Origin: an uncultured Pseudomonadota bacterium
GTDB lineage: Bacteria; Babelota; Babeliae; Babelales; JAUPTZ01
Length of the DNA stretch: 64,000 bases
Reading direction: 5' to 3'
Assembly: GCA_964429275.1 (NCBI GenBank)
Contig: CAYSBJ010000001.1
Coordinates: 124,001 to 188,000, forward strand
The notes below the pieces were generated by a model. The model was not told where the DNA came from, searched no databases, and saw only the letters and a list, made by a program, of their open reading frames with translations. Shown here piece by piece: positions 1 to 64,000 of the stretch. A program made the position numbers and the translations under genes. Numbering within the stretch: the stretch's first letter is position 1; each line of letters starts with the position of its first letter.

Positions 1-2
1 TT

Positions 3-350
3 TTAGATACACTCAAGAGCAACCTGCCTGGCGAAGGCCACCATTTGAGTGATAACCAGCCGCTTGGCCAATGCTCGCTCGCAGTACGAACACTTATTCC
101 TGATGATCAGCGTTGCTGGCGCTACAAAGGTTCCCTGACATCAGCTCCATACTCTCCAGTGTACTGGTGTGTTGTACGTAAAAAAACAAGCATAACCGAG
201 AGTGATCTTAATACCTTATTCACTGCAATGAAGGTGAACACTCGACCAGTCCAAAATCTTGAGAACCGCTCGGTTATATTTGATACGACTCTTGGTAGCA
301 GCACAAAAGGGCAGGACAACAGCTCAATGAAAGCGAATCGCTCGAGATAA
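3..350 (+). CDS. Alpha-carbonic anhydrase-like protein, C-terminal part (5' truncated by window edge)
   Basis: Frame is open from position 3. WRYKGSLTSAPYSPVYW and NTRPVQNLENR resemble the alpha-CA C-terminal motifs Y.GSLTTPPC..V.W and N.RP.QPLN.R. Confidence 0.75.
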   Translation, partial: LDTLKSNLPGEGHHLSDNQPLGQCSLAVRTLIPDDQRCWRYKGSLTSAPYSPVYWCVVRKKTSITESDLNTLFTAMKVNTRPVQNLENRSVIFDTTLGSSTKGQDNSSMKANRSR

Positions 351-432
351 AAAATAACAGCCTATTTAACTCGGTTTGGATCCTGCATAAAGCGCGTCAG
401 GCTCGAATTAATGCAAGAGAAAGACTTCTCAT

Positions 433-482
433 ATACTCCCTGTTTGTTTTAGAACTAAAACAAGCAGGGAGTATTGTTTTTA
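433..482 (+). terminator. Intrinsic terminator hairpin
   Basis: 20-bp inverted repeat atactccctgtttgttttag (433-452) / ctaaaacaagcagggagtat (455-474) with one G-U pair, followed by tgtttttatt. Confidence 0.75.
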
Positions 483-606
483 TTATGGTAAAGTTGTGAC
501 AATAGCACGCTTCCGCTACACGGCAAAAAACTCCACTAGGTCCCCCGCAATTTTTTCGCTATACTACCTGCCTGTAATTTAAAAATCATAATTCCCAGGA
601 CCCTTT

Positions 607-1521
607 ATGAACGGCACCATCCTTCTCTACTACAAATATGTAGCCATCGAACACCCAGACCAAGTTATGAAATGGATTCGCCCCCTCTGCGAACGCTTAA
701 ACCTCAAAGGGCGCATTCTTATCGGCACAGAAGGCATCAACGGCACGGTCGGCGGCAGCGTCGATGAGATCGAGCAGTTCAAAAAAGAATTCTTAGCCAA
801 TCCTCTTTTCGCTGGAACCGACCTGAAGGAAAGCGCTGGTTCTGCAAGGCATTTTCCCCGATTGATGGTAAAAGTAAAGAAAGAAATAGTGGCTCTTGGG
901 ATTGATCCAGAAGCGCTAACGGTGAAAGACACAGGAACCCATCTTTCGCCAGACGAAGTTCATGAGCTCATTAAGACCAATAAAGAACTTGTTATTCTTG
1001 ATACCCGCAATGATTATGAGTCGCGCATTGGTAAGTTTACCAACGCCATAACTCCAGACCTCAAAACATTCAGAGATTTCCCTGCATACATCGAAGACAA
1101 TCTTGAAACATTCAAAGATAAAGAAGTCCTTATGTATTGCACCGGCGGAATCCGATGCGAACGAGCTACAGCAGTACTAAATGTGAAGAAAGTAGCCAAA
1201 AAAGTTTATCAAATAAATGGTGGTATATGCCGCTACGTCGAAAAGTACCCAGACGGGTTTTTTCGCGGTAAAAACTACGTATTTGATGATCGAATTGCAC
1301 TCACAGTAAATGATGACATCCTCACCAATTGCGACGTTTGCCAAAAACCAGCCGATACGTACACCAATTGCATCAACACCCTCTGCAACAAGCAATTTAT
1401 TGCCTGCGCGACTTGTCGTGAGACCCATGACTATACTTGCTCACAAAACTGTCTTGACGGTATTTTACGCGGTATCGCAAAACCTCGTAAAAATAAAGTT
1501 GGTGTTATTGCTTCCCTCTAA
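607..1521 (+). CDS. trhO: Rhodanese-domain tRNA uridine(34) hydroxylase (UPF0176/YceA)
   Basis: LLYYKY, LKGRILIGTEGINGT, LDTRNDYE, MYCTGGIRCE, GKNYVFD motifs and a C-terminal Cys cluster. Confidence 0.9.
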   Translation: MNGTILLYYKYVAIEHPDQVMKWIRPLCERLNLKGRILIGTEGINGTVGGSVDEIEQFKKEFLANPLFAGTDLKESAGSARHFPRLMVKVKKEIVALGIDPEALTVKDTGTHLSPDEVHELIKTNKELVILDTRNDYESRIGKFTNAITPDLKTFRDFPAYIEDNLETFKDKEVLMYCTGGIRCERATAVLNVKKVAKKVYQINGGICRYVEKYPDGFFRGKNYVFDDRIALTVNDDILTNCDVCQKPADTYTNCINTLCNKQFIACATCRETHDYTCSQNCLDGILRGIAKPRKNKVGVIASL

Positions 1522-1605
1522 AACCACATAAATATTGTTTTTACCCTGAGCATGTCTATATCTTTTTAGCAAAAGTAACTTACGATTTTTGCTAGAAAGG
1601 CCCGC

Positions 1606-2283
1606 ATGCTCATTTTTTTGCTTTGTACATTTTTACTGGCCAACAACACGATTATAAACGGCTTTGGCTATTCGCAACGCAGACCAGTAGTGCAAAAAAC
1701 AGTCGCTGCCCCCGCACAACCAGCAGCCCCAGTAACGCCAACTTTTGCACAATTGCAAGCGGAATTCGAAGAAAAAACAAGCGGTCCATCAGAAATGGGA
1801 AACACCGTCCTCAAGGGCCTTGCCTCTTTCTATGCAAGCATAGCTCAATTATTGGCGCAACAACGCAGCGCTGATTGGAAAGGCTATTTTTCTAGCGGTG
1901 CCGGCACAAACGCTCTTGGCAGCCTCTCGAGCCGCATACAAGAAGCAAACGCACTTATAAGCGCGCTGTCAACGCAAAAACCTACCGCGGCCTCGGGAAC
2001 AATTACCCCACTTGATACTGTTGAGCAAAGGCAACGAAAGAGCAAGGCAATTGAAAAATATTCGTCTGCTGCTCAAGATTTTTCCAACATTGCGCAAGAA
2101 ATTGGCATACAAGGACAGCTGCCACCGGTTACACCAGCAACACCGCCAGCAAACAGCACTACAACAACAGGGCAATCTCAGGCGGTCGCTACAACAAAAA
2201 TGGCCCCGCCGGCTGCATCAAGCACACCGCAGGGCCAAATTGTTACCACATTGGATCCCAACCAAGATCCTGATGCAGTCTAA
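1606..2283 (+). CDS. Hypothetical exported protein, A/P/Q/T-rich
   Basis: 225-aa ORF with hydrophobic N-terminus and low-complexity flanks; stop overlaps the infB stop by 4 bp. Confidence 0.7.
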   Translation: MLIFLLCTFLLANNTIINGFGYSQRRPVVQKTVAAPAQPAAPVTPTFAQLQAEFEEKTSGPSEMGNTVLKGLASFYASIAQLLAQQRSADWKGYFSSGAGTNALGSLSSRIQEANALISALSTQKPTAASGTITPLDTVEQRQRKSKAIEKYSSAAQDFSNIAQEIGIQGQLPPVTPATPPANSTTTTGQSQAVATTKMAPPAASSTPQGQIVTTLDPNQDPDAV

Positions 2284-4574
2284 GCTTCTTCTTGCTGATG
2301 AGTAAAAATCGTTATGCGATCCCCAACTGCCCAGTCATGGAATGAGTCTGTTAATAAACCACAATCGTTTCCTGCAAATATTTCTTTTGCTTCTTTACGG
2401 TCACGCTGCAAGGTTACCACTTTGCCACTTCCTACTTCTTGACGAGAGCGAATACAAACTACCTTGTCACCAATACGCAGAATACCTTCTTTGATCATAC
2501 AGCCAGCAATCACTTTGTGTCCCTTAATAGGGAATACTTTGAGTATTTCTGCTTTTCCAGCTTCAACCAAATGTACGATTTTACGACGCTCAGCCTTTAT
2601 CATTCCTTCGATTTGCTCAAAAAGATGATAAATAATATCGTGTAAGACTATCTCCACACGTTTTTCTTTTGCCATTGCTTGTGCATTTTTATCCGCACGA
2701 ACATGGAGGCCAAAAAGCATAGCGCCAGTATCTGCCGCACGGATCACATCATTTTCACTGATTGGGCCGACCTCACAAGAAAGCAATTCGATACGAATTG
2801 ATTTATTCTTGTCGTTATGTTCCATTTTAGAAATTGCGTCAATAATCGCTTGGCAAGAGCCTTGCATATCAGCCTTAAACATAAGACGTAAACTTGGCGC
2901 AGCTTCACCCTTGTTTGCAGCAAGTACTGAAGAGGACGATATTGTCGCAGGCTTACGGTTGTGCGCATTGGCACGCGCTTCTTGATATTGTTCAGCCGAA
3001 ACAACTTCAAGATAATCCCCTAATCCATGTGCTTCATCAAACCCAACAATTTGAACTGGAATCGATGGCCCTACCGCATCCACAAATGCCCCAAAACTAT
3101 CGATAAGCAATCGAACCTTGCCGGTAGTCTGACCGCAGATAAAGTAATCACCGCGGCGCAATGTACCCTCACGACAAATAACAGTTACTGCAAGACCATG
3201 GCCCTTTAGTTGCCGCGTTTCAAGAACAAAGGCGCGTGCGGGTATTTTTGTCGTTGTTTTAAGATCGAGCATGTCGGCCATAAGACCAAGCATATCGAGA
3301 AGATCATCAACTCCTTGTCCTGTCTTAGCAGAGATTTTCACGCACACAGTGTCCCCGCCCCATTCTTCAGGAGTCAAGCCATGCTGTGCCAGTTGCCCAC
3401 GCAGCGTTTCAAGTTGCGCTTCAGAGTCCAATTTATCAATTTTGTTAATAGCTACAACAATCGGAACGCCAGCTTGCTTTGCCAGATTAATTGCTTCGAC
3501 AGTTTGCGGCTTTATACCGTCATTAACCGCTACAATAATAACCGCAATATCAGTAATGCGAGTCCCACGAGTCCGCATAGCAGAAAACGCTTCGTGACCA
3601 GGCGTATCAAGGAAAATAGAATTGCGTTTACCAGTTTTTACTTCATAAGCGCTCAAGTGCTGCGTAATACCGCCCTTCTCCTTAGCAACGACATTTGTCT
3701 TGCGTAAGTAATCAAGCAGCGTTGTCTTGCCGTGGTCAACGTGACCCATTACGACAACAACAGGCAAGCGCTGCTCACTATGATCGTCTTTAGAGTTTGT
3801 TTTTTTGTCAGCAGCTACTGACACCGCATGCTTTTGCGTTGGCGCATCTTCAAGGACAAGTAATATGCTAAACGCTTCACACAAAAGCTTCATGTCGGCA
3901 ATCGTTAAAATTGCGTGCACGTTCTTTGCTATACCGTTTTTAAGCAACACAAAAATAACTTCGCCAATCGGTTTCTTCATCAAAGCAGCAAAATCAACCA
4001 GTGGCATGTCGCCAGAAGCCGCAACACACTCAACCAACGGCGGAGTTATAACGGTTTCACGATTGGTACGGCTTTGTTGTTGGACCGTCGTGGCTTCGGT
4101 ATCAGCATCATCTTTTTCTTTTTTATTGGATCGTTTTTTAGGCGCGACACCTTTTTTAGTGCTTGTTTTTTTGTCTACAAGCGCTGTTGCTGCAGGCGTG
4201 GCTTCAGGCCGACCGCCAACAGCTCCTGCTGGCCTGCGCCAAACGCCACGCTTGTCGTCTGCGCCTCCATCAGGACGAACCTCGCCAGTTGAAGATGGAG
4301 ATGAAGAAGATAGCGGTCGCGGGCTTCGTGGCACATAAGGGCCAGAGCCGGCAGGCCGCGGCGGACGTGGTCCTCGGGGAGCACCATCGTTGCTACCAAA
4401 TCGCGGTCCTCGTGACCGCGCGCTTTCGCCGCCAATAGTTCGATTCAACAACGCAGTCATATCAGTAGATAGATCAGAGTTCTGATCCGCCACTTGATGG
4501 CCATTTTGGCGTAAGGTATCTACAACGTCTTTAGGTGATAAATTATGCTCTTTTGCATACTCGCTTATACGCAT
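2280..4574 (-). CDS. infB: Translation initiation factor IF-2
   Basis: GHVDHGKTT, GGITQH, DTPGHEAF, NKID motifs; directly downstream of nusA. Confidence 0.97.
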   Translation of the reverse strand: MRISEYAKEHNLSPKDVVDTLRQNGHQVADQNSDLSTDMTALLNRTIGGESARSRGPRFGSNDGAPRGPRPPRPAGSGPYVPRSPRPLSSSSPSSTGEVRPDGGADDKRGVWRRPAGAVGGRPEATPAATALVDKKTSTKKGVAPKKRSNKKEKDDADTEATTVQQQSRTNRETVITPPLVECVAASGDMPLVDFAALMKKPIGEVIFVLLKNGIAKNVHAILTIADMKLLCEAFSILLVLEDAPTQKHAVSVAADKKTNSKDDHSEQRLPVVVVMGHVDHGKTTLLDYLRKTNVVAKEKGGITQHLSAYEVKTGKRNSIFLDTPGHEAFSAMRTRGTRITDIAVIIVAVNDGIKPQTVEAINLAKQAGVPIVVAINKIDKLDSEAQLETLRGQLAQHGLTPEEWGGDTVCVKISAKTGQGVDDLLDMLGLMADMLDLKTTTKIPARAFVLETRQLKGHGLAVTVICREGTLRRGDYFICGQTTGKVRLLIDSFGAFVDAVGPSIPVQIVGFDEAHGLGDYLEVVSAEQYQEARANAHNRKPATISSSSVLAANKGEAAPSLRLMFKADMQGSCQAIIDAISKMEHNDKNKSIRIELLSCEVGPISENDVIRAADTGAMLFGLHVRADKNAQAMAKEKRVEIVLHDIIYHLFEQIEGMIKAERRKIVHLVEAGKAEILKVFPIKGHKVIAGCMIKEGILRIGDKVVCIRSRQEVGSGKVVTLQRDRKEAKEIFAGNDCGLLTDSFHDWAVGDRITIFTHQQEEA

Positions 4575-4583
4575 ATCGTATGG

Positions 4584-5678
4584 CTACTCCTCTGTACTTT
4601 TCTCTGATTCTTCTGAGAGTGCGCCCAAGTCAACATCAGCCGCCCCCGCTTTTTTCTGCGACCCATCTTCCTGCAGCTGCACGTGCAGACCGGTCAAGCG
4701 AGAAACAAGAGCGATATTTTGCCCCTGCTTACCAATCGCAAACGATCGCTGGTCTTGCGCCAGCCATACCGTTGCGCGCCCAGCTTCCTCATCAACTACT
4801 ACACGGTCGATTTCGGCTGGCTTAAGCGCTTGAGCAACCAATTGCTCAAGATCATCAGTAGCCTCAATAAGGTCTACTTTTTCTTGGCCCAATTCTTTCA
4901 AGATTGGGCGTATACGGACCCCGCCAATACCAACACAAGTACCAACTGGATCGATTTCTTTACTATTCGAGGAAACAACAACCTTGGACTTATACCCAGG
5001 AACGCGGACTACTTGCTGAATCTCCACTACCCCTTCAAAAATCTCAGGAATCTCAAGCTCTAAAAGCTTTTGAACAAATTGGCTTGAGGCTCGATCTAAA
5101 ATCAATTGATGATCAGCACGAGCGGTTGGCAACACATCCTTAAGCAAGGCGCGCATCGGGTAGCCTACCCGTAAATTTTCGCCCGGCACAGTACAGGATT
5201 TTGGCAAGAAAGCCATTGTTTCGCCCATCTTGACCACATATCCAGCGCGCTCTTTCTTGTGAATGCGGCCATTAATGATCGTCCCAGCTTTTTCTTTAAA
5301 TTCTTCGTAAATCGCTTGCTGCTCTACACCGCGAATTCCGCCCGCAATAAACTGTCGAGCTGCAGACATCTCAATCCGGCCCACAGCACCTGCAAACGTA
5401 TCAAGAACTACACTGCCAATCGTCGCTTCAGGATCAAGGATCCTTGCTTTGCGCAATGTGATTTCATTGTCGCCCTTGGCGTCAGATGCATCAACGACGG
5501 TCTTTTCGACCAAAACCTCTACCTGGCCGGTCTTAGTATTATACCGAGCCTGAAAAGAGAGATTAGGGTATTTTTTACGATAGGCAGTCAAAACACCATC
5601 ACGAATAACCGCAACGACCTTCTCCCTATCAAGGTTTCGTTCCTCAAGTAAGGACTCAATGACTTCAGCAAGATTCAC
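4584..5678 (-). CDS. nusA: Transcription termination/antitermination factor NusA
   Basis: LELEIPEI, IDPVGTCVGIGGVRI, AIGKQGQNI motifs. Likely GTG start at 5678 with a GGAG RBS upstream. Confidence 0.95.
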   Translation of the reverse strand: MNLAEVIESLLEERNLDREKVVAVIRDGVLTAYRKKYPNLSFQARYNTKTGQVEVLVEKTVVDASDAKGDNEITLRKARILDPEATIGSVVLDTFAGAVGRIEMSAARQFIAGGIRGVEQQAIYEEFKEKAGTIINGRIHKKERAGYVVKMGETMAFLPKSCTVPGENLRVGYPMRALLKDVLPTARADHQLILDRASSQFVQKLLELEIPEIFEGVVEIQQVVRVPGYKSKVVVSSNSKEIDPVGTCVGIGGVRIRPILKELGQEKVDLIEATDDLEQLVAQALKPAEIDRVVVDEEAGRATVWLAQDQRSFAIGKQGQNIALVSRLTGLHVQLQEDGSQKKAGAADVDLGALSEESEKSTEE

Positions 5679-5699
5679 GCTATAAACTCCAATACGCTT

Positions 5700-5736
5700 A
5701 AAGAAAAATCCGGGGAAAATGATTAACATCCCCGGA
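5700..5736 (-). terminator. Terminator/attenuator hairpin in the nusA leader
   Basis: Perfect 8-bp stem tccgggga (5709-5716) / tccccgga (5729-5736); on the minus strand it is followed by TTTTTCTTT just before the nusA RBS. Confidence 0.6.
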
Positions 5737-5770
5737 GGTTCAGATACCAGCACGCTTTGTTATGGGTACT

Positions 5771-5798
5771 AGTCTACCGATTTTGCACAGAAAGTGAA
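5771..5798 (-). promoter_or_regulatory. Putative sigma70 promoter for nusA-infB
   Basis: Minus strand TTCACT-16nt-TAGACT. Confidence 0.35.
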
Positions 5799-5839
5799 GC
5801 AACCGGTTTTTTAGCCCCTTAAGCCAGGACCTATTACTT

Positions 5840-6140
5840 CTTTTTATCACATGTTTATAGATTAATAATAATAAGGGAAGCGTTTTTTGTGGATAACTTC
5901 GCCAAAAGCTGCAAAAAAACCAATTAAATAGCCGATTTTGTTTTGGTCCTGGAATGTGGATAACTTGTGGATTCGTGTGGATAACTTGTGGATATCTTTT
6001 GCTTGTCCTTTGGATCGCCGCTCCAGGAGGCTCTTTTCAGAGGTGTGCGCTGTATCTTGCGATCTGCAGGCGCGATCCGAGCTTTGTCCACAGTGATTCC
6101 ACGGGGAATCCACAAGTTATCCACAGAGTTATCCACATTC
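5840..6140. other. oriC: Chromosomal replication origin (oriC)
   Basis: Perfect DnaA boxes at 5888-5896, 5955-5963, 5976-5984 (TGTGGATAA) and 6117-6125, 6129-6137 (TTATCCACA). Degenerate boxes at 5966, 5987, 6084, 6095, 6106. AT-rich/TAT-repeat element at ~5855-5873. Spot-checked GC skew changes sign here. Confidence 0.88.
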
Positions 6141-6205
6141 TCCAGCCAAACCTCTTGTTGTTACAAATGAGCCAGGTTTGAGGGGGCTCGATGTGCTTGC
6201 TCCGA

Positions 6206-6847
6206 TTATTTGGCGTCCAAAAATGCGATAAGACGAACGAAGTCGGCAACGACGGTGTCTTTGGCTGGCGGGTTTCTTAATAGATAAGCAGGGTGATAGG
6301 TGGGCATTATGGCAAAGTATTCTGTCTGTATGATTTGGCCGCGAATTGACGAAAGGCTTTGGGTATGATCCAAAAAGGCGTTGGTTGCGGTCGCTCCGAG
6401 GGTGCAAATAATTCGTGGCTTAATGATGCTAATTTCCCGCAATAGGAGAAGGCTTATGCAGGTGCCGCTTTCTTGGGGCAACGGTTGTCTATTTTCTGGT
6501 GGGCGGCAGCGCGCTGTGTTGGCGATATATATTTTATCCCGCGTAAGGCCGAGCCCATCCATCATTCCAGTGAGAAGTCGTCCCGATCGGCCAACAAAGG
6601 GCCGGCCAAGTGCGTCTTCTTCTCTTCCTGGAGCTTCGCCAATAAAGATTGCAGGGGCGGTGGGGCATCCTTCGCCAAACACCACTTGTGAGCGCCCTTG
6701 CGTGCCGAGTGGGCAGCGCTGACAGTTTTTGTAGTATTCGTACAGTCGCTTGAGGCGATCGCCTGGTGGGGCATCTTGGTGCTCGTGGGGTTGTGTGAAA
6801 AGTTGTTTAAGCCGCGCTGCGACTTCTGGTTTTAAGGAGAGAGTCAA
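6206..6847 (-). CDS. Uracil-DNA glycosylase family 4 (Fe-S cluster type)
   Basis: CQRCPL, FIGEAPG, GRPFVGRSG, CRPPENR, TYHPAYLLRNP. Confidence 0.92.
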   Translation of the reverse strand: MTLSLKPEVAARLKQLFTQPHEHQDAPPGDRLKRLYEYYKNCQRCPLGTQGRSQVVFGEGCPTAPAIFIGEAPGREEDALGRPFVGRSGRLLTGMMDGLGLTRDKIYIANTARCRPPENRQPLPQESGTCISLLLLREISIIKPRIICTLGATATNAFLDHTQSLSSIRGQIIQTEYFAIMPTYHPAYLLRNPPAKDTVVADFVRLIAFLDAK

Positions 6848-6924
6848 TTGCTGCCTTCCGAGTCTTTGTTGCGATTGTGAGGTCGCAATTCTACCACACT
6901 ACAAAAGAAAGGCAGAGCGCAAAA

Positions 6925-8379
6925 TCAACGTAGATTGAGATACTCTTTCAAAAATGGCACCCAGCGCGTTTTTTGAGCGAACGCCGTTTTGTGGAGGGAT
7001 GGATGAATAACGCGTAATGGGAATGAGATTGATATCCCGCGCGAGAGTATCGGGTTGCCGGCAAACGCAGGGCCGGCTGTGTAGCATGGCACTACTTTGT
7101 AGAGGATTTCGAGTGTTTGTACACAGCGAGTCACCGCATCTTGCATTTTTTTGGTGGTTTCAGGGTAATTATTGCGGAAATTATTTAAATTAAGCGCCTG
7201 GCGCAGGCCATTTTGTATGCTTATTAAAAAGAGGTGTAAATCGATGTATTCGTTGAAATAGAAGTCGCAGAATTGATTTTTTTTCTTACGAGCGTCGGTT
7301 ATTACTTGCCGAACAAGATTGGTTTGCGGGCCCTTTAAGAGGGTGGTTAATTTATCAGCAACATCACTGAGTCCTTGCTCTAGCAGATCAAAATACGTAG
7401 ATTGTCCGCTTTGTGGCTTTGTCGCAAGATCGTAGATGGCAAGTGTGTAATCGGGGAGCATGTTCATATACTCTTCTCGATAGGCATTGACTATGTCTGT
7501 GGAAAATTCAAGCGCAGTGCGTGGTTCCTTTGCGACTTTTTCAAAGGCACGTGAGTAATTCCATCCATACGCAATTTCCACTTCTTGAGACGCAATGACG
7601 TAACTTACGAGCCCTTTTACCTGAGCCGCGATTTCAATTTGCCCACAACAGCAAACATCGAGGCCGAGTATATCGATTGGGTCTCCATTTAAACATGTGC
7701 GCGAAATAGTACTGAAAGCTTGCGTGAGGTCTTGATTTGAGAGGTAGTAGCCATAGCTGTCGTTAAACGCTATGCCCCGACTATTTGGGATGATGGAGTC
7801 AGTGTTGGGGTTGCGCCAGCCGCTTGGATCTATTGCGCCGGAGCCGTGATTCCATATAATAACGCATTGCTTCTTCGCCTTAAATTTCTGCATGCCGGTC
7901 TGGAGGAAATCAGTGAAATTTTGTACTGAACCGCTGTTGTAAAGTTCTGGATGTGCGTTTCGTTCGGCCTGAGCAATGGATGAGGCGCGCCAGTAAGTCG
8001 CAAGGGCTCCTTTCTGTACAAGTGAACGCGTGACTTCGCGGGTGCCAAACTTGTCGACTTGTATGATGATGTTGATTTTGTCATTAGAGCCAATACGCAT
8101 GGTTTGTTGAATATTTGCTTCTAAGAATTTGTGGAGATTGTTGTTTCCAGCAATGTAGATGAAAATATTCCATTCTTTGATGCTGTTTATATCGCGGTAA
8201 GGAACTTCGTGGGGTGTTGCCGGAGTGATAATTCTGCTGACAGGTGTTGATCGCGCGCTTGGATTGTTCGTATTTTGTGAGCTCGGGTGCAACCCGGTTT
8301 TTGCGCTGCAGCAGAGCGTTACGCTGCAAAATGCTACGAAGAGACGGAAATAAGTGAAAAAGCTATGAAGCATACACAT
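6925..8379 (-). CDS. Clostripain-family (C11) cysteine peptidase with signal peptide
   Basis: EWNIFIYIAGNNNL, IIWNHGSG (catalytic His), DILGLDVC (catalytic Cys), ASQEVE, GISISFP. Confidence 0.85.
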   Translation of the reverse strand: MCMLHSFFTYFRLFVAFCSVTLCCSAKTGLHPSSQNTNNPSARSTPVSRIITPATPHEVPYRDINSIKEWNIFIYIAGNNNLHKFLEANIQQTMRIGSNDKINIIIQVDKFGTREVTRSLVQKGALATYWRASSIAQAERNAHPELYNSGSVQNFTDFLQTGMQKFKAKKQCVIIWNHGSGAIDPSGWRNPNTDSIIPNSRGIAFNDSYGYYLSNQDLTQAFSTISRTCLNGDPIDILGLDVCCCGQIEIAAQVKGLVSYVIASQEVEIAYGWNYSRAFEKVAKEPRTALEFSTDIVNAYREEYMNMLPDYTLAIYDLATKPQSGQSTYFDLLEQGLSDVADKLTTLLKGPQTNLVRQVITDARKKKNQFCDFYFNEYIDLHLFLISIQNGLRQALNLNNFRNNYPETTKKMQDAVTRCVQTLEILYKVVPCYTAGPAFAGNPILSRGISISFPLRVIHPSLHKTAFAQKTRWVPFLKEYLNLR

Positions 8380-8413
8380 CCTTACGCAAAAAAAGAGGGG
8401 CTTTGTGTATACC

Positions 8414-9619
8414 TTATTTTTTTTTATTGACGCAAGAAGACAGCAGAAACGGTTGCTGTTTGTAGTGCCCGTAGAGCATTAAAATCATTGTTAAAAAGAA
8501 GCTGAGCTGAAAATCAAGGCATTCAGCTTGCCATGGATTGTACAGTAAAATAGCGAGCGCAAGATGTATGAGTCCAAAAATAGGGGATGCAGCATTACTG
8601 GAAAGCCAGCCGCCTAAATAAAAAAACCAAAGCCACAGGGACCGATTAAACGATATGCTTGCCCAGGATAGATGGTCGTAGACAAAAAGAATGATACTTA
8701 AGACAATTGCCTTTAATGGGAAAGGAATAGGGATGAAGCGCAAAACCCCGGCCCATAGCGAAATGAGCAATGATATATGAAGGCCTGATCGCGCAAGGTA
8801 ATGGGTGAGCCCCCATCGGGTGAATTTTGCACGAATATCCAAAAAGTCTTCACGGTCTTTGTTGCCGAAAAAAAGCGCTGAGAAATATGTGAATACTTTG
8901 TCAGGGAGCAATGATTTTATATAGGTGTAGAGTTGTTCGCGCCAGCTATGCCACCAGGCGATCCAGATGCCATAATATGTTTTTTCTGGTAATTTGCGTG
9001 CATATACATAAGGAGTGAAACAGATTCCAATTTGATGGTCACGTAGCGCGTAGGGAAGGAGTTTTTCTTTGTTGGCATCGGCAGAGGCGGTCACTTTAAA
9101 AAACACTGCTGAATCACCCACTGCAAGCGATGGTGCAATGTACGCAAAAAACTTGAAAATTCCCGAAGCCGGGGCATAATCGATATGACTAAGGCTTACC
9201 GTTACTACAGCGCCATTTTCTGTTGCGAGCCATTTTTTTTGATCGATAATTAGCCCATGAAGTGTGTGCGCATTGTGTTTAAGAAGCTCTCTTTTTTCAT
9301 TGAAGCGATGATAATCAACCCACAATACTAGTGCTGCGCATAGGGCGCAGGCCATCGCGTGAAGCGTTGGCATATCGTGTCGTCGTGTCGCTAAAAAATA
9401 AACACCGCATAGCGCTCCGATAAGGGGGATGCTATACATGAGAAAGCAGTGATACAGAACGATGCCAGTGATCGTGGCGATCAGCGGCTGGAGCGCCGAG
9501 AGTGGCGTAACCATTGCAAAGGGTCTTTGCGTGTAGATAAAAAGGCTTATAGCAACCAATCCGCCCGCAAAAAGAATTCCCACGGCATGGAGCAAATCAA
9601 AAAAGGGGCAAAAGATCAT
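8414..9619 (-). CDS. comEC: ComEC/Rec2-family competence membrane protein (short form)
   Basis: N-terminal TM helices, OB-like region, GLTHYLARSGLHIS and DFQLSF motifs; no C-terminal metallo-beta-lactamase domain. Confidence 0.85.
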   Translation of the reverse strand: MIFCPFFDLLHAVGILFAGGLVAISLFIYTQRPFAMVTPLSALQPLIATITGIVLYHCFLMYSIPLIGALCGVYFLATRRHDMPTLHAMACALCAALVLWVDYHRFNEKRELLKHNAHTLHGLIIDQKKWLATENGAVVTVSLSHIDYAPASGIFKFFAYIAPSLAVGDSAVFFKVTASADANKEKLLPYALRDHQIGICFTPYVYARKLPEKTYYGIWIAWWHSWREQLYTYIKSLLPDKVFTYFSALFFGNKDREDFLDIRAKFTRWGLTHYLARSGLHISLLISLWAGVLRFIPIPFPLKAIVLSIILFVYDHLSWASISFNRSLWLWFFYLGGWLSSNAASPIFGLIHLALAILLYNPWQAECLDFQLSFFLTMILMLYGHYKQQPFLLSSCVNKKK

Positions 9620-9628
9620 GAGAGCGTC

Positions 9629-12103
9629 TTATTGTGTCCGAAGCGATGATTGTCGCTGAGAGAGTTGAGTTGCTCGTGATAATGTTGGCTCTGGTGTGCT
9701 GAAGAAGTCATCTTGCATGAGATTATCAAAAACCCCTGGCGTAACATATTCCTGCGGTTTGACGTGTGGCATAGAAGCAAAACCTTCGTCTGGTTCATAG
9801 GCCATGCTATTTGTCTCGTGAATCTGGTAAAAAGACTGGTCTTTAGCCATCTCTACCTCATTTGGCATATGGCGGCGTTCAGCAAAGTCATCAATGATAG
9901 CCATATGCCCATCTTTGGGGCTGGCAGATTCTTTGTTGTGAATGTGGTTGTTTGGTGAAAACAAATAGCGCTGAATAGGATCCTTTGTTGCTGTTGCTGA
10001 ATCTCCTGTTAACACTTGATACTTGGCATAATCGAGTTTAAGTTGGGTATATTCGTCTGCCCCCAGTCCAAAGTGTGGCTTAATTACCGTAGGACGAATG
10101 AATATGTAGAGGTTCTTTTTTATATTTGTGCGTGTCTTATCTCTAAACAAATTGCCTAGGATTGGGATAGAGCCCAGGATGGGAACTGTCCAGGTTGAGT
10201 TGTCATGCTCGCTGCTTGTTAATCCGCCGAGCACAAGCACTTCTCCTGCTGCCATAGAAGCCCCTTTTACTGAGATTTCACGATTGGTTTTGTCTGAGCC
10301 AGAGTTTGTTGCGGAAACGAATTCGTCAACGGTGATATCCACTTCTAATTTGATGATGCCTGATGCGTTTACGTGTGGCGTAATTTTCGCTTGGATGCTG
10401 GCTGTTTGTGGCTGTAATATCTGTACAGGTTGTGTGCTGTTATTCGTCTGCACGGTGGGTATTTGGTGTGTAACGGATGATGCTATGATGCCAGTCTCGT
10501 TATTATTGGTTACGATGTACGGCTGTGATATAATGTCGCTATGATTTAATTTGTACCATGCGCGAATTGCGCCCCATACTTGATTTGATGATGCATTACC
10601 AAATGAAAGAATTGAAGATCCAATAGGCTCAAACGCCGTGTTGTTTAGCACGTTTGAAAGCCCTGGATTTGCTGAGTTTTGCAATTGTGATGGAAGTCCT
10701 AACATATATGATGAGGCGCTTATGTTATCACCAAGCATTCCGGTTGGCACTCTGAACTGGCTGCCAAGGCCTACATTATCATTTACTTGGACGTCAACTA
10801 TCATCATTTCGATAGCGACTTGTGCAACTGGTTTGTCTACTTCGTTAATGAATGCAGAGAGTCGTTGCCAGTCTTCTGGATTACATGCAATAATTAATCT
10901 ATTACCGCTACCAGGAGAGCCGTTTGTGCTGCTTGATATTTCTGGAGTAATGGTGACGTCTTGGAAAAATTTATATTCTCCTTCAACTAGGCCGGTCGGC
11001 CCACCGAGTCCTTTTGGTGGGACAATCATTGGCTCGAGTAGATCTTTCATTGCAGAGGCGCTGTAGTATTTGAGTTCCTTGATGTGAAGACGTGATTTTG
11101 CGCTCTCTAGTGGTATATCAAGATACTTGTTTATAAACGCAATAATTTTGTTAATAGCGTCTTCCATGCCCATAAAAATGAGGCGGTTATGCATCGGCTC
11201 GCTAAAGATTTTTGTGTCTTTAGAAAAATATGACATTTCTCTCTTTTTTTCTTCGCCAATAATGCGAATCTTTGAATTGTCTTGTTGCTGGTTCTGTATC
11301 AACTGCTCATTAAGGAGTTTAGCGAGTTGGTCGGCATTTGTATGATTAAGCTGCAAGATTTTAATATTCTGTCGCATCCCATTAACGTCAAGCTCTTTTA
11401 TGACACGTAGGGCTGCCTTAATGTAGTTGCAATTATCAGTGATAATACAGGCTTGTAGAGTTGCATTTACTTGAACCGCTTTGTCGCTCAGAAGTGGTGT
11501 TATAATATCTCGCGCGATGTCGATTTTAAGGTTTTTACAGAAGTATATGTAACGGCTAATCGTGTTGGTATCTGGCAAATCTTCTGGCTCTATGCCTCGC
11601 AGTGAGCTATAGCATGGCAGTGGGCTTTGTGGGCTTGTAGTAAGCGGTACAACACGATGGATACCATTTACTGTTACGATGGTAAAGTTGTTGGCTTCCA
11701 TAAGAATAAGCATGGTTTCCCAAGCTTCGTCTATTGTCATAGGTTCGCGAGAAACCAGGCTGACCTTAATGTTTACAAGGTCTTTATGCGGGATTACATC
11801 CATATTTTTGCGGTCTACTAAGTAATTAAGTACCGTCGTTAGCGAAGCATTATCAAAATTGAAGTATATAGTCCCTTCTGGCGGCTGGGCGTCATCTGTT
11901 TTTGCTTTCTCTTTAGGAGAGTTGCTCTGAGTATATTTTTTGATTACTGCGGTTTTTTTATCTTTGTTTGCCGGTGTGGCCACCGGTCTTTTTTTGAACG
12001 AGAATTTTTCTATCGTTGCATGAGATGTCTCATCTTTAACGGCGCTGTTACACGTGAGGTTTATACAGACGGATAGAAGCAGTAAATACCAATGTCCCAT
12101 CAT
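9629..12103 (-). CDS. gspD: Type II secretion secretin GspD, copy 2
   Basis: Signal peptide, N0 domain (FNFDNASL), N-repeat domains, QVAIEMMIVDV, VPILGSIPILGNLF, LYIFIRPTVI. Confidence 0.9.
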   Translation of the reverse strand: MMGHWYLLLLSVCINLTCNSAVKDETSHATIEKFSFKKRPVATPANKDKKTAVIKKYTQSNSPKEKAKTDDAQPPEGTIYFNFDNASLTTVLNYLVDRKNMDVIPHKDLVNIKVSLVSREPMTIDEAWETMLILMEANNFTIVTVNGIHRVVPLTTSPQSPLPCYSSLRGIEPEDLPDTNTISRYIYFCKNLKIDIARDIITPLLSDKAVQVNATLQACIITDNCNYIKAALRVIKELDVNGMRQNIKILQLNHTNADQLAKLLNEQLIQNQQQDNSKIRIIGEEKKREMSYFSKDTKIFSEPMHNRLIFMGMEDAINKIIAFINKYLDIPLESAKSRLHIKELKYYSASAMKDLLEPMIVPPKGLGGPTGLVEGEYKFFQDVTITPEISSSTNGSPGSGNRLIIACNPEDWQRLSAFINEVDKPVAQVAIEMMIVDVQVNDNVGLGSQFRVPTGMLGDNISASSYMLGLPSQLQNSANPGLSNVLNNTAFEPIGSSILSFGNASSNQVWGAIRAWYKLNHSDIISQPYIVTNNNETGIIASSVTHQIPTVQTNNSTQPVQILQPQTASIQAKITPHVNASGIIKLEVDITVDEFVSATNSGSDKTNREISVKGASMAAGEVLVLGGLTSSEHDNSTWTVPILGSIPILGNLFRDKTRTNIKKNLYIFIRPTVIKPHFGLGADEYTQLKLDYAKYQVLTGDSATATKDPIQRYLFSPNNHIHNKESASPKDGHMAIIDDFAERRHMPNEVEMAKDQSFYQIHETNSMAYEPDEGFASMPHVKPQEYVTPGVFDNLMQDDFFSTPEPTLSRATQLSQRQSSLRTQ

Positions 12104-12106
12104 GGC

Positions 12107-12664
12107 TTAATCTTCCCAAAATTGTTTGCGTTTTTTTGTTGCTATGGTGAGTTCAAATGAGATGGTCTTTTTGCCATCCTTTTTGATTTCAAGTTCTTTT
12201 ATGTAGACAATTTCATTGTTCTCTAGTGCTCCAAGTAGGCTCACTAACGATTGGGTCGTCTGTCCTTTGAATGTGGCTGCGAGCACGATTTCATCAAATG
12301 TCTCATTGCCTTCAATATCACGTCTTTCGGTATCCCAACCAGGTTCAGCTTTTAATTTTTGGTTAGAGGTAAGCGTCTCAAAAAATGTTTTTATGTTGAA
12401 TCCTTTATTAGTTTCTAAGAGTGTTTGTACGCGCTCTTCTTCGGCCTTGATACGCTCGCTCTTTGCCATGAGCGCGTCGTTTTTTTTGCTCTGTTCTTTG
12501 AGTTCATTAATAAGCTGAATATTGCTTTCTCTTTCTACATAAAGGAAGTATACAATGCCACCCAGCATTGCTGTTATTATGCCTACTGTTGCCGCAATGA
12601 AAATTCGATGTTGCTTCTTGTGTTGCTGTGCAATGGCGTCGCTTATGGTATCGAGTAAGTTCAT
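12107..12664 (-). CDS. GspM/PilO-like inner-membrane assembly protein
   Basis: Single N-terminal TM, coiled coil and ferredoxin-like C-terminus (LVSLLGALE..IYIKELEI); ATGA overlap with the upstream GspL-like gene. Confidence 0.65.
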   Translation of the reverse strand: MNLLDTISDAIAQQHKKQHRIFIAATVGIITAMLGGIVYFLYVERESNIQLINELKEQSKKNDALMAKSERIKAEEERVQTLLETNKGFNIKTFFETLTSNQKLKAEPGWDTERRDIEGNETFDEIVLAATFKGQTTQSLVSLLGALENNEIVYIKELEIKKDGKKTISFELTIATKKRKQFWED

Positions 12665-14277
12665 GCCGTTCCTTCACGTAGTTTAAAGCAAGCAGTAAAG
12701 CTTACCCCTTTGTCAGGTAGTTGTGTTGGGTCAATCTCTTGCGTGATAGCTAACGTTTTGCTGTTTCCGATGTCGTTTGCAAGCTCAGTGAAGTGCTTGA
12801 AGTCATCTTTGCCGGTTTTTGAGCGGAATACTCCTTTGACTTCAATTGGATGTGGTGCATCATTATCCCCAATAAATATGTGTTCAATGTCTATATCGAA
12901 CTTTTTCTTGTTAAAGAGTGAGGAAAGCTCTTGTAGAATTTCGAGTGGGCGCAGGCGTTGTGCTGAAAAAGCTGCCCAAAGCTCTTCTTGTTCTTGTATG
13001 TGGGTTTCAACTGCCTTTGCAAGGGCTTTGATGTTTTTTTTCTTGGCGTCGGGAGAGTCACTTGGAAGGGCGCTGCGCAAGCGTTTTAATTCTCGTAGAT
13101 CAAGAGCTTTTATATAAGCCGTTTCTTCCTCTATTTGGAGGTACCCTTGCACTCCGATAATCCCAAGTGTGAGAAGGAACAGGAGTGCCCCAGCAATGAG
13201 CTGCTGCTGAATAAGGGGTCGCGGTGAGAGTTCCAGGTCTTTGCGGCGAAGTGTGAAGGATTCATACGCCGCAGTGCGGAAGACTGCTCCTAGGACACGA
13301 CTGTATGTTTGCCATGAAGGAGCTTGGAGAGATAATTTTGTCTGTATTACTGGATTGGTTGCGAGCTGTTCTGTTGCCAGAATTTCGTATGGGCAATGAA
13401 TAGCTTTCTTTGCATATTCTTCAAAGCGAGGGGAAATGTCGGGGGACCCGATGAAGAATAGTTTTTCTATTTCTGGCGTACTTGTTTGCTTCATTTCAAA
13501 TGAGTTGAGTGTAAAACTAACTTCGTCGAATAATCGCGCATGATGAGAGGCTAAATCAACTATTAATTCATCGCCATCATCAGATTTTGCGGGGAGTTCT
13601 GAGCCCTTGAGAATTGTTCGTGATGCGATAAGCCGTTGATTATTTATTAATGCTATACGAGTAGATTGTGGGCCCATGTCAACAATCGCGTACGCATGTT
13701 TTAGTTTGCTGTAGGCTGGAATGTGACTGAAGAGTGAAATAATACTAAAAAGGTCTATGGTCATTTGTGTTGGCTCAATATCTGCCTTATGAAGAGCGTC
13801 GAGGAGTTTTTTGACTTCCTCTTTTTGCGCTGCTACGACTAATACCGTAGAAGCCTCTTTTACTTCACTTTGAGCGAGTATTACAAAATCAATAATGGCG
13901 TTATCGAGTTTAAAAGGAATTACCGATTCCATTTCATACTCGATAACCATTCGAATTTTTTCTTCATCAAGGAAGGGGAGTGTAAGTTCTTTGACAACAA
14001 CTTTTGACGAGGGAAACGTTACTATTATTTCAGCATTTTTTTCTATTTTAGGAGCAATTTTTTTTAGCGTCGTAGTGAGGCGTTGAGTGTATGTCCGCGC
14101 GTCGCCCGGATTGATTTGATATTCTTCAAGAGCAGTAATTACGGTCTTTGTTCGCGATTCCTGGGTGTGTGCAACATGTATGGTTGTCGATTCAATATGA
14201 AGTGCCACGCGCCGTATAGGAAAAAGAGGCTTGCCTTTTATGAAGGAAGGAAAGAATAAGTTTCGTAGTACCAACAT
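12661..14277 (-). CDS. GspL-like (PilM-PilN fusion-type) assembly protein
   Basis: Actin-like cytoplasmic domain (LTLPF, VIPFKLDNAIIDF, IVDMGPQSTRI), one TM near aa 361-380, periplasmic PilN-like domain. Confidence 0.78.
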   Translation of the reverse strand: MLVLRNLFFPSFIKGKPLFPIRRVALHIESTTIHVAHTQESRTKTVITALEEYQINPGDARTYTQRLTTTLKKIAPKIEKNAEIIVTFPSSKVVVKELTLPFLDEEKIRMVIEYEMESVIPFKLDNAIIDFVILAQSEVKEASTVLVVAAQKEEVKKLLDALHKADIEPTQMTIDLFSIISLFSHIPAYSKLKHAYAIVDMGPQSTRIALINNQRLIASRTILKGSELPAKSDDGDELIVDLASHHARLFDEVSFTLNSFEMKQTSTPEIEKLFFIGSPDISPRFEEYAKKAIHCPYEILATEQLATNPVIQTKLSLQAPSWQTYSRVLGAVFRTAAYESFTLRRKDLELSPRPLIQQQLIAGALLFLLTLGIIGVQGYLQIEEETAYIKALDLRELKRLRSALPSDSPDAKKKNIKALAKAVETHIQEQEELWAAFSAQRLRPLEILQELSSLFNKKKFDIDIEHIFIGDNDAPHPIEVKGVFRSKTGKDDFKHFTELANDIGNSKTLAITQEIDPTQLPDKGVSFTACFKLREGTA

Positions 14278-14279
14278 AA

Positions 14280-17273
14280 CTATCTACTTCCGAATAAAGA
14301 TTGTAAGCTGCTGCTCGTACGTGAAGGCGCTGCTTGTGTGTTTGACTGTGTATTGCGCTCTCCTGTTGAAAGGAGATTTTTTATTCCTGATCTGCGGCCG
14401 AGTACAAAAGAGCTGGCTTCTTTTTCGTCTGATTCAGGCGTATCTGGCGCGCCGTACTTTTGTTCATATTCAGCAGGAGACATCTCTTGGATTTTTTCCG
14501 TCTCTACTGGCTTGGTAAGTAGCTCGCCGAGCGAGTGGTGCGATAGCAGTGACCGAAGTTTTGAGCGTTTTTCAGAGAGCGCCTGGTCCACATCAAATAT
14601 AGCAATACTTGCCGGCTCATTGTCTGATGGAGCGGTCGCTTGTTGTGTTTCAAGAACAACTCTCTCTGGGATAGCTTCCTTAATAATTTGAGGTGTCGAT
14701 GTTTTCGTTGCGGCCTTCTCTTTGTTGGTATTTTTTTGAATGACTGCTTTCGGTGCCTCCACTTCAATTTCGTCCTTGTCTCGAGCGTCTCCTTCTCCTT
14801 CTTCTTCTTCTTCTTCACCTGAGGGGCGAGCTTTTTTTGCAGGCTCTTTGGCTTTTTTAGGTTTATATTTTTGTATGTATTCCTGCGGTGACGATTCCGT
14901 GTTATCGATTCTAAATGTTTCTTCTTTAGCCGTGTCTGCTGTTTGACTGCGATAGTAAGGATCAAAGCGTACGTCGACGTTATTCGGTTGATACCGAGCA
15001 TTAGCAAAATCGATAACTTTGTGCGAATAATTTTCTCCACTCGCATTGAAAAACCAGTTGTATAACGGATCGTTTGTTTTCACGGTTTTTATGGCTTCTT
15101 CTGTTTCTCTTGCTGCCTGATGTAATGCCATCTTCGTGTACATGCCAATACCAGGTGTTGTTCGTGGCTTAAGAATGGTTGGGCATAGGAATAGGAATAA
15201 ATACGATTTATTTACTGTGCGATTAAGGTTTTTAGCTATCCAGCCCAAAATTGGAATAGAGCCAAGGAGAGGTGTTTGCCCGCCTTTATCACTTATTTTT
15301 GTTTGAATGAAACCGCCAGTTACTAATACTTGTCCGTTCGCAACCATTACGGTTGAGTTGAGAGATTTTGCTTGTACTGTAAGGTTGCCCGTCTCTGGTA
15401 CGAAATCTTTTATTTCGGTGTGTATTTTGAGGCGAATTACCCCGTCACTATTTACTTGGGGAGTGAATGTAATGGTGGTATTTGCATCTTGCTGCGTTTT
15501 GCCTGTTAATCCTCCGGATCCGCCAGTTTGTTGCGTCTCGACCCAACTAGTACTACCGACCACAAGCTTTGTCTCAGTGCAGTTTGCGGCTACTGCAAAT
15601 GGTTGCGACAGTACTGTTGCATCCGTTTCTGTTTTAAGAGCTTGAAGTACTCCCCAGATTCCGTTGCTACTGGCAGCATTGCCTAAAGCAACTACCGATG
15701 ATCCGGTTCCTAGTGCGAGGGTAGATAATACGTTCCCCAGGATACTTTGAGTATTTCCTGTACCATCTGTAGTGAGAGCTGGAGAATTTATTGAGGCGCT
15801 TTGGGCCGTAACGCCACCACCAATACTATTTTGGTTTGGGGATCGCATTTGTCCACCAAGATTCATTAATGATGAAGCCGAGATGCTAACAATAAGCATC
15901 TGCATGGCGACTTGCGCTTTTGCAACATCCAGTTTTTTAATGGTTTCCTTGAGAAGAAGCCAGTCTGTTTCATCCGCGCACGAGACAAGCAATCGATTTC
16001 CGTCCTTGTCTGCTTGGAAGGTCATATTTTTAAAGTACTTTACACCATCACGTATCGCGCCGTATTGGCCTGCTTGTTTGCCGATCGATGAAGACTGTGA
16101 CGAGTCACAAGCGCTTTTTAGAATGGCGACCATATCTGCGGCATCTGAGTTTTGTAGATTGTAGATTCGAAGTGGTGATTTGGCTTGCTTAAGTTCTGTA
16201 TCAAGGTGTTCGACGATAAAGTTTTTTATTTTTTCCACTGATTGTCGCTGTCCCATCAAAATGAGCTTGTTAGTTCGCTCTTCAGGGATCAGCCTGGTGC
16301 CGGGCGTGAAGTATTCACTTGAATCTTGTGGTTTACCGAGCAACTTTGCCAGTGGGTTTACATCTTTAGAGGTAATAAGAGAATCAAATAAGGTTTTAAT
16401 GTCAGTCGCATTTGCTTTTTTGAGCTGCATAACATACACAGATTCTTCGACGCCAGTTTGATCAAGTTCATTTATTACGCGTATGGCAGCTTTAATGACG
16501 CACGAGCAGTCAGTGATAATAAATCCGTTAATATTTGCAGGCGTCATGATTGTTGCGCCTTGACTTAACATGCTTTGTAGAAGGTCTTTTACTTCGGCAG
16601 CAGGTAGATTGTTGAGTAGTGCAATATAGCGAACGGTGGCATCAGAATCAGGTAAAGTATCTGGTTTGACGCCAATGAAGGTAGGTAGTGGTTGGCGGAA
16701 TTTTTTATCTTTTGAAATCACGCGGTACAAGTTACCGATTTTTACAATACTGAGATTGGACATTTCGAGCACAGTCAAAAATGTATTCCATGCACCAGTT
16801 TTGCTTATTGGGTTACGAAAGTTGAGTGATATTTTATTCCCCGCAATTGACTTATCAGGAATGATATTCATTGATTTGATATCAGCAATGTACTCGACAA
16901 AGTTTTTAAGATCGGCGTTTTCAAAATTTAAGTACACGTCTTTTTTTTCATCGACAGGGCCAAAAAGGTCCGGGTTGCCGATTGCTTCTTTTGTTAGTAA
17001 TGACTCATTCGATACACTTGCGGAGGGTGATGCCGATAATATCTCATCATCAGGAATCGATGACTTTTCCTCACTAGTAGACGCGTTTTGAGGTTGTCTA
17101 TCAAATTCAAATTCGATAGGTTCAAACGGAACGCCTTCCTTGCTGAGGTTGTCAAATTGATTTTCTGCTAGCGCGGACTCTCCATTTAAGAAGTCTTCAA
17201 ATGGAAAACTGCTTACAGAAGAAAGCTGTAAGCATGCAATGAGCGCAATGGTAAAAATGTTTTTTTTATTCAT
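14280..17273 (-). CDS. gspD: Type II secretion secretin GspD, copy 1 (long acidic C-terminal tail)
   Basis: LNFENADL N0 domain, PEERTNKLIL, QVAMQMLIVSI, PLLGSIPILGWI, LFLFLCPTIL. Confidence 0.9.
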   Translation of the reverse strand: MNKKNIFTIALIACLQLSSVSSFPFEDFLNGESALAENQFDNLSKEGVPFEPIEFEFDRQPQNASTSEEKSSIPDDEILSASPSASVSNESLLTKEAIGNPDLFGPVDEKKDVYLNFENADLKNFVEYIADIKSMNIIPDKSIAGNKISLNFRNPISKTGAWNTFLTVLEMSNLSIVKIGNLYRVISKDKKFRQPLPTFIGVKPDTLPDSDATVRYIALLNNLPAAEVKDLLQSMLSQGATIMTPANINGFIITDCSCVIKAAIRVINELDQTGVEESVYVMQLKKANATDIKTLFDSLITSKDVNPLAKLLGKPQDSSEYFTPGTRLIPEERTNKLILMGQRQSVEKIKNFIVEHLDTELKQAKSPLRIYNLQNSDAADMVAILKSACDSSQSSSIGKQAGQYGAIRDGVKYFKNMTFQADKDGNRLLVSCADETDWLLLKETIKKLDVAKAQVAMQMLIVSISASSLMNLGGQMRSPNQNSIGGGVTAQSASINSPALTTDGTGNTQSILGNVLSTLALGTGSSVVALGNAASSNGIWGVLQALKTETDATVLSQPFAVAANCTETKLVVGSTSWVETQQTGGSGGLTGKTQQDANTTITFTPQVNSDGVIRLKIHTEIKDFVPETGNLTVQAKSLNSTVMVANGQVLVTGGFIQTKISDKGGQTPLLGSIPILGWIAKNLNRTVNKSYLFLFLCPTILKPRTTPGIGMYTKMALHQAARETEEAIKTVKTNDPLYNWFFNASGENYSHKVIDFANARYQPNNVDVRFDPYYRSQTADTAKEETFRIDNTESSPQEYIQKYKPKKAKEPAKKARPSGEEEEEEGEGDARDKDEIEVEAPKAVIQKNTNKEKAATKTSTPQIIKEAIPERVVLETQQATAPSDNEPASIAIFDVDQALSEKRSKLRSLLSHHSLGELLTKPVETEKIQEMSPAEYEQKYGAPDTPESDEKEASSFVLGRRSGIKNLLSTGERNTQSNTQAAPSRTSSSLQSLFGSR

Positions 17274-17295
17274 ATTTTATACATCCTTTGGTCAC

Positions 17296-18429
17296 TCATA
17301 ACACTCGCCGATTTGGCGCTCGGTTACGCATATCATCGAGTATTTTTTTGCGCATTTCTGCAACTGCTGCATCGTGTTGCTCGGCCGTGCGATGGACTTG
17401 ATCGAAACGACGACGAGTTTGTTGCCGTTGTGCATCTTTTCCGAGCTGGAAGAGGTCACTTGGCGCCTGATTTTTTGTCGCGTCTTTGCTGCCTTCGGCG
17501 GAGCCAAATGGTGATGGCTTTTCAATTCTCTTGAGCAAGTAAGATAAGTCTACATTCTTACCATCGCGTGTGAGGGAGAGGTGAATATAATCGCCGAGAT
17601 TAAGTCCAGCAATAGCATCATATATAGCAATTCGTTCTTTTGAGTTTGTGGCTCCTAAGTTGTTTACTTTGGTAATGATGTCGCCAGAAACCAAGCCTAA
17701 CTTTCCACCAAGAGTATTATGTTTTAGTGAGCCGATAGCAATACCAATAGCCTTCCCGTCTTTATAGGCACTGCAGAGGTCAAGAGCTTCTATTACTTCC
17801 CCTACGCTTGTTATCTCTTTAGTTATTTCTACTGGGTCTAGATGGTAGAGTGAATCATCAATTTTTTTAATTGCCGTATCCCACGATGAAAGACCTGGAT
17901 TTAATTTCTCTGGTTTGCGAAGATAAAAGGTTTCCTGTTGCCCGTTTGCACGAATAATAAGCATTTGATTTTTGATTATTTTAAGCACTTGTCCATCATT
18001 AATTTTGTCGCCAATATGATACATTTGCTCCTTGCCGGTGGAGTCGGCTACCATCACAATGCTATTCTTTGGTTGGGGTGACATGATTATCCCTTTGACC
18101 GTTGCATCGAGCGGAGGAATAAAGTCGACTCTTTGGTTTTTTGTCGGAACAGCAGCGTTTTTTACATTGAGTTGCGGAATTGGAGTGACAAGACTTTTAG
18201 ACACCGGTGCTGGTTCTGCAGGCGGGGAAAAAGTGTCAAAAAGATCGTTTTGATAGATCTTTTCCGGCGTCACGATAATGCGCGGAGGCTTTGCTTCTGT
18301 TTGTAGAGAAGCACGACGTTTATTTGAGGTTGTCGGAAGCTCTTGTTTTATAAGTTGCGCAATGGTAATGCTGATGACTGCAAGCACGACAAGAGTGCTA
18401 TTTATAATCCACAACTGCTGTTTTACCAT
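17296..18429 (-). CDS. gspC: Type II secretion protein GspC-like (TM + HR + PDZ)
   Basis: N-terminal TM, HR-like VKGII...YHIGDKI, PDZ-like LGLVSGDIITKVN; directly upstream of gspD. Confidence 0.8.
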   Translation of the reverse strand: MVKQQLWIINSTLVVLAVISITIAQLIKQELPTTSNKRRASLQTEAKPPRIIVTPEKIYQNDLFDTFSPPAEPAPVSKSLVTPIPQLNVKNAAVPTKNQRVDFIPPLDATVKGIIMSPQPKNSIVMVADSTGKEQMYHIGDKINDGQVLKIIKNQMLIIRANGQQETFYLRKPEKLNPGLSSWDTAIKKIDDSLYHLDPVEITKEITSVGEVIEALDLCSAYKDGKAIGIAIGSLKHNTLGGKLGLVSGDIITKVNNLGATNSKERIAIYDAIAGLNLGDYIHLSLTRDGKNVDLSYLLKRIEKPSPFGSAEGSKDATKNQAPSDLFQLGKDAQRQQTRRRFDQVHRTAEQHDAAVAEMRKKILDDMRNRAPNRRVL

Positions 18430-18463
18430 ATCAATACCTTTGCATGCCAAAATATTCAGAGTC

Positions 18464-18493
18464 AGCCTACTTTTCTTAAAGAAATAGTGTCAA
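18464..18493 (-). promoter_or_regulatory. Putative sigma70 promoter of the gspC-gspD operon
   Basis: Minus strand TTGACA-18nt-TAGGCT about 35 bp upstream of the gspC ATG. Confidence 0.5.
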
Positions 18494-18663
18494 GTCATGC
18501 AAAAATGGTCTTATTTTACTGCGTTTGATTGCGTAATTTGGATTCAAGTTTTGCGCCTGTGCTTTTGTGATAAAGGGAGGAGTGCCCGCCATATGTTGTG
18601 ACTGAGCGTGCGAGAACGATAACACAGAAATAAAAACCGGTCAAAAAGAGCCATTAGCAGGCT

Positions 18664-19650
18664 TTATGGTGATGGCAGCGTCTTTAAAATCGCGTGTACA
18701 ATAGCATCGCCGCGCATTGACTCTGCTTCTGCTTGATAGGTAAGTAGGATACGATGACGCAAAACGTCAGGCGCAATTGCTTTTATATCGTCTGGAATCA
18801 CGAAATGCCGCTTTTTTAAAAAGGCGTGAGCCTTGGCGGCGTGAAACAAGGCAAGTGTTGCCCGTGGGGAGGCGCCATGCATAATAAAAGGGACCAGGGT
18901 GTCCAGTTTATACGCTTGCGGATTGCGGGTGGCGAAAATAATGGAAAGTAGGTAGTCAACGACTTTATCGTCTACGTAAATTTCTTGAACCAGGGCCTGT
19001 GTTGTTTTTACTTCCTTTGCGGTGAGTATGCGATGTATTTTTTCTGGCTCAAAGACTGATTTAATAATCTTTTTTTCCTCTTCAAGTGACGGGTAGTTCA
19101 CTATTACTTTGAGCAGAAAGCGGTCCATCTGTGCCTCTGGTAGTTGATAGGTGCCTTCTTGGTCGATAGGGTTTTGGGTGGCTAGCACAAAAAATGGGCT
19201 TGGCAGTTTGAATGTTTCATCGCCAATGGTTACTTGCCGCTCCTGCATCGCTTCAAGGAGCGCCGACTGCACTTTTGCGGGAGCGCGGTTTATTTCGTCT
19301 GCAAGTACTAAGTTGGCAAAAATAGGCCCTTTTTTGGTGCTGAACTCTTCAGTTTTTGGGCTATAGATTTGAGTTCCGATAACGTCAGCAGGCAATAAGT
19401 CAGGGGTAAATTGAATGCGTTTACAGTCAAGCCCAATGGCTTCTGCAACAGCAGTAACAAGGGTGGTTTTTGCAAGTCCAGGGACGCCTTCTAAAAGAAT
19501 ATGACTGTTGCAGAGAATGCCAATAAGAATACGGTCAATTACTTGCTCTTGGCCAATGACGCGTTTTTTAATTTCTTGCTTGAGGGTTTGCCAGCGGGCA
19601 GCTTCCTCTTTAATGTTTTCTATTACTTCTGGTGCAACGATTTTGCTCAT
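18664..19650 (-). CDS. moxR: MoxR-family AAA+ ATPase
   Basis: LLEGVPGLAKT, RIQFTPDLLPAD, LADEINRAPAKVQSALLE, LPEAQMDRF, GASPRA. Confidence 0.93.
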   Translation of the reverse strand: MSKIVAPEVIENIKEEAARWQTLKQEIKKRVIGQEQVIDRILIGILCNSHILLEGVPGLAKTTLVTAVAEAIGLDCKRIQFTPDLLPADVIGTQIYSPKTEEFSTKKGPIFANLVLADEINRAPAKVQSALLEAMQERQVTIGDETFKLPSPFFVLATQNPIDQEGTYQLPEAQMDRFLLKVIVNYPSLEEEKKIIKSVFEPEKIHRILTAKEVKTTQALVQEIYVDDKVVDYLLSIIFATRNPQAYKLDTLVPFIMHGASPRATLALFHAAKAHAFLKKRHFVIPDDIKAIAPDVLRHRILLTYQAEAESMRGDAIVHAILKTLPSP

Positions 19651-19740
19651 ATGTTCCCCTGTAGTGTAATGTTGTTTCTTTTTTAAAGAGATGCCGGTTA
19701 TATACCAGAAAATCGGGGCGGTATGCAATAAGATGGCGTG

Positions 19741-20517
19741 CTACTTCGCCTTCTCTGATATCATAGTAATTGGCCCTTCTGAAAGGCCGCGGATGAATTG
19801 GTGGATATACGGATTCTCTTCTTGCCAGATGGTTTTTGCGTCGCCGATATAAAGAATGCGGCCCTCATGGAGCATGGCAACTCGGTCGGCGTAATTAAAA
19901 ACATCCGGATCGTGTGAGATAACTACGGTGGTTGTCTTGTTTTCATCATGCGTCTTACGCATTAATTCATGAATCATGCGAACTGAAATTGGGTCCAGGC
20001 CGGTCGTTGGTTCATCGTAAATGAGGATTTTAGGGCTACGCATAAGAGTGCGCGCCAAGCCTACCCGCTTCTTCATACCACCGGAGAGTTCTGACGGGTA
20101 CCGGCTTGCGATGGCCGGGTCAAGGCCTACAGAAAGCAATTTGTCTTTAACAAGAGGTAATACCTCTTTTTCGGTCATGCCAGCCTCAATAAGGGTAATA
20201 CCAACATTTTCAGCTACGCTTAGAGAATCAAGAAGAGCGGCGAATTGGAATACATAGCCGCATGATTGAAAAACCTTTTCTTGTGCTTGGTGGTCCTTGG
20301 CGATGGTTAGATCGGTGTCATCTACAATAACAGTGCCGCTATCTGGTTTAATGAGGCCGATCATTTGCTTGAGCAGAACTGATTTTCCCTCGCCGGACCG
20401 GCCAATGATGGCGAGGAATTCACCCTCAACAATAGAAAGGTTGAGGTCTCGACTAATGACTTTTGGGCCGAAAGCTTTGTGAAGATTAATGAGTTTTATG
20501 ATGTATTTTTTTGTCAT
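19741..20517 (-). CDS. mlaF: ABC transporter ATPase, MlaF/Ttg2A-like
   Basis: GRSGEGKS, LSGGMKKRVGLAR, YDEPTTGLDP; adjacent to mlaE. Confidence 0.85.
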   Translation of the reverse strand: MTKKYIIKLINLHKAFGPKVISRDLNLSIVEGEFLAIIGRSGEGKSVLLKQMIGLIKPDSGTVIVDDTDLTIAKDHQAQEKVFQSCGYVFQFAALLDSLSVAENVGITLIEAGMTEKEVLPLVKDKLLSVGLDPAIASRYPSELSGGMKKRVGLARTLMRSPKILIYDEPTTGLDPISVRMIHELMRKTHDENKTTTVVISHDPDVFNYADRVAMLHEGRILYIGDAKTIWQEENPYIHQFIRGLSEGPITMISEKAK

Positions 20518-21293
20518 AGTGCACTCGAAATTGCGTCGAGAATGTAGTCGGCTATGAGCGTTGCAAGGCAAGCGGTCACCACGCTTTGTGTTGTGGAGTT
20601 TCCTACTTCCCGAGCGCCACCACGAGTGTGGTATCCCTTAAATGTGGCAATGCTGCCTATTAGGAATCCAAAGACTATCGACTTAAGTAAGCCGTGGACA
20701 ATGTCTCCCGGAACAACTGTTTGTTGAATTGAGGTGATGTATAGTTCATGGTTAACCTTGAGTACCATGACCGCTATTACGTAGCCTCCGATGATACCAC
20801 ACAAAGAGCAGAACATTGAAACAAGCGGCATCGCAATGGTTGTAGCTAGAATGCGCGGTATGATTAAGTATTGTTTTACGTTAAGACCAAGGGTTCGTAA
20901 AGCATCAATTTGCTCTGTAATTTGCATGGTTCCGATTTCAGCAGTCATTGCAGAGCCAGCTCGACCGGTTACCATGATAGCTGAAAGCATGGGCCCGAAC
21001 TCTCGAACCATTCCCATAAAAACAACTGGCCCCACGAATTGAAAAGCACCAAAGCGACTGAGGCCGAGATGGGTTTGGATGGCGAGTACTGAGCCTACGG
21101 CAAGTCCTGTTGTGGCGATAACTGGCAACGAGTTAACGCCGATATAATTAATTTGCGCCAGAAGCTTACCAAGGTTAACTCCATACTCAATAAAAGAGCG
21201 CATTGAATCATATAAAAAGAGAGCAAATACTCCACACCGATGTACAGCTTGTTGGGTGTACGACCCCAAGGTGTTAATCGCGTCTAGTATCAT
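20514..21293 (-). CDS. mlaE: MlaE-family ABC permease
   Basis: REFGP, GRAGSAMTAEIGTMQITEQIDAL, VGNSTTQSVV. Confidence 0.92.
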   Translation of the reverse strand: MILDAINTLGSYTQQAVHRCGVFALFLYDSMRSFIEYGVNLGKLLAQINYIGVNSLPVIATTGLAVGSVLAIQTHLGLSRFGAFQFVGPVVFMGMVREFGPMLSAIMVTGRAGSAMTAEIGTMQITEQIDALRTLGLNVKQYLIIPRILATTIAMPLVSMFCSLCGIIGGYVIAVMVLKVNHELYITSIQQTVVPGDIVHGLLKSIVFGFLIGSIATFKGYHTRGGAREVGNSTTQSVVTACLATLIADYILDAISSAL

Positions 21294-21320
21294 AGGTGTA
21301 TTTCTCTTTTAAGAATAAAC

Positions 21321-21608
21321 TTACTCGGTTGGTGTTGGTGCCGACTGTTCTGCCACAACTATGCGGGTTGAGTCAAGTTGTCGCATTTTTAGTACCGTCA
21401 GACTGAGTGAGCCAATAAGGAAAATAGCGCCGAAAGCCCATGTTAGTTTTTGAAAGAAGGTTTGTCCGCCAGAGCCGCCAAAGAGAGTTTGAGTGCCGCT
21501 ATGGAGTGCGCCAAGGCCCATATCACCCTTGCCTTGCTGGATCATAACCAAGACGCCTAAGACGAAGGCACAGAAAATAAAGAGCCCGACAAGTAAAGAA
21601 ACGATCAT
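21321..21608 (-). CDS. secG: Preprotein translocase subunit SecG
   Basis: Two TM helices separated by VMIQQGKG...LFGGSG, then KLTW. Confidence 0.9.
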   Translation of the reverse strand: MIVSLLVGLFIFCAFVLGVLVMIQQGKGDMGLGALHSGTQTLFGGSGGQTFFQKLTWAFGAIFLIGSLSLTVLKMRQLDSTRIVVAEQSAPTPTE

Positions 21609-21774
21609 GAAAACCTCATTTTTATAAAGGATTAAGAGATAAAATTAGAGTAGGCAGTCTACTAACTTTTTAGGCATATTCAAATACTAGGGACAAATTC
21701 CTTGGTTTTTTTTATAGATCAGCTATGTTAGGGCCACCTTAGTAGTACGAGTGCACCATCCAGCAGGAGTTTTT

Positions 21775-23142
21775 ATGAATATCCGTCTAGTCGTCTTTTA
21801 TGCATTACTTCCCTTGTCTTTGTCGGCAACCGGCCCAGTAATAAGCCGCTATATCCCCTCGTTTATTTCAAGCTCTGCTCAGACGGTTCAGATGCCGTCA
21901 TTGCGCCCGACTTTTTCAGTAACAACGCGAAATGGCCATGCCTCTAATTCTTCTAGCTTCGTCAATGAACCGCAGGAGATGTACAAATTTGACGGCCTTA
22001 TGGAGATGGGCGGGCTCTATGATTTTCATGAAATGGCTTGTTCAGCCAAAGAAGCAGTGCCGGGTATTGTTTCGCCTTTTTACCGTGAAACAGGGGCTGA
22101 TACTTTGGCCTCACGACAACTTCTTTTTGGTGCACAAAGTAGTGTTTCTTACTACGGCCTCGATTTGACCGCCGAGCTTCCTCTTTCTTCTCGAGTAAAA
22201 TGCGGTTTTACGGTTCCGCTGTTTCATGTGGAGGCTCGTCAGCGATATGATTTCCCTATTCTTTCCGCTGACAATACAGTTTCTTTTGCCCAAGTTGAGC
22301 AGACGCACCGGTTGCGCCAGCTTTTGCATCAAGACTTGGGAATGGTACAGAAGGATTGGATTGTAAATAGTATTGGGGACTTGAGTGGCTGGATTGAGTA
22401 TGCGCAGAGCTGGAGCTATATTTGGTTGCTGCGCACCCTTCAAGTTGGTGGTCGACTTAGTATCAGTGCCCCTGTGGCGAAAACAGAGGATGTGGCGTAT
22501 CCAGCCTCTTTTGCGTTGGGAAATCCCGGTTCATGGGGGATTGGGCTTTCTTTGGTACCACGTGCTGAGATTAAAGAGGCAATATGGCTTCAGTCTCCAG
22601 TTAGCCTTGTGGTGCAAACTCCTTCTTTGCGGACTCAGCGGCTGCCGGTTTACGGAGAGCCTCTACAGTTTGGGGTTCTTCAGGGCTTAGTGCGGACAGT
22701 CCCCGGGATTACTGTTTCGTGGGAACCAACAGTTTTTTTCCAGCATTTTATCGACAACCTCCACCTGTTCGGGGGGATATCTATAATGAAGCACTACAGC
22801 GATGCAATGAGTGATCGCCGAACAAACCAAGCAACACCAAGCTATCTTACTCGCACTACTGTGCCACAAGGATCGCATGTAGGTATTCCAGGCGGCATTG
22901 ATGGATCCTTGCTTGCGTCTAAGGCCCAAGCTGGCCTTGCGCAGTTGCAACAGGTGCAGAAGAAGATTTACAGTAATTGGCAACGCACTTACCTTATGCT
23001 TGGTGTTCAGTATGAATTGGTCGATCTGTTTGCAGGGGTTAAGTATGCCCCGACGCTTAATTTGAATTTTAATTATTGTGTTGGCGCGACTCGCGCGGCA
23101 CGGATGCACCAAATATCGGCTGGATTGTCCTGGAGATTCTAG
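21775..23142 (+). CDS. Putative outer-membrane beta-barrel protein (lineage family, copy A)
   Basis: AGGAG RBS, signal peptide, alternating beta-strand patterns, IGDL...AP...LGNPGSWGIG motif, C-terminal ...GLSWRF aromatic end. Confidence 0.6.
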   Translation: MNIRLVVFYALLPLSLSATGPVISRYIPSFISSSAQTVQMPSLRPTFSVTTRNGHASNSSSFVNEPQEMYKFDGLMEMGGLYDFHEMACSAKEAVPGIVSPFYRETGADTLASRQLLFGAQSSVSYYGLDLTAELPLSSRVKCGFTVPLFHVEARQRYDFPILSADNTVSFAQVEQTHRLRQLLHQDLGMVQKDWIVNSIGDLSGWIEYAQSWSYIWLLRTLQVGGRLSISAPVAKTEDVAYPASFALGNPGSWGIGLSLVPRAEIKEAIWLQSPVSLVVQTPSLRTQRLPVYGEPLQFGVLQGLVRTVPGITVSWEPTVFFQHFIDNLHLFGGISIMKHYSDAMSDRRTNQATPSYLTRTTVPQGSHVGIPGGIDGSLLASKAQAGLAQLQQVQKKIYSNWQRTYLMLGVQYELVDLFAGVKYAPTLNLNFNYCVGATRAARMHQISAGLSWRF

Positions 23143-23152
23143 TTTTTTTCGG

Positions 23153-24628
23153 TTAATAACGATTTTCGATCTGATCTGCAATGAGGACTGGCCAAAGAGT
23201 TGTTTTGGCGAATTCGTTAGTTCCATAAGAAGAGTCGATTGAGCGTTGTGGGAAGTAAATTGACATGCCGCTTGCGCGGGCAAGGTAGCGGCCGGCGGTA
23301 TTGATGGTGATAGTGTTTTTTATAGCTGTAAGCCCGTCTGTAAGGGAGACTTTTATTTTCCTGAGGAGTTCGTTATCGATTCTTGGGATTGCCATGTTTC
23401 GATTGCTTTGGTTGTCCAGGACGCAGTTAACATTTTTGAGAAGCTCTTGATAAAATGATTGAAGGTCGATGTAGTCTGAGAGGCTGAATGATAACGCTTG
23501 GAATTTTGCTTGTTGGATGAATATTTTCATGCGCTGAGGATCTTGTTTTTTTGCAGCCATCAAGAGGGTAACAAGGTTGTCGATGTGCTCTTTAATCGTG
23601 GATATCTTGCTGAGATCAACACATGATTGGGTGAAGTAACTTGTGCGGCTTAGGTAGTATTGTTCATATGCTTCGACGATAATTTTTCCCAGATCTTTTG
23701 CGGAGGTTTGTTTTGTAGAGAGTCGTTCTATTATGTCTCCGTAGGGCCAACCTTGAGCGAATTCAAATTCTTCTGAAGCCACAAAATAGTGGGCAAAATC
23801 TTTTAATTGATCGGCTACTTCTATCATGCCCATGAGGCAAGCATCCATTCCTATGAGGTCGATCTTTTTGCCCCCAAGGAATTTTGTTGATATGGTTTGC
23901 AGGGTATTGCGAAGTTCTTCGTTAGAAAGGTAGGTGTGGCGTTCGTCATCAAAAAGGATGCTGCGATCTGTTGGAATACTGTTTTTTGTTGCTCGAGAAA
24001 GCCCTTCTTCTGAGTTTCCAGTCAGATATCCGGTGCGCCAATTATTATTCATATTTCTTAAATAAGCTGGTCGATTGCGCTCTTGGACTGGGTCTAGGCA
24101 GCCGTAGCCATGGTTCCAGAAAATAAAGGCGTAATGTTCAGCCGGATAGTTGGTTACTGCCCAGTTGGCAGTGTGTATGACTTCTTCGGCGATAGTGGAT
24201 TTGGTTGTTCTGGCTGAAACCTCTTCTATGACACAACATCCTTGTTCAATACGGTATTTCCATGACTTGTCGCCAGTTTTGTGTAGGTCTACAAGTAGAT
24301 TAACTCGGGCCGATGAGCCCCAGCGCATCATTTCTTTCATGTTTTTATGGGCAAAACTCTCTAGATTGTTACTTGCTTGGACAAGTATAACGATGGTCCA
24401 TTCTGCCTTAGCACGGGGTGTCTTTGTTGTGGGCTGAAGGGCAAGATGGTGTGAATTATTTTTTTTAGCGTGGCGGTTTTGATTAAAGCGGTTGCTGCCT
24501 TCAATAAGGCGCGTTTCTGCCTCGATTGCCTCAAGGCTGCACGGGACAGTTTCATTAAAAATTTCGGCCTGACCTGTAAAAATTGTCAGCCCGAAAAGAA
24601 ACAAAATAAATTTCATTGCATTTTTCAT
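23153..24628 (-). CDS. Clostripain-family (C11) cysteine peptidase with signal peptide
   Basis: EWTIVILVQASNNL, FWNHGYG, DLIGMDACLMG, ASEEFE, GMSIYFP. Confidence 0.88.
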   Translation of the reverse strand: MKNAMKFILFLFGLTIFTGQAEIFNETVPCSLEAIEAETRLIEGSNRFNQNRHAKKNNSHHLALQPTTKTPRAKAEWTIVILVQASNNLESFAHKNMKEMMRWGSSARVNLLVDLHKTGDKSWKYRIEQGCCVIEEVSARTTKSTIAEEVIHTANWAVTNYPAEHYAFIFWNHGYGCLDPVQERNRPAYLRNMNNNWRTGYLTGNSEEGLSRATKNSIPTDRSILFDDERHTYLSNEELRNTLQTISTKFLGGKKIDLIGMDACLMGMIEVADQLKDFAHYFVASEEFEFAQGWPYGDIIERLSTKQTSAKDLGKIIVEAYEQYYLSRTSYFTQSCVDLSKISTIKEHIDNLVTLLMAAKKQDPQRMKIFIQQAKFQALSFSLSDYIDLQSFYQELLKNVNCVLDNQSNRNMAIPRIDNELLRKIKVSLTDGLTAIKNTITINTAGRYLARASGMSIYFPQRSIDSSYGTNEFAKTTLWPVLIADQIENRY

Positions 24629-24816
24629 ATGGCCTCATTGCATTGTATCCGCGCGGAAAAAGCGGCCACAAAAAGGTTTATTTGGATGTCCTTGGCTTTT
24701 ATTAGCTTAATTAATTTTCAGTGAGAAAATGAATGGTACTGAAAAAATCGCTTCTATCGCCGCAATAGATCGGACGAAGCGTTTTCGGCATTTGAGCAGG
24801 TATTTTTTTTTGTTTT

Positions 24817-24825
24817 TGTTATAAT
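24817..24825 (+). promoter_or_regulatory. Extended -10 promoter element for leuS
   Basis: TGTTATAAT about 50 bp upstream of the leuS ATG. Confidence 0.45.
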
Positions 24826-24876
24826 GACGCCGCTTTTTAACTATTTTTTAACTCTTGTTTTGCAAGGATCAGCGCG

Positions 24877-27321
24877 ATGGCAGCATATAATCATGAACTT
24901 ATTGAGAAGAAGTGGCGGGCTTTTTGGGAAAAAACGCCCTACTTACGCTCAAAAGGGGTTGATGAGGCTAAAACTTTCTATTGCCTTGACATGTTTCCGT
25001 ATCCATCTGGGTCAGGCCTTCACGTTGGCCACTGGAAAGGGTATGTTTTTTCAGACGTGTATGCCCGTCGAAAGATTTTAGAAGGGTACAATGTTCTTCA
25101 TCCCATGGGGTGGGATGCTTTTGGGTTGCCCGCTGAAAATGATGCGATTAAGAAAAAAATTCATCCTGCAGCGGGGACGGCGAGCAATATTGCGACTTTC
25201 AAGCGTCAATTGGCGACAATTGGAGCAGTGTATGATTGGTCAAAAGAGCTTAATACGACAGACCCTTCGTATTATAAGTGGACTCAGTGGATCTTTTTGC
25301 AGATGTACAAGGCTGGCCTTGCGTATGAAGACTTTATGCCTATTAATTGGTGCCCAAACTGCTTGACTGGTCTGGCAAACGAGGAGGTTGTTGGTGAGGG
25401 GTGCGAGCGTTGTGGTGCGAAAGTTGAGCAAAAAAGCATTCGCCAGTGGGTTCTTAAAATTACCTCATATGCTGACAAGTTGTTGCAGGGGCTTGATTCT
25501 TTGGAGTGGCCAGAAAAGGTTAAGCTTATGCAGCGGAATTGGATTGGCCGCAGTAAAGGATTGCTTTTTACTGCTCCGGTAAAAGGCTTGGAGCTGACTA
25601 TTCAAACATTTAATGCTCATTTTGAGGCGTTTGCTTCCGATACTTTTGTTACTATTGCCCCTGACCATGCCTTGTTGCCAACGCTGCTTGAAGGGGTGGA
25701 AAACCGGGATGAAATTCAGGCTTTTTGTGAACAAATGCTCGCGCGGCGCGAAGCCCGCGGTCGCTCAGAAGAAGAAGAATCTGAAGGGATTTTCACTGGT
25801 CGTTATATCATTGATCCGGTGAGTGGAAATGATTTGCCGATTTGGGTGGCAAGCTTTGTTGTTCGTGACTACGGGACCGGCATTGTTAAATGCTCTGCTC
25901 ACGATGAGCGCGATTTTGCTTTTGCGAAAAAATATAATATTCGTTTGAAACCAGTGCTTTTTCCTGCTGATCCGGTGGAGGCAGAAAAAGTTGCACGGCT
26001 TGAATACTGCTATACCGACATGGTGAATGGTATTTTGCGTGCTCCAAGTGCATTTGATGGTCGCGTGTCTGGCCAGTGCCGTCAGGAAATTATCCGTTAT
26101 TGCCAAGACAATGAACTGGCAACCCCTAAGGTTAGCTTCCGACTGCGCGATTGGATTTTCTCTCGCCAACGTTATTGGGGTGAACCAATTCCGCTGGTGC
26201 ATTGTGATACATGTGGCGTAGTTCCAGTGCCTGAAAATGAGCTGCCAATTGCTTTACCTGACGTGGAGAATTATGAACCGACTGGTACTGGTGAGTCGCC
26301 ATTGGCTGCTATTGACTGGTGGGTGAATACGACCTGCCCACAATGTAAAGGACCTGGTAAGCGCGAGACAAACACAATGCCTCAATGGGCGGGTTCTTGT
26401 TGGTATTTCCTTCGGTATCCAAATCCGAATCTCGAGACAGCTGCGTTTAGCAAAGACGATATGCAAAAATGGTTGCCGGTTGATTTGTATGTGGGCGGTG
26501 TAGAGCATGCCATATTGCACCTGCTCTATTCTCGCTTCTTTATCCATGTATTGCATGATTTGGGATTTCTACAGTTTTCAGAGCCGTTTAAACATCTCTT
26601 TAATCAGGGTATGGTTTGCATGCGGTCGCCAAAGACTGGTCGTGTCGAAAAAATGTCAAAATCTAAAGGGAACGTGGTTAACCCCGATGAAATTGTCCAA
26701 GAATTGGGTGCAGATACACTGCGGATGTACATGCTCTTTATGGGCCCACCGGAATTAGATACTGAATGGCAGATGGAGTCCATTAAAGGGGTCCATGGGT
26801 TTATTGGTCGGTTGTGGGTTTTCTTAACCAATCCTGAAAATCGCTGCGGTAAGGCGACGCCGGAGTCATACAAAGCATTCCATCGCTTTCTAGCCTCGTA
26901 TACTCAGCGAATTGACCAGTATAAGGTGAATACGGCCGTTGCGTCTCTTATGGAGTACCTAAACGTTCTAACAAAGAACAGGCTTCAGCTTGATGATGAC
27001 TTATTAAGGCAATTTTTGACTGCTCTTTCGGTAATGACTCCTCATGTTGCATCCGAGCTGCTTGAATTGTTGTTGGGCGTTTCGCTTGAAGAGTGCGTGT
27101 GGCCAGTTGCTGATGCAAGCTGCCTGTCTGATGAAACAGTAGTAGTTGTTGTGCAGGTAAATGGTAAGCTCCGTGCGCAATTGACGGTTGATCGATCAAT
27201 CTCGCGTGATGACCTTGTTGCGCGCGCAGAAGTGGCAGCTTCTCGTTGGCTAACTGGTACTGTCGTGAAAACGGTGGTGGTGCCAGAAAAGCTTGTAAGT
27301 TTTGTCGTGAAAGAATCATAG
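24877..27321 (+). CDS. leuS: Leucine--tRNA ligase
   Basis: [42 protein letters not shown]. Confidence 0.97.
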
Positions 27322-27323
27322 TT

Positions 27324-28469
27324 TTGATTGTGGTGCGCATACGATTATTTCTTGTAATAGCGCTGATTCTGAATACAAAATCAGCGCTATTCGCTTCTGA
27401 GGAGTTGAGCCCTTTCTCCGAGTTATTGCAGCTCTCACAAAATAAAGATTTTCTTTATGAGCAAACTGCTGTGCCATCGTCGTTGCGGAAATTTTTTATA
27501 CCTCTCTCTTTAGCGTATGAGGATACTGCGCCACTAGAAGGTTGGTGCACACGAATCAATAAGCTTTTGGTTAGTTTGTCTTTGCCGACCTCAGTTCACT
27601 ATGTGGCCCGTAAGTATGCGCCTTCTGTTTATGAGCTTGTTGGTTCTATGTGTGCAACTATGAACATAGAAACGACACTTATTTTTGTAGCGCGCAGAAG
27701 TAACAAGCATATTAAGGCGATTGAGGCGTTTTCGCTTGGCGGTGGGTTTAACGCATTGGTATTTAGTCATGTATTTATTGGGCGTCGAACTGGATGTGAA
27801 ATACGGGCTGTTGTCGCTCGTGAATTAACTAAACTTGCGCGTCGACATTGTGAAAAGAAGAATCTTGCGCGTAAAATTTGGTGGGGTCTAGCTGGCTCTA
27901 TTGCCGCGGTGGGAGCGGTAAGTTGTCTCCGGATAGCTATGAAAAACGGCGACTGGTGGCATCATGCTAAAGAACTTATTAGCTATCATTCCACGTCAGG
28001 TTTAATTTCTCTTTTGGGGGTTGCTGGATGTGGATTAACGGCAGAAATTATTGATATGTATTTGAGTCGAAAATATCAGCGCGAGGCCGATTTATTTGCG
28101 CTTAAAGCATTTGGCGGGCGGCCACAAGAGTATCTTGAAGCACTGAAGAGTGTTGAGATTGATGAGGCATTACGAAGGCAGCGCATTGATCATCACTATG
28201 CTGATCATTATCGGTATATTGACGCAAAAATCTCAGAGATTGGCGATAGAGTGTGTCCACGAGTGGCGACATTTCTAAAGAATGAATTACTTATGTATCG
28301 TAAGCGGCAAACAGAAATGCCCGCTATGTTACAAAAAGCGGGCATTTTCGATACGCGGTATTCTTTAGATGAGCGAATAGCTTATGTGCATGAGCATGCA
28401 TCTTTTTTGCGCAATGACATTATGCGGCCGAAGAGCTATATGCCTTCTGAAGATGATGTAGTCGTGTAA
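27324..28469 (+). CDS. M48 peptidase-like protein with degenerate active site
   Basis: M48-like layout (AFSLG, EIRAVVARELTKLARRH, SRKYQREAD, DTRYSLDERI), but HExxH is replaced by RELTK. Start uncertain (TTG 27324 or GTG 27330). Confidence 0.65.
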   Translation: MIVVRIRLFLVIALILNTKSALFASEELSPFSELLQLSQNKDFLYEQTAVPSSLRKFFIPLSLAYEDTAPLEGWCTRINKLLVSLSLPTSVHYVARKYAPSVYELVGSMCATMNIETTLIFVARRSNKHIKAIEAFSLGGGFNALVFSHVFIGRRTGCEIRAVVARELTKLARRHCEKKNLARKIWWGLAGSIAAVGAVSCLRIAMKNGDWWHHAKELISYHSTSGLISLLGVAGCGLTAEIIDMYLSRKYQREADLFALKAFGGRPQEYLEALKSVEIDEALRRQRIDHHYADHYRYIDAKISEIGDRVCPRVATFLKNELLMYRKRQTEMPAMLQKAGIFDTRYSLDERIAYVHEHASFLRNDIMRPKSYMPSEDDVVV

Positions 28470-28956
28470 GTGTTTGATTGATCCAATGTTGGTAGCGTGA
28501 AAAGCTGATACGCAAAGAGTTTTCTATTTTTTTTGTCTGAATTTTGGTGCTTTTTACTTTTTGGGCTACGAATTCATTAAAATTTTCTGGCGCTGGCTCG
28601 TAGATTTCAATTGTTTTTTCTTCCTCTGTTGCTTGCATAGTTTCGAGAATGACCCGTTCACGCTCAATTTCTGCTTTAATGGCGGACAATAGATCAAGAT
28701 AAATCATGACGCTTTGGTCTGTGCGATCTCTGGATGGCTCTTCTTTTATTATGTGCGCACTTTGCATTTGCAGTAATAATTCAGAAGCTGCTTTGTAGCC
28801 AACAGAGATCGTTTTGTAGAAATAATCGAGTTGCTCTGTCATGGCTTCAATACGAGCAAGAGCTTCCTGCAATGATTTTCTTTGTAGGGCATCGTTAATC
28901 GGTCGAATGAGTACAGTATATGTTTGTTCCATCTCGGGTTTTGCTTGATTTTGCAT
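28420..28956 (-). CDS. Hypothetical helical/coiled-coil protein
   Basis: 178-aa ORF with an AAGGAG RBS upstream; no recognised family. Confidence 0.7.
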   Translation of the reverse strand: MQNQAKPEMEQTYTVLIRPINDALQRKSLQEALARIEAMTEQLDYFYKTISVGYKAASELLLQMQSAHIIKEEPSRDRTDQSVMIYLDLLSAIKAEIERERVILETMQATEEEKTIEIYEPAPENFNEFVAQKVKSTKIQTKKIENSLRISFSRYQHWINQTLTRLHHLQKAYSSSAA

Positions 28957-29478
28957 TAATGCTCCTTACGGTTAAGGTAAAAACAATTATAAAAGCTGCT
29001 TTTAGGGTGCAGATTCTACTGTGTTTTGGATGAAAAGCAAAGAAGATAGCCGAACCTTTTTTCTCTTTTTATCTCATTGCGTAATAGTAATCGCCACAGA
29101 AATTATCCAGAATCGTAATGACGCTGGTCGGTAAATGATTTTTATTGTTCTAGGCACTCCATTCGACAAAAGCCCAGCTTCTTTTTAATTGTATAAGCAA
29201 GTCGGAGTAAACGGGTGCTCGGTCTCTTTATCTACCATTTTGCCTAGTTATGCACAAAAATGTGAGTAATTGGGCGTGAGGAGTCATTTTTTCCTCGCAC
29301 CAAAAACGGTTCTTAGCGATGTCTCTTTTTGAGGCAGTTTCAAAAAGCCGATTGGATCGGCCTTCCTGAGAAGTTACATAATATTAGTGGAGCGACGGGA
29401 TTGGGTTATTTGCTCAATTGTGGCACACCCCCCCCTATACGATGGTTTTTAAAGATGCTAGATTGTTTTTAGGTTTAA

Positions 29479-29784
29479 ATGAAAAAAAAGGCTTATCTAA
29501 TGATACATTCTTCTTATTATATCTCTTCGATGGACGCTGCTTGTCGCCCGTTTTCCGAACCATTCCTTGTTCTTGGGGACCATGAAACTGTTACCCCTGC
29601 CGATTTGGTGGCAGGAGCTGTCGCTGATGGTGTTAGGACCATTGTCATAGAGCGAAGTCGAGCAGGGTCCTATTGCAGGCCCTTTGAGCGAGAGCTTGTT
29701 GGCGGGGTCTCATACTTTTTTGTACGATCTCTTTCGGCGACATTGTCCCGATGGCAAGCAATCCCGCTCGTCAAAGCCGAATAA
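29479..29784 (+). CDS. Hypothetical protein, weak resemblance to a Mur-ligase N-terminal domain
   Basis: 101-aa ORF; AVADGVRTIVIE...FFVRSLSATLSRW pattern. Confidence 0.4.
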   Translation: MKKKAYLMIHSSYYISSMDAACRPFSEPFLVLGDHETVTPADLVAGAVADGVRTIVIERSRAGSYCRPFERELVGGVSYFFVRSLSATLSRWQAIPLVKAE

Positions 29785-30195
29785 CTAGAGTTTGGTAACG
29801 ATACAGCCAATAATGCTGAATGAGACTGCCCAATGAGCAATACTGATTAAATAGAGCTCAAGAGGGCGTTTTTCCCACAGCACGGGGCTAAAGAGAGTTG
29901 TTGCTACAAAGCCCAACCAGACAATCAGGCTGGTTTCAATCGCGCCGAGGCACGTTGCGGTACCAAGAGCTTTTAAGATATGTCGAAGGACTATTGTAAT
30001 GGTAGCCCCGGTAACTGCGGATCCTGCGATGTGGCCGCCATGCATTTTAATTGATGATGCCTTAATTTTGCACAAATCCATCCAGTGTTTGCCGAATGCG
30101 AATGGTGAATACCAGAACATGCCAATGGTCATGTGAGCAATAATCCCAAGAGTAAGCGCTGCAAGGCTTATTGAAAGAAATGGGATGCAAAACAT
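29785..30195 (-). CDS. DUF1761-like small membrane protein
   Basis: Four TM helices, IGMFWYSPFAFGKHW motif, AGGAG RBS before the ATG at 30195. Confidence 0.75.
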   Translation of the reverse strand: MFCIPFLSISLAALTLGIIAHMTIGMFWYSPFAFGKHWMDLCKIKASSIKMHGGHIAGSAVTGATITIVLRHILKALGTATCLGAIETSLIVWLGFVATTLFSPVLWEKRPLELYLISIAHWAVSFSIIGCIVTKL

Positions 30196-30347
30196 AAACA
30201 GTCTCCTGTGCGGGATGAATGGAACTTTCCTTTCAAATGGTGGCAAAACGACTTTTAAAAAGGCAAGAGTTTGGCCCTGGATTTGTTTTTTTCCTGATCT
30301 ACTGCTATTGTTTTACTATGTCTAAGTCCTTATTGGGGGTTGATTTT

Positions 30348-33110
30348 ATGATTAAAAAGTTCATTTTTGGGGTTTTTTTCGCCCTCTGTCAGGTTGCTGG
30401 TTTTCTTACTGCGTCTCCTGAGTTGATGCCTATGGGTTCAGTAACAGATGCTGACCGAGCGGTTCGTAAAGAGATCATTGATTCATTACGGGGTCGGATT
30501 TGCCAATATACTCTTGCTAACGGCATGACTGTTATTTGCATTCCTGCGACTAATACAAATTCTGTCACGGTGGGGGCATTTGTGCGGGTAGGGAGTATTC
30601 ATGAAGCACCAAATCAGTGGGGGTTGGCCCATATCCTAGAGCATATGGTTTTTAAAGAAACAAAAAACCGCCGTGAGGGTGACATTAATCGTTTGGCGGA
30701 GCATTTTGGTTGTAATTTTAATGCTCATACTACTTTTGACCATACTTATTACTATTTCAATACCGACGACAAGAATTGGCGGGTTTTTGCTGATGTAGTA
30801 GCTGATGCTACTCAGAATTTGATAGTTACGCCACAAGCCCTCAGTTCTGAGTTGGCTACGATTTGTCAGGAAATCAAACAAAGAGGACTTGATCTTGATG
30901 GTCTATCGTTGGACAAGTTTGTTCCTATGAACCATCCCTATGCCCATAGCCTTATTGGATATAAAGAACAGGTGCTTTCATATACTGCCCCAGAAGTAAT
31001 GGCGTTTTATGAACAGCATTATGTACCACAAAGAACGACTTTTTTTGTTTGTGGCAACGTTAATCCGAGTGATGTGATTGACTATGCTCAGAAGGCTTTT
31101 GCCGGCTTTACGCGTACTGCTGACGCTTTGAATGCTGATAGTCTTAAATCTAATCCTTTCTATGCGGGGTTCTCGGTGACACATAAGACCGTCTACCATA
31201 CCCAGCAGTATCGCATTGGAAATTGTGTTTGGCAGACGCCGGGGTCTGGGCAGCCTGAGTGGCTAGTTTTTTATTATATTGTAAATGCGCTTAATGTGCG
31301 TATGAAAAATAAGCTCGTTAATCAACTAGGTTATTGTTTTAATGCTGGAGCAAGCCTGGTCTCATTGCCGTCATTTGGTATGCTCTCTGTGCATTATGTT
31401 CCACGGCCTGATTTTTATTCTATAGATTTTGATGCGCTAATCGCCGATGAGCTTGCTGATATTGCTCAAAATGGATTGAGTGAGCCAGAGTTTTTCATGA
31501 TGTATCATGGTCAAACGGCTCAGCTTGTTGAATGTGCTGAGGATCCGACCGCATTGGTTTCTGCTTTGGCTGCACTGCCGCAAGTAACCGAAGACATTAC
31601 GAGTCAGTTTTTTGCTTTACAAGAAGCCTTGCTGCAAGTTCGGCAAGATATGGTAAGGCACGCGGCAGCTCAGTACTTGCGACCATTCTGCATGAATAAA
31701 TTGGAAGTGTTGCCATTGCCTACGGAAGAAATGAACGCCTGGAATGTGCTGCAAGTAAAGACCTCTTTGCATGAATCAGCGCTTTTGCAATCGCGGCAGC
31801 GTAGCGATAACCCACCGTCCTTTTCAAAAAATGATACTTCATGGTTGCCGGCGCGTATTGCATTAGATCCCATATCGGTTGGTACACACGAAACATTTAC
31901 TCTCCCTAATGGTATTCAAGTGTATTGGCAACGGGATGCGACGTCGCCACGGCGTGTGTGCTCGCTGGTCCTTAAAGACATTGAGTCGCTTATCCTCGCT
32001 TATAAAGCTTCGGGCAAGGCTTTTGCATGGGAGATTACACCGACACTTCTTTTGCAGGGGACTGAGCAATATTCCGCAAAAGAGTTGACTGATGCCTTCT
32101 TAAAGCACGGAGCTTCACTGGTTATATCACCGGGAGTTGTTAAGGCTTCAGCGCTTAAGAATCATTTCGAAGAAGGTATTCAGTTGATGCGCCATGTGCT
32201 TGAAAAGGCGTGCCTATCAGACGCGATGCTTGCACGGTATAAAGAGGAGCAGGTGCAAGGAATTGCGCTCAACCAAAATAGCCCAAGTCAGTGTCTTGAG
32301 GAGTATTTGACCAAGACATTGTACGCAGCATATCCATGGCGTTTCTCTCGGGAGCAGGTGATCAGTAATCTTCAGGCAGTGACTCGCGATGATATCGTGC
32401 AGTTGGTTGCGTTGATGCGTGATCCGTCGCGCATTGGCTTAGTGATGTGTGGTGATTTTGACAAAGAAGAGGCGTATTCTATTGCGCAGCGCCATTTTGG
32501 GTCCTGGAACCAGGCTGCTGAGTGTACTATTTCGCCAGTAACGATTCCGGAATTAGCGGTGCAGGCCGCCAGTGGGCACATTGAGTTGCCACTTGAGCAC
32601 TCGCAGATTATGTTTTTGCGCCCTTCATGCCCTCATGTCTCTCCAGATGCGGCACCTGTAGCTCTTCTGGGTTTGTATTTGAATAGGCTGCTTTTTGATT
32701 TGCGGGAGCGATCTGGGGTGTTTTATGCCGGCGGAGCGAAGGCTTCTGTCGGTTCTAAGTTGTTGCCAGGCCTTATCTATTTTGTAGTGAATGCGACAGC
32801 AGAAAACACTCCAATGATCATTGGTGAGGTTCAAAAGATAATTCAAAATCTTTTTGAAAATGGGATTTCGGAGTCAGTGTTTCTTGAGTTGAGGGGGGAG
32901 CGGGCACATACGCGTGGTACCTATTTTAATACAGCTGACACTGTTGCACAGGTTTTTACACGTGCGCTTTACGATGGACTGGCGTTAAATTTTGATGAGC
33001 TTTTTGATAAACAAGTTGACGCTGTTACGCTTGATCAGGTAAATAGTGTTGCTCGCAAGTATTTTGATCCTGCCGCATGGTCTTGCATCACAATTGGGCG
33101 TTCTCATTAA
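30348..33110 (+). CDS. M16 (pitrilysin/PqqL-like) zinc peptidase, copy 1
   Basis: Signal peptide, GLAHILEHM (HxxEH), NAHT, downstream Glu ligand, C-terminal LRERSGVFY. Confidence 0.88.
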   Translation: MIKKFIFGVFFALCQVAGFLTASPELMPMGSVTDADRAVRKEIIDSLRGRICQYTLANGMTVICIPATNTNSVTVGAFVRVGSIHEAPNQWGLAHILEHMVFKETKNRREGDINRLAEHFGCNFNAHTTFDHTYYYFNTDDKNWRVFADVVADATQNLIVTPQALSSELATICQEIKQRGLDLDGLSLDKFVPMNHPYAHSLIGYKEQVLSYTAPEVMAFYEQHYVPQRTTFFVCGNVNPSDVIDYAQKAFAGFTRTADALNADSLKSNPFYAGFSVTHKTVYHTQQYRIGNCVWQTPGSGQPEWLVFYYIVNALNVRMKNKLVNQLGYCFNAGASLVSLPSFGMLSVHYVPRPDFYSIDFDALIADELADIAQNGLSEPEFFMMYHGQTAQLVECAEDPTALVSALAALPQVTEDITSQFFALQEALLQVRQDMVRHAAAQYLRPFCMNKLEVLPLPTEEMNAWNVLQVKTSLHESALLQSRQRSDNPPSFSKNDTSWLPARIALDPISVGTHETFTLPNGIQVYWQRDATSPRRVCSLVLKDIESLILAYKASGKAFAWEITPTLLLQGTEQYSAKELTDAFLKHGASLVISPGVVKASALKNHFEEGIQLMRHVLEKACLSDAMLARYKEEQVQGIALNQNSPSQCLEEYLTKTLYAAYPWRFSREQVISNLQAVTRDDIVQLVALMRDPSRIGLVMCGDFDKEEAYSIAQRHFGSWNQAAECTISPVTIPELAVQAASGHIELPLEHSQIMFLRPSCPHVSPDAAPVALLGLYLNRLLFDLRERSGVFYAGGAKASVGSKLLPGLIYFVVNATAENTPMIIGEVQKIIQNLFENGISESVFLELRGERAHTRGTYFNTADTVAQVFTRALYDGLALNFDELFDKQVDAVTLDQVNSVARKYFDPAAWSCITIGRSH

Positions 33111-33119
33111 TAAGTAAGG

Positions 33120-35900
33120 ATGATGTATATGATGAAGAAGCTATTAGGGCTTGGATTCCTTTTTGCCTGTATGGGTACCGTAGTTATTGCTGTTACCGAT
33201 GCTGATCGCGCAGCGAGGCAAGCGATTCTTCAATCAATACGAAATCGCGTATATATCCAGACGCTGCCAAACGGCATGACGGTTATTTGCTACTGCACAC
33301 CAAATACTAATAAAGTTGCCGTTGGCGCCTTGGTTGGTGTTGGTTGCCGTCATGAACAAGCTGATGAGTGGGGCATTGCACATATTCTTGAGCACATGTG
33401 GTTTAAGGGAACACCAAGCCGTCCTGAAGGATTTCAAGACTCATTGTTTAAGCGCCATGGCATAGTTTTTGGCCGTGATGCGAATGCGCATACGTGGTAT
33501 GACCATACTTACTATTATACGATTAGCGACACTGAAAACTGGCGAGTTTTTGGTGATGTCTATGTTGACTGCCTACAAAATTTAGCGCTAACTCCTGCTT
33601 CACTCACATCTGAACTTGGTGCCGTTTCACAAGAGGTGAAATTGTCTGCCTACGACCAAGCCACTCTCGATTTTATGGATTTCTTGCCGTTTAACCATCC
33701 ATACAGCCATAGCGGAATTGGGTATAAAGAAGAAATTTTTACCTACACCCCAGAGCAAGTCCGCCAGTTTTATGAGAAGTACTATACGCCTGATCGGATA
33801 ACCTTTATGGTGTGTGGCAACGTGGATCCAGCTTCTGTCTTTAATTATGCGGCGACTGCATTTGCTGGTTTTAATCGTCCAAACACTGTTGTAGAAAAGC
33901 CTGCGGCTACGTCACTCCCTTTTTATGCGGGATTTTCAACAGTGACAAAAACGGTATATCATTCTCAACTCGATCGTATCTATAGCTATGTCTGGCTGGG
34001 CGCGCCACAAAATACGGTTGATGCGGCAGCTTTGGAATACATAGCTTTTGCGCTAGAACGTCGTCTCAGCCAAAATCTTGTTGATCAACAAGGCCACTGT
34101 CTTGCGGTGGAATGTAAAAACTATCCGTTTGATCATGTGGGTCAGTTTATGATTCGATTGAAGCCAAAAGCGAGCGCATACGCTCTTGATTATGACGCAA
34201 TTATTGCGGCTGAAATTGCCGATATTACGGCAAATGGTTTGCGTGATGATGAAATGGCAGCTATGTATCAGTATAGCTTAGATGATTTGACTGCCGCAGC
34301 AGAGAGTCCAACGGTATTAATCCGCCGACTGGCTTTCTCTGTGTGCATACATACTGATATTTTTACACAGTATTGCATGCAGGATGAGCTCTTGCAGCAG
34401 GTCTCTCCAGACGCTATCAAGAGTGCAGCTTATACTTATTTGCGCCCGATTTTGATGGGTAAAGAGATTAAGTTGCCAATTCCAGAATCGGAGCGAGCTG
34501 CATGGCAGGAGTTACAGAAAGCAGTTGTTGCTCATGACCAGGCATTGCTTGCAACCCGTACACGCACCGACGTTACATCAGCCATTACTGCTGGATTAGA
34601 GCTTCCAGAGCCTGAACCCCTGGCTGAGCGTCCAGCGCTCGAGTTTGTGCCGCTTATTCTTTCTAACGGTATGACGGTGTATTTTAGACAGGAACCAGTT
34701 TCCCCGCGATGTGCGTTTTCATTGTTGATTAATAATGATGAAGCAGTTGCTTTATCAGTGGATGCTAATCGAAAAGCTTTTGCTAAAGGTAATTGGGATG
34801 CGTTGTTGCTCCATGGTACCGATACGTATTCTAAAAAAGAATTTGATGATTTATGTGACTCACTTGGTATAAAAATTGCTGGCATACAGTCCTATAGTCC
34901 GCAGAAGCCATACTCTGTTACTGGGTTGGGACTTGTTTCATTGGGGTACCATTTTGAAGAAGGATTGCGGCTTTTACGTCTTGCGCTTGATAAACCTCGG
35001 CTGCCCGAAGAGATCTTAGCCCGCAAAAAGGCTGAAGCGGTTGAGGTAATAATCCAATCGAAAAATGATCTCAACTACCAATTGAATCAATATTTGACGC
35101 GGACATTATATAAAGATTGTGCATGGAAATTTGGTGAGCAAGATACGCTTAACAATATTGCTGCAACAACAATGGACGATATCAAAGCTATGATTTCCCT
35201 ACTGCGCGATCCATCCAAAGTGGTAGGGGTTATGACTGGCAATTTTGATATCACTAAAGCACAGATGTTGGCAGAAAAGTATTTTGGTTCTCTTGTAGAT
35301 AAGTCTCCAATTACAGTGAACCCTATTCATGTCCCCAACCTTGATGCGGTAGTAAGCGGTCATGTAGAAGTGGCTAACGAGCAGTGTTATGTTTTTGGTA
35401 CGCGAATAACTTGTGTTGATTCAGATGATACCCTGGCCCTTGAAGTTTTGGAGGGTTACTTTAAAAAAGCTGCTTGGAATATTCGTGAGCGAACAGGGCT
35501 GTTCTATGCAGGTGTTGGCGATATTGCGGCCGGTACCTCCTTGTTGCCTGGCAGAATTCGCCTTATCGCTATGGCGGTACCAGGAAACGTAGCTCCTATT
35601 TTGGTCGAGTTTCATCGCTTGGTTAGTTCAATTTATCAAAATGGCGTTGACGATCAAACAGTGCAAACCTTAAAAAACGAAGTGCTTCACTTGCGTAATA
35701 AATATACGCATACACCAAATTCGGTGGTGAATGTTGCCGCGGATGCAATTGAGTTTGGCAGGTCACTTGATTATGCCCGCCGGTTTGATGAACGTATTGC
35801 ACAGGTAACGACTGAGCAAGTTAATGCGGTTATTAAGAAGTATTTTGACCCATCAACTTGGTCTTTCATTACGGTTGGCCAGTTGCCGGCCGGCGCGTAA
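33120..35900 (+). CDS. M16 (pitrilysin/PqqL-like) zinc peptidase, copy 2
   Basis: Signal peptide, GIAHILEHMWFKGT, NAHT, IRERTGLFY; tandem paralog of copy 1. Confidence 0.88.
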   Translation: MMYMMKKLLGLGFLFACMGTVVIAVTDADRAARQAILQSIRNRVYIQTLPNGMTVICYCTPNTNKVAVGALVGVGCRHEQADEWGIAHILEHMWFKGTPSRPEGFQDSLFKRHGIVFGRDANAHTWYDHTYYYTISDTENWRVFGDVYVDCLQNLALTPASLTSELGAVSQEVKLSAYDQATLDFMDFLPFNHPYSHSGIGYKEEIFTYTPEQVRQFYEKYYTPDRITFMVCGNVDPASVFNYAATAFAGFNRPNTVVEKPAATSLPFYAGFSTVTKTVYHSQLDRIYSYVWLGAPQNTVDAAALEYIAFALERRLSQNLVDQQGHCLAVECKNYPFDHVGQFMIRLKPKASAYALDYDAIIAAEIADITANGLRDDEMAAMYQYSLDDLTAAAESPTVLIRRLAFSVCIHTDIFTQYCMQDELLQQVSPDAIKSAAYTYLRPILMGKEIKLPIPESERAAWQELQKAVVAHDQALLATRTRTDVTSAITAGLELPEPEPLAERPALEFVPLILSNGMTVYFRQEPVSPRCAFSLLINNDEAVALSVDANRKAFAKGNWDALLLHGTDTYSKKEFDDLCDSLGIKIAGIQSYSPQKPYSVTGLGLVSLGYHFEEGLRLLRLALDKPRLPEEILARKKAEAVEVIIQSKNDLNYQLNQYLTRTLYKDCAWKFGEQDTLNNIAATTMDDIKAMISLLRDPSKVVGVMTGNFDITKAQMLAEKYFGSLVDKSPITVNPIHVPNLDAVVSGHVEVANEQCYVFGTRITCVDSDDTLALEVLEGYFKKAAWNIRERTGLFYAGVGDIAAGTSLLPGRIRLIAMAVPGNVAPILVEFHRLVSSIYQNGVDDQTVQTLKNEVLHLRNKYTHTPNSVVNVAADAIEFGRSLDYARRFDERIAQVTTEQVNAVIKKYFDPSTWSFITVGQLPAGA

Positions 35901-36039
35901 AGTTTCAACTTTGACCAAAAACACCGCAGAGCAATCCTGCGTTGCGTGCAACATTCTGTCGAGCAGCCGTAAACCATTGTTCAGCATTTTTTTCTGAGAA
36001 AATATTTAGCGACTGCTCAATCGGTTGCGCTAACAGTTA

Positions 36040-37389
36040 TTATGCCTGAACTGTTGCGCCGATGCCGATACTCCATGCGCCTTTTTGGGTGCCGAGAACA
36101 GTATAACTGCCAGTGAGGTATGAGGAAGCCTCGCCCCAATTTTGGCGGCGTCTCCAACCTGCCGTAGCATGGACCTGATGGTTGTTAATTGTTGATTGTG
36201 TGAGTGTTGCGAGTGGTGCTGTCTCGCTATACTCGCTGCCGCTCATAATGTGCCAATAGCCGAGTGATCCATGGAATGGAATGGTGGCGTAATTAAGAGT
36301 GATTCCTTTGCATTGAGTATTACCTGGGCGAATTTCTGTTTTTATTTCGGTTGGGTAGAGCTTTTGTTTTAAGTGTTGCACAATCAATTCATTGCTACTG
36401 ATGCCATCTAAGCTACCGGGAACTCCTTCTTCGATGGCTCCCAGTGATGTTGCAGGGCTCAGCGCAAAACGATTTTCTAGGCTGTTTTTATAATAAACCT
36501 GAGTAAATTGACCGCGAATAGAAAGTTTCTGAGTTACGTAGAGTTGTGCTTGAAAGTGTCCTCCTAGGCCGAGATGTCCGCTATTGCCAAGCGGAGTACA
36601 GAGCATAATATCTCGGGCTCGATTAATGAGGCGAATGGCTAATTCATGGCCGCCTTCGAGTGGTGGTATATCTTCGTTTACATTCACTGTCTTGCGATTA
36701 GCAAGGCTCCCAACAGGGATGGTAGTATACAGTCCAACTGCGCAAGAAAATCGGTTGTGAAGGGGAATGCGATAACGTATCTGCAAGTGAATGTCACCAA
36801 GTCCAACGTTGGTACTTGTTGCGTGCCATAGCGTTAAGCGGTGCTGCGGCTCTTGTGGAGCGTGAATGTCTTGGCTGGCATTTCTGGTTGGTGATGAGCT
36901 GTAATGGTGCAATGTTTTAAAGTATTCATTACGGTCGTCACTTTTTAACCAAAAATTACGTTCCCGGGCACCGATCCACAATTGCCATCCAATTTCCAAG
37001 CTATCTTGGCTCCATAGCTGACCAAAGTGTAAACCGCTTATGTGTTCTTGGATTTCTATTTTTTGTCCTGATTCAATAAATGGCTGCAAACTAGTTTCTT
37101 CAAATGCCGTAGGATCTACAAAATCCTGAAGGCTTGTTGCGTGTGGGGTGCGCGAGAAGAAGAAAGTTGCTGTTGCCGGAAACCCAGGGAGAGCATCAAG
37201 TGTCGGCTGCAGCGCAAATAAAGGATCCGTTTGATGATGGGGCGCGGTGCTATGCCAAACAGGAGCGGAAAGGCTATTAAGTAGCAATACGGTTTTTTGT
37301 TTCGCCGTGTATTCAAGAGGATATTGGGCATTCAGAGCAGGAAGAAATAATTGAAGTAAGAGAGCAAGACTACTAAATCGTATGTTCAT
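36040..37389 (-). CDS. Putative outer-membrane beta-barrel protein (lineage family, copy B)
   Basis: Signal peptide, GLGDI...IP...LGNSGHLGLG motif shared with 21775-23142, C-terminal beta strands. Confidence 0.55.
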   Translation of the reverse strand: MNIRFSSLALLLQLFLPALNAQYPLEYTAKQKTVLLLNSLSAPVWHSTAPHHQTDPLFALQPTLDALPGFPATATFFFSRTPHATSLQDFVDPTAFEETSLQPFIESGQKIEIQEHISGLHFGQLWSQDSLEIGWQLWIGARERNFWLKSDDRNEYFKTLHHYSSSPTRNASQDIHAPQEPQHRLTLWHATSTNVGLGDIHLQIRYRIPLHNRFSCAVGLYTTIPVGSLANRKTVNVNEDIPPLEGGHELAIRLINRARDIMLCTPLGNSGHLGLGGHFQAQLYVTQKLSIRGQFTQVYYKNSLENRFALSPATSLGAIEEGVPGSLDGISSNELIVQHLKQKLYPTEIKTEIRPGNTQCKGITLNYATIPFHGSLGYWHIMSGSEYSETAPLATLTQSTINNHQVHATAGWRRRQNWGEASSYLTGSYTVLGTQKGAWSIGIGATVQA

Positions 37390-37440
37390 AAAAATTCCTA
37401 TGGTATGCTGCCCGCGATTAAGAAATAAAAAGGTACTAGA

Positions 37441-38073
37441 ATGCAGGCTATTATTCAAGCAGTTATATTACGGAACGTACAGTCGGAGCCAATGGCTTTG
37501 TCGCTGTACACCCCTTTGTATGGGCGCTTGGTTGTTCAGGATATGCGACGGAAAAGGCAATGGCAAGAGGTAACAATAGGTGATATCTGTTATGTATCGT
37601 TGAGTGTACAAGGGACTCGATGGTTTTTACACGACCTTGAATCTGTGGTTACCCACCAGGAGTCAGCTGACATGAATGCCTTTTACTGGCGGTCGCATGT
37701 ACTTGATTTATTTTTTCATTATGTACCGTTGCAGCAACCAAGTAGCGAACTCTTTTCTTTACTGGTTCACATCTTACGCATTTCTTCAGCGCCGGACATA
37801 GTGTTTAAGCTCTTTGGACTGCATTTTTTCTCTCTTCTTGGGTATCATGTGCCGGAAGATTTGCGGTGGTATCGCCAAGTGCTTGCGGGGATTGAGCAAC
37901 ACCATGCTGAAAACAGCCAAAATCAAAATATGGCTTTTGATTTTGGCGCAACCCCTCTTCATGTCGCGGATGGCGTTGATCGTTGGTTGATGTCAATGGT
38001 TGTACAACACGATCATTTCCGCTACCTTAAAACACAGATTTTTTTAAACCAGCTTTATAGTACGGCAGGATAA
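37441..38073 (+). CDS. recO: DNA repair protein RecO-like
   Basis: N-terminal AVILR...LYTPLYGRL OB-fold pattern, helical middle (LFSLLVHIL, FFSLLGY), size 210 aa. Confidence 0.55.
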   Translation: MQAIIQAVILRNVQSEPMALSLYTPLYGRLVVQDMRRKRQWQEVTIGDICYVSLSVQGTRWFLHDLESVVTHQESADMNAFYWRSHVLDLFFHYVPLQQPSSELFSLLVHILRISSAPDIVFKLFGLHFFSLLGYHVPEDLRWYRQVLAGIEQHHAENSQNQNMAFDFGATPLHVADGVDRWLMSMVVQHDHFRYLKTQIFLNQLYSTAG

Positions 38074-38075
38074 TT

Positions 38076-41000
38076 ATGATGATTAAGAAATTTCTTCTTC
38101 TGGGCTTGTTTTGTGGCGCTTCCGCTCTGTATCCAATGAGTGATACTTTCCCGTTCAATTTAATAGGTTCTAGTAGCAAGGACATTAGTTTTGCGTTTCT
38201 TAAAAGTACTGAGCTTGTGCGGCAAAAAGAGTATGCCAATCGGCAAGAACAATTGAGCAAGCTTCAAGTCTACAAAGAAGAATTTCGTATACGCTCGGCT
38301 AATCTACAATCACAAGCGGTAGAGCGGGTTGAAGCTCTCAAGAAAAAAATGTTGCTTATGGGTGAGCACGCTACTGTTGATGACGATGTACGTATCTTGT
38401 TTATGGAGCGCGAAAAAACTGCGGTTATGCTTATTGAGACAACGGATCTTGTGCGCAAAGCTATTGACGAGTATGAGCAGTTGCTCAAAAAGTTTGTTGC
38501 GGTATTAAGTAATGATACGCAGGGGCCCGGCGATGGTCTCCATCAGCCTACCTGTTCTTGGTTGCAATTTAAAGAAGCAAAGAAGAAATTGAGTGAGGAA
38601 ACAGAAAAGCTTGCTAATCTTAAAGAGAAGCGTGGTTTGGTCATTCGTGAAGGGGTGCGTGCTAAGGACCAGGCCTCTCTTACTAGTAAGCAACTTGAGC
38701 AAGATTTGCTTGAGCTCGAGGCGCGGCGCGACGCAGCTGCTGATGCCAATCAGCGCGAGTATTTTACCACCTTGATTGGCTTGCAAAAGGCTTGGATTGA
38801 AGAATCAGGGCAGGTGCAGAAGCTTGAGCAAGACTATCATGTGCAGCGGGAAGCGCTCCACACGACTGAGTGTGCACTTCAGAAGTATCTTGTTTCTCAG
38901 CTTGAGCAGCGCTTGCCAGAGCTTCAAGAACGCATGGTTTTTGAGCAAACTGATGTAGCTTTTGCAGAGCAGGAATTGAAAAGCCAAAGAGCTGAAACAG
39001 CAGAGCAAAACGCACTTCTTGCAAGAGACTTTCGACGGCTTCGTCGAGAGAAAGAGTCTGTTTTGAGTCACAAACAGTCACTGGAAGTATTGAAGCTGAA
39101 AAATGAGGCGTATGAAGTGGAGCTCGAAAAAATAGAGCAGGAATTGAAGTTGCTCTATGAACAAGAGCTTTTTTTGGGCCATAGTAAGCACTTTATCGAG
39201 GAAAAAGTAGAGCAGAAAAAGCTCCAGCTGTTTATTGTGACGATGATGTATGATCGTGGGAATGATTTTTCTGGCGACGTCGTACCGCAAAAGATTAATA
39301 ACTGGTTTTCTGAAATTACTCAAACAAGCAAGCAAATAGATACCCACTTGGAACAATTGAATGATTATATTCAAGAAGGTATGTTGCGCAGCGATGATCA
39401 TCGTAAGTATAGTGAACAGATAGGTATGCGACTTCAGAGTAAATTAAGCCAGCAGGTCGGATACGCTTGCGAGGCATTGCATGACGTTGTTATGCGGTTG
39501 CGCGCAATAGATCAAGAGATTTTGGCGGTTAATAATCAGCACGTTGAGTTATGCCGGTCTATGAAAAGTGATGCTCTCTTTGCGCTTGATGAACTGGTGC
39601 GCGAGCAACGTGCAATCAATATTTGGCAGCGATCTCGTCGTGCCGTTTCTTATATACAGTTGAAGCAAGCCTGGACTGATATCCGCAATTTCACTCATAT
39701 TATGTATGATAAGACAGCGGCTTTATTCTCCCCTTTTGCTCTCTTGTACGCAGCATTTACGCAGCCATTAAGCTCGTACTTTCTGCTCTTTTATTTCATG
39801 ATTTTCTTGCTTCTTTTTGTAGCAGGAGCGCAGTTTTCAGTTAATTATTTGGGGCGTTATATTGATCGGCTTCTCTACATTTACCAAGGCAAGATTTGGG
39901 CGATTTATTTTACGGTAGTGCGTTCTTTTGTGCGATTTATAGAGCAATACAGTCGCGCTATTGCGGTGTGGATGTGTATTCGGTTGCACATGGCATTTCA
40001 CTGTGGATATTACATCTTTGCAGGGCTTACGCCGCTCTATGGGCCATATTTTGTTTCGTTGTTCTATGTATGCTCGATACCCTTTTTCCTCTATCTGGCT
40101 CGTCATTTAATGCGGGAAGTTAAGACGATTAACCAGCGAATGAGCTTTTTATTCTTTACCGAGACATTGCAAGAGAAGTTTCTTTTGTTGCTTTCTTCAG
40201 TTTTATACATCAGCGCAGTGTTGCTTCCGTTACGCCAGGTATTTTTGTGTAGCGTGGTGGTAGATATTTTTGAGCGCAGTTCTTCTTCGGTGCCAAACGT
40301 TATCTACGGTGCTTGGACGTTGGCTATTTCTATTGTTTTCTTGTTGTTCTTCAATAAGCAAGACGTACTGCGGCTTATTCCATTGCACGGGCGGTTGGGA
40401 AGTTTTATTAGTAGCGTCATCGGTAAATACTATTACCCGGTATTTATCTTTATTATGGGCTTTTTGATTCTTATTAATCCGTACGTCGGCTATTCAAATT
40501 TAGCGTTTTATTTGGCCGCCTGTGTGCCGTTGACAGTAGTAGTTGTATATGGCTTGCTTACGCTCCATGCTTCTATCCGTCACTATTCGATGGCTCTCTT
40601 TATTAAGGAAGAAGAAGGATCTGACGAAGAAGGCACTGACCGATTTGAGCACGCCAAAATGTACTATGGTGTCTTTATTTTACTGACATTCTTGGTTATG
40701 TGTACTCTTGGTTTTGTTGCCATTACCCATACCTGGGGATTTGATTATTCACTTGCGCAGTTGTGGCAAGGACTGAGCCATGACTGGGTTTTAACGATTG
40801 AAGGTACCGGCGTCCACATTGGCTTTGCTGGGCTCTTAACCCTGTCTTTGTTTGTTGTGTCTGGTTTTGTAATATCATCACTTTTCAACCGTTTTGTGCT
40901 GTCGCGATTATTTGATATTTTCCGCGTTGAGGCTGGTGCCCAAAATACAGCAACACGCATGATGCACTATACGATTATCTTTTTAGCCATTGTGCTTGGG

Positions 41001-41666
41001 CTGTATGCTGTCAAGCTTGGTCAATTGGGTAGTTGGGTCCTCTTCGGTTTAGCATTGGGTATTTCATTTGGTGCAAAAAACCTTGTAGCTGATTTTTTCT
41101 CTGGTTTATGGATTTTAATCGAACGGCCAATGGAACCGGGTAACTACATTGAAACGGGCTCATTGCGTGGAGTGGTAAAGAAGATTGCATTGCGTGCGAC
41201 AACCATTCGTACTGCGCAAAATTATTCGGTGATTGTTCCTAACAGCGAGCTTGTCTCCAAGCCAATTATTAATTGGGGTGGTGGTTACTACGCGGTTGGG
41301 TTTGAGTTTGACGTCACAGTTTCGTATCATGCAGATGCACAAGTAGCTCGTGATTTAATTGCGCAAGTGGTTGCTAACAACCAACAAGTGCTGCGTATTC
41401 CGGCGGTTATGGTGCGGCTGGAAGATTTTGGTGAAAATGGCCTACTGTATAAAGTTCGTGCCTTTATCAGCTCTCGCCGTGTGAGAGAGCAATGGGATAT
41501 TGCGGGTGCTATTCGGATTGAGCTTTTGAAGGTATTGCAGGAAAATAACATTGGTATTCCATATCCGCACTTGGTTATTCAGCGCGAGAATGCTTTTGGT
41601 ATTAGCAAACGTATGTATGATGACTTGGTTTCTGAAGAGGAACAACTCAATAAGAAGAAGGAGTAG
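38076..41666 (+). CDS. Large MscS-family mechanosensitive channel (MscK/KefA-like)
   Basis: Signal peptide, ~500-aa coiled coil, multiple TMs, GISFGAKNLVADFFSG..ERP..GNYI, VIVPNS, IGIPYP. Confidence 0.88.
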   Translation: MMIKKFLLLGLFCGASALYPMSDTFPFNLIGSSSKDISFAFLKSTELVRQKEYANRQEQLSKLQVYKEEFRIRSANLQSQAVERVEALKKKMLLMGEHATVDDDVRILFMEREKTAVMLIETTDLVRKAIDEYEQLLKKFVAVLSNDTQGPGDGLHQPTCSWLQFKEAKKKLSEETEKLANLKEKRGLVIREGVRAKDQASLTSKQLEQDLLELEARRDAAADANQREYFTTLIGLQKAWIEESGQVQKLEQDYHVQREALHTTECALQKYLVSQLEQRLPELQERMVFEQTDVAFAEQELKSQRAETAEQNALLARDFRRLRREKESVLSHKQSLEVLKLKNEAYEVELEKIEQELKLLYEQELFLGHSKHFIEEKVEQKKLQLFIVTMMYDRGNDFSGDVVPQKINNWFSEITQTSKQIDTHLEQLNDYIQEGMLRSDDHRKYSEQIGMRLQSKLSQQVGYACEALHDVVMRLRAIDQEILAVNNQHVELCRSMKSDALFALDELVREQRAINIWQRSRRAVSYIQLKQAWTDIRNFTHIMYDKTAALFSPFALLYAAFTQPLSSYFLLFYFMIFLLLFVAGAQFSVNYLGRYIDRLLYIYQGKIWAIYFTVVRSFVRFIEQYSRAIAVWMCIRLHMAFHCGYYIFAGLTPLYGPYFVSLFYVCSIPFFLYLARHLMREVKTINQRMSFLFFTETLQEKFLLLLSSVLYISAVLLPLRQVFLCSVVVDIFERSSSSVPNVIYGAWTLAISIVFLLFFNKQDVLRLIPLHGRLGSFISSVIGKYYYPVFIFIMGFLILINPYVGYSNLAFYLAACVPLTVVVVYGLLTLHASIRHYSMALFIKEEEGSDEEGTDRFEHAKMYYGVFILLTFLVMCTLGFVAITHTWGFDYSLAQLWQGLSHDWVLTIEGTGVHIGFAGLLTLSLFVVSGFVISSLFNRFVLSRLFDIFRVEAGAQNTATRMMHYTIIFLAIVLGLYAVKLGQLGSWVLFGLALGISFGAKNLVADFFSGLWILIERPMEPGNYIETGSLRGVVKKIALRATTIRTAQNYSVIVPNSELVSKPIINWGGGYYAVGFEFDVTVSYHADAQVARDLIAQVVANNQQVLRIPAVMVRLEDFGENGLLYKVRAFISSRRVREQWDIAGAIRIELLKVLQENNIGIPYPHLVIQRENAFGISKRMYDDLVSEEEQLNKKKE

Positions 41667-41667
41667 T

Positions 41668-42402
41668 ATGAGTATGCAAACTCAGCCCATAGTACAGCAG
41701 GAGCCGATTGGTTTAGAGAGCAATCCTCAGTTTAGTGGTGTGTCAGTAACGTTGGTTGACCATATGGGGTCTGATCTTTCCGTGGTGAATGCTGCGCGAG
41801 TGAGCTTTGCTAAAGAAAGCCAGTGGTTGAATGGCGAAGTGAATCAGCTATCGGTTCGTGATCAAAAGTTAATTGAATATCTTGCAGAACATAATCATTG
41901 GAGTCCTTTTGGCCATGCGTTTGCTTCTTTTCGGATAAAAGCTCCGGTAATTAGTGCTCGCCAGCTCGTGAAGAGTAGCGTTGGTCTCTGTTGGAATGAA
42001 ATATCGCGCCGTTATGTTTCATATGAACCAGAAGTATTTAGCGTACCAGTATGGCGTGGAGCACCCGTTAATGCCAAGCAAGGTAGCACCGGTGAGCCGC
42101 ACATTTCCCAAGCGGCGGCTTCAGAGGTTTATGAGAAGGTAAGTATGCACGCTATTGCTGCGTACAACGAGTTGGTAGCCGGGGGTGTTGCTCCAGAGCA
42201 GGCGCGTCTTGTGTTGCCGCAATCGATGATGACGGAGTGGATATGGTCCGGTACACTTGCAGCCTTTGCTCGAGTGTGTAAACTGCGAATGGCGCAGGAC
42301 ACGCAAGCTGAAACGCGTGCTGTAGCAAATGGCATAGGAGCTGAAATGGAGCGGTTATTTCCGTTCTCCTTTAAAGCATTATTGAACCTCTGGAAGGTCT
42401 AG
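41668..42402 (+). CDS. thyX: Flavin-dependent thymidylate synthase
   Basis: MGSDLSVVNAARVSF, HWSPF, NEISRRY, EQARLVLP, QAETR; AAGGAG RBS. Confidence 0.9.
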   Translation: MSMQTQPIVQQEPIGLESNPQFSGVSVTLVDHMGSDLSVVNAARVSFAKESQWLNGEVNQLSVRDQKLIEYLAEHNHWSPFGHAFASFRIKAPVISARQLVKSSVGLCWNEISRRYVSYEPEVFSVPVWRGAPVNAKQGSTGEPHISQAAASEVYEKVSMHAIAAYNELVAGGVAPEQARLVLPQSMMTEWIWSGTLAAFARVCKLRMAQDTQAETRAVANGIGAEMERLFPFSFKALLNLWKV

Positions 42403-42407
42403 TATAG

Positions 42408-44594
42408 ATGACAATTACCGCTGAACTTGTGGGGACTGTGCAGCGATGCTTGTTCAAAAATAATGAAAATGGATACATGGTGTTTCTTTTGGCAGTTAAC
42501 GCAAAAGAAACAGTTACGGTAACTGGATGCTTTCCTGACGTGCACGAGGGAATGCGCGTATCGCTGGAAGGTTCTTGGCAATTTAACCCAAAATTTGGGC
42601 GCCAGTTTGCGGCGACAAAATGCAGTGTGCAGTTGCCGCAAACTGCGATTGGTATCGAGAAATACCTTGCATCTGGCCTTATTAAAGGTATCGGTCCGGT
42701 TTTTGCACGTAAACTCGTCACACATTTTAAAGAGCGCACACTTGAAGTTATTGATACTGCGCCATACCGACTCTCTGAGGTCCCTGGGGTTGGCCCCAAG
42801 CGGATTGAGCAAATTACTGCTGCATGGAAAGAGCAACGTGAAATTTCTCGCGTTATGGTTTTTCTGCAAGAAAAGGGGGTTGGAACTGGGCTTGCAGGTA
42901 AAATTTATAAAGCGTACGGCGCCTCCTCAATCGAAGCTATTTCTGCAAACCCCTATCGCCTGATTGAAGATGTCTGGGGTGTTGGTTTTAAGTCGGCTGA
43001 CGGACTGGCATTAAAGCTTGGGTTTGCTACGAACTCAATGCCACGAGTGCAGGCCGGTATTATTTATTCCATTACCAGTGCTGTTGATGAAGGGCATTTG
43101 TATAAAATTGTTACTGATGTTTTTGCCCAGACCCTTGAGCTTTTAGAACTGCAACCTGAGCGAGATGAGTCGCTGGTAAAACAAGCAATGCGTTCTTTGT
43201 ATGAAGCGAATAAAATAAAAGTTATTACGTTTGAATCGCAGCACTATGTGACCTTGCCACAATATTATTATTCCGAGGTCAGTATTGCAAAAAGACTGAA
43301 GGCCTTTGCAGCACCGACCGCAATTAAAATAGCGCTCGACTTTGATGTTGCATATAAAACATTATGCAAAGTTCCTGAAAATGGAGTGCATCTGAATGAG
43401 GAGCAGCAGATGGGGGTTATGGGTTGTTTGCAGCATAAAGTCTCTATCGTTACTGGTGGGCCTGGTACTGGTAAAACAACGTTGCTTAAATCATTACTCA
43501 ATGTTCTTGATGAGCAGCGGGTCAAAGTGCGATTGGCTGCTCCAACTGGTCGAGCGGCAAAGCGAATGTTTGAAGGAACTGGTCGTTCGACTGAAACACT
43601 CCATCGGATGCTTGAATTTTCTCCGATGACTATGGGGTTTACGCGCAATGAGCAAAATGCCTTGCAAGCCGATTTTGTGGTTGTTGATGAAGCGTCGATG
43701 ATTGATGTGTTTCTTATGAATTCATTACTGAAGGCATTGCCAGATCGGGCACACTTAGTGCTTCTGGGAGACGTTGATCAGTTGCCATCAGTCGGTGCGG
43801 GCAATGTATTGCATGATCTTATTAATTCGGGCGTTGTGAATGTTACCCGCCTAAAGCATATCTTTCGGCAGGCGCAGGATAGCTTAATTATTGTGAATGC
43901 ACACCGAGTGAATAACGGTGAATTTCCCTCCAGTAAGGGAGTCTGGGAGACAAGTAAGCGTGACTTTATGTATATAAAGCATGAGGCTCCTGAAGAGTTG
44001 TTTGAGTTTTTGCGAACCTTTTTTACTAAGACTATTAAACAGCATCATTTCGTATGGCAACAGGCAGTAGTCCTGACTCCCATGAACCGTGGAACCGCCG
44101 GAACGCAACGTATTAACCAGGAATTGCAGATGATTCTGAATGCCGAGGGGGCGCAGGGGCCGGTTGTAACGCGATTTGGACAAGAATTTCGTGTAAATGA
44201 CCGAGTTATGCAGATCCGTAACAATTACGACAAGTTTATCTTTAACGGTGATATTGGCTTCATTACCGGCATTAATGTCGAAGATCAAGAGGTTACCGTT
44301 ACATTTGGTGAACGAGCGTTGGTGTATCAATATCTCGAACTTGGTGAGTTGGTCTTGGCGTATGCGATATCGGTACACAAATCTCAAGGGTCTGAATTCG
44401 ATGTCGTGGTGATTCCTTTGTATGTGCAACATTTTATGCTTCTACAGCGAAACTTAATATACACCGCCATCACGCGAGCTAAAAAACTTTGTGTACTTGT
44501 GGGGCAAGCTCGTGCTATTGCTATGGGTGTACGGAATGTGAAAGGTAATCAGCGACTTACCTTTTTACAACAGTTTTTGACCGGAGTTTTGTAG
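42408..44594 (+). CDS. recD2: ATP-dependent RecD2 DNA helicase
   Basis: N-terminal OB/HhH region, TGGPGTGKTT, VDEASM, GDVDQLPSVG, HKSQGSE, YTAITRA. Confidence 0.95.
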   Translation: MTITAELVGTVQRCLFKNNENGYMVFLLAVNAKETVTVTGCFPDVHEGMRVSLEGSWQFNPKFGRQFAATKCSVQLPQTAIGIEKYLASGLIKGIGPVFARKLVTHFKERTLEVIDTAPYRLSEVPGVGPKRIEQITAAWKEQREISRVMVFLQEKGVGTGLAGKIYKAYGASSIEAISANPYRLIEDVWGVGFKSADGLALKLGFATNSMPRVQAGIIYSITSAVDEGHLYKIVTDVFAQTLELLELQPERDESLVKQAMRSLYEANKIKVITFESQHYVTLPQYYYSEVSIAKRLKAFAAPTAIKIALDFDVAYKTLCKVPENGVHLNEEQQMGVMGCLQHKVSIVTGGPGTGKTTLLKSLLNVLDEQRVKVRLAAPTGRAAKRMFEGTGRSTETLHRMLEFSPMTMGFTRNEQNALQADFVVVDEASMIDVFLMNSLLKALPDRAHLVLLGDVDQLPSVGAGNVLHDLINSGVVNVTRLKHIFRQAQDSLIIVNAHRVNNGEFPSSKGVWETSKRDFMYIKHEAPEELFEFLRTFFTKTIKQHHFVWQQAVVLTPMNRGTAGTQRINQELQMILNAEGAQGPVVTRFGQEFRVNDRVMQIRNNYDKFIFNGDIGFITGINVEDQEVTVTFGERALVYQYLELGELVLAYAISVHKSQGSEFDVVVIPLYVQHFMLLQRNLIYTAITRAKKLCVLVGQARAIAMGVRNVKGNQRLTFLQQFLTGVL

Positions 44595-44606
44595 AAAAAG
44601 GCGTTT

Positions 44607-45665
44607 ATGTATAATTTTTTTTTGCTTATAGTGAGTATTATTTCATTTGATGCATCGTTAGTGGCAATGAATAGTCTCAATACATACCGTGATGAGCTTG
44701 GTTCTGCTCTTGCAGTCACTAATTCAGTTTTGGGACGCGCATCTCAGTTAAGAAGCGGTCCTGCGCTTGGCATTTTGCGTTCTGCGCAGTGGCATGACTA
44801 TCTTTCTGCAACGCAAAACCGTTCTGCCTTGTGGCGTGATAAGATGGGGTATTATTTTATGGAAAATGAAATTGTCTCGTTTGCTGATCGCTGTTATGTT
44901 TTGCCGCCAAATGAATTGCCATTGTTGTATGCCACTGCTGCTCAATATGCCCAAAAGTTGGGCATATTGGTGCCTTTATTGCTTTTGGTTGATGATAGCA
45001 AATTAGTTGATGCAACAGCGGCCTGTTGGTCCTCAAACACCGGATTTGTGGTTCTTGGTCGGGGCTTGTTCGAGGAAATGAGCGAAGCAGAATTTTGTGG
45101 TGTTCTTGCCCATCAAATGGCAGTGGTGGCTGGGCGTCATCAAGCAACAATGGCTAAGTCTTTCGTGCCAGTATTCCTAGTAGGCTTAGTAGCTATGCTC
45201 TATTCAGTCAGTAAGCTGCGCGGGAGTGATCAGACAATTTCGCTGCGGCGAGGCGTCGCGTGCCTTGGAATACTTGGCTTTTATGGTGCAATTATGGGTA
45301 TCTATTGGGGCATTCTGGCTCGCCACTGTGAGTATAAAGCAGACGTACTGGCAAGTTCTGTTAGTGCTAGGAATGGTTTAGCGATGCTTGAGGCGTTTGA
45401 CCGTTTTTATCAAGAAAACATGGGCGGTGATTTAGCCGTTGTGCGAGAGATTGTTTCGAACGACCTCCCTTACCTTTCAGCGCAAGATGAGCATAGGGCT
45501 GGCGAATTCATAGCGGGTATGGAGGCTCTTTATGTTGTGGCTCGGAAAGAAAATGATGCGGTTGGCAGAAGCTTTTTCTCTACTCATCGGTCACTTAGGT
45601 TGCGTAAAGCTTTTTTTAAAAAGGCAATCGCCGATCAGGCAGTAGAGCCTATTCCTGCCCCTTGA
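44607..45665 (+). CDS. M48 peptidase-like protein with degenerate active site
   Basis: GVLAHQMAVVAGRH (HExxH lost), CEYKAD, FSTHRS; signal peptide. Confidence 0.7.
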   Translation: MYNFFLLIVSIISFDASLVAMNSLNTYRDELGSALAVTNSVLGRASQLRSGPALGILRSAQWHDYLSATQNRSALWRDKMGYYFMENEIVSFADRCYVLPPNELPLLYATAAQYAQKLGILVPLLLLVDDSKLVDATAACWSSNTGFVVLGRGLFEEMSEAEFCGVLAHQMAVVAGRHQATMAKSFVPVFLVGLVAMLYSVSKLRGSDQTISLRRGVACLGILGFYGAIMGIYWGILARHCEYKADVLASSVSARNGLAMLEAFDRFYQENMGGDLAVVREIVSNDLPYLSAQDEHRAGEFIAGMEALYVVARKENDAVGRSFFSTHRSLRLRKAFFKKAIADQAVEPIPAP

Positions 45666-46098
45666 TCGCACGGCGAGTTTCTCGGGCGATATCCCGTTCT
45701 TTTATGGTTTGGCGCTTATCAACAGCATTTTTGTGCTGGGCAAGCCCAAGTTCTACTTTTACGTAGCCTTTGTTGGTAAAGTATATTTTGAGCGGAATAA
45801 CCGTGAGCCCTTTGCGAGAGATGGAACCAATAAGCTTATTAATTTCTCGGCGATGCAGAAGTAGCTTTCGGCTCCGGCGTGCGGTATCATTTTTTATAAA
45901 CGCGTGGGAGTAAGGCCCAATATAGCAGTTGAGGAGCTGAAGAGTGTTGTCGTGGGCGGTGGCATATGAGTCACTTAGGCTTCCGTTGCCCGCTCTGAGT
46001 GATTTTACCTCGTCCCCGGTTAGAACGATACCAGCTTCAAAAGTCTCGAGGATGTGGTAGTCAAAACGGGCTCGTTTGTTGTCTGCGATCAGTTTCAT
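45649..46098 (-). CDS. smpB: SsrA-binding protein
   Basis: NKRARFDY, EAGIVLTGDEVKSLR, RKLLLHRREI, DKRQTIKERD. Confidence 0.97.
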   Translation of the reverse strand: MKLIADNKRARFDYHILETFEAGIVLTGDEVKSLRAGNGSLSDSYATAHDNTLQLLNCYIGPYSHAFIKNDTARRSRKLLLHRREINKLIGSISRKGLTVIPLKIYFTNKGYVKVELGLAQHKNAVDKRQTIKERDIARETRRAIKGQE

Positions 46099-46205
46099 AT
46101 TTTTCTACTATTGAATTTTATTGTAAGAAGCGTATTATTGTACGCAGTATAACACGATTATAGTCCTTAATGGTACAACCTCCTCACTTTACCAAGGGTA
46201 AACTC

Positions 46206-47255
46206 ATGTGCTATAGATCAACCAATAGCCTACTTGCCGTTTTAGGATGCTTCAGTTTTCTTTCAGGGTGGGCTCTGCACCTTAAGGCGCTTTCAGACCA
46301 AGCAAGCCAAAACATATACTGGGACGATATTTCTGCGAGTATGTCTCAGCCAAATTCCGCCCTTGTCCGGCTAAAGGGAATAGAAAACCCAGCCCTTTTG
46401 AGTATAGTTTTTGACGCTGAGTGGGCAATTCATCACGGTAAACAGCCGACTTTTTCTGAGGCCATTGGCCGTAATTTTCTTTTTAACGCAGTTTCTTCCT
46501 TGGGGACGTTTGTTGTTCTGCATCCCGATGATGCGCCGCGCTTGCATGAGCTGGTTGACGAATTATCCCAGGCTATGAAAATTAAAAAGCCGATGATCAT
46601 TTACTCTGACATCGGTCTTTTTAACGCCTTTGCGACTGGCCTTTCATCAGATAATTCTTGTATAGTACTTTGCCGTGGGATGCTTGAAAAAATCACTACA
46701 GAAGCAGCTTTTGGGGTTGTTGCTCATGAAATGGGCCATATAATGCATAATCACACGAAAAAGAAGCTTATAGCCGTCTGCAGTATGGGTGTTGCTATGA
46801 CGGCGCTTTTTATGCAAGTGGTTCATGCCGCATGTGCTGCTGATAAAAAAGGTCCTGCAATGTTGCGGGGGGCCGCTCAGTGCTTTTCCTTTGGTCTGTT
46901 GTGTGTTGGCTTTGAACTTTTGTATGCCCGACGTTGCGAACGCGAGGCAGATCAGGCTATGGGAACCTATCTGAGGGATAAAGGGCGTACGATGCTGCAG
47001 TCTATGCTGAACTACGAAAAAAACGCTAATCATACTGATGCACTAGCGGTGGCGGATTTTATGAAAACGCAGCGGTTTAGAAGCCTGACTGCTGCTCAGC
47101 AATTAGAGTTTAAGACTCGCCTTTCTCAGGGGAAATTGTGGGTGAATAATAACCATAATTGCCGCGGACTTAATGCCTTGTTCTCTTCGCATCCAAGCAC
47201 CCAAGAACGACTGTCTCGATCGCTAGAAGAATTTGCTACGGAGCAGCCTGCATAG
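46206..47255 (+). CDS. M48 (HtpX/Ste24-like) zinc metallopeptidase, intact active site
   Basis: FNAFATG, VVAHEMGH, EREAD, SSHPSTQERL. Confidence 0.88.
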   Translation: MCYRSTNSLLAVLGCFSFLSGWALHLKALSDQASQNIYWDDISASMSQPNSALVRLKGIENPALLSIVFDAEWAIHHGKQPTFSEAIGRNFLFNAVSSLGTFVVLHPDDAPRLHELVDELSQAMKIKKPMIIYSDIGLFNAFATGLSSDNSCIVLCRGMLEKITTEAAFGVVAHEMGHIMHNHTKKKLIAVCSMGVAMTALFMQVVHAACAADKKGPAMLRGAAQCFSFGLLCVGFELLYARRCEREADQAMGTYLRDKGRTMLQSMLNYEKNANHTDALAVADFMKTQRFRSLTAAQQLEFKTRLSQGKLWVNNNHNCRGLNALFSSHPSTQERLSRSLEEFATEQPA

Positions 47256-47494
47256 GGCTTTTTCTCCTAAGTCCTGACTAGATCTTGCGTATCGTTCTTG
47301 TCTGCTTGTAGAGTTGATTAGATTTGATCTTGGAGGGCGTATGTATGGACGTACCATGTGCCCTGGTAAGAGGACTAGGGATTCTCTGGGCTTTACAGAG
47401 CTACTATTGTGTCTCTAGCTTCATTTGTGTAATCTAAGTCTAGTAATAGTGTTGTGAGACAAAGGTTTTTACAGCTTTTTCTTGTGAGGTTTAT

Positions 47495-48238
47495 ATGATG
47501 TTTTTTTTATTGTTATCACTTTCCTTTCTTTTTTTTCCTTCTGCTACCCAGGCGCGAGCTTTTAGTGTACTGCCTGCGGCGGCCCAACCATTGGTTAGCG
47601 TGGTAAACTCAAGAAATGCCGAGCCTGCCATTCCAGCGGGGCCTATCCGCTTGATGGGAGAGTTTGTGATTGAGGGGCACCCTGGAGAGCCAGTGCCACC
47701 GCTTACGATTTATTTTGACGGTAATATTCTTCGCTCTAACGAGGCTGGTGATTATACGATTACAGTTTCGGAGGAAGAGGTTAAAAGTGGCCGGCTGGAC
47801 GATCTTTCCTTGGTTATTTGCAAACGCTTGGAGCTTGATTTTGAACAAGGGCATACCTTGGCAGGCATTAAGATGAAGAAGCTTGAGAAATGCTCCTGGT
47901 ACAAATTGGATCGCGAATGGGATGCACAGCAAAACCGATGGACCTGGATTATCACAGAGCAAGAGATTGGGGAAGATGATTATGTGCCAGAAAAAGCCTT
48001 GATCGTGCTCATTAGCAGCAAGCACGTTTCTGCAGTCTGCGACACTGCCCATATGGCTTCTAATACTCCGCACGTGCATGGACTGCTTCCTACTATTGTT
48101 CTGCACGACTATGATCACTCTCGTAATTCTATTAAAAGCGCGATTGAGGCTATCGAGGTCCAGCAGCATGCTGCGCCGCAGAAAGTGGAAAAATTTGTGA
48201 CACCCAATGGCGTGGAGTGTCGTCGTTTTGTCTGGTAA
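47495..48238 (+). CDS. Hypothetical exported protein
   Basis: Signal peptide ending ATQA; beta-rich domain; GAGG RBS. Confidence 0.7.
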   Translation: MMFFLLLSLSFLFFPSATQARAFSVLPAAAQPLVSVVNSRNAEPAIPAGPIRLMGEFVIEGHPGEPVPPLTIYFDGNILRSNEAGDYTITVSEEEVKSGRLDDLSLVICKRLELDFEQGHTLAGIKMKKLEKCSWYKLDREWDAQQNRWTWIITEQEIGEDDYVPEKALIVLISSKHVSAVCDTAHMASNTPHVHGLLPTIVLHDYDHSRNSIKSAIEAIEVQQHAAPQKVEKFVTPNGVECRRFVW

Positions 48239-48503
48239 GGCCGGCAACGCGCTTCTTTTGGCTACTCGGCTGCGGCCTCTCGAGTGACGCTTGTACCTTT
48301 GCCACCGACTATAGCGCGTTCTGTTTCTGCTTCTTCTTACGTTGTCCCTGCAACGGCTGGCTCATTTGATTACCGGAAAGCAGTTCCTCCGACTGGTTTT
48401 CCTTCATCCCTAGTAATTCCTGCGGCAGAAGGGAAAGAAAAGTATGTGACTGTGTCGGCAGGGGTGCTCGGGTTGTCAAGGAGAAAGAAACATTAAAAAC
48501 AGA

Positions 48504-49547
48504 CTAGAAAATATCAACATCAAGTGGCGCTATCTCGCCCTTAGCAAGCTTGTACGCGCCGACAAAAGCGATCATCGCAGCGTTGTCGGTGCAAAATGGT
48601 GGCGGACTGGTAAAGAGGGTTGCTTTGCATCGTTCCGCTGCCAATGCTAGCAGGGCGCCAAGATATTTGTTGCAGGCAACACCGCCGACAAAGGTGACCG
48701 CTTCAATCTTATGTTGTGCTTCTTCCAGTGCGTTGACTATTGTTTTCTCAAAAATATCGCCAATGCAGATGAGTAATGAGCTAGCAACATTTTGTTGAAT
48801 TTCTGCGGTAAGGAGTGCGGTGCGTTGTCCAGTCTTAAGGTCGACAAAGCCTTGCTTTGCCAAGTCGTACAGAACGGCCGTTTTGAGGCCGGAAAAACTG
48901 AATGAATAATCAGTCGACATAAATTTATTGCGGGGATAGGTGTACACATCACGAAACCCTGCTTCACGAGCAAGCTTTTCGATAGTTGCCCCGCCGGGAT
49001 AGCTAAAACCTATGAGTTTGGCAATTTTATCAAATGCTTCTCCTGCTGCATCATCTCGCGTTTGTCCAAGGAGCGTAAACTCGCCAAAATCGGTTACCAA
49101 ATAGAGTGCCGTATGTCCGCCAGAAGCGGTAAGACATAAATGAGGAAATGGTATTTCGGTACGAACGGTACCGTCTAGATTAAGGAATGAAGAAAATATA
49201 TGACCTTCAAGGTGATTGACTGCAATCAATGGAATGTTGCGAGCAAAGGCAAGGCCTTTAGCATAACACAAACCAACAAGCAATGAACCGGCAAGCCCTG
49301 GCTTGCTGGTTACTGCGATGGCAGTAATGTCTTGTATCGTGCAGCCAGCTTGCTTAAGGGTGAGTGCGACGACAGGACCAATCTTTTCTAGGTGAGAGCG
49401 CGAAGCGAGCTCTGGCACTACACCACCATACTCAAGGTGTGTTTGCTGTGAGTAGGTGTGGTATGCCAAAATTTTCTGTTGAGCTGTGTCAAAAACTGCA
49501 GCTGCGGTATCGTCGCACGAGCTCTCAATGCCTAAAATCAAAGCCAT
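48504..49547 (-). CDS. tsaD: tRNA N6-adenosine threonylcarbamoyltransferase
   Basis: LGIESSCDDT, GGVVPELASR, HLEGH, SGGHT, DDAAGEAFDK, TDNAAMIA. Confidence 0.97.
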   Translation of the reverse strand: MALILGIESSCDDTAAAVFDTAQQKILAYHTYSQQTHLEYGGVVPELASRSHLEKIGPVVALTLKQAGCTIQDITAIAVTSKPGLAGSLLVGLCYAKGLAFARNIPLIAVNHLEGHIFSSFLNLDGTVRTEIPFPHLCLTASGGHTALYLVTDFGEFTLLGQTRDDAAGEAFDKIAKLIGFSYPGGATIEKLAREAGFRDVYTYPRNKFMSTDYSFSFSGLKTAVLYDLAKQGFVDLKTGQRTALLTAEIQQNVASSLLICIGDIFEKTIVNALEEAQHKIEAVTFVGGVACNKYLGALLALAAERCKATLFTSPPPFCTDNAAMIAFVGAYKLAKGEIAPLDVDIF

Positions 49548-49551
49548 AGTG

Positions 49552-51162
49552 TTACTTTTTCTTGTTCATGAGTTCCCAGAATTCATCGTTGGTTTTGGTT
49601 TTTTTCATCTTATCGATGAGCAATTCCATACCTTCTACGACGTTCATGCCACCAAGGAACTTTTGCAAGATCCATGCGCGGTTCAATTCTGCTTCGTTGA
49701 GCAACAAGTCTTCACGGCGAGTGCCGGAGGCTTGCAAGTCGAAGGCTGGATACACACGGCGGTTGGACAATTTACGGGTAAGGTGAATTTCCATGTTGCC
49801 GGTACCTTTAAATTCTTCGAAAATCACTTCGTCCATACGAGAACCGGTTTCTACCAGTACGCTGGCGATAATAGTAAGCGATCCACCCTCTTCGGCTTTA
49901 CGTGCGGCACCAAAAAAGCGTTTTGGTCGTTGCAGTGCAGTGGCATCAATACCACCACTTAATACCTTGCCGCTCGATGGTGACAGAGTATTGTAAGCAC
50001 GTGCTAAACGGGTAAGAGAGTCAAGAATAATAACAACGTCTTTGCCGCATTCAACTAAGCGCTTTGCTTTTTCGAGTACAACTTCAGCTACTTGTACGTG
50101 ACGAGTCGCGTATTCGTCAAAAGTAGAAGATACTACTTCTCCTTTGATCGAACGTTGCATGTCGGTCACTTCTTCTGGGCGCTCATCGATCAAAAGGATG
50201 AGTAAAATCGCTTCAGGGTGTTGTTGTGCAATGATGTTGGCAATGTCTTTAAGTAAGACTGTTTTACCGGTTCGCGGTGGTGCCACGATCAAGCTCCGTT
50301 GGCCTTTACCAATTGGAGTCAACATATCCATGATACGAGTCGAAATATTGGTTGAATCTCCCTCAAGCTTAAATCGCTCATTCGGGAAAAGTGGTGTTAA
50401 GTTTTCAAATAAGGTGTTGCGAACCGACTGAGATGCAGGCTGGTCGTTAACCATATCTACGCGTTGAAGTGCGAAATATTTTTCCGACTCTTTTGGCCGA
50501 CGAAGGATACCCTTAATAGAGTCACCAGTACGCAAGCTAAAGCGTTTAATGTGCGCCGGAGAGACATAGATGTCATCCGGACCAGGAACGTAGTTAAATT
50601 TGGGTGAACGAAGAAAACCGTAGCCATCCGGTAATTTTTCCAAAATACCTTCACCATGGACGTCAGCGCGACGTTCAAGTTCAACACAGACAATGCGGAA
50701 AACCAAATCTTGCTTTTTATAAGACGACGGTTCTTTGATGCCAATTTTTGTTGCATACTCGATCAGGTCGTTGATGCTCATTTCTTTGAGTTCTTGGACA
50801 GAAACCGCACGTCGTGGCGCGCCGTTGCTGTCTTGAATTGCTAGCTGATCTTCGTATGTTTCTTCTTCAGGTCCGTTATTGGTGCGTGTTGGTTGTCCTT
50901 GTGGTGAACGTCGACCATTGTTGCGTCCAAATTTGTCGTCACGGCGACGGTCATTATGATGAGGACGGCGCTGTTGGTTTGGATTCTGTTGTCGTTGGCC
51001 AGGTTCTTGTTGGGCGACCGGGGCCTGATTTTCTGATGATGCAGCAGCATTCAAGGCTTCTAACGCCTCGGCGATGATCGAATCTTGCGTGTCTGGCGCT
51101 GAAGATGTCATCGTTTCTTTTGGTGCATCAATAATGGATTGGGGAGCTATTTTATCTGGCAT
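49552..51162 (-). CDS. rho: Transcription termination factor Rho
   Basis: [41 protein letters not shown]-rich N-terminal extension. Confidence 0.97.
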
Positions 51163-51312
51163 CGGTCAACTCGCAAGCTAGAAATGGGTTAATGAGAATG
51201 TTCCAAAAAAGAACTACCATGACACACAGTACCAATGTGTGGGGCAAAAAACATCTATTTTAAGCAAATGGTTCTAATATGGACGGGTATTCAAATTCTC
51301 ATCAATCCGTTT

Positions 51313-52179
51313 TTAGCGCTGTTGAGCGCTACCAATGGCAAGCATTATTGGACTTGCTATGTAGATTGATGAGTAGGTTCCTGCCACGATACCGACAAGC
51401 ATCGAGAGCGAGAATCCTTTGAGCGCTTCGCCACCTAATAAGTAGAGGGATAAAACGGCCAAAAATGTGGTAAAACTGGTCAGCAATGTGCGACGCAGCG
51501 TTTGATTAATACTTATATTTACGACTTCTTCTTCAGTATTGTTCTTCAGAAGAGCGAAATTTTCTTGGATGCGGCTAAAGATAACGATGGTATCGTTGAT
51601 CGAGTACCCAAGCGTTGTCAAAAGCGCCGCCAAAACGTTAAGTGAAACTTGTTCGTTCAGTAGTAAAAGAACAACTAAAACTGCCAATACGTCGTGCACC
51701 AGGGCTACAACAGCGCCAACCGCAAAGCGGTATTGGGAGCGGAGAGCAATGTATGCCAACATGCCAAGCAAGGCGAAAAGAATAGCGATGAAGGCATCCC
51801 ATTTAATGTCGTTACCAACTTCGGCGCCAACCCACGAAACGTCATCAAGCGTCACTGCGTTGCCGCGGAGTTTTTTATCTGCTGTTTCAAGGAAGCGTTC
51901 TTCCAGCGACTTGTCGCTTTGCTTTACACGAATTAAAAATTGTTTATTCGCCGATCCGATACTTTGAATAACAGGATCTTGCCATCCGTCCTCATTGAGC
52001 GCATTGCGCAAGTCAGAAGAGGAAAGAGGTTTTTCAAAACTTACTTGCAGTTCAGTGCCGCCCACAAAGTCGATATGGTAATTAAACCCACCGCGATATA
52101 CATATGCTGCTACACCGGCACCTAAGAACAACACAGAGAATGTTGCACAAACTAAACGGTAACGCAGAAAATTGATCAC
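51313..52179 (-). CDS. secF: Protein translocase subunit SecF
   Basis: IDFVGG, GYSINDTIVIFSRI, TLRRTLLTS, GTYSSIYIA. Confidence 0.95.
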   Translation of the reverse strand: MINFLRYRLVCATFSVLFLGAGVAAYVYRGGFNYHIDFVGGTELQVSFEKPLSSSDLRNALNEDGWQDPVIQSIGSANKQFLIRVKQSDKSLEERFLETADKKLRGNAVTLDDVSWVGAEVGNDIKWDAFIAILFALLGMLAYIALRSQYRFAVGAVVALVHDVLAVLVVLLLLNEQVSLNVLAALLTTLGYSINDTIVIFSRIQENFALLKNNTEEEVVNISINQTLRRTLLTSFTTFLAVLSLYLLGGEALKGFSLSMLVGIVAGTYSSIYIASPIMLAIGSAQQR

Positions 52180-52271
52180 GGTATCTCCTTATTTTTTTAA
52201 AGCGAATATAAAACTCGGGGCCTTTTGTACCTTAAAAAAGCAAATAAATAAAGAAAACAGATTGAAAGGGT

Positions 52272-52526
52272 TTACGCCGCTTCGATCTTTACGAATTTAC
52301 GGCCTTTGAATCCTTGATAAAATTTTACGCTGCCAGGAATGATAGCAAACAAGGTGTCATCAGATCCTTGCATAACACCAACGCCTGGGTTTACGCGCGA
52401 TCCACGTTGCCTTACCAGAATTTCGCCTGAGTTGACTACTTGGCCGTCAAAACGCTTACAGCCAAGACGCTTGCCTATTGAATCACGACCGTTCTGAGTA
52501 GAACCACCGCTTTTACTTGTTGCCAT
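52272..52526 (-). CDS. rpmA: 50S ribosomal protein L27
   Basis: [27 protein letters not shown]. Confidence 0.97.
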
Positions 52527-52601
52527 CGTGTGCTCCTAGTGGATAAATAGTTGAGTAATTAGTTTGAAAATTTAGAAGGGCTATAGCCCAAAACAGGCTA
52601 A

Positions 52602-52629
52602 ATCATGACATATTCTGCACAAATGTCAA
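52602..52629 (-). promoter_or_regulatory. Putative sigma70 promoter of rpmA
   Basis: Minus strand TTGACA-16nt-CATGAT with a TG extension. Confidence 0.4.
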
Positions 52630-52631
52630 CC

Positions 52632-53453
52632 TCAAGCGTTTGCTGGTTTCTTCGCTGCGGCCTTGCTTAATGCTATTTTTGTGGCGGCTAAAACTTCAAA
52701 AGGTGAGCGGTAACCGTCAAAACAGAGTCGCTTGATTAATACGGCGGCAGGGATGCCGGCGAGTATGGTGCCGCCGATGATAGGGAGGACGAAGTCGCTT
52801 TTGCCGTAAAAAGTCCCCCCAAGAACTGGGACGATGGGGCTGCGAAAGCCAAGTGCATTATTAATTATGGATTCAATTATTGTCATGAGGATAATTTTGG
52901 TTACTGCCCAGCCGGTATCAATAGCCAATTGGCCAGCGACTCCTTGGCCTCCATTTTCGCTACGAATTTCTCGAATTCTGCTTTTTGCCATAGCGACGCC
53001 GAGGGCAAGGAGGAGTGATCCTAGAATGACAGCCCCTCCCATCCAAAAGAATGGAGCCTTTTTTTGCATGCTCAGGTAGCCTGGGACCTCGCAGACCGCA
53101 ATGTTGGGGTTGTCTTGAAAAAACTCTATAAGCTCAGACTTTTCGATGGTGAATGTGTTGAAATTTCTGTCGGTGGTAGAGATGGCAAAAACCTTTTTTT
53201 TCTTGTCATAGAGGAGTGTGCCGCAAAAATCCTTAGCTCGCTGATCGTACAAGGCGATTACTTTACCTTGTACGTAGCTACGGAGCCGACGACCGGTTTT
53301 TGGGTCGGTCCCGAGTTCCTCGATGACAAATTTAGCTTGGCCTTTGGTTCTTGCCATGGCCATTTCAAGCGGGGTAGGCCTAGCGATTGTGCTAAAGCTG
53401 GTGATGGCTAGAAAGAGCAGGGGGAGGAGGCTGTGCAGCATGCTTTTTTTCAT
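52632..53453 (-). CDS. Hypothetical exported membrane protein (paralog of 55863-56642)
   Basis: Signal peptide, QGKVIALYD...F.GTL domain, C-terminal hydrophobic helices. Confidence 0.72.
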   Translation of the reverse strand: MKKSMLHSLLPLLFLAITSFSTIARPTPLEMAMARTKGQAKFVIEELGTDPKTGRRLRSYVQGKVIALYDQRAKDFCGTLLYDKKKKVFAISTTDRNFNTFTIEKSELIEFFQDNPNIAVCEVPGYLSMQKKAPFFWMGGAVILGSLLLALGVAMAKSRIREIRSENGGQGVAGQLAIDTGWAVTKIILMTIIESIINNALGFRSPIVPVLGGTFYGKSDFVLPIIGGTILAGIPAAVLIKRLCFDGYRSPFEVLAATKIALSKAAAKKPANA

Positions 53454-53716
53454 TAATTTTTCTTTCGATAAAGCAATAAATATGCATAAATTCTACACTA
53501 TTTGAGTGTTTTGTAAAAACCTTCTGAGGGAAGGGGAGCGCTTCGCTTGATCTTGATGTTTTTCGTATGGCTCCTGCTGAGCATCTGAAGGGGGCGTTCG
53601 GTTTTCTGTCGAAAAAGCTGCTGGGGTCAAAATAGCGGATTGTGTCTTGTGCTTTGCTTTTTTGATTGTTACGATTACCCCATCTCACTATAGCCAATAA
53701 ATGTGTAAGGAATTTT

Positions 53717-54220
53717 ATGAAACTAAAATCTTTCGTGTTGGGTTTTTGCGTCGCTGTTGTGGCCCCTTCTTTTGTGTTGTCTTCTGACGGGTCTATGGAG
53801 CTCTGCAAGGCGATTTTGTCGCCGGAGGATTGTTTTAAGCTTGGACTTACGGTAGAGCGTTGCGCGTCTGATTTGCGCGAAGCAATTGGAGAAGCAATAA
53901 GACGGCGGCCTATTTTTTCTAGAGATCCGAAGGTATTTATGACAAATGGCGAGGTGAGAGGTCTTCCCTTGTACGGACAATGCAAGATCTATGTAGAGTA
54001 TGTGGGGGATGCGTATCAGAATACCTACGTTGTACTGGAAGGATCGGACCTTTGCACTCGATTTAGTCTGTTTTATCGTGTTGCTACTACTACGCTTGAT
54101 TCGCGAGGAGCCATTCATTTAAAGGAGCCTAACCAGATGGATCTTCATCGCCAAGTCATCGTGCGTTACCGAGTTTTTCCTCCTGAGGTTTTTGAGCATG
54201 CATTTAATTCTCTCTCCTAA
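53717..54220 (+). CDS. Hypothetical exported protein
   Basis: AAGGA RBS, MKLKSFVLGFCVAVVAPSFVLS signal-like N-terminus. Confidence 0.65.
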   Translation: MKLKSFVLGFCVAVVAPSFVLSSDGSMELCKAILSPEDCFKLGLTVERCASDLREAIGEAIRRRPIFSRDPKVFMTNGEVRGLPLYGQCKIYVEYVGDAYQNTYVVLEGSDLCTRFSLFYRVATTTLDSRGAIHLKEPNQMDLHRQVIVRYRVFPPEVFEHAFNSLS

Positions 54221-54315
54221 ATCGTTTTTGATTTCAGAGATGCGAGCAAAGGCTTGGCAGAGCCTCTTGCAAGCGTCAAAATGAAGTTTGCCCATAAATA
54301 GTTTACTGAGGTTGC

Positions 54316-54358
54316 AAGAAAGGAGCCAGCGTTTAGATGCTGGCTCCTCTTCATTTTT
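54316..54358. terminator. Probably bidirectional intrinsic terminator
   Basis: aggagccagcgt (54321-54332) / atgctggctcct (54337-54348) stem between convergent genes, with T-rich runs on both strands. Confidence 0.7.
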
Positions 54359-54391
54359 CTAGTCTATGCTTCTGATAAGAATGTGTTTTCA

Positions 54392-55729
54392 TTAGGGCTT
54401 GGTTGTCATCATTTTTTTAACTTCAGAAAGGTGAGCCTGATAGATTTTAAGTTCTGCCTTGCGCTGCGCTATGTTTCGCCTATAAAAGTCGGCTTGCTCT
54501 TCCAAGGTTAAGTCTGTTTCTCCTATTGTCTTTTTAGCACGCTCAATTCTTCCGGGAGACGAGTAGGTGCTGCCTACACTCCCGTCACTGTAATCATTAT
54601 CGTCATCATCTGAGCTGAAGATTGGATTTTTCAATGCTGTTTCTACAGCTTCCAGGCTTTTCATTGCTCCATTCATCCCTCTCGTGAAAGGCGAGGTTTG
54701 AGGCGTGCCTTGAGGTGTATGTTCGGTTCTTGGGGGAGTTGAGAGACTCCAAACCGCTTTATTGAGTCCTGGCGAGTCTTGAGCTCTTGGTGGCCGACGG
54801 CTACTTCCGGGTGCCATGCGAGAAAGGTTTTTTGAGACTTTTGTTCTTTGTGGTGTTACGAGGCCATGGCTGGTTGGCGTCCGGCCCACAGCCTGATCGG
54901 TCTGTTTAGGTGGCGATTGTTGCAACGGAGAAATGTGTACAGATCCCAATGTATTTTGCATTTCTAGCGTGGCTGGGCTTTTCGGGTCGATGCCGCATGG
55001 GGTTATAGGGCTTATGTCTAATTCTTTCCGAGCGGGGGTGTTTCCTGTTTGGACGCTCGTTGTTTTAGAGGCTTTCGAGTTTAGCGCGATACTTATGACT
55101 TCTACTTGGCTACGCAGGCTGAGTTGATTTGGGGGTAACGTTGGCTTCTCTGGCGCTACATTTTCTGTTTGTGTGCCGATTTCTTCTCGAGAAACTTTGA
55201 TGATCGGGGTTGGTTCGGCTTCTTGGATGAAAGGAGTGATTGCCAAGGTCGCTTCTGCTGTTTGCACGCTCATTTCTTCCGGCGTCTGCTTGGGAGGCTT
55301 TGGCGGCTCGACCATTAGTAGTGGCGGAGAACTTAGTGTGGTCACACTATCAGTTTGAATGCCTGTTTCTTGCAGAATTGCTTTGGACGCTTGTGGTTGA
55401 TCAGGTGTGTAGCCTGAGTTTTGACGTGACTTATAGAGGGCCAAAGCGCTGATGAGGGCAAAGGCGGTGCTACTGGCTACTTGCATCGTAACATTTGGTG
55501 AAGAAGCCCCTCTGGCGAGGTTTCGGTTTTTCTTTTGAACGAGACGCAGGAGCGCCGTGCGCTTTTCTTTGTTAAAGGCTAGCTCGAGCAAGCCGATTGT
55601 TGCGGCGGTGCCGCTGACGATACTAATGGTGCGCCAGGGGTTGCTTGGATCTTGAGCTTTACTGATGAGAGATGAGGTTGGAAGTGCGGTAATAATGAGT
55701 AGTAAAAAGGCGTTTTTTGATTTGCCCAC
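54392..55729 (-). CDS. Exported, membrane-anchored disordered protein with repeated LC8-type QT motifs
   Basis: GTG start, signal-like N-terminus, two hydrophobic segments, long S/T/P-rich region, C-terminal coiled coil. Confidence 0.75.
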   Translation of the reverse strand: MGKSKNAFLLLIITALPTSSLISKAQDPSNPWRTISIVSGTAATIGLLELAFNKEKRTALLRLVQKKNRNLARGASSPNVTMQVASSTAFALISALALYKSRQNSGYTPDQPQASKAILQETGIQTDSVTTLSSPPLLMVEPPKPPKQTPEEMSVQTAEATLAITPFIQEAEPTPIIKVSREEIGTQTENVAPEKPTLPPNQLSLRSQVEVISIALNSKASKTTSVQTGNTPARKELDISPITPCGIDPKSPATLEMQNTLGSVHISPLQQSPPKQTDQAVGRTPTSHGLVTPQRTKVSKNLSRMAPGSSRRPPRAQDSPGLNKAVWSLSTPPRTEHTPQGTPQTSPFTRGMNGAMKSLEAVETALKNPIFSSDDDDNDYSDGSVGSTYSSPGRIERAKKTIGETDLTLEEQADFYRRNIAQRKAELKIYQAHLSEVKKMMTTKP

Positions 55730-55862
55730 GGTTCTTTCTCCATAGAATTTAATTGTTTGAGGTTAGCGGCGATTAAAATGGAGGGTAGAACGATTTTAAG
55801 TGGGGTAAGTAGCTAGGGAGAATAACAAAAAACGCTTATAAAGCAAGTGTCTTTATCATTTC

Positions 55863-56642
55863 TTAGTCTATCATGAGGGCGGTTTTTGTGTGCTTGATCG
55901 CTTCAGCAGGGTCCTTGTAGCCAGGAGCAAAAAAATCTCTTAAAAAGAGAAGGGTCGATGGGCCAAAGAAGAGAGGTCCGACTATGAGAGGTACTACTGC
56001 ATGGTCTGTGCCGTGATAACTATACGTTGTTCCTAGTGTCGCTAAATAGAGTTGGCTACCGGTGGTGCCAGTAAGTGCTTCGATTCCTAGGTACATAAGT
56101 ATGAGCGCGACAGAGCGCATGATGTCTTTCCCTATTTCTTCATTAATGTTGCAACCTTGTTTTAATTGAAGCTCTTGGTAGCGTTCTTTTGTTGCGTACA
56201 CACCAAGTACCGTCAAGAGACCGCCAGCTACCGCGAGTGCAGCTAAGCTCCGTAGTTTGTTTTTGTGTGCCTTCTGGTAGGCAGGAGTTGGGCATCCAAT
56301 TATTTGGGGATTTTGTGCACAAAAGGCCGTTAGGTCAGCGCTAGAAATTAGTTTGGTGGTGTACCGACCAAGGGGATCTTTTGTCGAAAGTGCAAGACGG
56401 GGAGAGTGTGCATCTTGAATGAGCGTTCCAGAAAATGACTGGCTTTGTGTATCATAAAGGGCGATGACTGGCCCCTGTATGTAGACTGTGGCCAGGAGCT
56501 TTGATGATGATTGTTGCAAAAAGCTAAAAGCACCGGTGCCAGTGTTTTGTGCAAATATCTCCTGAAAATTGTCTGCATTGTTTGAGACGGCAACTGTGAT
56601 CAAAAAAATAAAAAAGTTGGTAGTTAGAGTGGTCCGGGCCAT
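55863..56642 (-). CDS. Hypothetical exported membrane protein (paralog of 52632-53453)
   Basis: Signal peptide, QGPVIALYD...F.GTL domain, C-terminal hydrophobic helices. Confidence 0.72.
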   Translation of the reverse strand: MARTTLTTNFFIFLITVAVSNNADNFQEIFAQNTGTGAFSFLQQSSSKLLATVYIQGPVIALYDTQSQSFSGTLIQDAHSPRLALSTKDPLGRYTTKLISSADLTAFCAQNPQIIGCPTPAYQKAHKNKLRSLAALAVAGGLLTVLGVYATKERYQELQLKQGCNINEEIGKDIMRSVALILMYLGIEALTGTTGSQLYLATLGTTYSYHGTDHAVVPLIVGPLFFGPSTLLFLRDFFAPGYKDPAEAIKHTKTALMID

Positions 56643-56662
56643 GTGGGGATAACTTTGTTTAC

Positions 56663-59368
56663 TTATTTACTGACGTCGCCCCAGTTGGTGCCGGTGCGAA
56701 TAGAGACCTCAAGAGGTACTAGCCAACCGGTAACGACGCTGCCCATGCACTCTTTGATGAGGGGCACGAGGGTATTAACATCTTCTGGTTGAGCGGCAAT
56801 TAAAAGTTCGTCGTGGATTTGTAATACGAGATGTGCGTTCATATTTAACTCCTTGATCTTGGCATCAAGTTTCAGCATGGCCATTTTGATGAGGTCGGCA
56901 CTTGTGCCTTGAATAGGTGTGTTTATGGCGACGCGACGCTCAGCCTCTTGTAGCGTTCGGTTGCGCTCATGAAGTCCGGGAACATAGCGGCGCCGGCCGA
57001 GGAGAGTGCTGACGTAGCCGACTTCTTTGGCCTCTTGCACGGTGCGCTCCATCCACTCTTTAACCCCAGCGTACTGGTTAAAGTAGCTTTCAATATAGGC
57101 CTTTGCGCTTGCCGGTGAGATGGAGAGGTCTTTAGATAGGCCAAACGGGGTAAGGCCATACATGATACTAAAGTTAATCTTTTTCCCAACAGCTCGCTGA
57201 TCCGGGGTTACCGCTTTTTCTTCCACACTGAAAATGAGGGCTGCTGTTTGCGCGTGAACATCTTTGTGCGCCGAAAATGCTTGCAGCAACGCCTGGTCTT
57301 GGCTGAACTGTGCCAAAATACGAAGCTCGATTTGAGAATAATCGGCGGAGATGAATACGTATCCCTCTGGGGCTACAAAAGCATGCCGAATGGAGCTGCC
57401 AATCGGAATGTTTTGGAGATTGGGGTTAGTGCTGGATAGGCGCCCGGTCGCGGTAATTGTCTGTGTATAGGTGGTGTGAATTTTACCGGTGCGTGGGTTA
57501 ATTTCCTCTGGCAGAGGTAAGAGATAGGTGTTCAGTAGTTTACTGAGCTCACGATAATGCATGATCAGCCCCGGAACCGGGTGTATTTTGCTGAGCTCGG
57601 TCAGGACTTCGCTGTCGGTCGAGCGGCTACCAGTTTTGGTATTTTTCTTGAGAGCGGGCAATTTGAGTTGGTCAAAAAGAAGTACTTCAAGTTGCTGCGG
57701 CGAATTAAGATTGAGGGATGGTGCAACAATCATTTGCTGGCCGCCGTGTAGGCACGCCAGTATCTTCATGGTAATATGTTCTAACTCTTCCTGCGTCTTT
57801 GCGGCGATTTTTTGCATGAGTGGCACATCGATATTGATGCCGAACTCTTCCATTTCCCACAAGAGGCGCGAAAGCGGGAGCTCTACGTTGTCATACAGGC
57901 TTTGAAGAGCCGGGTCTTGCGCCAATTTTTTGGATAGTATCTTAAATAACTGCCAGGTTTGGCGGGCATCATTGGCTGCATACTGACTTGCAGGGATTAT
58001 TTCGATATCAGCAAAGGTTTTTTTTCCTTTTACTAACGCCTCGTACTCAACCATTTCTTCATGGAGATGTCGACTTGAAAGAGCTTTGAGTCCAATGCTT
58101 TCGTTGCCAGTGCGGAGTAAGCTTGCGATGATGAGGGTATCGCCGATGACGCCATTGAGATGGATGCCATAGCGGGCAAAGCCGGCCTGATCAAATTTGG
58201 TATTGTGGAACACTTTGGGGATGGAAGGGCTGCTCAGGAGTGGTTCTAATGCGTTCAGAACGGTCTCGCGTGGTAGCTGATCTTCTCCAGTTTTGTGACC
58301 AAAAGGGATGTAGTAGCCTTCGGTTTCATTAAAAGCGCAGGAAACGCCAACTACTTCATCGCGGAATGGCTGTAGTGAAGTGGTCTCAGTGTCAAAAGCG
58401 ATGCACGACTCTTGCTTGAGTTTGTCGATGAGGGTTGCGAGTTGTGCGGTTGTAGTTACCAGATGAGCCGTGAACTGTGGTGCTGGAAGCTGTTGCTCGC
58501 TGTGAGGAAGTGCAGTGGGCATACCAGTGACTCCGTTCGGAAGGAATGGGCGCATCTCGTACCGCCTGAAGAAAGAGGCTGCCTCGATCCATTTGCTTTT
58601 GTCGTAGAGGCTTTGCGCCCCATCAAAATGGGTGGCATGGTATCGTAGTGTAAAGAGAGATGCACTTAAAAACGCCTCCTCTTTGCTTGCCGTTAAAAGT
58701 TCCTGAACTCGTTTGGGTGTTACGGTAGCTAGCGATGCATAGAGATTTTCGATGGAATGGTAATGCTGCGCCAGTGCTTGCGCTGTTTTTGCCCCAATCC
58801 CTTTTACACCAGGAATATTGTCAGAACTATCGCCAAGAAGGGCGTGATAGAGCAGCAGATCTTCCGGTGCAAACTGGCGTTCGGCGATAAACGATTCATG
58901 AGTTATGGTCGCTTGCTTAAATGGATCGAAGATGCTTACGTGTCCATCGAGGAGTTGGTGTAGATCTTTGTCGCCGGTGACAACAACGATCGGGACGCCT
59001 TCGTGCTCGCGTATAAGGGAGTACATGATATCATCTGCTTCCAGGCCTGGCTTGGCGAGTTGTGCGACGCCGATTGTGGTAATGAACTCTATGATGGCTT
59101 CTTTTTGGGTGATCAGATCGCTTGGTGGGGTCTGGCGTGTTGCCTTGTAGGCTGGGTATTCGGCATGGCGGATTGTTGGTCCTTTGCTGTCCCATACTAC
59201 GATGAGATTTTTTGGGTCGAGGTCATCAGTGATCTTTTTGAGGGTGCGGCAAAATCCATAAATAGCATGGGTCGCCATGCCACTGGTGGTATGGAGCGGT
59301 TTTACCCCGTAATACGAGCGATAGAGGAGTGATGACGCGTCAATGATGTAAAGAGCGGTTGGTTTCAT
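56663..59368 (-). CDS. polA: DNA polymerase I
   Basis: 5'-3' exonuclease (EADD, GDSSDNIPGV), 3'-5' exonuclease (FDTET), polymerase motifs DYSQIELR, K..NF..MYG, QIHDEL. Confidence 0.97.
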   Translation of the reverse strand: MKPTALYIIDASSLLYRSYYGVKPLHTTSGMATHAIYGFCRTLKKITDDLDPKNLIVVWDSKGPTIRHAEYPAYKATRQTPPSDLITQKEAIIEFITTIGVAQLAKPGLEADDIMYSLIREHEGVPIVVVTGDKDLHQLLDGHVSIFDPFKQATITHESFIAERQFAPEDLLLYHALLGDSSDNIPGVKGIGAKTAQALAQHYHSIENLYASLATVTPKRVQELLTASKEEAFLSASLFTLRYHATHFDGAQSLYDKSKWIEAASFFRRYEMRPFLPNGVTGMPTALPHSEQQLPAPQFTAHLVTTTAQLATLIDKLKQESCIAFDTETTSLQPFRDEVVGVSCAFNETEGYYIPFGHKTGEDQLPRETVLNALEPLLSSPSIPKVFHNTKFDQAGFARYGIHLNGVIGDTLIIASLLRTGNESIGLKALSSRHLHEEMVEYEALVKGKKTFADIEIIPASQYAANDARQTWQLFKILSKKLAQDPALQSLYDNVELPLSRLLWEMEEFGINIDVPLMQKIAAKTQEELEHITMKILACLHGGQQMIVAPSLNLNSPQQLEVLLFDQLKLPALKKNTKTGSRSTDSEVLTELSKIHPVPGLIMHYRELSKLLNTYLLPLPEEINPRTGKIHTTYTQTITATGRLSSTNPNLQNIPIGSSIRHAFVAPEGYVFISADYSQIELRILAQFSQDQALLQAFSAHKDVHAQTAALIFSVEEKAVTPDQRAVGKKINFSIMYGLTPFGLSKDLSISPASAKAYIESYFNQYAGVKEWMERTVQEAKEVGYVSTLLGRRRYVPGLHERNRTLQEAERRVAINTPIQGTSADLIKMAMLKLDAKIKELNMNAHLVLQIHDELLIAAQPEDVNTLVPLIKECMGSVVTGWLVPLEVSIRTGTNWGDVSK

Positions 59369-59461
59369 AAAAAATCCTCGTACTATTTTTGCCAGCGGCC
59401 AGTTGTTTGGGTAGTATAATGCGTCTTTAGTATTTTTGCTAAAACCATAGGGAGGTTTGTG

Positions 59462-59905
59462 ATGCGCATATTAGCGTTAGATTTAGGTGATGTGTGGGTG
59501 GGGACTGCCCTCTCTGACCCACTGGGCATTGTGTGTCGCCCTCTTAAGACAGTAAAGCGCAAGGAATTAGTCGATTTTTTAAAGAAAGTTCTCCCTGAGC
59601 ATGACGTCAGTATGGTTCTGGTTGGTTTGCCGGCAGGAGCACGCGGGGAGGAAACTGAGCAAAGCAAAAAAACACGCACATTCTTTGTTGCCTGCCAGGA
59701 GCAATTCCCTTCGGTGACGTGGGAGCTTCTTGATGAGTATTTAACGAGTCAGTTAGCAACGAGCCATCAACAAACAGTGAAACGCCAGAAATTAAGCAGC
59801 CAGAGTAAGCTTGAATCACATTCTTTGGCCGCCGCTTTTTTGCTAAAAGACTATCTTTATAGCCGTCGATCTATCGAGGAAGAAGACGATCGCATTATTG
59901 ATTAA
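59462..59905 (+). CDS. ruvX: YqgF/RuvX putative pre-16S rRNA nuclease / resolvase
   Basis: ILALDLG..VGTALSD, VGLP, DEYLTS, AAAFLL. Confidence 0.9.
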   Translation: MRILALDLGDVWVGTALSDPLGIVCRPLKTVKRKELVDFLKKVLPEHDVSMVLVGLPAGARGEETEQSKKTRTFFVACQEQFPSVTWELLDEYLTSQLATSHQQTVKRQKLSSQSKLESHSLAAAFLLKDYLYSRRSIEEEDDRIID

Positions 59906-60008
59906 CAAATGTGTTTACTCTTGTGCGAATCTCTTCATAGTATGCGCCCGGCAGTGATGCCGATCTGTTGTTTTTATCCACGTATATATATCGCAAGAGG
60001 ATAGTACT

Positions 60009-60191
60009 ATGAAGTGCCCTAAGTGTACTGGCATGATGGTGATGCAATCGTTTTTCAACCAATCGGTAAATTTCGAAGGGTGGAAATGCTTAAATTGTGG
60101 TAATGTAATAGAGAAGAAGAAGGTAACCATCAAGACGGACGTCTTTGGTGCATTTTATCAACGCCAAAAAATAAAAGATGAAAACAGCTAG
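60009..60191 (+). CDS. Small zinc-ribbon protein
   Basis: CPKC...WKCLNCG; GAGG RBS; overlaps the tsaB start. Confidence 0.7.
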   Translation: MKCPKCTGMMVMQSFFNQSVNFEGWKCLNCGNVIEKKKVTIKTDVFGAFYQRQKIKDENS

Positions 60192-60888
60192 AAATCAAAA
60201 GATCTTAGCCCTTTACGGGTCGTATCAGGAGCTCATTGTTGGTTTATTTGACGGTAGCACGTGCGTAGCGCAGCTGCATGCGGAGAGCCAGCGACTGAGC
60301 TCTTATCTTTTGGTGGCCATTCAAGAAGTGCTGCAGAAGGCGGCATGGCAATTAAGTGACTTGAGTTTTATTGCCGTTGATCAGGGCCCGGGTTCGTTCA
60401 ACAGTCTGCGCGCAATGCTGGCTACTATAAATGGCCTTGCTTATGCAAGCGGGATACCGTTGGTTGGCTGTGACGGCCTAACGGTTTTGGCCGATGCACT
60501 TATGGCGGCGAGCGATCGATCGGCCTCGCAGCTTCACATCGTGCTTTTAAATGCTTATAACAGCGAGCTTTATTATCGCATAGAGCACGTTTTTTCTGAT
60601 GGTAAGCGCGTGCTTGTATGCCCACCGGGCTATGCGACCATTCAAGATGTTGCAGCAAAAATAACCCAGGCTTCTGTGGATAAAAAATCGTTGCTGTATG
60701 CCGGCAACGGATATTCGCTTTTAATCGAGCAAGCTCCTGAATTAGCGGGTGAGTTTATGAAGGCAGAGCCATCTGAAATTATCACCTGCCTTGTGCATCA
60801 TGCTGTAGAGCAAAAAAAGGCTGGCACATCATCTGAATCATTGCAGGCTCTTTATTTGAAGGCACCGACCTACAAAAAAGTGTCCTAA
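60178..60888 (+). CDS. tsaB: tRNA threonylcarbamoyladenosine biosynthesis protein TsaB
   Basis: IAVDQGPGSF..LR, GLAY...PLVG, ELY, C-terminal LYLK. Confidence 0.85.
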   Translation: MKTARNQKILALYGSYQELIVGLFDGSTCVAQLHAESQRLSSYLLVAIQEVLQKAAWQLSDLSFIAVDQGPGSFNSLRAMLATINGLAYASGIPLVGCDGLTVLADALMAASDRSASQLHIVLLNAYNSELYYRIEHVFSDGKRVLVCPPGYATIQDVAAKITQASVDKKSLLYAGNGYSLLIEQAPELAGEFMKAEPSEIITCLVHHAVEQKKAGTSSESLQALYLKAPTYKKVS

Positions 60889-61290
60889 AATCGATAAAAA
60901 TAGCTGTCAGTATGCAATCTTGCTACTTGTAGCCTTCTTTTTTTTGTGACAAGACCACTTGCTTTAAAACCATGTAAAAGCTCTTCTGTGGCGCGGTAAC
61001 TCTACTTTTTTACTCTTTTGAGAAACGACATGTGTTTCTAAATTTGCAACACGCTCATTCTTGTGGTTTAGTGGGCGTACCCATTGGTTATTACAAACCG
61101 AATCAATATGAAACAGTTTTGTTTTGTGGTTAGGGTATGGTTGTAAGGGCAATAGAATGATTCGGTGGTGTAGGTTTCTGTAGCATGGCTGGTTTATGAA
61201 CTCAGAAGTGGCAAAGGCTTATCACTGCTCCGTGACGATATATATTCTATTGATACTTGCGTGTTGTTCAATTAAGAGCTGAGGATCGTC

Positions 61291-63042
61291 ATGGTTAGTA
61301 TTATCAATATTAAGCAATCTGTGTTTTTGAGTGTATTTCTATTTTTTAGTTTATTGAGTGTCACTGGTGAGGCAGCAGCGGTAGAGCAATCTCACGTTGA
61401 ATCTGGAGAGGTACTGTTGCCAGCTCTTGTAAATAATTTTCGGCAGGAACTTCACGTGTGCGGTAGTCGTCCGGAATTTAAAAGGCGTGTTGGGAATCAT
61501 AAAGTGGTTGTTTCCTCGTATGTCGACTATATCAAGGGCAGCAAGTGCGATGTATATATGTTTTTTGACGAGTGGCGTAGATCCGAATCAACTACTCATA
61601 GTGCGGGTTGGCAGTGTAATTGGAGCCCGCGCGGAAGCCGCCCTGAGGATAAGGAAAATTGGTGCGCGATTCGTGTTGATGACTCGCACACCCTTTTTGT
61701 GCCTGTAGAATATAGAAAGCGTTTTGCTGAAGACCTTTGCGAGTCTGATGCATCTCGCCTTGATAGTCCCGATAAAGAAGGATTTCTCGGCTTAGGAAGC
61801 TATAAACGTAAGACCTCTTTAAAGTCCAAAATGGAGCGGGCAGGGAAGAGGCTGCTAGGTGACGGCGCGCGAGCGCAAGAGCGCCTTTTTTTTGGAGTTT
61901 GCTCATTAGTATGTGCGGTGGTATTTGATGCGGTTTTCATACCGTACAAGAACGGTTTTCGCAACGATTATTTACTGTTTCCTGCGGAAAACAATGTGGT
62001 TTCTAAGCTTTTATTCGATCCTGAAGTTTATTCGATTAATTTTGCCATCTCTAATGATATTCATCCGCTGCAATGCCACGTTATGGCACTTTTGGTAGAT
62101 GACTGGGTTAAGCACAAGGGACTTTCAAAGGAGAGTGCTCGAAAGGTATTGCGCTCCCTTGATAGGGATCATTCTGCTCCAACAGCAATCCACTTATATG
62201 CTGAGTACGCCGATGAAGAGCATTACTCAGCAGAGCTTGCTGACGCAGCAACTGTTCGCTCTAGAGCTGATGATTTAAAGCGGTATGTAGCTGTTTTGTT
62301 CCGTGGAGCTCAGAGTGGCGCAGAGGGGGGGATCACGTCTTCTGTTTCCTTTGAGCGAAGTTTGGATCCTCTCGCTGATATAGTGAGAAAGGTGAAGGGC
62401 GAAGGGCCTCGTTGTCGGATACTTGGCACTCTTTTTCAGCTTGCTGATGAAGCAGTTGAGCAGAATTGGGCAGTGGGGTCGATTATTACGTGGCGTGCAT
62501 TAGCTATGCTGAGCTTTTTGAGTCGGTATGATGAGGTTGTTGAGAGAGTTGTAAATCTTCTTCAGGCGGTTTACGACCGTCCTGTCACCACAGACGAGGG
62601 GCAAAAGAAGAGCGAAGTTGGCCGGCTTCTTGCTAGTACGAGAGGGCGAGCGCTTGAGGCTCGATTGAAACGTGAGGAGGCTGAGGCTCAGCTCCTCAGT
62701 GTGAAAACTCGTAAAGAAGCAGAAGAAGCGGCGCAAGAAAAGGAGCGTGCAAGGGCAGCCCGAGCGAAGGGCACACGGCGCCCCGTACAACAATCAGGCT
62801 CTTTTGATGGTGTAACTGTCGGTCTGGACAAGCCCCTCTTATCTGATATGGGCGGGCTTTTGGATATCTCTCTTGATAGTACTACGCTCGATACCTCTTC
62901 TACGCGGACATCGACGTCCGGTGAGGGATCGATATCATCTGGCTCACCACACTCATTGCCTCGCAAAGTTGATACCATGGCTATTGATGAGTTATCTGAT
63001 GATGAGTCGGCGGCCTTGCTGAGGCCTGCTGAAGTTGTCTAA
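61291..63042 (+). CDS. Hypothetical exported protein with internal hydrophobic segment, coiled coil and Ser/acidic tail
   Basis: GAGG RBS, signal peptide, 583-aa ORF followed by a terminator. Confidence 0.75.
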   Translation: MVSIINIKQSVFLSVFLFFSLLSVTGEAAAVEQSHVESGEVLLPALVNNFRQELHVCGSRPEFKRRVGNHKVVVSSYVDYIKGSKCDVYMFFDEWRRSESTTHSAGWQCNWSPRGSRPEDKENWCAIRVDDSHTLFVPVEYRKRFAEDLCESDASRLDSPDKEGFLGLGSYKRKTSLKSKMERAGKRLLGDGARAQERLFFGVCSLVCAVVFDAVFIPYKNGFRNDYLLFPAENNVVSKLLFDPEVYSINFAISNDIHPLQCHVMALLVDDWVKHKGLSKESARKVLRSLDRDHSAPTAIHLYAEYADEEHYSAELADAATVRSRADDLKRYVAVLFRGAQSGAEGGITSSVSFERSLDPLADIVRKVKGEGPRCRILGTLFQLADEAVEQNWAVGSIITWRALAMLSFLSRYDEVVERVVNLLQAVYDRPVTTDEGQKKSEVGRLLASTRGRALEARLKREEAEAQLLSVKTRKEAEEAAQEKERARAARAKGTRRPVQQSGSFDGVTVGLDKPLLSDMGGLLDISLDSTTLDTSSTRTSTSGEGSISSGSPHSLPRKVDTMAIDELSDDESAALLRPAEVV

Positions 63043-63065
63043 GCGTACCCGCTTATAATCTTAAG

Positions 63066-63101
63066 AAAGGGGCCGGAGTGAATAATCTGGCCCCTTTTTT
63101 T
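63066..63101 (+). terminator. Intrinsic terminator
   Basis: aaaggggccgga / tctggccccttt stem followed by a T-tract. Confidence 0.8.
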
Positions 63102-63183
63102 GTACGGCATCCGTGTGTTTTGCCGTTTTTTCCTAAATTGGATGACGATGACAGACAGTTTTGCTTGGTTTTAACAGCGGTTG

Positions 63184-63212
63184 TTGACACTCGGCGATAT
63201 AACTCGTAGGCT
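63184..63212 (+). promoter_or_regulatory. Sigma70 promoter
   Basis: TTGACA-17nt-TAGGCT upstream of the AGGAGG RBS and ATG at 63249. Confidence 0.6.
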
Positions 63213-63248
63213 GACTTGCTCATGATTAATGAATCATAGGAGGATCGT

Positions 63249-64000
63249 ATGAGTAAAAAATGGTATATCGTTGCTGCCAGCTTTTTTATTATTTTTGCCT
63301 CTGGGTCGGCCCAGGCAAAGGAAAATCTGTTACCAAGATTCAAGCAAAAATTAGTCGAAACCTTTCGTGCCGCCGATGAGCAGTGCGAGGCTTTGCGTAC
63401 CCTTGTAGAGCACAAAGGGGTTAAGTTAGAAGAGTTATCGATGGAAGAAGTCGAAGAGACCACTAATAAGCTTAAATCGTATATTGATCGCCTAATGAAC
63501 CTCCAGCACGACATGGGGGGGCTGACAGAGGAAGAAAGTCGTCTGCTGGTGCTTGCCCAAGAGTTGCTTCATCAGTTGACGAATGCTCGAATCTCGTATA
63601 CCCAAAAAATTAATACCGACACTTCCGTGAAGAAAATTGCTATCTCGGTCGGGGCTGGTGTTGCCGTTTTTGGTGGGTTAATGTTGCTAAATACTCTTAC
63701 TTCGATCGATATTAGCGTAAGCGCGGCCTTGCTTTGTGGCTTAGCCACGGGCTGTATCGTTGGCATGGTAACGCACTATGATTCCTTGCTTCACAGTGTT
63801 CGCTCGGTATCTGACTTGGTACAGGGCTCACTATCGCATGGTCCGGCATGGCGTGAGGGTCTGAAGTCAGCTGCTGCCATAGGAGTAGTTGCCGCGACTG
63901 CAGGCGTTTTGTACGTTAAGCGCGGCGCAGTCCTTGACTGTTTCTCTTTTAAGAAGCGAGCGCAGAAGTCCTTGGAGGCCATGATTCAGGACGCTGGTTT
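63249..64000 (+). CDS. Hypothetical exported membrane protein (3' truncated by window edge; absent from the ORF track)
   Basis: AGGAGG RBS, MSKKWYIVAASFFIIFASGSAQA signal peptide, coiled coil, hydrophobic hairpin; frame open to the window end. Confidence 0.75.
   Translation, partial: MSKKWYIVAASFFIIFASGSAQAKENLLPRFKQKLVETFRAADEQCEALRTLVEHKGVKLEELSMEEVEETTNKLKSYIDRLMNLQHDMGGLTEEESRLLVLAQELLHQLTNARISYTQKINTDTSVKKIAISVGAGVAVFGGLMLLNTLTSIDISVSAALLCGLATGCIVGMVTHYDSLLHSVRSVSDLVQGSLSHGPAWREGLKSAAAIGVVAATAGVLYVKRGAVLDCFSFKKRAQKSLEAMIQDAG

Follow-up and report, generated by a model that had tools for sequence, protein, structure and literature searches.

LC8-like QT motifs under selective conservation in the disordered tail of a membrane-anchored Dependentiae protein: a tentative case of LC8 mimicry

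A 445-amino-acid, fast-evolving protein of an uncultured Candidatus Dependentiae bacterium has two hydrophobic segments behind a signal-like N-terminus, and its long disordered tail carries four short QT motifs resembling those bound by the eukaryotic hub protein LC8 (DYNLL). The observation of such motifs in a membrane protein of the exported type, made initially from the sequence alone, is confirmed here, and the motifs turned out to be selectively conserved, while the surrounding tail has diverged. Mimicry of LC8 ligands by the tail of this presumably exported protein appears to be the best reading of these features, although it falls short of being probable.

The Source Genome and the Surroundings of the Gene

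The source genome (1.2 Mb, 98% complete) belongs to the Dependentiae, a phylum of obligate parasites of eukaryotes whose hosts are protists. Obligate dependence on eukaryotic hosts is described for the phylum in PMC6561590 and PMC4776705, the former of which also regards the signal-peptide proteins of Dependentiae as effectors. Since the organism belongs to such an obligately eukaryote-dependent group, the presence of a eukaryote-directed motif is biologically reasonable. At the same time, family searches of its own genome returned no match to Dynein_light, to Pkinase, or to the FHA domain, so neither a bacterial partner nor a kinase readily suggests itself for a TQT site. A reading of TQT as the substrate of a bacterial Hanks kinase and the ligand of an FHA domain, which calls for the bacterium's own kinase and reader, was rejected on the same grounds.

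The gene occupies positions 54392..55729 on the reverse strand of the window, i.e., of the whole 64-kb stretch of DNA analyzed, with the stop codon included, as given by the ORF list and the translation. It begins with GTG and is preceded, 8 nt upstream, by a Shine–Dalgarno-like GGAG (55738..55741, reverse strand) read from the sequence. Between the gene and a convergent ORF of 184 aa lies a hairpin with a 12-bp stem (54321..54348), likely a terminator common to both. The gene is present in a single copy in the genome and is flanked by two paralogous genes for signal-bearing membrane proteins. In the genome harboring its close homolog, the ortholog is found at the equivalent place, after a 259-aa gene and polA.

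Architecture of the Protein

The signal-like N-terminus (aa 1-25; 55655..55729, here and below on the reverse strand) comprises a basic n-region, a hydrophobic core, and SKA followed by QD, the cleavage site having been judged by eye. Hydrophobicity (Kyte–Doolittle, 19-residue window) peaks at aa 7-25 (1.65), 34-52 (1.54), and 80-98 (1.62), bearing out the signal-like N-terminus and the two hydrophobic segments of the initial annotation. The first segment (aa 34-52; 55574..55630) is rich in small residues and overlaps, at aa 30-48, a sub-threshold Pfam match to DUF883_C, a glycine-zipper family (E 0.0096, 16 bits vs. a cut-off of 27). It is separated from the second segment (aa 80-98; 55436..55492) by a basic loop (aa 53-79; 55493..55573) in which eight K/R and one acidic residue were counted; this loop is kept in the homologs as well as in the paralogs sharing the N-terminal module.

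The hydrophobic segments are followed by a P/T/S/Q-rich disordered tail (aa 105-346; 54692..55417), recognized from the AlphaFold2 model and from its composition (13% P, 12% T, 11% S, and 8% Q) and containing, besides the QT motifs, numerous S/T-P sites. AlphaFold2 predicted no secondary structure for aa 123-346, in agreement with the disorder noted initially, at a pLDDT of ~25-35, a low confidence that is expected anyway for an alignment of two sequences. The motifs thus reside, like those of LC8 clients, in a region of predicted disorder. Further downstream, the pairwise alignment with the close homolog revealed a conserved acidic and serine-rich island, FSSDDDDNDYSDGSVGSTYSSP (aa 371-392; 54554..54619). 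The protein ends with an amphipathic helix (aa 405-443; 54401..54517) modeled by AlphaFold2 at aa 409-443 with a pLDDT of 56-75. In its best heptad register, 8 of the 11 a/d positions are strongly hydrophobic, and the same register of the homolog has 7 of 11; hence, the terminal helix of the coiled coil claimed earlier holds, and the coiled coil itself is a candidate. The full-length protein had no match in NCBIfam, and a PDB sequence search with it returned 0 matches at E <= 10.

The QT Motifs, Their Spacing and the Role of Chance

The four motifs were found exactly where the initial annotation had placed them: QETGIQTD (aa 120-127, Q125; 55349..55372), EEMSVQTA (aa 151-158, Q156; 55256..55279), EEIGTQTE (aa 182-189, Q187; 55163..55186), and KTTSVQTG (aa 222-229, Q227; 55043..55066). 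Together, they span nt 55043-55372, and their cores IQT, VQT, TQT, and VQT all belong to the LC8 anchor class. The glutamines are spaced by 31, 31, and 40 residues, so the 31-residue periodicity proposed earlier is exact for the first three motifs of this protein, but the close homolog, with intervals of 31, 12, and 38, has not kept it. Tandem Repeats Finder detected no tandem DNA repeat in the gene, and only 22-nt stretches encoding the motifs recur at a 93-nt spacing, with a mutual resemblance of 73-77%; a tandem DNA repeat as the source of the period was therefore rejected.

Shuffling of aa 101-372 (n = 20,000) gave a mean of 0.53 [TVI]QT sites and P(>=4) = 0.0018. The density of such sites amounts to 9.0 per 1000 aa vs. 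0.43 across a crude set of 951 ORFs, and the protein ranks at the top of this set by composition-corrected enrichment (P = 0.0028). Still, the motif count alone is not decisive, since ~2.6 proteins would be expected by chance at that level among 951 ORFs. It is the conservation tests that place the QT motifs beyond chance.

Conservation of the Motifs in the Homologs

The family is a small one. A word-indexed search retrieved the protein itself and one homolog, a profile search gave three matches, HMMER against 1.84 billion representatives gave two matches at E <= 0.001, and genome searches located the family in 2 of 41 relatives and in 2 of 261 Dependentiae genomes. Its known members besides the protein itself are one close homolog (59% identity) and one distant relative, so few that a deep alignment is out of reach.

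Conservation of the QT motifs in homologs had been suggested initially as a check on their significance, and they came through it clearly. Compared with the close homolog, 28 of the 32 positions of the four octamers are identical, whereas aa 101-372 as a whole share 46%; permutation of four random octamers gave P = 6e-5 for the observed identity. Motif 1 is identical at 8/8 positions and sits in an invariant island of 10 residues. Motif 2 (7/8) differs by A->I at +2, motif 3 (7/8) by T->I at -1, and motif 4 (6/8) retains an invariant SVQTG. The change in motif 3 is the only one to affect an anchor, and the resulting triplet still belongs to the LC8 anchor class. Each of the tail's three longest stretches without a substitution (10, 7, and 6 residues) coincides with a QT motif, while the linkers vary freely, with a deletion of 19 residues between motifs 2 and 3. 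A motif conserved amid diverging disorder, as is typical of the LC8 class, is therefore what the comparison reveals.

The pattern is also evident at the codon level: dN amounts to 0.042 in the octamers vs. 0.463 for the remaining tail, i.e., it is 11-fold lower, and dS of the octamers (0.32) is at the polA baseline (0.34); therefore, it was the peptide, rather than the DNA, that selection acted upon. The C-terminus of polA shows 96% identity between the two genomes and the neighboring 259-aa gene 84%, as compared with 59% for the 445-aa protein. Such fast divergence, together with the narrow distribution of the family, is more typical of proteins operating at the host interface. For the distant relative (P0004, 406 aa, E 5e-5), an alignment was possible over residues 3-132 only. 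Its non-alignable tail contains a QT cluster of its own, consisting of IQT, TQT, and TQT plus SQT (shuffle P = 0.010).

Fit of the Motifs to the Published LC8 Rules

According to section 9 of PMC6607443, the LC8 anchor has Q at position 0 and mid-sized residues of the T/V/I type at -1 and +1. Flanks compatible with binding have a polar residue at -4, a large one at -3, and D/E/P at +2; they avoid a bulky aromatic at -2, an internal proline, and an accumulation of charge. The anchor alone is insufficient for binding, as illustrated by the 32 non-binders included in Table S4 of the same paper. The flanks were therefore compared with tallies made by hand from this table, which covers 79 validated binders and the 32 anchor-bearing non-binders. 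All four anchors read [TIV]QT, and 13/79 of the tabulated binders have I or V at -1. The residue at -2 belongs to the pair G/S in 4/4 motifs and in 39/79 binders. Each of the four motifs has a polar residue at -4; E at this position is recorded for 4/79 binders vs. 4/32 non-binders, and the EE pair at -5/-4 of motifs 2 and 3 for 0/79 binders and 2/32 non-binders. The residues at -3 are T, M, I, and T in motifs 1-4, the T of motifs 1 and 4 being shared with 11/79 binders and 8/32 non-binders.

At +2, the motifs display D, A, E, and G, so that D/E is present in two of them, whereas A and G (motifs 2 and 4) are found in 2/79 tabulated binders each. The isoleucine at +2 in motif 2 of the homolog is hydrophobic, and a hydrophobic +2 is counted as unfavourable for LC8 binding in section 9 of PMC6607443. 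The octamers are free of proline in 4/4 cases, in spite of its high share in the tail. The best likeness was noted for QETGIQTD, which coincides with the known binder QERAIQTD at 6/8 positions and with the binder KDTGIQVD at 5/8 (Table S4 of PMC6607443). An LC8 consensus given in PMC3078936 includes [DS] at -4 and K at -3, a part represented in 0/4 motifs. Overall, the flanks of the QT motifs match the published LC8 rules only partly.

Comparison with Known LC8-Binding and Dynein-Directed Proteins

The similarity of the tail to multivalent eukaryotic LC8 clients is multifaceted. Like ASCIZ/ATMIN, RSP3, GKAP/DLGAP1, 53BP1, and Bassoon, as presented in PMC6607443 and PMC10046861, it bears several [TIV]QT octamers in disorder, with a helix of the coiled-coil type near the motifs and with the motifs standing out as conserved islands between divergent linkers. 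The lengths of these linkers fall inside the range known from LC8 clients, e.g., dASCIZ, with linkers of 30 and 41 residues (PMC10046861). Unlike those clients, the protein is bacterial and possesses a Sec-type signal and two membrane segments, and its motifs are devoid of the D/S at -4 and the K/R at -3 frequent in eukaryotic ones. The EE at -5/-4 likewise distinguishes it from the 79 binders tabulated in PMC6607443, and its binding to LC8 is a prediction. Pfam and PDB sequence searches indicated no sequence homology to any LC8 client.

Viruses offer well-documented examples of LC8 capture via copied TQT motifs. The ASFV protein p54 is anchored in a membrane too, and its LC8 site serves dynein-based transport. 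Viral binders in Table S4 of PMC6607443 include rabies/Mokola P, ASFV E183L/p54, Ebola VP35, papillomavirus E4, HHV-7 U19, and rotavirus VP4. The putative LC8 capture considered here would similarly employ a parasite-encoded copy of a short linear motif of the host. The viral proteins are made in the host cytosol, whereas the bacterial one must cross its own envelope first, and those in Table S4 of PMC6607443 have one or two sites, as compared with four in the 445-aa protein.

Among bacterial proteins, the closest parallel is offered by the chlamydial Inc proteins. These are delivered by type III secretion and have a bilobed hydrophobic domain, in which a short loop connects two transmembrane segments. 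The 445-aa protein differs from them in both respects: its hydrophobic segments are set apart by a 27-residue loop with eight K/R and preceded by a Sec-type signal, and its genome gave no match to FHIPEP, the type III marker. It had no match to the Inc family in Pfam or NCBIfam either. For one Inc protein, DYNLT1 is the reported target (a 2015 study in the reference list of PMC6803327), so that here, too, a membrane-anchored protein of an intracellular bacterium has been proposed to engage a dynein light chain; that light chain is DYNLT1, not LC8, and the motif is a different one.

No bacterial protein with demonstrated LC8 binding turned up in a search of the open-access full-text literature, which is not proof of absence. 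If the LC8 reading is true, motif mimicry of this universal eukaryotic hub extends to bacteria, the almost unstudied Dependentiae gain their first concrete host target, and membrane-anchored proteins can be placed at the host interface in a Sec/type II-dependent manner. If it is false, the protein is a clean case of a disordered bacterial protein in which strong purifying selection maintains short linear motifs.

Possible Mechanism and Alternative Explanations

Under the LC8 reading, the signal-like N-terminus would act together with the two-helix hairpin and its strongly basic loop to put the tail outside the bacterial cytoplasm, from where it might get to the host side via surface exposure, vesicles, or type II-like secretins, which are encoded within the window. 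A dimer of host LC8 would then bind each [TIV]QT motif as a beta-strand, and such dimers, together with the C-terminal helix, could zip two chains into a ladder. The outcome would be either the coupling of the bacterium, or of its compartment, to LC8/dynein complexes or the sequestration of the LC8 hub. The initial annotation's proposal of a host-directed LC8 recruiter is partly supported: it is strengthened by the conservation of the motifs and by the Dependentiae source and weakened by the partial fit of the flanks, by the unkept 31-residue period, and by the periplasmic position predicted for the tail of a protein staying in the inner membrane. A more specific version, which we regard as rather doubtful, envisages an LC8-ladder scaffold exported by Sec and a type II-like system (not by type III or IV) as the first bacterial multivalent LC8 client. 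Its N-terminal module of ~110 residues would be a swappable anchor, fused also to cysteine-protease-like and long helical domains, and the module-bearing proteins a Sec-dependent analog of the chlamydial Inc proteins.

Substrates of type II secretion are normally not membrane proteins. For a protein retained in the inner membrane, with a cleaved signal and eight K/R in the loop, the positive-inside rule would make the tail periplasmic. A serious possibility, therefore, albeit one we would not call likely, is an ordinary lineage-specific envelope protein anchored in the inner membrane, whose QT segments serve as docking or assembly strands, e.g., for an outer-membrane or secretin-associated protein, and resemble LC8 ligands by convergence. 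It accords with the only partial match of the flanks, with the paralogous membrane-protein genes on either side, and with the shortage of delivery machinery: the genome, 98% complete, gave no match to the type III marker FHIPEP (SctV/FlhA), for which the control was positive in 4/14 genomes, nor to the type IV marker VirB4 and the type VI marker VipB. The recurrence of the N-terminal module on unrelated tails and in a near-tailless form, as would suit a generic membrane anchor, is in line with it as well. What it lacks is a known candidate partner, and it has to accommodate a specific motif class ([TIV]QT, G/S at -2, polar -4, no proline) recurring independently in the tail of the distant relative. 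The many [ST]P sites and the disorder were judged unusual for a periplasmic protein, and the very fast divergence (59% vs. 96% for polA) and narrow distribution are better suited to the host interface.

Eukaryote-directed motifs with a partner other than LC8, e.g., threonines phosphorylated by a host kinase and read by a phospho-threonine-binding domain, are considered improbable. The invariance of T at +1 in the four motifs of both species, the acidic residues before three of them, and the many additional S/T-P sites of the tail conform with this explanation, and double phosphorylation of TQT is known from the activation loops of Hanks kinases (PMC6593474). But the bacterium itself has no Pkinase or FHA matches, no common reader preference is seen at +3 from the T (V, A, V, and T), and the conserved window reaches five residues upstream of Q, as in an LC8-bound strand, instead of being centered on T. 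Least probable of all, and very unlikely in our estimate, is the absence of any motif function, with the QT sites being relics of old internal repeats in a T/Q-rich low-complexity tail that seem conserved owing to the closeness of the genomes. The single close homolog, the 73-77% likeness of the motif-coding 22-mers at the 93-nt spacing, and the composition-corrected P = 0.0028, which is not significant genome-wide among 951 ORFs, are compatible with relics, whereas the 11-fold reduction in dN of the octamers at equal or lower dS, their permutation P = 6e-5, the empty Tandem Repeats Finder output along with the unkept spacing, and the QT cluster of the distant P0004 argue against them. Of these readings, LC8 mimicry is tentatively preferred.

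Proteins Sharing the N-Terminal Module

The module made up of the signal, a transmembrane segment, the basic loop, and another transmembrane segment is shared with proteins bearing unrelated tails, namely one of 619 aa and a helical one of 421 aa, and it constitutes, with almost no tail, a 140-aa protein in another Dependentiae genome. This near-tailless version suggests an ordinary envelope module sooner than a host-targeting one. For the 619-aa paralog, considered as a putative otubain/OTU-like protease in a side lead kept out of the evidence, the homolog search yielded the ortholog only, and the AlphaFold2 model had a mean pLDDT of 33. The OTU family gave no match, and PDB searches gave nothing relevant, the one match being to an unrelated ribosomal protein (E 0.73). 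The same paralog displayed a Pfam match to C65 (otubain-like) at E 0.03, below the cut-off, and the C65 search of the genome gave E 0.015, with the control matching in 3/14 genomes.

Organization of the QT Gene and Its Product

The genome (1,207,998 bases in 8 contigs, 98% complete, with the window within contig 1) carries a single copy of the QT gene, an ORF of 445 codons on the minus strand (54392–55729) with a GTG start and, as read from the sequence, a GGAG 8 nt upstream of it. A hairpin with a 12-bp stem (54321–54348) follows its stop codon. The sole named relative of the product (P0001) is annotated as [quoted passage not shown]. The gene is real and fast-evolving, and the protein is membrane-anchored and largely disordered. 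The signal-like N-terminus and two hydrophobic segments reported in the initial annotation correspond to Kyte–Doolittle peaks at aa 7–25, 34–52 and 80–98 (means 1.65, 1.54 and 1.62). Counted on the sequence, 8 K/R residues fall in the loop separating the second and third peaks, and the positive-inside rule would place the tail outside the cytoplasm.

The AlphaFold2 model, built on a two-row alignment, has no secondary structure over aa 123–346 (pLDDT about 25–35, a low confidence partly expected from so shallow an alignment), in keeping with the proposed location of the motifs in a disordered region. A C-terminal helix is modeled at aa 409–443 (pLDDT 56–75); in the best heptad register of aa 405–443, 8/11 a/d positions are strongly hydrophobic, as are 7/11 in the same register of the homolog from a second genome of the genus (G004). 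The helical part of the terminal coiled coil claimed earlier is retained, and the coiled coil itself is a candidate.

Conservation of the QT Motifs

The four [TVI]QT sites of the minus-strand product were found with the contexts and coordinates originally noted: QETGIQTD (Q125), EEMSVQTA (Q156), EEIGTQTE (Q187) and KTTSVQTG (Q227). Three more QT dipeptides (KQT at Q148, KQT at Q276 and PQT at Q344) lack the LC8-type anchor. At least four sites arise in shuffled aa 101–372 with P = 0.0018, and the site density is 9.0 per 1000 aa vs. 0.43 in a crude set of 951 ORFs of the genome. After correction for composition, the QT protein is the most enriched of the 951 (P = 0.0028, a level at which ~2.6 of the 951 are expected by chance), so the count by itself weakly exceeds chance.

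Two giant minus-strand ORFs outside the window, of 8608 aa (G000:C1:9175-35001) and 5290 aa (C1:469503-485375), harbor 17 and 11 sites, respectively, i.e., ~2 per 1000 aa or five times the genome mean, probably a composition effect.

The evidence decisive for the motifs exceeding chance is their conservation. Homolog searches returned one close relative, 59% identical, from G004 (P0003/P0006), and a distant one, the 406-aa metagenomic P0004 (E 5e-5), alignable over residues 3–132 only. Between the two genomes of the genus, identity amounts to 96% at the polA C-terminus, 84% in the neighboring 259-aa gene and 46% in the tail (aa 101–372), and the octamers agree at 28/32 positions (P = 6e-5 vs. 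four random tail octamers), so the conservation check set beforehand had a positive outcome. QETGIQTDSV, EEMSVQT and QTENVA are the longest stretches of the tail without any change; motif 4 lies inside the invariant SVQTG. Nei–Gojobori estimates give dN of 0.042 for the octamers vs. 0.463 for the remaining tail, and the octamers match the polA baseline in dS (0.32 vs. 0.34); therefore, the constraint is on the peptide, not on DNA or RNA. The four QT-centered octamers are shown to be under strong purifying selection, as in short linear motifs.

The linkers are free to vary: a stretch of 19 residues separating motif 2 from motif 3 is missing from the G004 homolog, whose spacing is 31, 12 and 38. 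The 31-residue period is thus present in the QT protein (Q125/156/187) but not conserved in its homolog. The tail of P0004 cannot be aligned, yet it contains IQT, TQT, TQT and SQT (shuffle P = 0.010).

More conserved islands (TPCGI, HISPL, SPGLN, SPFT and an acidic/serine run, FSSDDDDNDYSDGS) are scattered over aa 237–392 of the tail (54554–55020, minus strand), along with numerous S/T-P sites; all of these may represent further short linear motifs.

Comparison with Known LC8 Ligands

The motifs were compared by hand with the positional rules in section 9 of PMC6607443 and with its Table S4, which lists 79 LC8 binders and 32 anchor-bearing non-binders; a passage of the same paper stresses that non-binding is common among TQT peptides. 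All four anchors belong to the accepted class (I/V at −1 in 13/79 binders of the table), G/S occupies −2 in 4/4 motifs (39/79 binders), −4 is polar in 4/4, D/E is at +2 in motifs 1 and 3, and proline is absent from all octamers vs. 13% in the tail. In the same table, motif 1 matches the binders QERAIQTD at 6/8 and KDTGIQVD at 5/8 positions, and SEVGTQTS and VSRGTQTE each agree with motif 3 at 5/8. The spacing falls in the known client range, exemplified in an excerpt of PMC10046861 by the LC8 client dASCIZ with linkers of 30 and 41 residues.

Other features speak against LC8. By the table's counts, E at −4 occurs in 4/79 binders vs. 4/32 non-binders, EE at −5/−4 (motifs 2 and 3) in 0/79 vs. 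2/32, and T at −3 in 11/79 vs. 8/32. At +2, motifs 2 and 4 have A/G, and motif 2 of the G004 homolog has I; the [DS]K part of an older consensus, as quoted from PMC3078936, occurs in 0/4 motifs.

If the LC8 reading holds, the QT protein would work like the multivalent clients and viral binders of Table S4 of PMC6607443; Pfam, NCBIfam and PDB sequence searches returned no homology to any of them. Searches of open full text turned up no demonstration of LC8 binding by a bacterial protein: “LC8” in PMC2475511 is the gene name legLC8, and DYNLL1 in PMC6803327 is a proximity-labeling match at the chlamydial inclusion. Identity with an Inc protein was ruled out, since the bilobed domain is absent and a type III system is missing from the genome.

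N-Terminal Module on Other Tails

The N-terminal module comprises ~110 residues in the order signal, hydrophobic segment, basic loop and second hydrophobic segment; it is also found joined to different tails and was matched in 5/261 Dependentiae genomes. A 619-aa protein encoded ~5.5 kb past the window end, adjoining a T2SS-F gene (G000:C1:193500-195359, i.e., L006:1004-2860, minus strand), matches it with E 2.4e-4 in one search and 0.004 in another. Its P/T/A-rich linker leads to a C-terminal domain marked by GYCGWRA, a conserved Cys motif, and FHYDRY, a His motif; its only family match is a sub-threshold one to the otubain family Peptidase_C65 (E 0.03; model pLDDT 33), which carries no weight in the interpretation below, and the 619-aa proteins contain zero [TVI]QT sites. 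A 421-aa protein of another same-genus genome, G003 (L009:1474-2739), joins the module and a P/T/A-rich linker to a long region that is helical and coiled-coil-like; the QT cluster is absent from it, and the QT gene itself from that genome. A 140-aa version in another Dependentiae genome (G167) is almost tail-less.

Possible Partners of the Tail

Mimicry of LC8 ligands is ranked first, tentatively, because the motif class is specific and recurs independently in the distant P0004, known LC8 clients share the layout of multivalent motifs plus a helix, the bacterium resides within eukaryotes and no bacterial TQT partner system is encoded in the genome. Under this reading, the tail would reach the host, with LC8 as the putative partner of the motifs. 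The conservation tests sharpen the LC8 interpretation, which is plausible at the level of sequence. The main rival, a periplasmic tail docking on a bacterial partner, has nearly as strong a claim: it is favored by the topology, by the absence of an injection system (FHIPEP, VirB4 and VipB each had 0 matches in the genome) and by an anchor module of generic appearance. Searches of the genome for Pkinase and FHA domains gave 0 matches each, as did that for Dynein_light.

A eukaryotic partner other than LC8 is considered unlikely. Still more improbable is a functionless repeat relic; no tandem DNA repeat was detected in the QT gene, where the recurring pieces are 22-nt motif-coding stretches only. 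Should LC8 mimicry prove true, the already known mimicry of this motif by pathogens would here be performed by a bacterium.

Genomic Surroundings

Dependentiae (TM6) are described in parts of PMC6561590 and PMC4776705 as obligate protist parasites or symbionts with reduced genomes, relying on Sec export, encoding numerous signal-peptide proteins with a presumed action on the host, and having type II secretion, including two copies of gspD, as part of their core. Three secretins are encoded in the genome. Two of them, GspD-like with N0 domains, are in the window (9629–12100 and 14280–17270), adjoined by a PilM/GspL-like gene (12661–14274) and a GspC-like gene (17296–18447), all on the minus strand; this type II secretion-like cluster (9629–18447) agrees with the two core gspD copies reported for TM6.

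The QT gene is located between polA (56663–59368) and rpmA/secF. It is flanked by paralogs encoding signal-bearing membrane proteins (52632–53453 and 55863–56642, minus strand; 31% identical, E 4e-24) with a signal-like N-terminus, glycine-rich hydrophobic C-terminal halves and no family match. Among six family genomes searched, the paralogs occur in two, G000 (the genome of the window) and G004, which are also the two encoding the QT protein. The convergent 184-aa ORF (53666–54220, plus strand), which shares the hairpin at 54321–54348 with the QT gene, has no family match either; an internal Met begins its signal-like sequence, MKLKSFVLGFCVAVVAPSFVLSS. Elsewhere, the window encodes a clostripain-family C11 peptidase (6925–8376, minus strand) and two M48 peptidases (44607–45662 and 46170–47252, plus strand), classes also among the listed putative host-degrading factors of Chromulinavorax.
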